Part shown: positions 1-24,000 of the stretch, piece by piece
Position numbering within the stretch: the first letter of the stretch is position 1
Layout: every line of letters begins with the position of its first letter
Origin: Candidatus Heimdallarchaeota archaeon
Lineage (GTDB): Archaea; Asgardarchaeota; Heimdallarchaeia; JABLTI01
NCBI GenBank assembly: GCA_018238155.1
Contig: JABCTZ010000019.1
Location: 138,975-162,974 of the forward strand
Length of the DNA stretch: 24,000 nucleotides
Direction: 5' to 3'
Program-made: the position numbers and the translations under genes
Notes under the pieces: generated by a model
What the model was told of the DNA's origin: nothing
Databases searched by the model: none
What the model saw: only the letters and a program-made list of their open reading frames with translations

Positions 1-547
1 CACTTCCATTACAGCTCCTACAGTTTCCATTAAAGCAATGTGAGCAATCAACCCACCCTCTACCGCCACACCATGTGCAATCATCATCATTAATGCATGA
101 ACATCTCTTTTTACCTCTTCCATTACACCAATTGCAATCGCCATCTCCACCGCAGCTTGAGCAATCATCTTCCCCACTGCCATGACAGTTCGTACAAGTA
201 ATTTCCCTTCGACCATTGCATTTATGGCACGTGTGAAATTGAACTGTTTCTTGGAGCGGAAATTCTTGTGTCTGGTTAGTAAAATGTGTAGGTCTTGTAG
301 GGGATGCAACTTTATAATATTTTATATGTTCAAAATATGAAGCAGGACGTTCCCGTGTTTGTCTTACATAAAATTCTTCTTCTGTTTCTACTTGAACAGA
401 AATCCCTATATCTTCATCTATTTCACGAATTGAAAGCTTCTCTAACACATTTTGCTTTCGGAAAAGCTTGGATCTAAATGAATTATAAGATTCATTCTCA
501 GAGATAAATAACTGAAGAATTGTATCTGGGTTTAGTTTTCTTGACAT
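1..547 (-). CDS. Cysteine-rich protein with tandem DnaJ-type CxxCxGxG zinc-finger repeats (partial; 3' end runs off the window)
   Basis: Absent from the ORF track because it is truncated by the window edge. Hand translation of the minus strand from ATG at 547..545 gives MSRKLNPDTILQLFISENESYNSFRSKLF...QFHTCHKCNGRREITCTNCHGSGEDDCSSCGGDGDCNWCNGRGKKRCSCINDDDCTWCGGRGWVDCSHCFNGNCRSCNGS. There is no stop down to position 2. It has seven CxxC pairs, several in the CxxCxGxG form of the DnaJ cysteine-rich domain. Confidence 0.7.
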   Translation of the reverse strand, partial: MSRKLNPDTILQLFISENESYNSFRSKLFRKQNVLEKLSIREIDEDIGISVQVETEEEFYVRQTRERPASYFEHIKYYKVASPTRPTHFTNQTQEFPLQETVQFHTCHKCNGRREITCTNCHGSGEDDCSSCGGDGDCNWCNGRGKKRCSCINDDDCTWCGGRGWVDCSHCFNGNCRSCNGS

Positions 548-972
548 TTAATCATCTCATGTTCTGGAGTAAATTTTGAGAGCTTCAAAAATTATTATTT
601 TTAATTAAACCTATTAACCTGTTCCAATAATTTTAGTTACACTACTTTTTCTCTGAAGTTATTTCATTCTGCTAACTTTTTAAACCTTTGATGTTGGAAA
701 TCAAAAAGTCGCTTAAACCCAAATTAAACAAATGTAGCTGAAAAAAAAATGAAAAGTAGGCTAGCTTAAACAATCTACTTTAAAAATTTTTGAATTACTT
801 ATCAAAAACTTCAGCAAATTCTTCAATGGTTTTTGCAGTATTGTTTTTTTCTCCAACAACCAGTAAGGTTTGGAATTTTCCCTTTTTTGAATTTGAATAT
901 TATTGATAATTACCATTCAATAAATCATTGAGCTGTGCGTTCCTGTTGTGCCTCCCGCACTAATAATCATTA

Positions 973-1290
973 TTAGATCTCGTTTAGTTCCATGCCAAAT
1001 TTTGTTGCTTTTCTTTTTCCTAACCAAAAAACTCTTCGAAAATTGGCTTCCTTAACAATTTGAGCGCCAGTTTTATGTATAATTCTTTTCTCAATAAAAT
1101 TCCCTTTTAATTCCATAGGAAAATAATCGATTTCATAATTAGAGAGAACATCACCTATAGCAGTCTTTTTTGTACGTTCTCTCATAGTGAAATAAATAAT
1201 CACAGCTTTCATAGTTTTATATTCCACAAACACCTTTTCAATCCTCAAATTTTCAGCTAAATATACTTTGAATTCTATATAATGTTTCAT
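973..1290 (-). CDS. Hypothetical protein, 105 aa, no family recognised
   Basis: ORF track. ATG at 1290..1288 and TAA at 975..973. Composition resembles neighbouring genes, but I can name no motif. It may be the 5' part of a decayed longer gene (see findings). Confidence 0.4.
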   Translation of the reverse strand: MKHYIEFKVYLAENLRIEKVFVEYKTMKAVIIYFTMRERTKKTAIGDVLSNYEIDYFPMELKGNFIEKRIIHKTGAQIVKEANFRRVFWLGKRKATKFGMELNEI

Positions 1291-1446
1291 AGAAAAATTT
1301 GCATTTTACTTACATTAATTTTAATGTTCCAAACCCTCTAACAAAAAATATTTCTAACAGTAATCTACATTAAGACCTACTATTAATCTCTTGAAGTTAA
1401 ATTTGATGATTTAAAATGAATTATTTTTAACTTTAAAAGTAAAATT

Positions 1447-2889
1447 ATGAAAGGTAATAATTGGGTTGACACAATGAAAACAAATTCTGAATTATTAAAT
1501 CAAATAGATTTAGATCGTATTCTAAAAAAAGCATCTACATTGGGTGCATCTTACACAGACATTCGATTTCAAAATTACCAAGAAGAAACAATTCAAATTG
1601 AAGATGAGAAGTTAGATAATTTTAACTCATCAAATCGAGTAGGGATTGGTGTTCGAGTAACAGTAAATAATGCTGTCGGTTTTGCTTCAACGAGTGACTT
1701 AAACAAAAAAAGTGTTGATGAGACAATAAGAGTAGCTGTTAAAGCAGCAAAATCTTTTACTAGTAAAAAAGGAGTCTTTGCTCAACCAAAAAAATTAGTT
1801 CAAAAACAAATATTTAAACCAACAAAAATCAATCCTTTTGATATATCTCCAGAAGAGAAAGTTTCTCTCCTTATCGAAGCTAATAAGGCGGCTAAGATAA
1901 GTGATGAAATCAAAAGCAGAACTACTATAATGGGCTATTCTGAAAATTATCGATACTTTATCTCTTCTGAAGGTTTTCAAAGTATCTCGTCTATTCCTCT
2001 AATCGGTATTCATCATTTTTCTGTTGCTTCTGTTAATGGTAAGCTTGAAAGAATGGGATACGGGACAGGGGATTGTTTGGGTTATGATTTCATTACATCT
2101 CGAAATTGGGATGATTTCACTGTAGATATATCGGAATTAACTGTTCAAGCAGTAAATGCTGTTGCTCCTTCTTCAGGAACATATACAGTAATTGCCGACC
2201 CAGATCTAGTCGGATTGCTTGTTCACGAAGCTTTTGGTCATGCAGCAGAAGCTGATTTAGTTTTTACTGGTTCTTCTACTTTGAAGGATCGATTAGGTGA
2301 GCAATTAGCTGACGAACAAGTAACAATAATAGATCAAGGAGATATTCCTGGTGGTTATTTTGTACCATTTGACGACGAGGGTGTAATGAAAGAAAAAACA
2401 GTTATTTTAGATAAAGGTGTTCTTAAAGGATATATGCACGATAGAAACTCCGCAAATGAATTACACGTTCAACCCACTGGAAATGCCCGTGCGCAAGATT
2501 TCGAAAACCAACCACAAGTACGAATGACTAATACTTTTATCGATAATGGAAAATATTCATTCGATGAAATGGTAGAGGATATCAAAACAGGGATATATAT
2601 CAAACGAAAAGGTGGCGGAGGAGGGCAAGTAGACACCGCTTCTGGAACGTTCACTTTTCGATGTGGAGAAAGCTACATGATTCGTAATGGAGAATTAGCT
2701 GAACCTGTTAGAGGTGTAGTTTTAAGTGGACTGATTTTAGATACTTTGAAAACAGTTGATGCTGTAGGAAATGATCTAGCTATTCATAATCGCTTCTTTG
2801 GCGCTTGTGGAAAAGGAGGGCAGCGCGCTTCTGTAGGGAGCGGAGGTCCTCATATTCGAATTCAAGAAATAACTATTGGAGGGAAATAA
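1447..2889 (+). CDS. tldD: TldD-family (peptidase U62) metalloprotease
   Basis: 480-aa ORF with the TldD catalytic motif HEAFGHAAEAD (HExxxH) and the glycine-rich C-terminal region (KGGGGGQVD, GACGKGGQ). It is followed immediately by its usual partner pmbA. An alternative start exists at Met10 (1474). Confidence 0.9.
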   Translation: MKGNNWVDTMKTNSELLNQIDLDRILKKASTLGASYTDIRFQNYQEETIQIEDEKLDNFNSSNRVGIGVRVTVNNAVGFASTSDLNKKSVDETIRVAVKAAKSFTSKKGVFAQPKKLVQKQIFKPTKINPFDISPEEKVSLLIEANKAAKISDEIKSRTTIMGYSENYRYFISSEGFQSISSIPLIGIHHFSVASVNGKLERMGYGTGDCLGYDFITSRNWDDFTVDISELTVQAVNAVAPSSGTYTVIADPDLVGLLVHEAFGHAAEADLVFTGSSTLKDRLGEQLADEQVTIIDQGDIPGGYFVPFDDEGVMKEKTVILDKGVLKGYMHDRNSANELHVQPTGNARAQDFENQPQVRMTNTFIDNGKYSFDEMVEDIKTGIYIKRKGGGGGQVDTASGTFTFRCGESYMIRNGELAEPVRGVVLSGLILDTLKTVDAVGNDLAIHNRFFGACGKGGQRASVGSGGPHIRIQEITIGGK

Positions 2890-2890
2890 G

Positions 2891-4216
2891 ATGGACTATT
2901 GTGAAATAGCAGTAAACAAAGCAATTAAACTTGGAATGGATGAAGTAGATGCAGTTGTGCGAAATGAAAAGGTAATTCAAATTAGTTTTGCCCAAGAAAT
3001 TCAAAACATTAGCACTCTAACTAAAACGCTCCTAAGTATTAGAGTGATAAAAGATAAAAAAATTGCAACCTATTCAACAACATTGTTGAATAAGCAATCG
3101 ATAAATGATATTGTAAAACGAGCAGTAAAAATAGCTAAAGTTGCTCCTGAGGATCAAAATTGGTCATCACTTAATAAAACGATTAAAAAATCTACCGTGA
3201 AAAATCTCTATGATCCTATCATAAATAAACTCGATTACGGTGAACTTACCGGAGCTATTAATGCCGGTTTAGATAATGTTGCTAATGATGGGAAAGCGTT
3301 GATCACTCGAGGCGTTCTTCATGTTACCAAAAGGAAGTTTTCCTTTTCAAATTGCTATTGTGATTCAATGGAACGAAAATCTAGCCACTTTTTTACCTAT
3401 GTTCTTGCAAAAGCAGTTAAAGGAGGTGAAAGTACAGGAACTGAACAACTCCAAACTAGATTTTGGAAGGATATTGATTTTACTTCACTTACAAATTCAG
3501 CGGCAGAGATGTCACAAAAATATCTAAATGCTAAACCCATTAAAAGCAAAAAAATGCCTATTATAATAAAAAGTGATGTGTTCGCACGAATTATGAATCG
3601 TATGTTAAGTCCAAGTATAAGTGCTGAAACGGTACGTAAGGGTCGATCTCCTCTAAAAGATAAAATTGATTCTCAAATAGCAATGGAATGTTTCAATGTA
3701 ATTGATGATGGGACATTAGATAAAGGGTTGAATTCTAGTAGTTTTGATCAAGAAGGTTATCCAACTCAAAAAACAACTATTATTTCTAAAGGCGTGCTAA
3801 AGAATTACATCTATGACCATTATTCTGCAGTATTGGATAACACACAATCGACAGGGAATGCTAATCGAGGTGGGAGAGCAAAACCAAGACCTAATGTTAG
3901 CAATTTAATTTTGGTTAATGGTGACAAGGATTTTGATGAAGTCATTAGTGAAACTAAAAATGGATTGCTCATCGAAGAAACAATTGGTGAATGGTTGTCA
4001 AATCCGACAAGTGGGCAGCTAAATGCTACCGTAACTCATGGACAGCTTATTGAAAACGGAGAGTATTCTCAATCGGTAAAAAATGTTATTCTTTCGGGAA
4101 ATTTCTGGGAAGCTATCAAAAATGATATTGAAGCAATTTGTAATGATAGTAGAAATTCCGGAAATATTTATTCACCAAGCGTAAAATTCTCAGAACTTGT
4201 TGTTGCAGGAAAATGA
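2891..4216 (+). CDS. pmbA: PmbA/TldE-family protein, non-catalytic partner of TldD
   Basis: The ORF-track entry 2876..4216 begins at a TTG. I prefer ATG at 2891, one base after the tldD stop (2887-2889), with GGAGGG at 2878-2883 as a Shine-Dalgarno-like element. It is TldD/PmbA-like in length and C-terminal pattern (GNANRGG, GxLIEETIGEW) but has no HExxxH motif. Confidence 0.87.
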   Translation: MDYCEIAVNKAIKLGMDEVDAVVRNEKVIQISFAQEIQNISTLTKTLLSIRVIKDKKIATYSTTLLNKQSINDIVKRAVKIAKVAPEDQNWSSLNKTIKKSTVKNLYDPIINKLDYGELTGAINAGLDNVANDGKALITRGVLHVTKRKFSFSNCYCDSMERKSSHFFTYVLAKAVKGGESTGTEQLQTRFWKDIDFTSLTNSAAEMSQKYLNAKPIKSKKMPIIIKSDVFARIMNRMLSPSISAETVRKGRSPLKDKIDSQIAMECFNVIDDGTLDKGLNSSSFDQEGYPTQKTTIISKGVLKNYIYDHYSAVLDNTQSTGNANRGGRAKPRPNVSNLILVNGDKDFDEVISETKNGLLIEETIGEWLSNPTSGQLNATVTHGQLIENGEYSQSVKNVILSGNFWEAIKNDIEAICNDSRNSGNIYSPSVKFSELVVAGK

Positions 4217-4260
4217 AAGAGCAAAGCAAAAATATCATCATCTTTGCTCTTCATCTTTTT
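4217..4260 (+). terminator. Hairpin plus T-run downstream of pmbA
   Basis: Perfect 10-bp inverted repeat AAGAGCAAAG (4217-4226) / CTTTGCTCTT (4242-4251) with a 15-nt loop. It starts right after the TGA stop and is followed by TTTTT at 4256-4260 and a further T-run near 4275. Confidence 0.45.
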
Positions 4261-4683
4261 CTATTTATTAATCATTTTTTTCCAAGTCCATTAAAGAAAA
4301 CAGGAAATGGAAAATCATTTAATAAAATCCATTACTAGAAAAACTTAGGTTGCTCAATATGCTTTACCTCTCTATCCATCTAGAACATGCTTGACGCGTT
4401 TGTTTTTAACTCCTCCTAGATGACGTAAGAGTAGAATAGCAACCAGTTTATTGTTTTTGGAGGTTTCAAAAATTACTAATCAGTTGATAGTAGATTCCTT
4501 TGCGGAAAAGATAACTAATTCAGAACGTGCATTTGCTGAGTTTGGCATTAAAAAAAATGGCCAAGCTATTGAACACTCTAGAGAAATCTATGCACAAACT
4601 TGAACATGCAAAACAACTATTGGAAAATAAGGTATCTAATAATGGAAATTAGAAACGGGATAGTTGAAAACAAATATTCATCT

Positions 4684-5070
4684 CTATCTTTTTCTCTCTT
4701 TTCGCTTGTGACCTAGATTGTAAGGATCCATTGCACTTCTAGTACCCTTTATTTGATACATTCCCGTATCTTCAGGATAGATTTCTTGTTCAATTTTTAT
4801 TTCTCGTAATCTTTTTACTTCTTTTTCGAATTCCTCAGTTGAGATATCAAACCAAGCATATGTCCCTTCGACTTTGAATATTTTCTCAACTTCAATAGGA
4901 ACTATGAGTTTTTTCTTAAAACGCTTGATTACTAGAATCATAGCATATGATTTATATTTTTTAATAGTCTTGCCTAGCAGTTTTTCTATTCGAATAATTT
5001 TTCCAAGTTTTTTACTATCTTTATCGGCAGCGATTTTGGAGATTAACTGCTTCAAGCTTATTTTAGTCAT
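4684..5070 (-). CDS. Small PRC-barrel-domain protein with short helical segment and basic C-terminal tail
   Basis: 128-aa ORF. The pattern DKDSKKLGKIIRIE...YAMILV...KLIVPIEVEKIFKVEGTYAWFDIS matches the PRC-barrel signature (x-D-x-x-G-x-x-hG-x-h ... hhPh ... h-x-h). The C-terminus is GHKRKERKR. Confidence 0.55.
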   Translation of the reverse strand: MTKISLKQLISKIAADKDSKKLGKIIRIEKLLGKTIKKYKSYAMILVIKRFKKKLIVPIEVEKIFKVEGTYAWFDISTEEFEKEVKRLREIKIEQEIYPEDTGMYQIKGTRSAMDPYNLGHKRKERKR

Positions 5071-5145
5071 CTAGTAATTCCTTCAATAATTCCTCATCCA
5101 AGCATGATGTTAAGGATATAGATTCTTAGTTAATATTCTTTGCAT

Positions 5146-5173
5146 TATCTTTTGAGAAAAGATATCGAAAAAA
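5146..5173 (-). terminator. Oligo-T tract plus hairpin downstream of aor
   Basis: Read on the minus strand there is a T6 (complement of A6 at 5168-5173) about 43 nt after the aor stop. It is followed by an 8-bp hairpin TATCTTTT-GAG-AAAAGATA (5146-5164). Archaeal termination typically uses oligo-T. Confidence 0.3.
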
Positions 5174-5215
5174 TAGCTGAAACTTAATGATTACGTCTTA
5201 TGTTCATTTCTTTTT

Positions 5216-7048
5216 CTAAATTTCATTTAAATCTAATTCCTTCAATTTTTCATCTGAAGGTCTTCCTGTTTTCTGGTCATAATCTCGACATCTGTACCAA
5301 TCTTTCAATTGTTTTGCAAAATCTGGGACGTTACCTTCCGTTGGTCCTTCAAGACTCTGAAGCATAACTTTTGGTAGAAACTCAACAGCAGGTGTCCATC
5401 CTAGTTTTAGATTGATTAATCGTTTCAAAGCGAACAATCTGTCACCAAATAAAAGGAGGTCATCTAATGATACTTGTTTATCAAGGGCAATTGATAATTG
5501 TTTAGCAATAAGTGTTGCAGGCGGATTGAAGAATTGACACAAACCAACGGCATTGTAGAGTTGTCTATAGCTTTGTAATTTAGCTAATGGTTCTGCAATA
5601 TTGTTATCAAAACGACTGTTAGGCAGATCAACAACACCTATATCAGGAAAATTCATTCCTTGTTGAACCATGTAAGCATCACCATTCATATGACATGCTC
5701 CTCTTGGACTAGTAATATACATTACAGCCAAACCACTAAAAGCTCTTGGATCATGAGTTGGTGCTTCTAAACCTGCTACTTGTGGTGCTAATTCTAAATG
5801 ATCATATTTTTCAGCTAGGACTTTGCTTCCTTCTGCTAAAGTATTACCAATCTCTTCTCTCAAAGCAATAAGTTTGAGTAATTCTAATAATGAATCAATA
5901 TCTCCAAAGGAACAGCTAATGTTAGTTGGCAAATCTGATTTTGGGATAAACCCCTTTTCAATTAGATCAAATAGCACACCTATTGTTGCTCCTGCACTAA
6001 TAGTATCCATTCCAAAATCATTTGCTAGATAGTTGGCATAAGTGATTGCTTCCAAGTCAGTAATACATAAATTAGAACCAAAAGACGCTAGAGTTTCAAA
6101 TTCAGGACCATCTCTTTTCAATTTAAAACGTCCCTCTTTAATTTCAATTTCTCTGCCACAAGAAATCGGACAACGGTAGCAAGTAGATTTACCCGTTAGG
6201 ATTGTCTCAAACATAGTTGTGCCTGAGATATTTGTACCATTTTCCAGTGTTCCTTTCGACCAATTCTTAACAGGCATGTCACCATACAATTCAAGAGCAA
6301 TATCAACATAGCCTGCTGTACCAAATTGACTGAAAACTTCAGTTGAATAATCAGCTCGAATAATCTCATAAGCTGCTTTAGAAATGTGGTCATACTCATC
6401 CGGCAAATCAAAATCTCTATTGGAACCAAAAATTGCTATTGCCTTCAGATTTTTTGAACCCATAGTAGCTCCCATACCTGTTCGTCCGGCAGCTCGACCA
6501 CCTGCAGTCATAATATTCGCATATTTTACTAGATTTTCACCCGCGGGACCAATACAGGCAATTTCACTACGTTTATTATTCAAAGTGGATTTTAGCTTCT
6601 CTAATGTCTCATAAGTTCCAAGACCCCAGAGATTAGTTGCATCTCGAATGGTTATCTCATCGTCATTAATCTCGAGAAAAACCGGCTGATCAGCTTTGCC
6701 TTCAATAATAAGACCGTCATATTTAGCGAATTTTAAGTAAGGACCAATTTTTCCACCTATATTCGATTCACCCCAAAAACCGGTTAAAGGGGATCTAGCA
6801 CAAAATGTTGATCTAGGTGTAGAATAAGATGGCAAACCAGTAAGAACGCCAGTCATGAAGTAAAGATCGTTTTCAATTGCTAATGGATCTGAGAGTGAAT
6901 CTAAATCCTTTATTTTCGACCAATAATAGTATGCGGCTAATCCACTGCCACCAAGAAATTTTTTACCAATTTCTAAGTCAAGTTTCTTTGTTGATATCTC
7001 TTTAGATGAGAGATTCACTCTAAGAATTCTGCCACGAAATCCAGACAT
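5216..7048 (-). CDS. aor: Aldehyde:ferredoxin oxidoreductase (tungstopterin AOR family)
   Basis: 610 aa. The N-terminus is AOR-like (GRILRVNLSSKEI...GGSGLAAYYYW). The 4Fe-4S ligand motif CYRCPISC (C-x2-C-x3-C) is present, plus a distal Cys in GLCQFF. Length is typical of the family. Confidence 0.92.
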   Translation of the reverse strand: MSGFRGRILRVNLSSKEISTKKLDLEIGKKFLGGSGLAAYYYWSKIKDLDSLSDPLAIENDLYFMTGVLTGLPSYSTPRSTFCARSPLTGFWGESNIGGKIGPYLKFAKYDGLIIEGKADQPVFLEINDDEITIRDATNLWGLGTYETLEKLKSTLNNKRSEIACIGPAGENLVKYANIMTAGGRAAGRTGMGATMGSKNLKAIAIFGSNRDFDLPDEYDHISKAAYEIIRADYSTEVFSQFGTAGYVDIALELYGDMPVKNWSKGTLENGTNISGTTMFETILTGKSTCYRCPISCGREIEIKEGRFKLKRDGPEFETLASFGSNLCITDLEAITYANYLANDFGMDTISAGATIGVLFDLIEKGFIPKSDLPTNISCSFGDIDSLLELLKLIALREEIGNTLAEGSKVLAEKYDHLELAPQVAGLEAPTHDPRAFSGLAVMYITSPRGACHMNGDAYMVQQGMNFPDIGVVDLPNSRFDNNIAEPLAKLQSYRQLYNAVGLCQFFNPPATLIAKQLSIALDKQVSLDDLLLFGDRLFALKRLINLKLGWTPAVEFLPKVMLQSLEGPTEGNVPDFAKQLKDWYRCRDYDQKTGRPSDEKLKELDLNEI

Positions 7049-7096
7049 GTGTACACCTTTGCTTGATAATATTTGCCAATGAATATTAGTAATTGA

Positions 7097-7513
7097 TTAA
7101 AGGAATTTAGTGTCGATTTTTTGTGCTGTTTTAATTAACTCTTGAGCAGCTTTGACCGAACGCAAAACCTTCATCATATTTCCAATAAGATTGAATTTCT
7201 TACTCATAATTCCTTTAATTGGATCAATTTCTCCTTTGATTAATTTAATCCAATTGGAATAAATTCCAACATATTGGTAAGCAGTTTCAGGAAGATTGTC
7301 ACCTTCATTGAAATAAGCCACACTTCTACAAACACCATGATATAAATCAATATGAAGTACAACTTTGTTACTAAAAACCTCATCAGGTTTAACTACAAAA
7401 AGAAAATCGCCTTCCCAATTTTTAGCTGCTTCTTGCCAATCCTTGCCTTCTTCACCATTAAGTTTATCCTTAAACGCTTTTATCCATTCTTCGGATGGAA
7501 AAGTAATTGCCAT
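7097..7513 (-). CDS. SCP2 (sterol-carrier-protein-2-like) domain protein
   Basis: The ORF-track entry starts at a TTG (7603). ATG at 7513..7511 (MAITFPSEEWIKAF...) is the more likely start. The C-terminal pattern GEIDPIKGIMSKKFNLIGNMMKVLRSVKA matches the SCP2 motif (G-x-hD-x-x-x-A-h-x-x-G-K-h-x-h-x-G-x-h). Confidence 0.75.
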   Translation of the reverse strand: MAITFPSEEWIKAFKDKLNGEEGKDWQEAAKNWEGDFLFVVKPDEVFSNKVVLHIDLYHGVCRSVAYFNEGDNLPETAYQYVGIYSNWIKLIKGEIDPIKGIMSKKFNLIGNMMKVLRSVKAAQELIKTAQKIDTKFL

Positions 7514-7811
7514 TTGATATCTTATCTCCAATTTAAGTTTTGTAAATATTGACTCATCAATATTTAAATGTTCATTATGAATAGTATAGAAAAAGAAAGT
7601 CAAAGGATAATAGGCTAGATAGTTGGTTGCAACAAGCTTTTAGAAAATACGAAAATCAATTTGAGAAAGAATAATACTCAATAGAAGTTTTTAAAATCCT
7701 TAACAATTCAATTTTTGTTAGAAAGAGTTGTTTTAAGTGATGGGTGTAATTATTGTCAATCAAATATAAATTTGAGCAAGCAGGATCAGAATGAATGTTA
7801 GTAGATTGATT

Positions 7812-8786
7812 CTATTCAGATATTTTCTTCTTTTTGCTTAAGTGTTCTTTCAGGGATTTTTTTTCTAAAATAACTGTCACTACAATACCCACTGCAACAA
7901 AAGTCATGCCAATAAATGCAGACCAATGCGGAATTTCTATGAAGAAAAGCACAGCTAATAATGTTGCACCAAACATTTCACCTAAAGCAGTAACAGTAAT
8001 AACCGGTGCTCTAACAAACCCTAGACTATAATTGTATAAAGTGTGACCTAAACAAGATGGTCCAATAGCAAGTAGCAAAAAGAGCATGAAATGTTGCCAA
8101 CTAAGACCAGAAATGATTAATGGTCTTATTACAGGATTGGCAAGTATGTAAGCTAGAAGGAAAATTGTACAAATTCCATAAACAATTGTTGCATATGAGA
8201 AAATGTCTAATCTCTCTCTTTTCTTTCTCCCGATAACAAAATATATTGCTCCTGAAATTCCGCCAGCTAGTGCGAACAAATCTCCGTAAAAATTACCTAG
8301 CCCTTCTGTTAGAAGATCTGATAATCCTACAGTAATAGCTCCTATTACCGTCAGTGCAACAACAAGAGCTTGTTTCCAAGATACTTTATCTTTAAGAAAA
8401 ATCACCGATAAAAGAAGAGCAAATAAAGGCATTAAATACACAATTGTAATTGAACTTGCGACATTTGTCATTTGCAAAGAAAGGTTCCAAGTAGCAAAAT
8501 GAATTGCTAAAGCCAGTCCTGATAAAGTTAATAATGGCATATCTCTCTTTAACGCTACTTTTTTGAATTCTTTCAAATTTCTAGTAAAAACTGCACCCAG
8601 AAACATTCCCACGGTTGCAAAAAGCAAGCGCCAAAAAGCAATTACAGATGCATCTGCCGGAATAAGATTTTCATCTATTCTAATGATTTCTATACCCGCA
8701 TATCGAATAAGTATAGAAGCAAAAGAGGTCATAACCATTGCTAAAGCTATAAGAAAGTAAACATGTTTGGGGATTTGTTTCCTCAT
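7812..8786 (-). CDS. EamA/DMT-superfamily transporter (about 10 TM)
   Basis: Hydrophobic ORF with about ten predicted TM segments in two halves, typical of the EamA duplication. The ORF-track start (8855) is a TTG, and ATG at 8786..8784 (MRKQIPKHVYFLIAL...) is more likely. Confidence 0.8.
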   Translation of the reverse strand: MRKQIPKHVYFLIALAMVMTSFASILIRYAGIEIIRIDENLIPADASVIAFWRLLFATVGMFLGAVFTRNLKEFKKVALKRDMPLLTLSGLALAIHFATWNLSLQMTNVASSITIVYLMPLFALLLSVIFLKDKVSWKQALVVALTVIGAITVGLSDLLTEGLGNFYGDLFALAGGISGAIYFVIGRKKRERLDIFSYATIVYGICTIFLLAYILANPVIRPLIISGLSWQHFMLFLLLAIGPSCLGHTLYNYSLGFVRAPVITVTALGEMFGATLLAVLFFIEIPHWSAFIGMTFVAVGIVVTVILEKKSLKEHLSKKKKISE

Positions 8787-8913
8787 TGCTTCTTTCTGTA
8801 ATGGTTCTGATGATAACTCTCTATCTGGCTCGAGAAGTTCCTTTTGATCTAACAAAGTAATCTGTGAAATAGGCTCATTTACAATTAAATAACTTGTTAA
8901 TATTTTAGTATTT

Positions 8914-8921
8914 AAAAAAAA
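8914..8921 (-). terminator. Oligo-T (T8) tract downstream of the 1196-aa gene
   Basis: The A8 at 8914-8921 on the + strand is a T8 on the coding strand, about 25 nt after the stop at 8947-8949. Confidence 0.35.
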
Positions 8922-8946
8922 GAATAAGAAGAAATTAAGTTTTCAC

Positions 8947-11900
8947 CTATTTCTCGGATAATTCTTTGAAAGATCCTGTCATATCTTTAACATGTTCATT
9001 AATGACTTCGGATAAATCGTTCGTTTTGTCAATTGACATGGTAGTTCTCTTAGCAAAACTGGAAATTTGTTTAAGCATTACTTCTTCTAAATCATCTACT
9101 GATTTGAGAAAAGCTTCAGCTATTTCCATATTACTTCTATTTGAAAGTTCAAACTGCTTTCGAGCAAAGAGTGTAGCTTCTCGTTTGACTTTCTGAAGCA
9201 CTCGATCAAAACCATCTAATAAATCAACAATTAATCGGTCTGTACTCAAACCAACTCTTTCACCCATTGCGTTTATCTCTACATCTAAATCTACTAAAAA
9301 TCTGTTGGATTTAGTTTCGCAAGCAGTAATTGTTTTCATCGATGCTTTCTCTATTTTTTCCATATCTTTCTTCAGATTCACATTGAGATTACTCATTGTT
9401 TTTCCATAAAAAGAAAGATGGTTTCGTCCTATTTGATGTAATTCATTTTTGTATTTCTCTATATTTGCTGCTTCTCTTTCTATACGAGTGATTACTTGCT
9501 CAGTTAATTTTTGGCGGATTCGTTCAAGGTTTTCAGTATATCTCTCTTCAATGCCTAATACTGCTTGCTCACCAATAACTGTTACTCTCTCTGTTCTTCT
9601 AGAAGCTTCTGCAGTAATATTACCTACCGTGCTAAATATTGCTCCTTCTATTCCAGCTGTTTTAGTTTCTAATTCTAAAATAGCTCTGTTAGTAATAGAT
9701 GAGGTTTGTTCTCGCAAATCACTAGTTAACTTTTCACAATGCTCGAAAATAATTTCTTTTGAATTACTCAAGATTTCTTGTTGTTTTGTTAAGTCTTCTT
9801 TCAAAGATTGTGTATAACGGTCTCTAAATTCATAGGCATTTCCTATTTGTTTTTCTTGTAACGCATCGATTTTCTTATCTAAGATTTTAAGTTGCTGTCT
9901 GTGCATTTTGTTAATTTCATTATACATATCAATGGATTCATCTTGTTGTTTTTCATTCAGTTCACCAAGTTCAATTTCTTGTTTACTGAGTTCAGCTGCA
10001 GCTTGTCTAAATATTCTGTCTGCACCAGAAGTAATATTAGATCGGATTGTTTGTGCAGTTGAATTAACGCCATTTGATAATTGGCTAATAGCTTTTTCAG
10101 TAAGGGCAGTAATAGTTGAACGAGAAGATTGCTCTTGATCTAATAATGAAGAAGCATCATTAGCAATTGTTTTTTCTACTTTTACGAAGCTTTCTTGCGT
10201 TTTAGAAATATATTTCTCTCGAGCACGTATGAAATTATCTTTAAGTGAAATACTGTCTTTGGTAGTTCGAGAACTTTGACGATTAAGCATGTTATCAATA
10301 GATTTGCTTAATTCCTTTCTAGTACGTTTGAAAGCTTCAATATCGTTAGAAAAGAATCGATTAAGATTATTGTCAGTCCTCTTATAGAATTGTTTATACT
10401 CCGTGCCGAGTTCTACTAGTAATTTAGAAACTGGAAACTTTGTTTCGTCAATTAATCTATCTTGTTCTTTCTTAAAGGTTACAAGTCTGTTGTTAATTGA
10501 TAAACTATCTTTCTTGAGAGTATTGGCAATTTCTTGAAGAGAGCGCCTTGTACTAGCACCTGTTTCAGCACCAAAATGTCTGAAATTTTTAGAAATTTGA
10601 GTGTAGGAATCGCGAATAAGTATTATTAATTCCTCTTTTGAAACTTGATTGTTGTTTTTTATTTGATCTACTAGCTTGTCCATTTTATTCTCTAATGCTT
10701 CGAGGTTTTTGTCAACATTTGAATCAATTCTATCTTGAATTGTTTTAGTGCTTTCACCTCTCCATCGTTCAAGTTTTTTAGTTAAGGAGGAAACTTCTTT
10801 TGAAGTATCCCTTAATTCTTTCTGATGTTTAGTTGAAAATTCTTTGTAAAGTGATTGGAAAGATCTATCTTGTTCTACTAACTTCTTTTCTAAATTATCG
10901 AAATTTGATGAAAAACCCTTATCAATTCGCTCTTTTAAGCGCTTGAGGTCCTTCTCAAAATTTTCTTCTTTCTTTTTAGAATCATTTTTGAATTGCTTGC
11001 TGATATCCTGCAATTCTACTTGCAATCGTCGGTCGAATCTAGTTAGAAAAGTAGTTTCATCTTTTATAATACGTTCATTTAATTTTTCAAGGTTTATCAT
11101 GAGTTCCTTTACAGGTTCAGTTAAGGTCATATTGATAAAATTGACCAGGTTTTGTACACTTGTACCGTTATTATCTACTGTATTTAGAAAGTCAGCTTCA
11201 AGTTTTGCGATAATATCACTAAGATCCATTTGATATTCTGCAACAGCTCCATTTAGAATGATGAGGAATTGTTCTATCATTTCGTTAAGAACATCTCGAG
11301 ACCGCTCTGAAGTATTATGAATAAATTTGTTCTTTTCATTAGTTATTTTTTCAATAGAATTAACAAATTTATCTTCAATAGCATTCATCTCATCGTTTGC
11401 AGAAGAAGTGTTTTTGAGAGATTGTTCAATTAAAATCTCTATTTTATTATCAAAATCATTTGCTAGCTCTTCCGCAGCTTTGCTAAAAATCGAAAAGTGA
11501 TTTTCCATTAAACCGGAAAGTGATTGTTTCTGTTGTTCTATAACCACCTTTTGTTCATCCAAACTTGCAATAGTAATTTTAGAAAAACGCGGTTGGATGG
11601 AATCAACTGTAGTCACCAGTGGCCGTTTTTGTTCTGTTAATACACGAACCATTTCTGTTTGGAAGTTTAGCGATGATTCTTCAATTGCTTCTGTTAAAGA
11701 GCTAATTGCTTCATCAATTTGTTCGTTAATTGGTCGAGTAACTTTCTCTAAATCATCTATACCAGAATCGAGTACGGTAAAAATAATATCCTCAAATTCA
11801 TCCTTAGATGTATTGAAAGCTTCTAAGACTTCATCGAAGGCAGAATTGGCTTTAGTTTCAAAATCAATAATATCACTTACTCGTGCATCAACAGTAGCTT

Positions 11901-12537
11901 CAAGTTGCTTCTCTGCTCTAGCATAAGTAGCAATTAACGTTTTAGAGAAATTTTGCGCTAAAGGGATTAATCCTCGCTTAATATTATCCGTTGTTTCCTT
12001 TGTTCGGATTGAAGATTCTTCAAGAAATTCATTAGATGTCTTTGTTATTCGGTTTAAATCTTTCAAATCCATTTCAATGGATGCAAGGATTCCACTGAAA
12101 GAAGCATCCATAGCCATTTCGAGGTCCTTAATATCTTCCTCGGAACGTTCAGTTCGTTTCTCACGTTCATCTGTACTGGCTTCTCTTACATTCTTTATTG
12201 CTCCCTCTGTGAAATTATGAACAACTTCTGTAGTAGCTTCCAATTCACTCTTGCGTGCTTCAAGAGAACGAGTTAAAGTACTCAAAACATTGATGAATTT
12301 CATAACAGGGAATACAGCAATATAGCGACGATCATCATCATTTCCCACAGGGACAGTGAACCCTCGTTCATGCATAGCCTCTAAAATCGCGTTAATTCTT
12401 CCCTTAGAAACTCTACTTCGTTTTGAGATTTCCATAGGGGTTAATGCACCATCATTTACCAAAGCTTGGAAAACTCGTTTCTCATTTGCAGATAAACGAG
12501 GTAGTAAACCGAGAGCCTTTGCTTCTTTTTTAGACAT
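8947..12537 (-). CDS. Giant (1196 aa) protein: N-terminal TrmB-type winged-helix DNA-binding domain plus about 1100 aa of segmented alpha-helical / coiled-coil sequence
   Basis: Uninterrupted ORF with ATG at 12537 and GGTGA 8-12 nt upstream. Residues ~10-95 (LGLLPRLSANEKRVFQALVNDGALTPMEISKRSRVSKGRINAILEAMHERGFTVPVG..RRYIAVFP) match the TrmB N-terminal wHTH pattern. The rest is E/K/S/N/T/I/L-rich and shows no TM segment, Walker A motif or Cys cluster. Gly/Pro helix breakers occur roughly every 40-70 residues. Confidence 0.85.
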   Translation of the reverse strand: MSKKEAKALGLLPRLSANEKRVFQALVNDGALTPMEISKRSRVSKGRINAILEAMHERGFTVPVGNDDDRRYIAVFPVMKFINVLSTLTRSLEARKSELEATTEVVHNFTEGAIKNVREASTDEREKRTERSEEDIKDLEMAMDASFSGILASIEMDLKDLNRITKTSNEFLEESSIRTKETTDNIKRGLIPLAQNFSKTLIATYARAEKQLEATVDARVSDIIDFETKANSAFDEVLEAFNTSKDEFEDIIFTVLDSGIDDLEKVTRPINEQIDEAISSLTEAIEESSLNFQTEMVRVLTEQKRPLVTTVDSIQPRFSKITIASLDEQKVVIEQQKQSLSGLMENHFSIFSKAAEELANDFDNKIEILIEQSLKNTSSANDEMNAIEDKFVNSIEKITNEKNKFIHNTSERSRDVLNEMIEQFLIILNGAVAEYQMDLSDIIAKLEADFLNTVDNNGTSVQNLVNFINMTLTEPVKELMINLEKLNERIIKDETTFLTRFDRRLQVELQDISKQFKNDSKKKEENFEKDLKRLKERIDKGFSSNFDNLEKKLVEQDRSFQSLYKEFSTKHQKELRDTSKEVSSLTKKLERWRGESTKTIQDRIDSNVDKNLEALENKMDKLVDQIKNNNQVSKEELIILIRDSYTQISKNFRHFGAETGASTRRSLQEIANTLKKDSLSINNRLVTFKKEQDRLIDETKFPVSKLLVELGTEYKQFYKRTDNNLNRFFSNDIEAFKRTRKELSKSIDNMLNRQSSRTTKDSISLKDNFIRAREKYISKTQESFVKVEKTIANDASSLLDQEQSSRSTITALTEKAISQLSNGVNSTAQTIRSNITSGADRIFRQAAAELSKQEIELGELNEKQQDESIDMYNEINKMHRQQLKILDKKIDALQEKQIGNAYEFRDRYTQSLKEDLTKQQEILSNSKEIIFEHCEKLTSDLREQTSSITNRAILELETKTAGIEGAIFSTVGNITAEASRRTERVTVIGEQAVLGIEERYTENLERIRQKLTEQVITRIEREAANIEKYKNELHQIGRNHLSFYGKTMSNLNVNLKKDMEKIEKASMKTITACETKSNRFLVDLDVEINAMGERVGLSTDRLIVDLLDGFDRVLQKVKREATLFARKQFELSNRSNMEIAEAFLKSVDDLEEVMLKQISSFAKRTTMSIDKTNDLSEVINEHVKDMTGSFKELSEK

Positions 12538-12555
12538 CTTCTTTCACCATTCCAA

Positions 12556-12577
12556 TGTTTCATTTAAAGATGAAACA
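12556..12577. promoter_or_regulatory. Palindrome TGTTTCAT-N6-ATGAAACA in the promoter/5' region of the wHTH giant gene (candidate operator)
   Basis: Perfect 8-bp arms (12556-12563 and 12570-12577) flank the A/T spacer TTAAAG (TATA-like CTTTAAA on the coding strand). The element lies 19-40 nt upstream of the ATG at 12537. Confidence 0.3.
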
Positions 12578-12726
12578 CAGTAATTTCTAACCGAATATTT
12601 GATATTAATAGTAGATAAATGACGGGCACTGCTTAAATGATTTATGTCCTTGCTATACATTGGATAAAGCTGTCAAAAGAAAAAATTCAAAAGAGAGAAG
12701 ATTTGAAGTCATACTATATTCCATTT

Positions 12727-12837
12727 GGGCCGGTAGATCAACCTGGTAGATCGTCTGATTCGCAATTGACTAAAAGGTTGCAAACCTTTCAACAAAAATT
12801 CAGAAGGCTACGGATTCAAATTCCGTCCGGTCCACCA
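12727..12837 (+). tRNA. tRNA-Ala (anticodon CGC) with a ~34-nt intron in the anticodon loop and an encoded 3' CCA
   Basis: Hand fold. The acceptor GGGCCGG/CCGGTCC carries the Ala identity pair G3:U70. U8, A14, G18G19 and A21 are present. The D-stem is GATC/GATC and the anticodon stem is TCTGA (12754-58)/TCAGA (12800-04). The loop starts TTCGCA and is then interrupted by ~34 nt (about 12765-12798) containing the hairpin AAAGGTT-GCA-AACCTTT. The T-arm is ACGGA-TTCAAAT-TCCGT, the discriminator is A, and CCA sits at 12835-12837. Exact splice junctions cannot be fixed by eye. Confidence 0.85.
12812..12835 (+). repeat. Left copy of a direct repeat (T-arm and acceptor 3' strand of tRNA-Ala)
   Basis: GGATTCAAATTCCGTCCGGTCCAC matches 20087-20110 at 20 of 24 positions in the same orientation (hand alignment). 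Confidence 0.6.
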
Positions 12838-12906
12838 TTTATTCTCTTCTTTCTCTCTCAATTACATGTTTGAACAATTTTCTTCTTCTTGTAAATCAAT
12901 GGATAA

Positions 12907-14601
12907 TTAGTCCTTAACATCCTTCTTACTAAGGTATTGTTCTTTCAATTTATTGCAGAACTCTGTTGTTGCTATCATATCCTTGCCAATCTTATTATCC
13001 TCAATTTCAAGAATTCTACTATTTGGTATTACTGAGAGTAAATCGTGTGTCACCGCAAGAACTGAAGCATTAGTACCCATAACATACTCTACAAAAAGGC
13101 TAATTATTTTGCGTTTATTTAATTCATCCAAGTTGGCTGTAGGTTCATCTATAAGCATTATTCTCGGTGATAGTACTAATCCCAGAAGCATTGTTGCCCT
13201 TTTCTTTTCTCCTTGTGAATAGTTTTCTACTAACTGATTTTTAATATCATCCAACGAGAGATATTGCAATAAATGATTTGTATCATAAAAACTCTGTTTA
13301 CTTTTTTTATTAACTGTAAAATAATTTATATTTTCAATTAAGGTCATAGAGGGATAGAGATTGATATATTGTGAGGAGTAGTAGACTGAGTGGGATCGCA
13401 GTTTATCAATTGCTGTAAAATTAGATGAGAGGATTTCTTCACCTAGAATTCTTATTGAACCGATAAAATCCCTATCAATCCCTGATACAAGGTTCAGTAA
13501 TGTTGTTTTTCCTGTGCCTGATGGACCAATTAGAAACACTAATTCACCAGGATAAATTTGTAGATTTAAGTTTTGTAAGATAAGTTCTTTTCTGGGTGAA
13601 TAATAGAATTTTGTCAAATCTGTACATTCTAAAATACTTGTCTCTTTTTTGTCTCGTTTTCTTGGTTGATATTGTGGGATTTTCACATGTTGGGAAATTT
13701 CTTTTCCGGCAAAGCTTTCTGGTGATTCGGGGTTCTCAAGATAGATTTTCTTTGATTCGTGATTTACAATAAATTTGACTTTCTTGTTTAATGATAGAAG
13801 TTCTTTGATTTGGTTTGGTAGGAATAAGTAAGAATAGCTATCAATATGCGAAACAAAAGTCTCAGAAGCAACAGGTTTATCCTTATCTTCACTTTCCTCT
13901 GGAAAATTTTCCTGAGTATAAATAGCTCCTAATCTACCGTTGAAAATAAGAAAAGATTCAGAGACCACAGAAAAGTAGTTAGGATCATGACTAACAACAA
14001 CAATGGTTGTTTTTTCCTCTTGATTTATTTTTTTAAGTAGATCCAAAATGATTTTTGTGTTCTTTTTATCAAGTTGACCTGTAGGTTCATCAGCTAATAG
14101 TATTGATGGAGAGTTGGTGAGGGAAATTGCTAAACTAACTCGCATACTTTCTCCCATTGAAAGCAGTTTTGCCTTTCTAAGAGCGAGATGTTTGATCTCC
14201 ATTTGCTCTAGTATTTCATCAACTTGTTTTTTTGATTCTTCTAAGCTCTTACCTAAAAGCCTAGTTGGTACCATTAAATTCCGTTCAACAGTAAGCTCTG
14301 GAAAGAGATTATAATGTGGTATTTGATTAAGGAATCCAATATTCTGCAAACGGAAATCATATAATTCTTTCTTTGACATTAAATCAACGTCATGCGATAA
14401 AACATTCACTTTACCACTAGTTGGTTGTTCTAAACCACTGATTATTCTCATGAGAGTAGATTTCCCAGCACCACTGGGACCAATTATTGAAACAAAACTA
14501 CCACTCTTGATATCTAAATCACAACCACCTAAAGCTACAATGGAACGACCTAGTTCAGGCTTAGGATAGATTTTTGTTATTGCCTCAAGATTAATCATCA
14601 T
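12907..14601 (-). CDS. ABC transporter ATPase with two fused nucleotide-binding domains (MacB/LolD/FtsE-like NBDs)
   Basis: 564 aa. NBD1 has Walker A GPSGAGKST, Q-loop LNQ, signature LSMGESMRV, Walker B ILLADEPTGQLD and H-loop VSHD. NBD2 has Walker A GPSGTGKTT, signature YSQGEKKRA, Walker B MLIDEPTANLD and H-loop VTHD. Signatures of the S-x-G-E-x-x-R type resemble the LSGGEQQR of the MacB/LolD family. The start ATG (14601) overlaps the permease stop (ATGA), with GGAGGG upstream. Confidence 0.9.
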   Translation of the reverse strand: MMINLEAITKIYPKPELGRSIVALGGCDLDIKSGSFVSIIGPSGAGKSTLMRIISGLEQPTSGKVNVLSHDVDLMSKKELYDFRLQNIGFLNQIPHYNLFPELTVERNLMVPTRLLGKSLEESKKQVDEILEQMEIKHLALRKAKLLSMGESMRVSLAISLTNSPSILLADEPTGQLDKKNTKIILDLLKKINQEEKTTIVVVSHDPNYFSVVSESFLIFNGRLGAIYTQENFPEESEDKDKPVASETFVSHIDSYSYLFLPNQIKELLSLNKKVKFIVNHESKKIYLENPESPESFAGKEISQHVKIPQYQPRKRDKKETSILECTDLTKFYYSPRKELILQNLNLQIYPGELVFLIGPSGTGKTTLLNLVSGIDRDFIGSIRILGEEILSSNFTAIDKLRSHSVYYSSQYINLYPSMTLIENINYFTVNKKSKQSFYDTNHLLQYLSLDDIKNQLVENYSQGEKKRATMLLGLVLSPRIMLIDEPTANLDELNKRKIISLFVEYVMGTNASVLAVTHDLLSVIPNSRILEIEDNKIGKDMIATTEFCNKLKEQYLSKKDVKD

Positions 14602-17534
14602 GTACCCTCCATAATTGATGGTTGAAACTCAAAGAATTTCTTCTGATAAAAATGTCTGATGAGGATATCTGCTCCTAATAGACTCAATAATATGATTACC
14701 AAATAAAGTGAAAACTGGGCATAAAAAGGAACGTTCAGAATCCAATTCTCTGCTTTAATTAGAACTCTTAGAAGAAAAACAAGAGACCCAATACCTGCGC
14801 CAATGCTTATTGGGAGAATTAGAAGTAAAATAAGCAAGTACTCAACAAGGAAATTTCTTGAAATAGTCTTAATAGAAAATCCTCGATAACGTAAGACAAG
14901 TATCTTCTCTCGTCGAGCATTGATCATATCTTGTACTAAAACAATACCAATAATGAAAAATGAAATACCTCCAAAAATGCCTGTTACAATTGATAATGCT
15001 ATGATACTAGTAGCAAAAGTTGGCAAGTAATCAGGATAAACATCCATCCAAGTTGTATGATCAATTGAATAAGGTATTGATTGTAATGCTAGTAAAAGTG
15101 CATTCATTTCTGATTGTTTTTTGACTTTAATAATAACAGCCTCGTCTATTAAAATAACTGAAATATCTTCATTATGCTGAAGAACTGTTTGGAAAGCTGA
15201 TTCAGTCATAACTAGAAAAGGAATAGAATTTTTTTCAAAATGAAATGTTGAAAGTTGGTAGTCATTTAATAGTATTGGAAAGATACTATACATATCAAAA
15301 ACTTGGAATTCCTTTTCAACAAGCTGCTCATCATCAGCTGTATTATTGTTAAAACCTAACATTATACTATTGTTTTCTGAATCAGAAACAATCCTCCTAT
15401 TAATAAATAGGTCTTCTGACTGTGTGAGAATGGAATTCGGAGCATCACTGAATCCCTCTAAGTCATCTATAGTAATTCCCAAATTATAATCTCTGGAATA
15501 GGATACTGTTGATCCAAAGGTTGGTGAGATAACCAATACTTGGTAATCAACGTCAAATATCGATAACTGGACAAGAGAATAATTTGCAGCTGAATGGACA
15601 GAAGGAAATAATGAAATATCTGAAAGTAAAGACGCAGTGTTGGACGGATTTTCTAAATGAATAGAAACGTCAGAACCGAGATCAAATTTTGCAGAATAGG
15701 TAGCATGTTGTGATATATAAAGTGGAATTAAAAAAGCTTGAATAAAGATTAGAAATGAAAGAGCAATGAAAAAGGATTGTTTTTTGTGATGTTGAAAAGC
15801 AAGAGAAAGATTGTGCAAGACTATCGAGAATTTTTTTGACGCTTTTTTCCAGAGGGATTGCGATAACTTTACTAACTGTTTAAGCAACGAATTTATTAAA
15901 ATAAAAAGCAAACAGATAATTGTTATTGAAATGGAAATATACAAAAAGATATCAAAAATAAAGACTATCTCAGAATCTAAGACAGTCTGTAAATTTAATA
16001 AATTTTTAATAATCAATAATGCTGTCATAGCTAAAAGTGAAAACAAACTAGTTAATCCGATGACCAGTATTTGAGTTTTGGTTGAACCACTAGTGGTAGC
16101 TGTGAAAGAGCTAAGACGATTTGGGTAGAATTTTTCAACTTTTCTGAGAAGAATTACTAAATTGACAAATGAAAAGACAAACAAGAAAATAAAGAACAAT
16201 AATGAGGGGACAAATGCCATACCAAAAGAGATTAGGTTTAGTGTAAGAGAACTTGCCTTTGTTATACCTGAGATAATTCCAAGGTTCAAATATGTTAATG
16301 GAACAGCTAAAATAAGAGCTAAAAAACAAGAAGAACTAATTTCTATAAAACGAGAAATGGTGAATATCTTGAGGATAGTACTACGAGGAAAACCACGAGT
16401 TATGAAATTAGCATAAATGTCTGATAGCTTGAGAGTATTAGATGAAAAACTAAGCCAAAGAATAAACAAAGAAAATACTAATGATGCAAACCCAATGGCA
16501 AAAAGTCGAAACCATTGTTGTTGAATATCCCTTTTAAAGTGAATCATGAAGTCTGCTAATTCAAGAGTGACACTGGCGGAAAGATCATGATAATATGAAA
16601 AACCAGATAAATCAGGTAAATTCTCAGCTGAATTATAAACTTCTTTCAAATCAGCAATTTTTAATGAAGAAAAATCATAGAGGAATTGTATATGGATTTC
16701 TATTTCCGATGATAATAGTTTTGGGAAGGCATGAAAGAAATCAGTTAAGTAATTAATAGAAAGTAATAGCAAAGGTTGATCAGATATAAAGCTTGTATAA
16801 TAATCTAGAATTTTAAAAAGAAAGGGATTTTCCTCTTCAATGATACTTTCAAGCAGGAAATCGTTTGTATTGAAAATATTGGAAATACTAACATTAAATG
16901 GATCAATAACGAATGTGTTATTTACAATTAATTCAGATTCTTCTTGAACAAAAGGTAAAATTGAAATGGTATCACCAATTGAATAGGTGTATTCAAGAGT
17001 AGTCTGTTCTGGCAAATCATTTTTTTGTACTAATATACATTCATCAAAAGAAATAGGAATTTCATTGATTATCTCAAAATATTTAGAGATTTGATTTAAG
17101 GATTCATTCTGTATAAATAAAATATTTGAAGAAGCGATTTCCCCCTCTGAGTAATATTGTAATTGAGCATCACAATTGGATATATAACCATCAATATATT
17201 TGTCTAAATTTGAGTTAAAAATAATGTCATCAATATCTCTATTAATTTCTGCAATAAGGTTTGAGGGAATATTTGATGTATTAGTAAGATAAGAATTAGA
17301 GAAGAAATAACCTATAGAATGTTGTTCATCTCCTTCTAAAGGATGTAAAGATTGGTATTCCAATAAAAAAGAAGACTGTACACTTAAACCAATGAAAAGT
17401 ATTGGGAAAAATAAAAGAAATGGAAGCATAAAACTTAGAATTGAGAATAGTAAGTGTTTTTTATCACTGAATGTAAAAGAAAATGCACAATACAGTAATG
17501 ATTTAATTGAGAAAGTATCTTTTTGAATAACCAT
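14598..17534 (-). CDS. FtsX/MacB-type ABC permease with two FtsX modules, about 10 TM and two large extracytoplasmic domains
   Basis: 978 aa. By hydrophobicity the layout is TM1, ECD1 (~285 aa), TM2-4, TM5-6, TM7, ECD2 (~210 aa), TM8-10. Both modules carry the FtsX-type cytoplasmic motif after the post-ECD helix (ANFITRGFPRSTILKIF and LVLRYRGFSIKTISRNF). Both ECDs carry N-x-S/T sequons. Confidence 0.85.
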   Translation of the reverse strand: MVIQKDTFSIKSLLYCAFSFTFSDKKHLLFSILSFMLPFLLFFPILFIGLSVQSSFLLEYQSLHPLEGDEQHSIGYFFSNSYLTNTSNIPSNLIAEINRDIDDIIFNSNLDKYIDGYISNCDAQLQYYSEGEIASSNILFIQNESLNQISKYFEIINEIPISFDECILVQKNDLPEQTTLEYTYSIGDTISILPFVQEESELIVNNTFVIDPFNVSISNIFNTNDFLLESIIEEENPFLFKILDYYTSFISDQPLLLLSINYLTDFFHAFPKLLSSEIEIHIQFLYDFSSLKIADLKEVYNSAENLPDLSGFSYYHDLSASVTLELADFMIHFKRDIQQQWFRLFAIGFASLVFSLFILWLSFSSNTLKLSDIYANFITRGFPRSTILKIFTISRFIEISSSCFLALILAVPLTYLNLGIISGITKASSLTLNLISFGMAFVPSLLFFIFLFVFSFVNLVILLRKVEKFYPNRLSSFTATTSGSTKTQILVIGLTSLFSLLAMTALLIIKNLLNLQTVLDSEIVFIFDIFLYISISITIICLLFILINSLLKQLVKLSQSLWKKASKKFSIVLHNLSLAFQHHKKQSFFIALSFLIFIQAFLIPLYISQHATYSAKFDLGSDVSIHLENPSNTASLLSDISLFPSVHSAANYSLVQLSIFDVDYQVLVISPTFGSTVSYSRDYNLGITIDDLEGFSDAPNSILTQSEDLFINRRIVSDSENNSIMLGFNNNTADDEQLVEKEFQVFDMYSIFPILLNDYQLSTFHFEKNSIPFLVMTESAFQTVLQHNEDISVILIDEAVIIKVKKQSEMNALLLALQSIPYSIDHTTWMDVYPDYLPTFATSIIALSIVTGIFGGISFFIIGIVLVQDMINARREKILVLRYRGFSIKTISRNFLVEYLLILLLILPISIGAGIGSLVFLLRVLIKAENWILNVPFYAQFSLYLVIILLSLLGADILIRHFYQKKFFEFQPSIMEGT

Positions 17535-17536
17535 TT

Positions 17537-19090
17537 TTAATTCTCTTCTCTGCTTTTTTGTTTTTTCTTATAGCGGTGAAAGTAATAGTAACCAACTCCT
17601 CCAAAAATAATAGGAATAATGATTGAACTGGTTATTATTAGCCAATAATAGGGTGATTTGATTGCTCTAATAAAATAAGGTTTACTTATGTCATTAGCAT
17701 ATATACCATATATACCAAGTGAGGAGATTATGTTATTATCTCCTCCAAAAGAATGATATTGAGAATGATCATTGTATGCATACCCTAGTAAATATGAATC
17801 AAGATAGGAGTTAGATGTACAGTTATAGATAAAACGCGAATGGAAAGGATTTAAATTACTTTCCAGATTAAGATTTATGTAATTCCAATCTCCATTAATC
17901 GTCAATGAGTAATTGATTAAAGCTATTTGTCTGAACTCTGAATGTGCAGTAGATTTTCTATAAATTATTGAAAGTTGCGAATTGTGAATATATGCATCAA
18001 AAATCTCAAGTCCTTTATATGTATAAAATCTAACATTGGGGTCTATTCTTGTATTCAATGTTACATATGCGCTTTCGGATACACTTGTTAAGTTAAAGGT
18101 TGAAGAGGTACTGTTGTATTCAAATAGAGCAAATTCTGTTGGAGAACTTGTTGAAGCAGATAAGGTACAGAGTAAGTAGATGTTGTCTGTTAACTGATTA
18201 TACAACAATCTTCCAACTCTTATGCTACCTTTTATATTATAACCTGGATTGGAGAATGAGCAATTAGAATAATTAGTTAGAGAATGAGTAAGGAAATCGT
18301 ATTCATATAAACGATAGTTATCTTTTCCTGTATCAAAATAGAGAAAATAGGCACTGTTATTATTTGGATTATAACAAGAGGAAATATCCTCTAACATACC
18401 ATATTCAATATATTTATTAGTTGTTTTTTTAGTTTGATTGAGATCAAATACTATGATATCTGTCTTATTCCCTAAAATATTATAGCTAGTTAGTAAGTAA
18501 ATTGCTTGATTATTATCTAAAATATTTACTCCTAAAATACTGGGTGTTGACCGATAGTCAATGAGATAGTTAGTTCCATCAATAAGAAAAATCTTTTGAC
18601 TTTCATTTGAAGTTGAATTATAGTAATAACACCAAAACTCTCGATTATATTCTTGCGTAGTCTCATTTTTCACAGAGAGAGCATAAGCAAAATAAAATGA
18701 TTTCTCCATAGTTGAGGTAAAAAAGTATTGTCTTTCAGGATAAAACCCCTTTTCTTCCAGTAATTCTTTTTCTACTACTTCTCCATCTTCTATAAAAAAA
18801 TGGCTAAGTTTTGTACTATCTTTGTGGTCAGAAATACCAATAAAGTGAAGCTGGTTATCAATTAAATAGCTTCCACATAATCCTAAATCATCACCAGTTA
18901 CTATTAGATTTGAAACACTTAGAAACTCTTTTCCTTGAGCAAAACTTATCATAAATGGAGAAATAAATAAATAAGAAATCAAAAAAATATTGAATAAATG
19001 CTTCTTCCCTAACATATGTAAACATCCTTTTAACCTGTTCTTAACATAATTTTGGTAGCTTTTCTCGTTACAGTTTTTTACTATTTTCAT
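17537..19090 (-). CDS. Type-I membrane-anchored surface protein: signal peptide, beta-rich Tyr/Asn-rich ectodomain, C-terminal TM and basic tail
   Basis: 517-aa ORF. A signal-like segment MLGKKHLFNIFLISYLFISPFMISFAQG begins at Met26 (alternative ATG at 19015). I counted about a dozen N-x-S/T sequons by eye. The C-terminal anchor is WLIITSSIIIPIIFGGVGYYYF followed by HRYKKKQKSREEN. The stop lies 2 nt before the permease ATG (TAA-AA-ATG). Confidence 0.72.
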   Translation of the reverse strand: MKIVKNCNEKSYQNYVKNRLKGCLHMLGKKHLFNIFLISYLFISPFMISFAQGKEFLSVSNLIVTGDDLGLCGSYLIDNQLHFIGISDHKDSTKLSHFFIEDGEVVEKELLEEKGFYPERQYFFTSTMEKSFYFAYALSVKNETTQEYNREFWCYYYNSTSNESQKIFLIDGTNYLIDYRSTPSILGVNILDNNQAIYLLTSYNILGNKTDIIVFDLNQTKKTTNKYIEYGMLEDISSCYNPNNNSAYFLYFDTGKDNYRLYEYDFLTHSLTNYSNCSFSNPGYNIKGSIRVGRLLYNQLTDNIYLLCTLSASTSSPTEFALFEYNSTSSTFNLTSVSESAYVTLNTRIDPNVRFYTYKGLEIFDAYIHNSQLSIIYRKSTAHSEFRQIALINYSLTINGDWNYINLNLESNLNPFHSRFIYNCTSNSYLDSYLLGYAYNDHSQYHSFGGDNNIISSLGIYGIYANDISKPYFIRAIKSPYYWLIITSSIIIPIIFGGVGYYYFHRYKKKQKSREEN

Positions 19091-19135
19091 TTGTTTTTTA
19101 TAAAAAAGAAAAAAAATAATTGGAAAGAGTATTAT

Positions 19136-19792
19136 TTAGTCGTAGTATGGTGCTGGGAAGCTTATGTAATTGATTACATCTTCTACTTGCCAATCATCAC
19201 CATTGGAGTAATAATCATCCATATAATAATACATGGGAGTCCAATTACTTAATACATAACCTGCAGACCACCAAGTAAAATCATCTCGATCACGTCCAAA
19301 AACCTTGGCTCCTTCACGTTCAAAAATCATATTACCTCGGTTTTTAATTTGAAAGACACACATGCGATAATCATCTTGTGAACTATCGCCAAAGTTTGTA
19401 TTTAATGTAGAATCACGTTTTACACCACCATCATATGAATCGATAATGTAGTTAAAGTCATCATAATCACCATTATCATTAGAATCTGAAACACAAATAA
19501 TTATAAAGTCCATATTATTAAGATAAGGACAAACTACTCCATTTGATCCTCCACGAGATTCATAGATATAAAAGTCATTTCGATTTGTTGTTTCATATAA
19601 AAAGTAATGAATGGCTTTACCACCTGTTGATGGCACATCAACTAAAAGAATTAATGTTTCATCATAGTATACACTAGATCCATTGAAATACAGATAACAA
19701 TTATCGTATATATATGAATTACTTAGATTTGAATTCACAAACATTAATCCTAGAAAACTTATTAGTAATAAATTCAAGTATTTTTGTTTCAA
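19136..19792 (-). CDS. Secreted acidic Asp/Asn/Tyr-rich protein (218 aa), first gene of the operon
   Basis: TTG start at 19792 with GGAGAG 6 nt upstream. The next in-frame Met would delete the signal peptide. The signal-like N-terminus is KQKYLNLLLISFLGLMFVNSNLSNS. Acidic loops SDSNDNGDYDD and DDYYSNGDDW resemble D-x-D/N-x-D/N-G calcium-binding loops. Confidence 0.65.
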   Translation of the reverse strand: MKQKYLNLLLISFLGLMFVNSNLSNSYIYDNCYLYFNGSSVYYDETLILLVDVPSTGGKAIHYFLYETTNRNDFYIYESRGGSNGVVCPYLNNMDFIIICVSDSNDNGDYDDFNYIIDSYDGGVKRDSTLNTNFGDSSQDDYRMCVFQIKNRGNMIFEREGAKVFGRDRDDFTWWSAGYVLSNWTPMYYYMDDYYSNGDDWQVEDVINYISFPAPYYD

Positions 19793-20054
19793 TTTATACT
19801 CTCCAGTAAGTTATTCCTTTTCGAGAAACAACTACTTGAAAAAAAAAAGCAGTTCAAACTGATATTTAAACATTTCTCAGTTTTGAATTATTGTCGATTT
19901 AGTTATTTTACTCTTGTAAATATTCTTATTCAAAATGAAAACAATCAATGTTATTTATTATTGGGTCTATACAATTCTGCAATTCAGAAATGAATTGATT
20001 ATCATAAGTGAACACTAAATTTCTATTACTCGTGTTTTTTCTATCAATTTCATT

Positions 20055-20082
20055 AAAATAAAAAAAAACTCTTCAAATGAAG
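20055..20082 (-). terminator. Hairpin plus T9 tract downstream of the PfkB kinase gene
   Basis: On the minus strand the hairpin CTTCA-TT-TGAAG (20071-20082) is followed by T9 (complement of A9 at 20060-20068) and TTTT. It begins about 33 nt after the stop at 20115-20117. Confidence 0.4.
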
Positions 20083-20084
20083 TC

Positions 20085-20110
20085 GTGGATACACATTCCA
20101 TCTGGTCCAC
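20085..20110 (+). repeat. tRNA-Ala 3'-fragment-like sequence (right copy of the direct repeat; T-arm-like hairpin plus acceptor 3' strand, no 5' half)
   Basis: GTGGA-TACACAT-TCCAT-CTGGTCC-A-C aligns to the tRNA-Ala T-arm and acceptor strand. Relative to the tRNA, the second T-stem pair changes C:G to T:A (compensatory), and the T corresponding to U70 is kept. No complementary 5' acceptor strand or D-arm lies upstream. Confidence 0.55.
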
Positions 20111-20114
20111 ATCT

Positions 20115-21077
20115 CTATTCTAGTTTTTCTTTCTGAAATGATCGAGCACCCATTTCTTTGATAGTGCAACTAGCAGCCTTTGTTCCAAGTTTAGCTGCTT
20201 TTTGAACATCTCCATCTTTTAAAAATTCATGAAGGAATCCTGCAATAAATGCGTCTCCTGCTCCTGTCGTGTCAACAACTGTTGTTGGTATTGCTTCTTG
20301 GAAATGCTCTATGCCATCAGAATTCTTTACAAGTACTCCATCTTCTCCTAAAGTTAAAACAGCATTTTCTGAATACTGAAGCATCTTGTTGATTATATCG
20401 TTATGGTCATCGAGATCTGTAAATGCCTTGCCTTCGAATTGATTGGCAAATAAAACATATGGAGGATATTTTTTCATCATTTTTTGTAGCGTAGGCAATG
20501 TTTGTTCAATTACTGAATGTGATGCAAGATCAAAAGTTGTTTTTTGAGCATTCTCTAAAATTTTCCATAATACCTCTTGTGAATTGATAATTAGGTATCC
20601 TTCAATATGGTTTATTCCTGCATTGGTGATAATCTTTTCAGCAACTGAATCAGGATGTAAAATTTCGGAAGCTCCCCAGTGCACAATAAAGGTCCGATCT
20701 TTATCTGGTGTGATAAGTGAAAAGAGCTGTCCTGTTGCTTTTTCTTTATCTAAAACACTGACAGGTTCTACTCCTTCTTCTTTCAAGATTTGCATAAAAT
20801 GCCAACCATCTTCATCATCTCCATGTTTACCACAAAAGGATACATTTGAACCCAATTTAGCTAAATTGGACATAATATTTGCTGCACTTCCCCCGGGATT
20901 TTTAAAAATCGTTGTTTCAGGCATTCCTTCTAATCGTTTGATAATATCTGTAATGATCTCGAAATTAACTCTCTTGTGTCCACCTTTCTCAATTTCTACA
21001 TCTAGTAAAAATGGATAATCTACTTCAACTGTTAAATCCCATAATACTTGCCCATAACCAAGAATTGTTTCCTTCAT
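20115..21077 (-). CDS. PfkB-family (ribokinase / adenosine-kinase-like) carbohydrate or nucleoside kinase
   Basis: 320 aa. The N-terminal substrate motif is PGGSAANIMSNLAKLG and the C-terminal PfkB signature is DTTGAGDAFIAGFL. Confidence 0.9.
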   Translation of the reverse strand: MKETILGYGQVLWDLTVEVDYPFLLDVEIEKGGHKRVNFEIITDIIKRLEGMPETTIFKNPGGSAANIMSNLAKLGSNVSFCGKHGDDEDGWHFMQILKEEGVEPVSVLDKEKATGQLFSLITPDKDRTFIVHWGASEILHPDSVAEKIITNAGINHIEGYLIINSQEVLWKILENAQKTTFDLASHSVIEQTLPTLQKMMKKYPPYVLFANQFEGKAFTDLDDHNDIINKMLQYSENAVLTLGEDGVLVKNSDGIEHFQEAIPTTVVDTTGAGDAFIAGFLHEFLKDGDVQKAAKLGTKAASCTIKEMGARSFQKEKLE

Positions 21078-21108
21078 ATTTTGATCAGAACCTTTGATTA
21101 GATTTAAC

Positions 21109-21339
21109 CTATTTTTTACTTTGATTAAATAAATGAATTGCTACTTCTTTTGCCCACTCACCAACAGGTATATCTGCATCTTCATTCATTCTATTTAGAT
21201 ATTCTTTCCAAGTCAATTTATTATATGCTTTTTGCCAATCGCTAAATCGTTTCTCAAGATTCTTTTTGGCAATAGAATGGGCATCACAGTAATCGCCTTT
21301 TTCAATTGTAGATTGACAAACAACACACTGAGCGACCAT
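21109..21339 (-). CDS. Small (76 aa) putative zinc-binding protein (CxxC...CxxH knuckle plus helical tail)
   Basis: The ATG at 21339 directly abuts the topA stop codon (TAA at 21342..21340), giving TAAATG. The N-terminus is MVAQCVVCQSTIEKGDYCDAHS. No family recognised. Confidence 0.55.
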   Translation of the reverse strand: MVAQCVVCQSTIEKGDYCDAHSIAKKNLEKRFSDWQKAYNKLTWKEYLNRMNEDADIPVGEWAKEVAIHLFNQSKK

Positions 21340-23544
21340 TTATGTCTTCTCCTCAGCTATGGCATCTAAAGCTCCAGCTTTATTGTTTCGATAATTATCG
21401 ATGACTTCATCGGGTGTTCCTGAACAATTTAGCCAATTAGGGCAAATTGTAAATGGCTTTTTTCCTTTCCTTCTAATAGTTAGCATTGGAAAACTACAAT
21501 GTTTACAATTTTTCTTAGCTGGTGCAGCATAACCCTTCTGTGGTATGGGTGCACTCCAATCACACAGTTTTTTATAAAAACCTGTACAACCTACAAAACG
21601 TTTTTTCGTTCGAATTGAACGAGTAATTATTAATTCTCCTTGTTTACAAACAGGACATTTGCCAAGAATACGTTGTCTTTGCTTTAAATTCTGCACTTGT
21701 TCTTCTAAAGTAACGCCAATAATTTTCTCTTTTTTATGGAACTTTTCTAAAATTTTCTTTAATTGTACTATAGATTCCATTAATACGGCTTCTCGAGATC
21801 TTTTACCCATTTGAATATTTTCTATTTCTCTCTGAAGCTTTCTGGTTAATTCAATGGAAATAATATCTGGTGAATTTTTCTCAAGAGTATCTATCACTGC
21901 GAACCCCAAATCTGTTGCATTGATACTCTCATCTTCAATGTATCCTCTGTTGTATAATATATCAATGGTACTTGCTCGAGTAGCTTTTGTTCCCAAATCT
22001 TGTTCTTCCATTTTTTTCAAAAGGGAGTTGGGATTATATCTTGCAGGTGGTTGAGTATAACTTTGTTTTTGGTTAATATAAGCTAGTTTCACCACATCTC
22101 CCACAGCTAAATCGGGAAGCTCCACTTCATCGACTCTTCCAAAAGGAGAGTAAAATTCAAGCCAACCTTTTTTGAGCACCTTCATTCCACGAAGATAGAA
22201 CATATGCCCATTTATGATAAGATCTAACCGAAGACCATTTTTAATTGATGGGTCACAAAAGATAGCTAAATATCTGCAAACAATTAGATTGTAAAGATTT
22301 CTCTCTTCATTTCGTAAATTTCCAACCAATTTTTTGCCTGTTGGATGAATTGGAGGATGAGCTAAATCTTTCTTCTTCCCAAAAGTTGGAGATAATTTAC
22401 TTTTGGCTAGAAGTTTGTTTGCTCGAACCCTATATGAATCACTTTTAGTTAGTTGGGTTAAAATATCTCTATGATTGATTGCAGAAGTAAATTGTTGACT
22501 ACTTGTTCTAGGATAAGAGATTAGCGCATTTAGATATAATATTTCAGCAGTACGCAATGTTCTGCTTGGAGAATAACCAAAGTGTCGGTAAGCTTCTGAT
22601 TGTAAAGTTCCTAAATTGAAAGGTGATGGAGGTTTTTGGGTAATTTTCCGCGATCCAATTTCTTTAACTATCCCATCATGACCTGTTGTTTCTGTAACTA
22701 ATCTTTCAGCTTCATTTAGAGATGGCAGAAATTTCTTACAATATTCAATAGAAATCTCATCTCCATTTAAGTCTATTTTTGCATCTATAGACCATCGTGG
22801 AATTGGGACAAAGGTTTGAATATCTCGTTCTCTATCTGCAACAAATCGCAAAGTAGGTCCTTGTACTCTACCTGTAGTAATAAGTTTGTATCGACCTGTA
22901 GCATGTTTAATTGACAAAGTAAGAGCTCGTGTGAGGTTGATACCAAAGAGCCAATCGATTTCATGTCGAGCAAACCCCGCATTAACTAAATTGATATTTA
23001 CAGTAGGATCACGCTGCTCAAATGAGTTCACAATATCATTTTTTGTTAATGTTGAGAATCTCATACGTTTAACGTTTGCTAAATCTTGACCACACGCAAA
23101 TTTGGCAATAGTTGCACCAATGACTTCACCCTCAAGATCATAATCCGTGGCAATTATTACATTTGAAATCTCTTTGCCATATTTCTTGAAGGCAAGAATG
23201 AACGGTCGAGTTTTACTTTTTTCATTTGCAAGATAAGATGGGGTCCATTTGTAACTAAAAGCAGGATAATGCCATCCACCTGCAGAATCTTCTACTGTAG
23301 AATAAAGATGACCAAGTGCAGGGATAGTAATGATTCTGTCACCTTTTCTCATGCTTTCCCAAACAGGTATTTTGCTAAAATTTCTTGGAACGGGTAATTT
23401 CTTAGGTTTTCCTTTTTCATCTAGAGCTGTTGCGATTCTTTTTGCTGCTGTTGGCTTCTCTGAAATACAAAGATAGTCTGTCAATTCCCATCCATCTCTC
23501 AAGTGTTTTCTACTGTATAATCTATTTTGAATAATAAAAATCAT
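21340..23544 (-). CDS. topA: DNA topoisomerase, type IA (archaeal TopA-like) with C-terminal zinc ribbons
   Basis: 734 aa. Toprim motifs are ISEKPTAAKRIA (catalytic Glu) and ATDYDLEGE. The active-site tyrosine motif is LISYPRTSSQQ. C-terminal Cys clusters include CPVCKQG...GCTGF..LC and CKHC...CPNWLNC. An alternative TTG start exists at 23484. Confidence 0.93.
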   Translation of the reverse strand: MIFIIQNRLYSRKHLRDGWELTDYLCISEKPTAAKRIATALDEKGKPKKLPVPRNFSKIPVWESMRKGDRIITIPALGHLYSTVEDSAGGWHYPAFSYKWTPSYLANEKSKTRPFILAFKKYGKEISNVIIATDYDLEGEVIGATIAKFACGQDLANVKRMRFSTLTKNDIVNSFEQRDPTVNINLVNAGFARHEIDWLFGINLTRALTLSIKHATGRYKLITTGRVQGPTLRFVADRERDIQTFVPIPRWSIDAKIDLNGDEISIEYCKKFLPSLNEAERLVTETTGHDGIVKEIGSRKITQKPPSPFNLGTLQSEAYRHFGYSPSRTLRTAEILYLNALISYPRTSSQQFTSAINHRDILTQLTKSDSYRVRANKLLAKSKLSPTFGKKKDLAHPPIHPTGKKLVGNLRNEERNLYNLIVCRYLAIFCDPSIKNGLRLDLIINGHMFYLRGMKVLKKGWLEFYSPFGRVDEVELPDLAVGDVVKLAYINQKQSYTQPPARYNPNSLLKKMEEQDLGTKATRASTIDILYNRGYIEDESINATDLGFAVIDTLEKNSPDIISIELTRKLQREIENIQMGKRSREAVLMESIVQLKKILEKFHKKEKIIGVTLEEQVQNLKQRQRILGKCPVCKQGELIITRSIRTKKRFVGCTGFYKKLCDWSAPIPQKGYAAPAKKNCKHCSFPMLTIRRKGKKPFTICPNWLNCSGTPDEVIDNYRNNKAGALDAIAEEKT

Positions 23545-23673
23545 ACATATAAGCTAATAATAAACCATTTGTTCTTCAAATCAAATAACATCATAAATTG
23601 ATTGTTAATTTGATTACAAGAAAGTTTTTTTTGGAAGAGATATCTCATTAACCACTAAATGGAGAAATGTTAG

Positions 23674-24000
23674 TTGACTGATAAAATTGCTTATTTGGAC
23701 TACAAAATATTAGAGAATTTTATGATCGATGTATTCAAAGGAATCGGCGTTCCTGAAGATGATGCGAAGATTTGTGCTGAAATATTAATTATTTCTGACC
23801 TTCGAGGTATAACTTCTCATGGCGTTCAGAGGTTAAAAATGTATTATGATCGAGTAACAGCTGGCATTCAAAAACCTGTTACCGAAATAAAAATTCTGAG
23901 TGAAGCACCTTCAACAGCTTTAATTGATGGAGGACACGGAATGGGTCACGTTGCTGCATACAAAGCTATGGAGATTGCTATTAAGAAAGCTAAAGAAACT
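23674..24000 (+). CDS. Ldh_2-family (malate / L-lactate / sulfolactate-type) dehydrogenase, 5' part only
   Basis: Absent from the ORF track because it runs off the window. Hand translation from TTG at 23674 (a TAG stop lies immediately upstream; an in-frame ATG is at 23722) gives TDKIAYLDYKILENFMIDVFKGIGVPEDDAKICAEILIISDLRGITSHGVQRLKMYYDR...GGHGMGHVAAYKAMEIAIKKAKET. This is the typical Ldh_2 N-terminus (ADLRG-x-x-SHG, G-x-G-x-G). Confidence 0.85.
   Translation, partial: MTDKIAYLDYKILENFMIDVFKGIGVPEDDAKICAEILIISDLRGITSHGVQRLKMYYDRVTAGIQKPVTEIKILSEAPSTALIDGGHGMGHVAAYKAMEIAIKKAKET

Follow-up and report, generated by a model that had tools for sequence, protein, structure and literature searches.

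In Salmonella, TlpA combines a DNA-binding head with a coiled-coil tail, and it provides a precedent for a coiled coil serving as the sensor or oligomerisation module of a regulator. The literature describes KfrA proteins as autoregulatory and cytoskeleton-like (PMC7821693). TrmBL2 is nucleoid-associated and acts as an SMC roadblock (PMC11840125), and the tail of ZorA is a right-handed coiled-coil shaft of about 70 nm whose length has been suggested to matter (PMC11946911). A TrmB head carried on a hendecad hairpin rod was not found described in the literature, and it is this architecture that the analysis below assigns to a gene from a Candidatus Heimdallarchaeota archaeon. The window, that is, the whole 24,000-nt stretch that was analysed (GCA_018238155.1 JABCTZ010000019.1:138975-162974), contains the gene and the following features around it.

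8947..12537, minus strand: whole gene for a giant TrmB-like protein of 1196 aa (ORF call)
7812..8855, minus strand: EamA-family transporter gene (Pfam EamA), the immediate downstream neighbour
8909..8933, minus strand: T-rich tract (T8) directly 3′ of the stop codon, then a TTTAAATA TATA-like box (sequence read)
12556..12577, no strand assigned: inverted repeat TGTTTCAT-N6-ATGAAACA, 19-40 nt upstream of the ATG
12727..12834, plus strand: tRNA-Ala(CGC) with an intron, divergent from the gene (Rfam RF00005, 53.5 bits)

The reading frame starts at the first ATG 3′ of an in-frame stop and is real. About 34-35 full-length homologs, 42-100% identical, were found in Heimdallarchaeota MAGs, and among species-level genomes nine of the ten loci carried a Heimdallarchaeota or other Asgard name and one was labelled Bathyarchaeia. 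The original prediction had allowed for a mis-assembly of low-complexity sequence; mis-assembly is ruled out because 34 homologs are nearly all 1195-1200 aa long, and low complexity because sequence entropy is normal. The neighbours of the gene in the window are EamA, the tRNA-Ala and an ABC transporter. EamA occupied the same position and strand at the orthologous loci L001-L005, where identity to the target falls to 43%, and hence at 6/6 loci examined; no conserved partner gene besides this adjacent one was found, and a functional link of EamA to the giant protein is at most putative. Archaeal transcription terminates at oligo-T and promoters follow a TATA consensus, on which basis the T8 tract and the TTTAAATA box are likely the terminator and the EamA promoter, and the proposed monocistronic arrangement is plausible. 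The tRNA-Ala expected beside the gene does adjoin it, 190 nt upstream on the opposite strand; its CGC anticodon, G3:U70 and encoded CCA were read off the sequence, the anticodon loop holds 37 unaligned nucleotides that include tRNA positions 36-38, and ARAGORN missed the tRNA at 12727..12834. A palindromic promoter element had also been proposed, and an 8-bp perfect inverted repeat, unique in the window, is indeed present, but it was not found upstream of the five orthologs L001-L005, and 44 of 100 shuffles yielded a match at <=3 mismatches. Because of this absence and these weak statistics the palindrome is poor evidence for an operator, and it is probably not a conserved one.

The encoded protein was divided into five parts.

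12307..12537, minus strand: head, residues 1-77, TrmB/TrmBL2-type winged helix-turn-helix (Pfam, AF2, Foldseek)
10657..12306, minus strand: N-arm, residues 78-627, about 50 hendecads (periodicity, constant phase, mirror pairing)
10633..10656, minus strand: apex turn, residues 628-635 (AF2 break at 629-633, sole body indel site)
8980..10632, minus strand: C-arm, residues 636-1186 (same evidence as the N-arm)
8947..8979, minus strand: C-terminal tail, residues 1187-1196, and stop codon (pLDDT <50 at 1190-1196)

The TrmB-type winged helix-turn-helix (wHTH) anticipated inside 12253-12510 was recovered by Pfam, in which PF01978 matched residues 15-61 at 33.3 bits (gathering cut-off 25.6), and by the AF2 model, which places it at residues 17-74 (helices 17-29, 34-41 and 45-57, strands 61-64 and 71-74). 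The best Foldseek matches for the head were TrmBL2 (5bpd/5box), at 28-30% identity over a 112-residue alignment that takes in the helix after the wHTH, corresponding to the amphipathic helix of the TrmB family, and phmmer aligned residues 15-105 with TrmBL2 16-109 (E=5e-4). The head has a net charge of about +3.8. No Pfam match to the C-terminal Regulator_TrmB effector domain (PF11495) was obtained in the target at E<=1, and AF2 predicts the target to be helical to its C-terminal end. More distant Asgard proteins share the wHTH and giant hendecad helix with the target, and PF11495 is present in 5 of 12 distant relatives (best 27.2 bits against a GA of 22.2). Since the effector domain is missing here and kept in distant relatives, the protein is not read as a ligand-sensing TrmB regulator.

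The joining of a TrmB-type DNA-binding head to a very large non-enzymatic helical body is supported. Some 1100 helical residues had been proposed after the wHTH, and AF2 predicts ~1,120, with the ~1,110-1,120 residues after the head almost wholly helical. Sequence scans bore out the expected lack of a TM segment (best 19-residue hydropathy 1.16), a P-loop (no Walker A motif), a Cys cluster (2 Cys in the whole protein) and any enzymatic motif, and Pfam and other profile searches matched the target to no known enzymatic or TM family. Of the segmented repeats with Gly/Pro breaks in the original prediction, Gly and Pro do recur, at about every 34 residues (10 Pro in the whole protein), but the segmentation was not confirmed: when the profile was compared with itself, no internal repeat reached significance (the best had an hhalign probability of 41%), AF2 breaks the helix at only about five places in the body, in a model of modest confidence (pLDDT 66, pTM 0.26), and a hydrophobic register of 11/3 (hendecad) runs for ~100 repeats through every predicted break. 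This periodicity was found in every 84-aa window and peaks at 3.666 with a power of 1198, whereas periods of 3.5 and 51/14 reach 11 and 9; no heptad signal was seen in the body. From about residue 160 to 1196 the hendecad phase stays at 0.5-0.6 turn. Coherence reaches 0.82, where unrelated long helical proteins give 0.00-0.08, the core positions are 55-62% ILVMFYW, and the back of the helix carries a basic and an acidic stripe side by side. Across 26 orthologs with identity down to 42%, body indels occur at a single site, residue 630. The body is thus resolved as a rod and not as a spectrin- or apolipoprotein-like chain of short hairpins or bundles: it forms one long antiparallel hairpin through which the hendecad register runs unbroken.

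On the computational evidence, the body folds back within one chain into an antiparallel coiled-coil hairpin of ~550 residues per arm (~81 nm at the standard rise of ~0.148 nm per residue), presumably right-handed or nearly straight. By mirrored conservation, pLDDT and covariation, N-arm residue i pairs with about 1264-i, and the C-terminal tail lies past the mirror partner of residue 78. The conservation mirror has r=0.835 at i+j=1265, a value reached by 0 of 500 surrogates, and was recovered at S=1262-1269 in 8/8 three-sequence subsets; per 22-residue level, conservation in the C-arm equals that in the N-arm almost value for value. The AF2 pLDDT mirror has r=0.926 at S~1261 (0 of 2000 surrogates), and covariation, sampled in 29 phylogenetically related sequences, peaks on the anti-diagonal S=1264 with z=4.2 (4.3 once corrected for entropy), where 23 top pairs fall within the band and 8.6 would be expected (e.g. 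425/836, 421/844, 183/1078). The apex is polar, variable and G/N/D-rich, with the lowest conservation in the body, and its core positions 630 and 633 lose hydrophobicity. Because the mirrored conservation, mirrored pLDDT, covariation, indel site and loss of core all coincide at ~628-635, the body is read as an antiparallel hairpin. The mirror signals would be equally expected from an extended intermolecular antiparallel dimer, against which the properties of the apex alone argue. In a trio of relatives (P0045/P0048/L018) the mirror test was negative, and the same test has power with three target-family sequences.

Along the rod, six segments form three joints, paired across the arms.

12109..12177, minus strand: joint 1, N side, residues ~121-143 (pLDDT dip matched by one at 1121-1143, high conservation)
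9109..9177, minus strand: joint 1, C side, residues ~1121-1143 (AF2 break at 1130-1143, conservation 0.87)
11707..11778, minus strand: joint 2, N side, residues ~254-277 (AF2 break at 260-276, pLDDT 37-44, conservation 0.90)
9508..9603, minus strand: joint 2, C side, residues ~979-1010 (pLDDT 41-42, conservation 0.91)
11098..11184, minus strand: joint 3, N side, residues ~452-480 (AF2 break at 472-474, pLDDT 51-52, invariant P475)
10102..10197, minus strand: joint 3, C side, residues ~781-812 (local pLDDT dip to 53-55, the mirror image of 461-480)

These joints, about 7, 28 and 58 nm from the base, are more conserved than the DNA-binding head, and pLDDT and conservation are anti-correlated (r=-0.54). 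The N side of joint 2 is the most conserved and most acidic block, with G259, I260, L263, E264, V266, T267, P269 and I270 invariant, and on its C side G989, E990, Q991, A992, V993, I996, Y1000 and E1002 are invariant. Conservation agrees between the arms at matched axial levels. The shaft is acidic (about -48) and the head basic, and the charge passes from basic at the head through acidic in the proximal two-thirds to slightly basic in the distal third, with no periodic charge pattern and no regular joint spacing along the rod.

It had been foreseen that the helical part might match a known family, and two did score, ApoA-IV in the PDB (E=1.7e-7) and the ZorA tail, the best PADLOC model for residues 442-712 (E=2.9e-13), matched at profile positions 295-572 in its tail part only, with PDB 8vvi (ZorA) also matching the body. 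Because the defining features of both families are absent, these matches are read as shared right-handed coiled-coil periodicity. Membership of the ZorA family was rejected (no TM or MotA_ExbB, no zorB or zorC/D/E neighbour), as was that of the apolipoproteins, whose 11/22-residue periodicity is present at period 3.666 but whose profile, PF01442, scores 23.7 bits against 90. SMC membership was rejected with no SMC_N or AAA Pfam match, no Walker A and no hinge at the apex. The other two families named beforehand gave no match: no MCPsignal Pfam match was obtained and conservation is lowest at the tip, and 0 PHROGs families matched at E<=0.01 in a cellular genomic context, so that neither an MCP nor a phage tape-measure protein was accepted.

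We tentatively favor, as the most likely reading, an architectural protein that is a DNA-anchored rod of fixed length, both DNA binding and rod formation being predicted. A DNA anchor on a long scaffold, as first proposed, is still the best reading, although the accompanying statement that no such role is described for TrmB proteins does not hold, the closest solved relative of the head, TrmBL2, being titled an archaeal chromatin protein. The basic TrmB/TrmBL2-type head would bind DNA as TrmBL2 does, the acidic shaft would point away from the DNA, and the C-terminus would come back to the head, leaving the poorly conserved tip at the far end. A residue-exact length would suit a spacer or ruler, the conserved joints may be hinges or docking sites, and the protein would be a nucleoid-associated architectural protein acting as spacer, tether or roadblock. 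By analogy with TrmB, the protein would be expected to form a dimer.

Most members of the TrmB family are transcription factors and the head gives TrmB/MarR matches, so a conventional, possibly autoregulatory regulator of its own gene and/or EamA has to be weighed, with the coiled coil as a physical sensor of temperature, ionic strength or mechanical load or as an oligomerisation module. The inverted repeat ahead of the ATG, EamA immediately downstream at every locus examined, the effector domain retained by more distant relatives and the combination of DNA-binding head, long coiled-coil tail and autoregulation in KfrA (PMC7821693) are all in its favor. We nevertheless consider it somewhat unlikely, as the palindrome is absent at the orthologs and statistically weak, the effector domain is missing from the target, EamA apparently has its own TATA-like box after the oligo-T tract, and 1,100 indel-free residues with joints more conserved than the head are left unexplained. 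Strict conservation of length would also be a requirement of staggered packing in a filament- or lattice-forming cytoskeletal protein with a DNA-binding head, for which Scy/FilP offer a comparison. Its rods would meet laterally or head-to-tail at the joints, and the acidic proximal shaft and mildly basic distal third would complement each other in charge. Conserved patches at defined axial positions on both arms, the charge polarity from head to distal third and the description of KfrA-type proteins as cytoskeletal coiled-coil DNA-binding proteins (PMC7821693) fit such an assembly, which is made improbable by the lack of a periodic charge pattern and of regular joint spacing (7, 28, 58 nm) and by family searches that found no homology to known filament formers.

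An extended antiparallel homodimer of ~165 nm, with a head at each end bridging distant DNA at fixed spacing, predicts the mirrored conservation and anti-diagonal covariation equally well, and the hendecad frame passes the midpoint without a break. At the symmetry centre, however, the hydrophobic core is lost at two consecutive core positions and the chain is polar, variable and Gly/Asn/Asp-rich, with the only tolerated indel, a pattern expected of a loop and not of a packed dyad, which therefore argues against the homodimer; AF2 also breaks the helix there, though a monomer prediction is biased to folding back, and we regard this arrangement as distinctly improbable. Very improbable is an apolipoprotein-like amphipathic-helix protein in which the hairpin is a lipid-free storage form that opens to cover a membrane or lipid surface, so that DNA is tethered to the membrane. 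Exchangeable apolipoproteins are marked by this 11/3 periodicity as their signature, the body finds its best PDB sequence match in ApoA-IV, the Pfam Apolipoprotein model exceeds its cut-off in the relatives P0046 and P0047, and the conserved neighbour is a membrane transporter. In the target, that model stays far below its cut-off (23.7 bits against 90), there are no Pro-punctuated 22-mers among only 10 Pro, the basic stripe beside an acidic one is not a class-A wheel, the shaft is strongly acidic, and the covariation and conserved joints point to arms that pack together in a specific and stable way.

Beyond the single protein, it is conceivable, if quite unlikely, that a lineage-wide Asgard class of giant TrmB proteins, with DNA-binding heads on coiled-coil shafts whose length is exact to the residue, forms a structural nucleoid layer of fixed-length spacers, tethers or roadblocks, of which the Heimdall version would be a ~80-nm hairpin rod that has lost its ligand domain. 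If true, these proteins would fix how far chromatin lies from other cell structures, or DNA segments from one another, as a non-ATPase counterpart of SMC arms or a functional analogue of eukaryotic long coiled-coil chromatin tethers, and such a layer would be present, unrecognised before, in the closest prokaryotic relatives of eukaryotes.

Compared with known systems, the protein resembles TrmBL2/TrmB (5bpd, 5box, 3qph) in the wHTH and next helix, which align at 28-30% identity, TrmBL2 being itself an architectural chromatin protein (PMC11840125). TrmB and TrmBL2 are, however, 260-340 aa long with a ~30-residue helix between wHTH and effector domain, whereas the target has a ~1,110-residue hendecad coiled coil and no effector domain. 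KfrA-type plasmid proteins also place a DNA-binding globular head on a long alpha-helical coiled-coil tail (PMC7821693), but they are ~300-350 aa, bacterial and plasmid-borne, with no sequence similarity to the target detected and no hairpin or hendecad reported. The apolipoproteins (ApoA-I/A-IV/E, PF01442) share the 11-residue amphipathic periodicity, while the target, an archaeal cytoplasmic protein, has a register unbroken over ~100 repeats, no proline-punctuated 22-mers and a DNA-binding head. The ZorA tail, the best PADLOC match to residues 442-712, is likewise a long right-handed coiled-coil shaft, yet ZorA is a parallel pentamer of single helices on a MotA-like membrane motor with a ZorB partner, whereas the target folds back on itself and has no TM or MotA domain or ZorB neighbour. 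With SMC/Rad50/MukB the protein shares a long antiparallel intramolecular coiled coil whose chain ends meet at a DNA-binding base and conserved discontinuities like the SMC elbow and joint, and it too is tens of nanometres long; it differs in having no ABC ATPase head or Walker motifs, an 8-residue variable loop at the tip in place of a hinge domain and a strictly hendecad periodicity, and its Foldseek match to MukB is noise (TM 0.08). In MCPs, Alexander and Zhulin are said to have found in 2007 that the arms of the cytoplasmic hairpin keep equal length, with symmetric indels and conservation mirrored about the tip, the indels being constrained and symmetric because both arms must stay equal in length. 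The target shares the antiparallel helical hairpin, the constraint of equal arms on indels and the mirrored conservation, but the MCP hairpin is heptad-based, ~20-30 nm long and most conserved at its tip, whereas the tip of the giant TrmB-like protein is its least conserved part.

The open-reading frame at 8947-12537 (reverse strand) encodes a protein of 1196 aa, counted from the first ATG past an in-frame stop codon, in a window of ~32% GC. A search of 5.8 billion proteins recovered 34 homologs at 42-100% identity, nearly all 1195-1200 aa long, whose named sources are Heimdallarchaeota, Thorarchaeota and 'Asgard group' with the exception of one record labelled Bathyarchaeia, and a scan of one genome per species located 10 loci of the family, all in Heimdallarchaeota/Asgard MAGs except one labelled Bathyarchaeia. 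Sequence entropy is normal, which together with the near-constant length of the homologs indicates that the frame is not a mis-assembly or low-complexity sequence. The protein contains only two Cys residues, and a sequence scan detected neither a TM segment nor a Walker A motif, in agreement with the original prediction of a body free of TM segments, P-loops and Cys clusters. The contig DATKZI010000043.1 (L003/L008), from the MAG labelled 'Candidatus Bathyarchaeia archaeon', carries a full-length ortholog at 53% identity within Heimdall-type synteny (POR, Ldh_2, Topo IA, PfkB, acetyltransferase, target ortholog, EamA, tRNA synthetase), and this bin is probably mislabelled or contaminated.

As predicted, the N-terminus is a TrmB-type wHTH: residues 15-61 matched Pfam TrmB (PF01978) with 33.3 bits compared to a cut-off of 25.6, and AF2 placed wHTH topology at residues 17-74. 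The closest solved structures to the first ~112 residues were the TrmBL2 chains 5bpd, 5box and 5bqt (28-30% identity), with residues 15-105 aligning by sequence to TrmBL2 16-109, the post-wHTH helix included. TrmBL2 is not a sugar regulator and its PDB title names an archaeal chromatin protein, so the earlier statement that a chromatin-organising role is undescribed for TrmB proteins was wrong. The head (residues 1-77) is basic, with a charge of +3.8. By computation, it is TrmBL2-like, and the C-terminal effector domain of TrmB proteins (PF11495) is absent from the target.

Beyond the head, AF2 (pLDDT 66, pTM 0.26) predicted long helices at residues 78-259, 277-312, 314-471, 475-628, 634-1129 and 1144-1195. 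The original prediction of a chain of segmented helical repeats did not survive, as the model consists of a few very long helices and the best hhalign probability for an internal repeat was 41% when 120-residue segments of the family-alignment profile were compared all against each other. Family-averaged hydropathy over residues 81-1196 gave one sharp spectral peak at 3.666 residues (11/3) with a power of 1198, compared to 11 for a heptad and 9 for 51/14, the period of Scy-type repeats, both of which were rejected. All 84-residue windows of the body had their peak at 3.64-3.70, exceeding the 99th percentile of the shuffled controls, and from roughly residue 160 onwards the 11/3 phase held at 0.5-0.6 turn as far as the C-terminus, across every predicted break; the body runs through ~100 hendecads in succession with no stutter. 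In a hendecad frame counted from residue 82, positions 1, 5 and 9 are 55-62% ILVMFYW and positions 2 and 8 are 33-36%, while positions 0 and 7 are rich in K/R and positions 3 and 10 in D/E. The core of the body is an a/d/e/h(+i) hendecad with adjacent basic and acidic stripes behind it. Coherence, expressed as whole-length power divided by the power expected under perfect phase-locking, was 0.82 for the target compared to 0.00-0.08 for unrelated long helical proteins from the same searches. An alignment of 26 orthologs, reaching down to 42% identity, shows a single indel site within the ~1,120 helical residues: three of the sequences carry one extra residue after position 630. The remaining indels fall in the wHTH wing, at residue 13 and at the termini. 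Computationally, the target combines an unbroken hendecad register with a constraint on length. The width of the hydrophobic face was also considered as a guide to oligomeric state and was uninformative, because ~2.4 hydrophobic residues per hendecad does not exceed the number in ordinary two-stranded coiled coils.

The indel site and the AF2 break at residues 629-633 both lie at the midpoint of the helical region. In mirror tests, which compare residue i with residue S-i, conservation (11-residue smoothing) gave a correlation of r=0.835 for 538 pairs at S=1265. The best value elsewhere was 0.67, and 500 phase-randomised surrogates, with S scanned for every one, all stayed below the observed correlation (maximum 0.79). 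Three-sequence subsets of the family recovered S=1262-1269 in 8 of 8 cases (r=0.64-0.77), and AF2 pLDDT in 10-residue blocks gave r=0.926 at S~1261, reached by 0 of 2000 surrogates. APC-corrected mutual information along anti-diagonals peaked at S=1264 (z=4.2, or 4.3 with column entropy regressed out), the top eleven S values out of 500 all lay between 1256 and 1270, and 23 of the top 0.1% covarying pairs fell in this band compared to 8.6 expected. Core-to-core register requires S = 9 mod 11, i.e. 1263, which falls inside the observed peak. A single-sequence hydropathy mirror method failed on its positive control and was discarded. Covarying pairs include 425/836 (I-W, L-T, T-G), 421/844 and 183/1078, the last being Cys-Cys in most orthologs, Thr-Asn in the target and its closest relatives (window positions ~11989-11991 and ~9304-9306) whereas a few others have no Cys at either site, mostly Ser instead; across the arms, this pair may form a disulfide bond, bind a metal or make a packing contact.

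The conservation mirror, its recovery in subsets, the pLDDT mirror and the covariation would be explained equally well by an extended bridging dimer in which two molecules pair antiparallel. An intramolecular turn is favoured because the apex is polar and variable and loses its hydrophobic core: residues 627-635 are rich in Gly, Asn and Asp, and the core positions 630 and 633 have mean hydropathies of -2.6 and -1.0 compared to +3.2 to +4.4 in their neighbours. By computation, the target body is an intramolecular antiparallel hairpin with arms at residues ~78-627 and ~636-1186, ~550 residues each, which at the standard rise of ~0.148 nm per residue would be ~81 nm long.

Local pLDDT and conservation were anti-correlated (r=-0.54), with paired low-pLDDT segments forming the most conserved parts of the protein and the hairpin tip the least conserved. 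Three such joints pair low pLDDT with high conservation on both arms:

Joint 1: residues 121-143 and 1121-1143
Joint 2: residues 254-277 and 979-1010
Joint 3: residues 452-480 and 781-812

Conservation per 22-residue level agreed closely from arm to arm (e.g. 0.90/0.91, 0.50/0.48 and 0.76/0.78). The N-arm has a net charge of -30 and the C-arm of -18, with acidity greatest at joint 2 and a slightly basic distal third. Conserved joints and an acidic shaft are, on these calculations, features of the target.

When 1.84 billion cluster representatives were searched exhaustively with a profile, 11 proteins came back at E<=1e-30, four of them full-length (~1,195-1,198 aa) and seven fragments, with short TrmB-like proteins (~240 aa) and long proteins among the weaker matches. 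In many of the long matches (717-1308 aa), a TrmB wHTH scoring over the Pfam cut-off is accompanied by 500-1,050 residues of 'Apolipoprotein'-type helix, and most long relatives also carry a C-terminal domain of ~150 aa, which matched Pfam Regulator_TrmB (PF11495) in 5 of 12 (best 27.2 bits compared to 22.2) and, weakly, PLD-fold proteins. A profile-profile match of this domain to the short TrmB-like proteins was collinear but reached only 2.5% probability, leaving the Pfam match as the usable evidence. The named long relatives are all Asgard (Baldr-, Odin-, Thor-, Hod-, Hermod-, Hel-, Prometh- and Heimdallarchaeota). Several have a coherent 11/3 register, with powers of 1425 of 1554 expected in P0045, 1455 of 1548 in P0048, 1206 of 1557 in P0047 and 614 of 737 in P0044. 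Because the relatives combine a TrmB wHTH, a long 11/3 helix and a Regulator_TrmB-type C-terminal domain, the architecture is that of a TrmB protein with an enormously expanded linker helix, the Heimdall family being without the effector domain.

A subfamily of P0045, P0048 and the locus L018 at 501-4415 (1307/1308 aa) has a wHTH, a hendecad helix and an effector domain, with 11/3 coherence of 0.92-0.94 and no internal indels at 45-68% identity. Mirror-symmetric conservation was not found in this trio, although three-sequence subsets of the target family give the signal; a hairpin within the TrmB linker is therefore putative for the relatives and possibly wrong for this subfamily, which may be an extended rod instead. 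For the mirror test of the relatives, two of three large protein searches yielded too few homologs, and a metagenome scan added one sequence. The mirror in P0044 was not significant (AF2 pLDDT 50, a poor model), and the indel symmetry of P0044/P0198 (r=0.40) was suggestive only. In P0210-P0213 (Hod-, Hermod- and Promethearchaeota; 723 aa), where Pfam lists no domain and segments were assigned by reading the sequences, an N-terminal Cys/His extension, possibly zinc-ribbon-like, precedes a wHTH-like segment, then just ~290 aa of helix with no 11/3 coherence (0.01), a segment resembling by eye the effector domain of the relatives and a C-terminal extension of ~120 aa; linker length in the superfamily therefore ranges from ~290 to 1,050 residues. 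The weak matches P0199-P0207 (1387-1505 aa), whose only named member is from 'Candidatus Adamsella sp.', are long helical proteins with tandem internal repeats and no wHTH, and the two analysed (P0199 and P0205) have a sharp hydrophobic period of 3.60, not 11/3, with a power of 322-344.

The target gene lies among the following features:

1447-4216, forward strand: TldD/PmbA metallopeptidase pair
5216-7048, reverse strand: aldehyde:ferredoxin oxidoreductase
7097-7603, reverse strand: small SCP2-like protein
7812-8855, reverse strand: EamA/DMT transporter gene, next downstream, seemingly with its own TATA-like box
12727-12834, forward strand: intron-containing tRNA-Ala(CGC), divergent, 190 nt upstream of the target

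The tRNA-Ala had been noted beside the gene and scored 53.5 bits with Rfam, having been missed completely by ARAGORN; it has G3:U70, a genomically encoded CCA and an intron in the anticodon loop, where Rfam leaves 37 nt unaligned, tRNA positions 36-38 among them. Past the target stop codon, a T8 tract and then TTTAAATA precede the EamA gene, supporting the view that the target is monocistronic. EamA is the immediate same-strand downstream neighbour at every locus examined (the ortholog loci L001-L005 and the window), down to 43% identity. No conserved operon partner was found beyond it in the target family, none of the first three listed features, which are ordinary metabolic genes, is kept beside orthologs, and no neighbourhood is common to the distant relatives and the target or to any of these relatives among themselves. 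Directly upstream of the ortholog in L001, L003 and L005 are Topo IA, a small ORF, PfkB and a divergent acetyltransferase. In the window, the acetyltransferase is missing and PfkB (20115-21077) and Topo IA (21340-23544) lie ~7.6 kb from the target gene, separated from it by the tRNA, a two-domain ABC ATPase (12907-14601), a 978-aa FtsX-like permease (14598-17534) and two ORFs without a Pfam match (17537-19090 and 19136-19792); with 12637-19792 set against these ortholog loci, the arrangement looks like an insertion beside a tRNA gene.

We propose that the head would bind DNA, that the shaft would project away from it and that the protein would act architecturally, as a spacer, tether or roadblock. 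A classical or sensory regulator would share the TrmB head; set against this are the missing effector domain and the fate of the predicted palindromic promoter element, an 8-bp inverted repeat at 12556-12577 that is real, statistically weak and not found upstream of five orthologs, its non-conservation making it a poor candidate for an operator. Further rivals are a filament former, the extended bridging dimer and a lipid-binding, apolipoprotein-like tether. In the PDB sequence search the body matched ApoA-IV (E=1.7e-7) as well as the MotA/TolQ/ExbB-domain chain 8vvi, PADLOC returned the tail portion of ZorA models (E=2.9e-13), and a PHROGs search of the target returned nothing. The defining features of both the ApoA-IV and the ZorA family are missing, and for this reason we read the matches as shared right-handed coiled-coil periodicity and not as membership. 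The length of the ZorA tail has been suggested by its authors to be functionally important (PMC11946911).

Targeted searches of the searchable literature found no description of a TrmB head on a giant hendecad body, and the target is a genuine and conserved variant, hitherto undescribed, within a known DNA-binding family, with an unusual structural solution. The origins of eukaryotic chromatin and cell architecture are being sought in Asgard archaea, and should the rod prove to be a ruler or tether anchored on DNA, it would constitute a new type of nucleoid-organising element. With its hendecads unbroken in register and essentially indel-free across 42%-identical orthologs, the target also offers a clean natural system for studying very long right-handed coiled coils. 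The head family is well known from archaeal regulators and chromatin; the body, by contrast, is a coiled coil of a length like that of SMC arms but without their ATPase.

Follow-up and report, generated by a model that had tools for sequence, protein, structure and literature searches.

The window analysed here is a stretch of 24,000 nucleotides from a Candidatus Heimdallarchaeota archaeon (contig JABCTZ010000019.1 of assembly GCA_018238155.1); related Heimdall contigs and lineages are denoted by L numbers. An intact tRNA-Ala(CGC) gene with an encoded CCA end occupies positions 12727-12837 on the plus strand and matches the Rfam family RF00005 over model positions 1-71 with 53.5 bits, compared with a gathering score of 29. 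On folding it adopts a cloverleaf that has a G3:U70 pair and a CGC anticodon. A 34-nt intron resides at the canonical 37/38 position (12765-12798, plus strand), where fold prediction shows it as an extension of the anticodon arm, and its excision yields the same intron-less form that is found in L002 and L005. The intron is present in the window and in L004, and missing from L002, L005 and the outgroups. Because of this intron, ARAGORN called no tRNA in the window. The conserved flank 5' of the tRNA is a gene for a TrmB-type HTH protein (8947-12537, minus strand; Pfam TrmB, E=4e-8), which adjoins tRNA-Ala(CGC) in L002, L004-L006, L018, L020, L023 and L033; orthologues of the tRNA gene occur in L002, L004-L007 and L033. 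The TrmB-type protein has a long tail that by eye resembles a coiled coil.

On its 3' side, the tRNA gene borders a segment that the preliminary description had resolved into a four-gene operon (12907-19792) and roughly 0.3 kb of spacer, ending 4 nt short of the PfkB stop codon, and our annotation agrees on both points. The first 69 nt, from the tRNA CCA to the ATPase stop codon (12838-12906), are shared with L002, are not homologous to the home locus that the operon occupies in L031 and are too short for a recombinase gene. All four operon genes are encoded on the minus strand. The gene next to the tRNA (12907-14601) encodes an ABC ATPase of the LolD/FtsE/MacB type with 564 amino acids and two nucleotide-binding domains (Pfam ABC_tran twice, E=1e-58), whose top NCBIfam matches are LolD and FtsE and which is 92% identical to its counterpart in L002 and 84% to that in L031. 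It is accompanied by an FtsX-like permease of 978 amino acids (14598-17534), recognized through a weak C-terminal match to Pfam FtsX (E=2.7e-4); just 7 relatives of the permease were found among 5.8 billion proteins, and it shares 85% of its amino acids with L002 and 79% with L031. The third gene (17537-19090) encodes a 517 amino acid protein with hydrophobic N- and C-terminal segments, which we read as a surface protein, and the fourth (19136-19792) a 218 amino acid protein with a hydrophobic N-terminus, which we read as secreted; neither has a Pfam or NCBIfam match. Both are hypervariable: the 517-aa protein is only 52% identical to its L002 counterpart, as opposed to 85-92% for the neighbouring genes, and the 218-aa protein 41%. 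Paralogs of the 517-aa protein are present at the home locus in L031.

The spacer upstream of the operon (19793-20086, minus strand) contains a presumed promoter and leader region that is likewise common to L002. By blastn, positions 19605-19972 are 73% identical to positions 6861-7234 of L008. Part of the spacer (about 19926-20033) may be what is left of a decayed paralog of the 218-aa gene, although its similarity is only weak (scores 36-43); a clear fragment of such a paralog is found at positions 6694-6883 of L008 (score 120). Downstream of PfkB the spacer also contains, on the minus strand, a short hairpin with a T9 run behind it. The far flank is the gene for the PfkB-family kinase (20115-21077, minus strand; Pfam PfkB, E=2e-50), which belongs to the conserved chromosomal surroundings and whose relatives are named adenosine kinase by NCBI.

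Between the spacer and PfkB, positions 20085-20110 of the plus strand match the window and L002 tRNAs as a tRNA-Ala 3' fragment without a 5' half. Its partner at the near boundary is the T-arm and acceptor-stem 3' strand of the live tRNA (12810-12835, plus strand), so that the two correspond to a decayed attR and an attL core. As originally recorded, GGATTCAAATTCCGTCCGGTCCAC (12812-12835) and GGATACACATTCCATCTGGTCCAC (20087-20110) are identical at 20 of 24 positions in the same orientation; the fragment is even closer to the tRNA of L002, with 23 of 26 matches (GTGGATTCAAATTCCATCCGGTCCAC). The second-best placement of the 24-mer on either strand of the window reaches 14/24, and among 1000 dinucleotide-preserving shuffles of the remaining window the top score was 19, obtained once, whereas 20 was never reached. 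The Poisson-binomial expectation of a 20/24 match is 3.5e-5 per 48,000 placements, and it becomes 0.0019 when a Bonferroni correction allows for every possible 24-nt sub-window of the tRNA. The probability is close to negligible that the similarity arose by chance or that the fragment is a hairpin or terminator of PfkB that happens to resemble a T-arm. The fragment does lie in the PfkB 3' untranslated region, near the hairpin and T9 run, but these numbers speak against coincidence, fold prediction gives no remarkable PfkB 3' structure for the region (z=-1.2) and the fragment is colinear with the real tRNA 3' ends of relatives that lack the operon.

The 'GAAG' similarity said to extend upstream of the fragment is unconvincing, with 3 of 11 bases matching in an ungapped comparison. 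A continuation of the similarity beyond the tRNA end, into the 3' codons of PfkB, is not significant: 70 of 4792 control windows equal its score. The T-stem of the fragment, GTGGA/TCCAT, is the version seen in the live tRNA of L002 and is close to GTGGA/TCCAC of the outgroups. By this comparison of sequences the T:A pair is the older state, which reverses the polarity of its former reading as a compensatory change within the fragment. Retention of an older T-stem version is what is expected for a displaced 3' end of the host tRNA.

The presumed arrangement before insertion can be observed in close relatives. In L004 and L005, whose PfkB genes are 84-86% identical to that of the window at the nucleotide level, tRNA-Ala lies directly beside PfkB, with its 3' end 9-13 nt from the PfkB stop codon and the operon absent, precisely the configuration that the preliminary description had predicted. 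In the window, the fragment sits 4-7 nt from the same stop codon (20115-20117, minus strand), colinear with the tRNA 3' end and PfkB end of these empty sites; its interpretation as a displaced 3' piece is strengthened by this position, and no trace of a 5' half was found upstream of it. The same fragment occurs in L001, which belongs to the same species as the window. In L002 and L008, a search for a tRNA fragment beside PfkB gave best scores equal to background, although L002 carries the operon, so that the scar is known from a single species, represented by the window and L001.

Beyond the close relatives, the order topo-PfkB-(slot)-tRNA-TrmB is kept across Heimdall lineages, and in L006, L007, L018, L020, L023 and L033, which have one tRNA-Ala(CGC) each, the slot is taken by a GNAT gene and not by the operon. 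The operon is missing from the tRNA slot in at least six lineages. In four other lineages, represented by L009, L010/L031 and L034/L035, it occupies a different, conserved locus in a Zip/MFS/methyltransferase/RtcB neighbourhood. A gene for a Cas1-like protein of 619 amino acids lies a few kb upstream of this home locus in L010/L031. In assembly GCA_050009915.1 the operon lies at the Zip/MFS/RtcB locus, and a tRNA locus without it is also present, at a distance of about 750 kb. Amino acid identities between the window and this assembly are 84% for the ATPase and 79% for the permease, compared with 75% for topo, 69% for EamA, 59% for PfkB and 56% for TrmB. Because the operon is closer to that of GCA_050009915.1 than the flanks are, even though the permease diverges twice as fast as topo between the window and L002, the operon seems to be younger than the divergence of the hosts.

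The view that the segment is more AT-rich than its flanks holds for overall GC (30.1% versus 33.7%) but not for silent sites, where the island (GC3 0.21-0.26) is indistinguishable in range from the flanks (0.20-0.27). The difference resides in codon positions 1 and 2, and the lower GC of the island stems from its amino acid content. The insertion is old: the silent sites equal those of the flanks, and in a comparison of the window with L002 the transporter genes show about the same divergence as their flanks. This age and the lack of a recombinase fit the description of the island as old and immobilised.

When the four ORFs were scanned against Pfam and NCBIfam, no integrase, excisionase or split integrase was detected within the island or at its ends; the lack of an integrase and an excisionase had been stated for the segment before. 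The ORFs fill the island, leaving no unassigned space long enough for an integrase gene. Halves of a split integrase, int(N) and int(C), were not found abutting attL or attR, where there are only the 69 nt at one end and the promoter region with the paralog remnant at the other. No viral or provirus contig contains this tRNA 3' end or a relative of the permease.

Two further insertions at tRNA-Ala genes were found among Heimdall contigs. In L013 and in L014/L026, exact repeats of 27-33 nt from the 3' end of tRNA-Ala(GGC), beginning in the T-arm or the variable loop, surround cassettes of 2.5 and 1.1 kb, respectively, neither of which contains an integrase; L017 and L021 are empty sites for the 1.1-kb cassette. 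The ends of the window island and of the L013 and L026 cassettes share no motifs. The cargos of the three insertions comprise a toxin-antitoxin module, beta-propeller surface proteins and the ABC/surface-protein operon.

These cassettes bear on the alternatives to site-specific integration. Casposons target tRNA 3' ends and duplicate their target, and the repeat in the window could accordingly be a long target-site duplication left by a casposon or other transposon; the Cas1-like gene near the home locus in L010/L031 might be counted in favour of this. However, the recent cassettes have no terminal inverted repeats (L013, p=0.5; L026, p=0.28), the only match in the window is marginal (p=0.024), of low complexity and not terminal, lying 31 nt from the end, and none of the three cargos encodes Cas1, PolB or a transposase. 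We regard a transposon-type origin as very improbable.

A decayed second tRNA would account for the fragment in another way: a complete tRNA-Ala gene beside PfkB would have degenerated in place, the operon would always have lain between two tRNAs, and the empty sites would have arisen by deletion. Deletion between direct repeats could indeed produce such sites, and the operon core, which from the window to L002 has diverged in step with its flanks, also counts in favour of this reading. Yet the missing 5' half, the single tRNA-Ala(CGC) with a GNAT gene in the slot of the wider lineages, the second conserved locus of the operon and the recent, exact, 3'-only fragments in L013 and L026 all argue against it, and this origin is decidedly unlikely.

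Homologous exchange through the flanks is evident at this locus. On the TrmB side, L005 and L008 share 99.7% identity, as against 90-91% on the tRNA/PfkB/topo side; the breakpoint lies upstream of the tRNA, about 25 nt away. The presence of operon and intron is incongruent with the phylogeny of the flanks. The presence or absence of the operon is now exchanged among strains by homologous recombination in the flanking DNA. Because this recombination makes the histories reticulate, neither the operon nor the intron fits a clean tree of the four close relatives, and polarity among them is not cleanly resolvable. Such exchange, together with the lack of an integrase, lends some weight to homology-facilitated illegitimate recombination without any site-specific recombinase: DNA of a related strain in which tRNA-Ala is followed by the operon would have recombined homologously on the TrmB/tRNA side and illegitimately within the T-arm of the recipient, whose 3' tRNA piece would then remain beside PfkB. 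This explanation merely shifts the origin of the tRNA-operon junction to the donor. Moreover, the fragments of three independent insertions (the window, L013 and L014/L026) start in the same T-arm/variable-loop region and run to the 3' end, which fits a defined crossover site and not random illegitimate joins. We therefore judge it unlikely, although less so than a decayed second tRNA.

The reading that we favour, and consider likely, is that positions 12838-20084 are an old, integrase-less genomic island that was inserted site-specifically into the T-arm/acceptor (3') part of tRNA-Ala(CGC). The preliminary description had already proposed an island integrated at the tRNA 3' end, and this part of it is supported by the repeat, by the empty sites of relatives, by the other locus at which the operon resides and by the age of the insertion, whereas for integrase-mediated recombination we infer a tyrosine-recombinase mechanism with a circular intermediate. 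Counting against this reading are the lack of mobility genes, the viral contigs devoid of the tRNA end and the permease, the flank-like GC3, the missing fragment in L002 and the incongruence of operon and intron with the flank phylogeny. In the ancestor of the small clade, the tRNA 3' end would have abutted the PfkB stop codon. A circular DNA carrying at least 26 nt of the tRNA-Ala end together with the ABC-transporter/surface-protein cluster, which is resident elsewhere in other Heimdall lineages, would have recombined with the tRNA gene, rebuilding the tRNA at the near end. The original 3' end would thereby have been moved 7.3 kb away, beside PfkB, where 3-4 substitutions and the loss of CCA would have followed. 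The recombinase may have acted in trans or may have been lost later. Today the island would be fixed cargo, its presence or absence swapped with the flanking DNA by homologous recombination.

More tentatively, and with considerable doubt, the three insertions might represent a class of small integrase-less cassettes in Heimdallarchaeia, for which the T-arm/acceptor 3' end common to tRNA-Ala isoacceptors would serve as attachment site and whose insertion and exchange would depend on a recombinase from another part of the genome. If true, this would constitute a tRNA-anchored cassette-capture system, loosely like integrons or CIMEs, possibly coupled to tRNA intron gain. The type of event at the window is textbook; what it offers is a clean example and a lead on integrase-less cassettes, not a new principle. 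The case illustrates how an Asgard archaeon moves or acquires a whole operon for envelope transport and surface proteins, with the scar, the empty sites and the original locus at hand. It also shows that insertions recur at the tRNA-Ala genes of Heimdallarchaeia, which are of interest for the origin of eukaryotes, and that such islands subsequently spread between strains by ordinary recombination in the flanks.

Elements and islands that tyrosine recombinases integrate into tRNA genes are well described (Williams 2002, as cited in PMC8813620; for archaea, reviewed in PMC8371274). The window island resembles them in the intact tRNA at one end and the same-orientation 3' fragment at the other, in a repeat that extends from the T-arm to the 3' end, in the empty sites of relatives and in the occurrence of the cargo elsewhere in other genomes. 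It differs in that it has no integrase or excisionase, that its silent sites are typical and its repeats decayed, and that the cargo is a chromosomal-type ABC/surface-protein operon instead of virus or plasmid genes. CIMEs, which were described in relatives of Streptococcus ICESt1, are cis-mobilisable, att-flanked islands without recombination genes that derive from integrative elements by deletion or accretion. Like them, the window island and the L013 and L014/L026 cassettes have att-like repeats and no recombination or transfer genes, and the window island would be movable only with a recombinase in trans. CIMEs belong, however, to a different domain of life, and for the window island neither a related integrase-bearing element nor a viral contig with the att sequence was found.

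Closer to the present host, integration of mobile elements at tRNAs is documented in archaea generally (PMC8371274) and in Ca. Heimdallarchaeum, where HeimV1 at tRNA-Gly(CCC), aloposons and the CRISPR-Cas operons C3/C4 are located at tRNA genes (Wu et al. 2022, PMC8813620). These elements share with the window island the host phylum and the use of tRNA genes as insertion sites for carriers of cargo. They carry integrases, giant genes or viral genes, whereas the window island is small, lacks an integrase, is located at tRNA-Ala and belongs to a different Heimdall lineage. The 'suicidal' integrases of SSV-type elements and the associated gene-capture model (She et al., reviewed in PMC8371274; PMC7253208) likewise describe archaeal elements that become trapped at a tRNA gene after integration, but the int(N) and int(C) halves that define them are missing beside the att sites of the window island. 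The tRNA gene disruption model from Caldiarchaeum (Sugahara et al. 2012, PMC3293823) involves a 5' fragment and a 1.8-kb insert that encodes a recombinase, in contrast to the 3' fragment and recombinase-free island of the window. Both cases nevertheless have in common a heterogeneity within the population at a single tRNA locus, which combines a tRNA fragment, an inserted segment and the gain or loss of an intron.

The 24-mer at the tRNA-Ala(CGC) 3' end (12812-12835) recurs at 20087-20110 (hereafter the fragment) in the same orientation and with 20 of 24 positions identical, as the preliminary description had reported. Its next-best placement in the window, on either strand, reaches 14/24. When the remainder of the window was shuffled 1000 times with dinucleotides preserved, no shuffle reached 20 (best 19, once), and the expected number of chance matches is 3.5e-5 (Poisson-binomial, window's base composition), or 0.0019 after correction for the choice of 24-nt sub-window within the tRNA. 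Between the two copies lie four ORFs (12907-19792) and a ~0.3-kb spacer, the fragment ends 4 nt short of the PfkB kinase stop codon (20115-20117, minus strand), and no tRNA 5' half was found upstream of it; all three features had been claimed. The fragment has decayed by 3-4 substitutions and the loss of CCA.

The large minus-strand genes are arranged in the order topoisomerase IA, a 76-aa ORF and PfkB, followed on the same strand by the four-gene operon (218-aa gene, 517-aa gene, FtsX-like permease, double ABC ATPase), and then by the plus-strand tRNA, a minus-strand TrmB-HTH protein with a long tail, and EamA. Homologues of the PfkB protein come from sources labelled Heimdallarchaeota or Asgard, and a PfkB identical to that of the window is found on a contig of GCA_018238085.1, from the same species. 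Four close relatives, in which PfkB is 84-86% identical at the nucleotide level, could be compared together with their flanks. The operon is present in two of them (L002/L008 and L003), whereas L004 and L005 lack it, with 9 and 13 nt between the tRNA-Ala 3' end and the PfkB stop codon; these are relatives of the kind that had been proposed as a check, with tRNA-Ala adjoining PfkB and the operon absent. The window fragment and PfkB end align colinearly with the tRNA 3' end and PfkB end of L004/L005, and the live tRNA of L002 with its downstream flank aligns colinearly with that of the window. Therefore, the fragment occupies the position of the tRNA 3' end seen when the 7.3 kb are absent. The TrmB-type protein (8947-12537) is 1196 aa long, with an N-terminal HTH and a very long tail of coiled-coil appearance as judged by eye; NCBIfam gave no match, and the gene is conserved beside tRNA-Ala(CGC) across Heimdall lineages. 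Contig L022 (1-2409) carries tRNA-Ala(CGC), a 171-aa TrmB N-terminal ORF and a PfkB gene much like that of the window in a different order and orientation; either the lineage has undergone rearrangement or the assembly is chimeric.

ARAGORN called no tRNA in the window, and Rfam matched a tRNA at 12727-12834 (plus strand, 53.5 bits) whose anticodon loop contains 34 inserted nt. The gene folds into a cloverleaf and encodes an archaeal tRNA-Ala(CGC) with G3:U70, an encoded CCA and a 34-nt intron at the canonical position (12765-12798, plus strand). The earlier reading thus needs correction, as the window tRNA has an intron. This intron is polymorphic among close relatives: the window and L004 (8651-8758) carry it in identical 111-nt tRNA genes, and it is absent from L002 (14005-14078), L005 (1966-2039) and all wider lineages. 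The T-stem of the fragment (GTGGA/TCCAT) is the version in the live tRNA of L002 (23/26 identity) and is one step away from the outgroup version (GTGGA/TCCAC); the live tRNA of the window has ACGGA/TCCGT. The fragment therefore preserves the older host state, which reverses the polarity of the compensatory change that had been assigned to it: the change belongs to the live tRNA, where it either evolved in place or was imported with the element.

None of the four island ORFs encodes a recombinase, which bears out the claim that the island has no integrase. The ATPase stop codon lies just 69 nt from the tRNA, and neither int(N)/int(C) halves nor terminal inverted repeats were found at the island, nor viral contigs with this tRNA end or permease. 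The 0.3-kb spacer at the PfkB-side end aligns with the upstream region of L002 and may include the decayed remnant of a paralog; at ~19926-20033 the window has only a weak remnant of a small-secreted-protein paralog. In L002/L008, a start-less paralog fragment of this protein (L008 6694-6883) directly follows the PfkB stop. In L003 (2098-2712), whose PfkB is identical to that of L002/L008, ~430 nt are missing at this place, so that an ORF overlaps the PfkB end; with the coverage of this contig at 3x, either a deletion in the strain or a collapsed assembly could account for the gap.

Between the window and L002, nucleotide identity is 87.5% for the permease and 93% for the ATPase, about the same as for the flanking topoisomerase (88%), TrmB (88%) and PfkB (84%) genes. 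The insertion is therefore older than the window/L002 split, as the claim of an old island implied, and the substitutions and lost CCA of the fragment fit this timing. The claimed composition shift holds for total GC (30.1% in the island versus 33.7% in the flanks) but not at silent sites: GC3 is the same in the island genes as in the flanks, and the deficit sits in codon positions 1 and 2, so that the lower GC reflects amino acid content. The putative surface or secreted proteins of 517 and 218 aa (17537-19792) share 52% and 41% of residues with their L002 counterparts and are thus hypervariable, the adjacent transporter proteins being 85-92% identical; this points to surface genes that evolved fast or were replaced.

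In distant Heimdall lineages (L006/L007, L018, L020, L023, L032/L033), the order topoisomerase-PfkB-GNAT-tRNA-Ala(CGC)-TrmB-EamA is kept, with PfkB 58-64% identical in amino acids to that of the window. A small GNAT acetyltransferase gene fills the slot between PfkB and the tRNA in all wider lineages examined (L006 10983-11444; L023 2824-3300; L018 3650-4108; L020 1002-1457; L033 10980-11429) and is lost in the window's clade. The operon itself is rare, with seven permease relatives in a search of 5.8 billion proteins, and outside this small clade it always has another neighbourhood (L009, L010/L031, L034/L035), in which permease-ATPase is followed by nitroreductase, Zip, MFS, methyltransferase and RtcB. 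In GCA_050009915.1, a single 1.55-Mb contig carries this home locus (L031) and, ~750 kb away, a tRNA locus that lacks the operon (L033). The position of the operon at tRNA-Ala is therefore the derived one. Relative to this genome, amino acid identity is 84% for the ATPase and 79% for the permease, compared with 75% for topoisomerase, 69% for EamA, 59% for PfkB and 56% for TrmB. The permease evolved about twice as fast as topoisomerase between the window and L002, yet is closer than topoisomerase to GCA_050009915.1; the operon has therefore diverged less than expected under vertical descent, which, on the basis of few genes, suggests transfer from a related lineage. Upstream of the home locus (L010 619-8293; L031 1-3783) lie genes for a 619-aa Cas1-like protein that has an HTH, a PD-(D/E)XK nuclease, a LAGLIDADG protein and a NERD protein, which together may form an island involved in mobility or defence. 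Compared with the 99%-identical L031, L010 has a deletion that extends from the TPR gene into that of the permease.

Identity between L005 (empty) and L008 (filled) is 99.7% over 1.8 kb of the TrmB gene but only 90-91% across the tRNA/PfkB/topoisomerase side, with a sharp breakpoint ~25 nt upstream of the tRNA 5' end (L005 2040-2140; L008 14079-14180). The four close relatives show all four combinations of operon and tRNA intron. This locus is therefore a hot spot of recombination, and the island allele moves with its flanks via homologous recombination.

A metagenome scan with the 26-nt tRNA-Ala 3' end returned 20 contigs, three of which (L013, L014, L026) have two same-orientation copies. 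In L013, an intron-bearing tRNA-Ala(GGC) is followed by 2516 nt with two beta-propeller-repeat proteins and an exact 27-nt 3' fragment. In L014 and L026, tRNA-Ala(GGC) is followed by 1070 nt encoding UPF0175, DUF433 and DUF5615/PIN proteins, a toxin-antitoxin set, and then the fragment (repeat of ~50 nt, 92% identity, exact core of 33 nt); L017 and L021 are matching empty sites. An integrase, end motifs in common and terminal inverted repeats are all absent from these cargos; short contigs show short insertions only, so the sample is skewed away from large elements that carry an integrase. Every fragment starts in the variable-loop or T-arm region, which argues for a defined crossover site over random joining. 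The tRNA-Ala(GGC) intron is present in all three cassette-bearing contigs and absent from all three empty ones (L017, L021, L028). An 11-bp palindrome, AAATATAGGAA-G-TTCCTATATTT, directly precedes the exact fragment in L013 (3480-3504), likewise in L012, and may serve as a terminator or as a binding site for a protein. The L013 tRNA (880-988), which equals that of L021 plus a 31-nt intron, was missed by Rfam at the gathering threshold; in these genomes, tRNAs with introns are therefore under-called by standard scans. The occurrence of cassettes without an integrase at tRNA-Ala genes is a testable lead.

Integration into the 3' part of a tRNA gene, which is reconstituted while a fragment is displaced, is the classical outcome of tyrosine recombinases in bacteria and archaea (PMC8371274), and has been reported for Ca. 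Heimdallarchaeum viruses, aloposons and CRISPR-Cas operons (PMC8813620). The link of tRNA fragments, insertions and intron polymorphism also recalls the Caldiarchaeum tRNA-Thr case (PMC3293823). The island interpretation is supported, and the locus provides a clean tRNA-Ala example in an evolutionarily prominent group. Like tRNA-targeted integrated islands, it combines an intact tRNA, a 3' repeat, empty sites and displaced cargo; unlike them, it has neither an integrase nor a distinct silent-site composition, and it is best classed as an old, CIME-like island that lacks an integrase.

Follow-up and report, generated by a model that had tools for sequence, protein, structure and literature searches.

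What would a type VII ABC motor do at the surface of an archaeon? To our knowledge, type VII ABC systems (MacB, LolCDE, FtsEX, BceAB and YbbAP) are known only from bacteria, where their targets are peptidoglycan, outer-membrane traffic or antibiotics; archaea, as far as we know, have none of these. The question is raised by four minus-strand ORFs in a 24,000-nt stretch of DNA (the window) from an Asgard (Heimdall-group) archaeon, which an earlier note had described as an operon coding, in this order, for a secreted acidic protein (p218), a membrane-anchored glycoprotein (p517), an FtsX-type permease and a tandem-NBD ATPase. All four ORFs are found in that order, and they are genes rather than chance ORFs, because homologues sharing 22–92% identity with them keep the same order in other archaeal assemblies. 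A characterised system of such composition, of which the note knew no archaeal example, was found neither in PDB sequence searches, Pfam, NCBIfam and PADLOC nor in the literature searched. The cluster is an uncharacterised variant of the type VII (MacB/FtsX-superfamily) ABC systems, with the following features.

12727..12834, + strand: tRNA-Ala(CGC) gene, interrupted by a 34-nt intron; converges with the ATPase gene (Rfam tRNA, 53.5 bits)
12907..14601, − strand: ATPase, 564 aa, tandem NBD (ORF; ABC_tran found twice, E 1e-58)
12907..13626, − strand: NBD2 of the ATPase (aa 326–564), with Walker A GPSGTGKT, signature YSQGE, Walker B IMLIDE and H-loop THD
13627..13926, − strand: inter-NBD linker (aa 226–325), with a conserved ~45-aa motif (SHIDSYSYLFLPNQIKELLSL.KKVKF)
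13927..14601, − strand: NBD1 of the ATPase (aa 1–225), with Walker A GPSGAGKS, signature LSMGE, Walker B ILLADE and H-loop SHD
14598..17534, − strand: permease, 978 aa, 10 TM helices (4+2+4), two FtsX modules joined by TM5–6 (hydropathy, profiles)
15021..15707, − strand: permease outside domain 2 (aa ~610–838, ~229 aa), between TM7 and TM8 (hydropathy, paralogue alignment)
16518..17357, − strand: permease outside domain 1 (aa ~60–339, ~280 aa), between TM1 and TM2 (hydropathy)
17537..19090, − strand: p517, 517 aa, type I membrane protein: signal peptide, ~430-aa ectodomain, conserved C-terminal TM helix (aa 481–502), basic tail (ORF; hydropathy and alignment of 12 family members)
19016..19135, − strand: spacer from p218 to the probable p517 start, with an oligo-T tract (T8CT6) and a TTTATAAAA box (read from the sequence)
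19136..19792, − strand: p218, 218 aa, TTG start, N-terminal signal peptide (ORF)
19793..20114, − strand: AT-rich region upstream of p218, with a TTTAAATA box ~70 nt before the TTG start
20095..20110, + strand: direct repeat, with mismatches, of the 3′ end of the tRNA, across the cluster from the tRNA gene (14/16 bases; 20/24 when extended)

The permease, as judged from hydropathy and profile matches, is a very divergent protein of the double-FtsX type. Its hydropathy peaks lie at residues 26–59, 340–365, 395–425, 429–467 and 487–515 (peaks 1–5) and at residues 521–558, 585–609, 839–873, 890–928 and 931–963 (peaks 6–10). An FtsX domain is to be expected in the C-terminal module (TM8–10, with an R-x-G motif after the first helix); residues 853–954 match PF02687 with 21.4 bits (E 2.7e-4), below the gathering score of 25.5, and the match recurs in all seven members of the permease subfamily (best E 5.8e-7). 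The N-module of the window permease has no direct Pfam match, and its assignment goes by way of relatives: (i) distant relatives found by family-profile search score 31–93 bits for FtsX, some of them, such as P0153 and P0140, in the N-module; (ii) hhalign aligns the family profile with a 1006-aa paralogue (locus L016) over 797 columns (probability 97.8%), and the best Pfam FtsX stretch of this paralogue, residues 387–495, falls in its N-module; (iii) the hhalign match between the family profile and the permease of locus L014 is full-length (probability 100%). The second outside domain of the L016 paralogue, which scores 24.3 bits for MacB_PCD against a gathering score of 27, aligns to outside domain 2 of the window permease. 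In an internal comparison, the RGF motif stands in register at residues 380 and 884 (E 4e-4); this short match is all that the duplication test detected, outside domains 1 and 2 sharing no detectable similarity. PDB sequence and profile searches with the permease, whose targets would include the chains of YbbP and BceB, matched no chain, and the AF2 model built from a 7-sequence alignment (pLDDT 39) was unusable for fold assignment or fold search. Altogether, the FtsX-type permease with two modules announced by the earlier note holds; the idea that its fused architecture is unusual does not, 10-TM double-FtsX permeases (YbbP, BceB) being already known and tandem-NBD partners being common. More specifically, the pairing of a tandem-NBD ATPase with an FtsX permease is common in Heimdallarchaeia and occurs also in Anaerolineales bacteria.

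The ATPase indeed contains two NBDs. Both of its catalytic sites are apparently intact: the Walker A motif, the catalytic Glu of Walker B and the H-loop His are kept in both NBDs across the whole subfamily. The two ABC signatures, LSMGE and YSQGE, deviate from LSGGQ. Profile matches place the protein in the LolD/FtsE/MacB clade, the best NCBIfam models being LolD (TIGR02211, 304 bits) and FtsE (277), along with DevA, bacteriocin-exporter ATPase and MacB-type NBDs; note that these scores sum the two NBDs, so that equivalog cut-offs are not applicable. The linker between the NBDs has no Pfam match, and its motif is kept across the Heimdall paralogues and the Anaerolineales homologues; its best PDB match is the SpoVT N-domain (E 0.24), with a likeness to the AbrB/SpoVT swapped hairpin. 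Anti-phage defence was considered and set aside, PADLOC giving generic ABC-ATPase similarity only.

Which of the surface proteins belongs with this transporter? A whole-library profile search returned eight close representatives of the permease subfamily among 1.84 billion, and all but one of the named sources are Heimdallarchaeia. In every locus with upstream sequence, one to three copies of a p517-family gene lie directly upstream of the permease gene (distinct loci counted: the window, L010, L008, L001, L002, L013, L015 and L014). This adjacency persists from 85% down to ~26% permease identity (the latter from hhalign with L014) and in at least three genomic neighbourhoods. The claim that two dedicated surface genes are conserved with the transporter is therefore sound for p517 and stands only in part for p218, which five of the seven lineages have and two lack. 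Homologues of p218 lie beside the transporter in L008, L010, L015, L013 and L001, and were not found in L002–4 or L014.

Paralogous Heimdall systems say more about p517. They comprise proteins of 1426–1446 aa, each followed by a tandem-NBD ATPase. Each protein opens with a signal peptide and a ~400-aa ectodomain, which one TM helix and a run of basic residues connect to a 10-TM permease. In the whole-library search, the start of the window permease (profile positions 10–15) aligns to residues ~460–480 of these proteins, just past the TM helix of the fused module, so that the point where the p517 gene ends and the permease gene begins falls, in the fused forms, in a cytoplasmic loop. When the profiles of p517 and of the fused N-terminal modules are compared, the E value is 2.4e-8 with the signal peptides and 1.6e-3, in register, for the ectodomains alone (reversed control, 0.33), the match after removal of the signal peptides being marginal (probability 16%). 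Because these paralogues fuse an equivalent ectodomain–TM module to the permease N-terminus, we take p517 to be a subunit on a tether and not a gene product encoded there by chance, and infer that it associates physically with the permease.

The protein probably starts at Met26 (nt 19015), since most of 11 homologues begin at or near this residue in the alignment. It carries 12 N-x-S/T sequons, several of them conserved, against 8.0 ± 2.5 in shuffled sequence, a modest enrichment that does not bear out the heavily sequon-decorated ectodomain first described. Its AF2 model (mean pLDDT 50, most of residues 70–340 at 60–84) displays six complete units and one partial unit of four strands over residues 71–434, with pLDDT values of 60–84 mostly confined to residues 70–340. 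In a Foldseek search of the PDB with this low-confidence model, the 50 matches listed were overwhelmingly β-propellers, as were all of the top ones (E down to 4e-7, TM-score ~0.3). The model thus suggests an all-β ectodomain folded as a 6–7-bladed propeller; no Pfam repeat family matches p517, and PDB sequence and profile searches with it gave nothing useful. The C-terminal TM helix and basic tail recall the C-terminal signals of archaeosortase substrates, but we rejected an archaeosortase/exosortase signal (PGF-CTERM and relatives), as no model of NCBIfam or Pfam matches and the alignment shows no motif resembling PGF.

The smaller protein, p218, is rich in D (11.5%), N (9.6%) and Y (11.5%) and contains a conserved loop, SDSNxNGxWDDF. 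It matches no Pfam or NCBIfam family, its family profile matches nothing in the PDB, and a class III (pilin-like) signal peptide was ruled out by reading the sequence. The calcium binding that the calcium-loop-like motifs of the earlier note would imply is conjectural, as is the role of client given there to p218 and p517. Its transcriptional tie to the other genes looks looser than first proposed. The junctions between p517 and the permease (TAA-AA-ATG, a 2-nt gap) and between the permease and the ATPase (ATGA, a 4-nt overlap) read as the earlier note had them. The 45-nt gap given for p218 and p517 holds only if p517 starts at an upstream in-frame ATG, for which the alignment offers no support; a start at Met26 leaves a spacer of 120 nt. 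A T-rich tract follows the p218 stop codon in all five lineages with p218 (besides the window: L010, L008, L015 and L013). The sequence of the spacer would fit a promoter preceded by an archaeal terminator or attenuator, and p218 may be transcribed apart from the other three genes, because this conserved oligo-T tract comes after it. A single transcript is thus retained for p517, the permease and the ATPase, and not for p218, given the oligo-T tract and, in the window, the TATA-like box. A promoter for the cluster is presumably located in the AT-rich region upstream of p218.

How would these proteins work together? The explanation that we favour, and whose chances of being right or wrong seem to us evenly balanced, is a type VII motor with p517 as its dedicated tethered subunit and p218 as an accessory, engaged in lipid-type extraction at the cell surface. 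One double-FtsX permease and one tandem-NBD ATPase would pair 1:1, an arrangement that is asymmetric by construction and takes the place of the usual 2+2 assembly. The membrane-tethered extracytoplasmic subunit, p517, a signal-peptide glycoprotein with a probable propeller ectodomain, would pack its C-terminal TM helix against the permease, beside TM1, and place its ectodomain beside or on the two permease outside domains. Where present, p218 would be a secreted partner, placed like TesA on YbbAP. By binding and hydrolysing ATP at its two NBDs, the motor would then move the outside domains (mechanotransmission, without transport across the bilayer), which would do work on or through the p517 propeller at the cell surface. 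What such a machine would most probably do is draw a hydrophobic or lipid-linked molecule from the outer leaflet and pass it to a surface partner. Against this explanation weigh the poor models of the permease and p517, the marginal match of p517 to the fused modules, the absence of p218 from two lineages and its probable separate transcription, the lack of sequence similarity to YbbP and the deviating ABC signatures.

The p517 paralogues found alongside a single transporter, one to three per locus and divergent, fit an interchangeable cargo as well as a fixed subunit. The transporter might recognise the C-terminal TM helix of p517 and pull the protein from the membrane, as LolCDE does with lipoproteins, p517 being released into, or assembled as, a surface layer and p218 acting as a carrier or co-assembling protein; we regard this as rather unlikely, though it carries real weight. 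The juxtamembrane and TM region is the best-conserved part of p517 (0.45, vs 0.38 for the ectodomain and 0.20 for the signal peptide), as expected of a recognition signal, the NBDs score best against LolD, and the one to three copies per transporter show duplication remnants between them, which suggest a fast-evolving array of surface proteins. However, the paralogous systems carry the equivalent module covalently fused to the permease, where release would need proteolysis. Moreover, neither p517 nor p218 has a lipobox cysteine, their signal peptides (…FMISFAQGKEF and …LGLMFVNSNLSNS, respectively) being devoid of cysteine, or a recognisable C-terminal sorting signal, and the family is too narrowly distributed for a core S-layer system.

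This narrow and patchy distribution of the permease family, with many paralogues per lineage, is typical of defence and resistance genes, and the permease shares its 10-TM topology with BceB. A BceAB- or MacB-like resistance module would sense or remove an envelope-targeting peptide, a lipid-II-cycle-like intermediate or a toxin, with p517 as a binding or decoy receptor. The tRNA that adjoins the cluster, with a repeat of its 3′ end on the far side, also speaks for such a module. The anticodon and the G3:U70 pair of this tRNA-Ala were read from the alignment, and for the repeat of its 3′ end 0 matches were expected from 100 shuffles. An intron-less orthologue occupies the same position in L010. 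Of the tRNA-bounded island proposed earlier, the bracketing of the cluster by tRNA-Ala and a 16-nt copy of its 3′ end is real, but the copy was not found in the syntenic relative L010, and L013 has a different tRNA, on the other side; no integrase was found with the bracketed cluster, and a mobile island is a weak lead. As for resistance itself, we hold it to be improbable: the window genes scanned and the related loci yielded neither a histidine kinase nor a response regulator domain, BceB has one large outside domain vs two here, PADLOC finds only generic ABC-ATPase matches, and the data point to no particular toxin. Finally, an ordinary small-molecule exporter flanked by functionally unrelated surface-protein genes would agree with the lack of a functional tie between the genes in the data and with the possible separate transcript of p218, but is highly implausible given the p517 linkage maintained over such a range of permease identities and neighbourhoods, the tightly coupled junctions and the fused paralogues.

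A bolder proposal can be made, which we consider improbable: Heimdallarchaeia would have evolved their own class of ATP-driven surface actuators, in which an asymmetric type VII motor has a propeller-type surface receptor permanently attached to it, either as part of a fused protein or through a TM helix that serves as tether. An exposed glycoprotein would then be moved or reshaped directly by ATP hydrolysis in the cytoplasm, with adhesion, the dynamics of the surface layer or contact between cells as the purpose, and the many paralogues would be different surface heads on a common engine. Heimdallarchaeia are the archaeal group usually placed nearest eukaryotes. They appear to hold a large uncharacterised radiation of type VII motors of fully asymmetric 1:1 design, combining a tandem ATPase with a conserved inter-NBD domain and a dedicated surface ectodomain, which is fused in some and tethered in others. 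Should the partners truly belong together, these systems provide a testable entry into the scarcely known ways in which Asgard archaea build and operate their cell surface, as well as a natural split/fused pair for studying the coupling of FtsX-type motors to outside partners.

Among known systems, YbbAP-TesA of Escherichia coli is a type VII ABC transporter–lipid hydrolase complex (PDB 9GE6–9GE8), whose permease, YbbP, has 10 TM helices forming two 4-TM FtsX modules joined by TM5–6, with outside domains between TM1–2 and TM7–8 (PMC12646458). The window cluster is similar in that its permease is a single 10-TM chain (4+2+4) with large outside domains at the same two places and in that a small secreted protein is encoded beside the transporter. 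It differs in that (i) one tandem-NBD ATPase chain replaces the YbbA homodimer; (ii) an extra TM-anchored, probably propeller-shaped partner, p517, is present; (iii) the host is an archaeon, without outer membrane or periplasm; (iv) the secreted neighbour, unlike TesA, has no SGNH-hydrolase or other family match. A TesA-like SGNH hydrolase had been considered for p218 because of a conserved FGDS motif, and was rejected, as this motif lies mid-protein and there is no conserved C-terminal His. Membership of the permease in the YbbP family was likewise rejected: an hhalign comparison of E. coli YbbP with the family profile was not significant (probability 0.06%, E 0.74) and revealed no detectable similarity. 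The analogy with YbbAP is one of topology.

The BceAB-BceS systems of Firmicutes, involved in bacitracin sensing and resistance, also rely on a 10-TM double-FtsX permease, BceB, which has a single large outside domain (PMC12646458), whereas the window permease has two. BceB works, as proposed here for the window permease, with a membrane-embedded partner protein via TM contacts. This partner is a histidine kinase and BceA is a homodimer, in contrast to the outside-facing ectodomain partner and the tandem NBD found here. With LolCDE, the cluster shares LolD-clade NBDs, an asymmetry based on two different FtsX modules and, in the proposed mechanism, the pulling of a membrane-anchored molecule from the outer leaflet. 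However, LolC and LolE are separate 4-TM proteins, LolD is a homodimer and the Lol substrates are lipobox lipoproteins, which p517 and p218 are not; nor is there a LolA- or LolB-like carrier. FtsEX, with EnvC, PcsB or RipC, and MacAB-TolC similarly rely on permeases of the FtsX fold, the outside domains of which work on an extracytoplasmic partner of their own; MacA also has an N-terminal TM helix beside MacB. Unlike the window system, both have homodimeric 4-TM permeases with single-NBD subunits, and their partners are coiled-coil activators or adaptor/duct proteins serving peptidoglycan or outer-membrane functions that archaea lack. The nearest true relatives are the tandem-NBD plus FtsX systems of Heimdallarchaeia and Anaerolineales, none of them known to have been studied, which share the inter-NBD motif and have a large FtsX permease directly upstream of the tandem-NBD ATPase. 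The Heimdall paralogues differ from the window cluster by the fusion of the ectodomain–TM module to the permease and by lacking p218, and the Anaerolineales loci by encoding two separate large FtsX permeases.

All four minus-strand ORFs claimed by the earlier note were found exactly where it had placed them. Other assemblies encode homologues of all four products in an identical order, which shows the genes to be real. The features of the cluster, all on the minus strand, are:

19792-19136, minus: p218, secreted acidic protein, 218 aa, TTG start
19016-19135, minus: p218-p517 spacer with an oligo-T tract, then a TTTATAAAA box seen in the window
19090-17537, minus: p517, ectodomain-TM protein, 517 aa
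17534-14598, minus: permease, 978 aa
14601-12907, minus: ATPase, 564 aa
13732-13866, minus: conserved motif of about 45 aa between the two nucleotide-binding domains (NBDs) of the ATPase (aa 246-290)

The p517/permease junction reads GAATTAAAAATGG (stop, two bases, start) and the permease/ATPase junction ACATGATGA, a 4-nt overlap. Tight coupling is found only for p517, permease and ATPase, and the proposed single transcript must be narrowed to these three genes: p218 is probably carried on a separate or attenuated transcript because an oligo-T tract follows its stop codon, in the window together with the TTTATAAAA box. The tract is present in every lineage that has p218 (the window, L010, L008, L015 and L013, L numbers denoting related loci from other assemblies). 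The part of the cluster near the promoter (about 16500-20000) has a G+C content of 0.27-0.30, somewhat below the window average of 32-33%.

The ATPase contains two ABC_tran domains (E 1e-58, Pfam), and among curated models it scores best against LolD, FtsE, DevA, a bacteriocin-exporter ATPase and the NBD of MacB; NBDs of the LolD/FtsE/MacB clade are the partners of FtsX-type permeases. Both halves possess a Walker A motif, a Walker B motif that includes the catalytic Glu, and the His of the H-loop, all conserved across the subfamily, and both have a non-canonical signature motif (LSMGE and YSQGE; LS[GA]GE in paralogues). The inter-NBD linker of ~100 aa carries the conserved motif …IDS.SYLFLPNQIKELLSL.KKVKF…, which is kept in distant Heimdall paralogues and in Anaerolineales tandem ATPases and which looks like an AbrB/SpoVT swapped hairpin; its best PDB match is the SpoVT N-domain, with a non-significant E of 0.24, and a Pfam search finds no match to it. 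At E<=1e-30 the ATPase search gave >1000 matches. Among the 120 listed, tandem-NBD proteins of 540-600 aa make up the majority, and nearly all those with a named source come from Heimdallarchaeia (about 30-36% identity); Ca. H. aukensis and Ca. H. endolithica, both with closed genomes, are among the sources.

Taken alone, the permease gives a sub-threshold FtsX match (residues 853-954, Pfam) and no match in PDB and NCBIfam searches. Its hydropathy profile displays ten TM segments in a 4+2+4 pattern. TM1 and TM2 flank an extracytoplasmic (outside) domain of about 280 aa, TM7 and TM8 one of about 229 aa. The family is very small and divergent: a word-indexed search retrieved 7 proteins, and when 1.84 billion representatives were searched exhaustively with a profile, 24 passed E<=1e-3 and only 8 passed E<=1e-30. 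An AlphaFold model based on the alignment of the 7 sequences (pLDDT 39) could not be used. PF02687 is matched by 7/7 members of the subfamily (best E 5.8e-7), and distant full-length relatives give FtsX matches of up to 93 bits; several of these have two FtsX stretches, and in several the best stretch lies in the N-terminal FtsX module. A 1006-aa protein of Ca. Heimdallarchaeum aukensis can be aligned to the family profile across 797 columns (probability 97.8%); its Pfam FtsX stretch (387-495) is its N-terminal module, and its second outside domain has a weak MacB_PCD match. Finally, permease residues 380 and 884 mark in-register copies of the hallmark R-G-F motif that follows helix one of each 3-TM bundle. 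Because of these four lines of evidence, we accept the double-FtsX reading of the permease sequence, which bears out the FtsX-type assignment made previously.

The p517 protein has no family match in Pfam, NCBIfam or PDB profile searches. Its alignment comprises the window protein and 11 homologues from related loci, most of which begin, with their signal peptide, at or near Met26 of the window protein (nt 19015); the annotated start (nt 19090) is thus probably wrong and the first 25 residues untranslated. The ectodomain, about 430 aa long and with a high content of Asn, Tyr and Ser, leads into conserved juxtamembrane and TM sequence (…PYFIRAIKSTYYWLIIxSSIIIPLTLGGVGYYYI…), the TM region being the best-conserved part of the protein; a short basic tail closes the chain. 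Sequons number 12 where 8.0 +/- 2.5 would be expected, and conservation is seen for some of them (NCSFS, EYNSTSSTFNLTS); with this modest enrichment the heavy glycosylation proposed earlier needs qualifying. The AlphaFold model is modest (mean pLDDT 50, most of residues 70-340 at 60-84) and shows six complete four-strand units and a partial one. Its 50 listed Foldseek PDB matches are overwhelmingly beta-propellers (e.g. sialidases, DPP-IV propellers, paraoxonase, BtuG), with E down to 4e-7 and TM-scores of only about 0.3. A beta-propeller is the best reading of this model, short of proof. As for p218, a signal peptide precedes an acidic Asp/Asn/Tyr-rich body with conserved blocks (LILLVDVPSTGGKA, SDSNxNGxWDDF, FGDS and VEDxLxYxxFPxPY), and searches of Pfam, NCBIfam and PDB profiles found no homologue with a known function. 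Judged from its sequence, the SDSNxNG loop could form a calcium site of the DxDxDG type, and the calcium loops of the earlier note are to be qualified accordingly.

The closest relatives come from MAGs that bear the names Candidatus Heimdallarchaeota, Heimdallarchaeaceae or Asgard group; one bears the name Bathyarchaeia.

Gene order in related loci, with identity to the window protein (p218', further p218-type gene downstream of the ATPase; remnant, chimeric gene fragment)
L010; permease 85%; p218-p517-permease-ATPase
L008; permease 79%; p218-p517-[remnant]-p517-permease-ATPase-p218'
L001; permease 79%; p517-p517-[remnant]-p218-p517-permease-ATPase-p218'
L002-4, L012, L020; permease 69%; p517-p517-permease-ATPase
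L013, L005-7; permease 54%; p218-p517-permease-ATPase
L015 (Heimdallarchaeaceae); ATPase 58%; p218-p517-permease-ATPase
L014; ATPase 42%; p517-permease-ATPase

Of the two upstream genes, p517 accompanies the transporter in every locus with upstream sequence, and p218 does so in 5/7 lineages. L010/L011 (isolate CSMAG_2352) are fully syntenic with the window, in the order topoisomerase, PfkB kinase, the four genes, tRNA and a giant TrmB-HTH coiled-coil protein. The flanks vary by lineage: the window and L010 have topoisomerase, PfkB and TrmB, some others have nitroreductase, ZIP and MFS genes, and L015 has a ribosomal protein operon. Inherited synteny therefore does not account for the linkage. 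The remnants between p517 paralogues (L008, 11455-12502; L001, 7151-8201) consist of the first 180-200 permease residues (72-74% identical) joined to p218-like fragments, which points to recent tandem duplication and recombination within the cluster. Note that the Bathyarchaeia label of the L004/L012 contig (DATKZI010000058.1) may be wrong: it carries a Heimdall-type cluster with a 69% identical permease, and its neighbours (nitroreductase, ZIP, MFS, methyltransferase) are common to the Heimdall loci L001 and L013.

The surroundings of the cluster in the window include:

1447-4216: TldD/PmbA pair
5216-7048: aldehyde:ferredoxin oxidoreductase
8947-12537, minus: 1196-aa protein with an N-terminal TrmB/MarR-type winged helix
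12727-12834, plus: tRNA-Ala(CGC) gene (Rfam), carrying a G3:U70 pair and, behind the anticodon loop, a 34-nt intron
20095-20110, plus: imperfect direct copy of the tRNA 3' end (12820-12835), 14/16 bases, 20/24 extended

With an SCP2-like protein and an EamA transporter, the first two form an ordinary housekeeping set (1447-8855); a PfkB kinase and a type IA topoisomerase lie beyond the cluster. In the 1196-aa protein, of a size unusual among TrmB-family regulators and 89% conserved in L010, the winged helix is followed by >1100 residues of apparent coiled coil with weak Apolipoprotein-like matches. The tRNA was missed by ARAGORN and found by Rfam; its orthologue in L010 (14005-14078) has no intron. 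The copy of its 3' end lies on the far side of the four genes, where shuffles predict 0 such matches, so that the two look like an att-site pair around the cluster. The tRNA-bounded island suggested earlier needs qualifying, however: no integrase is present, and L010, although syntenic, lacks the copy.

In three sampled loci, the gene upstream of the tandem ATPase encodes a large FtsX permease. Heimdall permeases of 1426-1446 aa comprise a signal peptide, a ~400-aa ectodomain, one TM helix, a basic stretch and then the 10-TM body. In the exhaustive search, the start of the window permease (profile positions 10-15) aligned to residues about 460-480 of these long paralogues; concatenated p517 and permease therefore reproduce their architecture and topology, the gene boundary falling in a cytoplasmic loop of the fused form. 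Homology of p517 to the fused N-terminal modules is suggested, not conclusively, by profile comparison: probability 95% and E 2.4e-8 with signal peptides, 16% and 1.6e-3, in register, for ectodomains alone (reversed control 0.33). In Ca. H. aukensis (L016, CP084166, 1905-11788), tandem units encode a 1426-aa permease with a 298-aa ABC protein, then a 1006-aa permease with a 595-aa tandem ABC protein; the N-terminus of the 1006-aa copy matches a ~30-residue stretch around 453-482 of the 1426-aa protein, and it seems to be a duplicate minus the ectodomain module. A bacterial counterpart exists in Anaerolineales MAGs (L021 and L022, 869-13285), where two large FtsX permeases precede a tandem-NBD ATPase of 552 aa that shares the linker motif. 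Adjoining it is a 1184-aa protein in which a BPD_transp_1 permease domain is fused to a PQQ-type beta-propeller. With tandem-NBD ATPases and large FtsX permeases paired in other Heimdall loci and in Anaerolineales, the fused design is less singular than first proposed.

The core interpretation of the earlier note, an FtsX-type permease and a tandem-NBD ATPase with surface proteins, holds. Alongside the family assignments, topology, conserved linkage and fused paralogues observed here, the best-supported model is an asymmetric 1:1 type VII ABC complex, in which p517 would be an outside subunit tethered by its TM helix and p218 a secreted accessory; movement of the outside domains, driven by ATP, would act on or through the putative p517 propeller. 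Physical association of p517 and p218 with the permease, mechanotransmission and the substrate are what we infer. In the main rival explanation, the p517 paralogues are cargo, pulled out by way of the conserved TM segment in the manner of LolCDE. Differences in p517 copy number favour this rival, and the existence of fused forms counts against it. A BceAB-like role in resistance fits less well, the two-component partner being missing, and a coincidental neighbourhood of p517/p218 and the transporter is strongly disfavoured by the conserved linkage.

Among characterised systems, YbbAP-TesA is the closest analogue of this putative complex by architecture, and LolD and FtsE are the closest by NBD sequence. 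E. coli YbbP has 10 TM helices, of which TM5-6 form a linker, and its outside domains are inserted directly after TM1 and TM7 (PMC12646458). The window permease shares this topology, whereas its sequence similarity to YbbP itself is undetectable; its sequence supports placement in the FtsX superfamily and does not support membership of the YbbP, BceB or LolCE families. Within the paper collection covered, a full-text search for Heimdallarchaeia or Asgard with FtsX found nothing relevant, and one for archaeal type VII ABC work only bacterial studies. Altogether, the motor fold and the topology are already known; the novelty lies in the tandem ATPase, in a dedicated surface ectodomain, tethered or fused, and in the archaeal setting.
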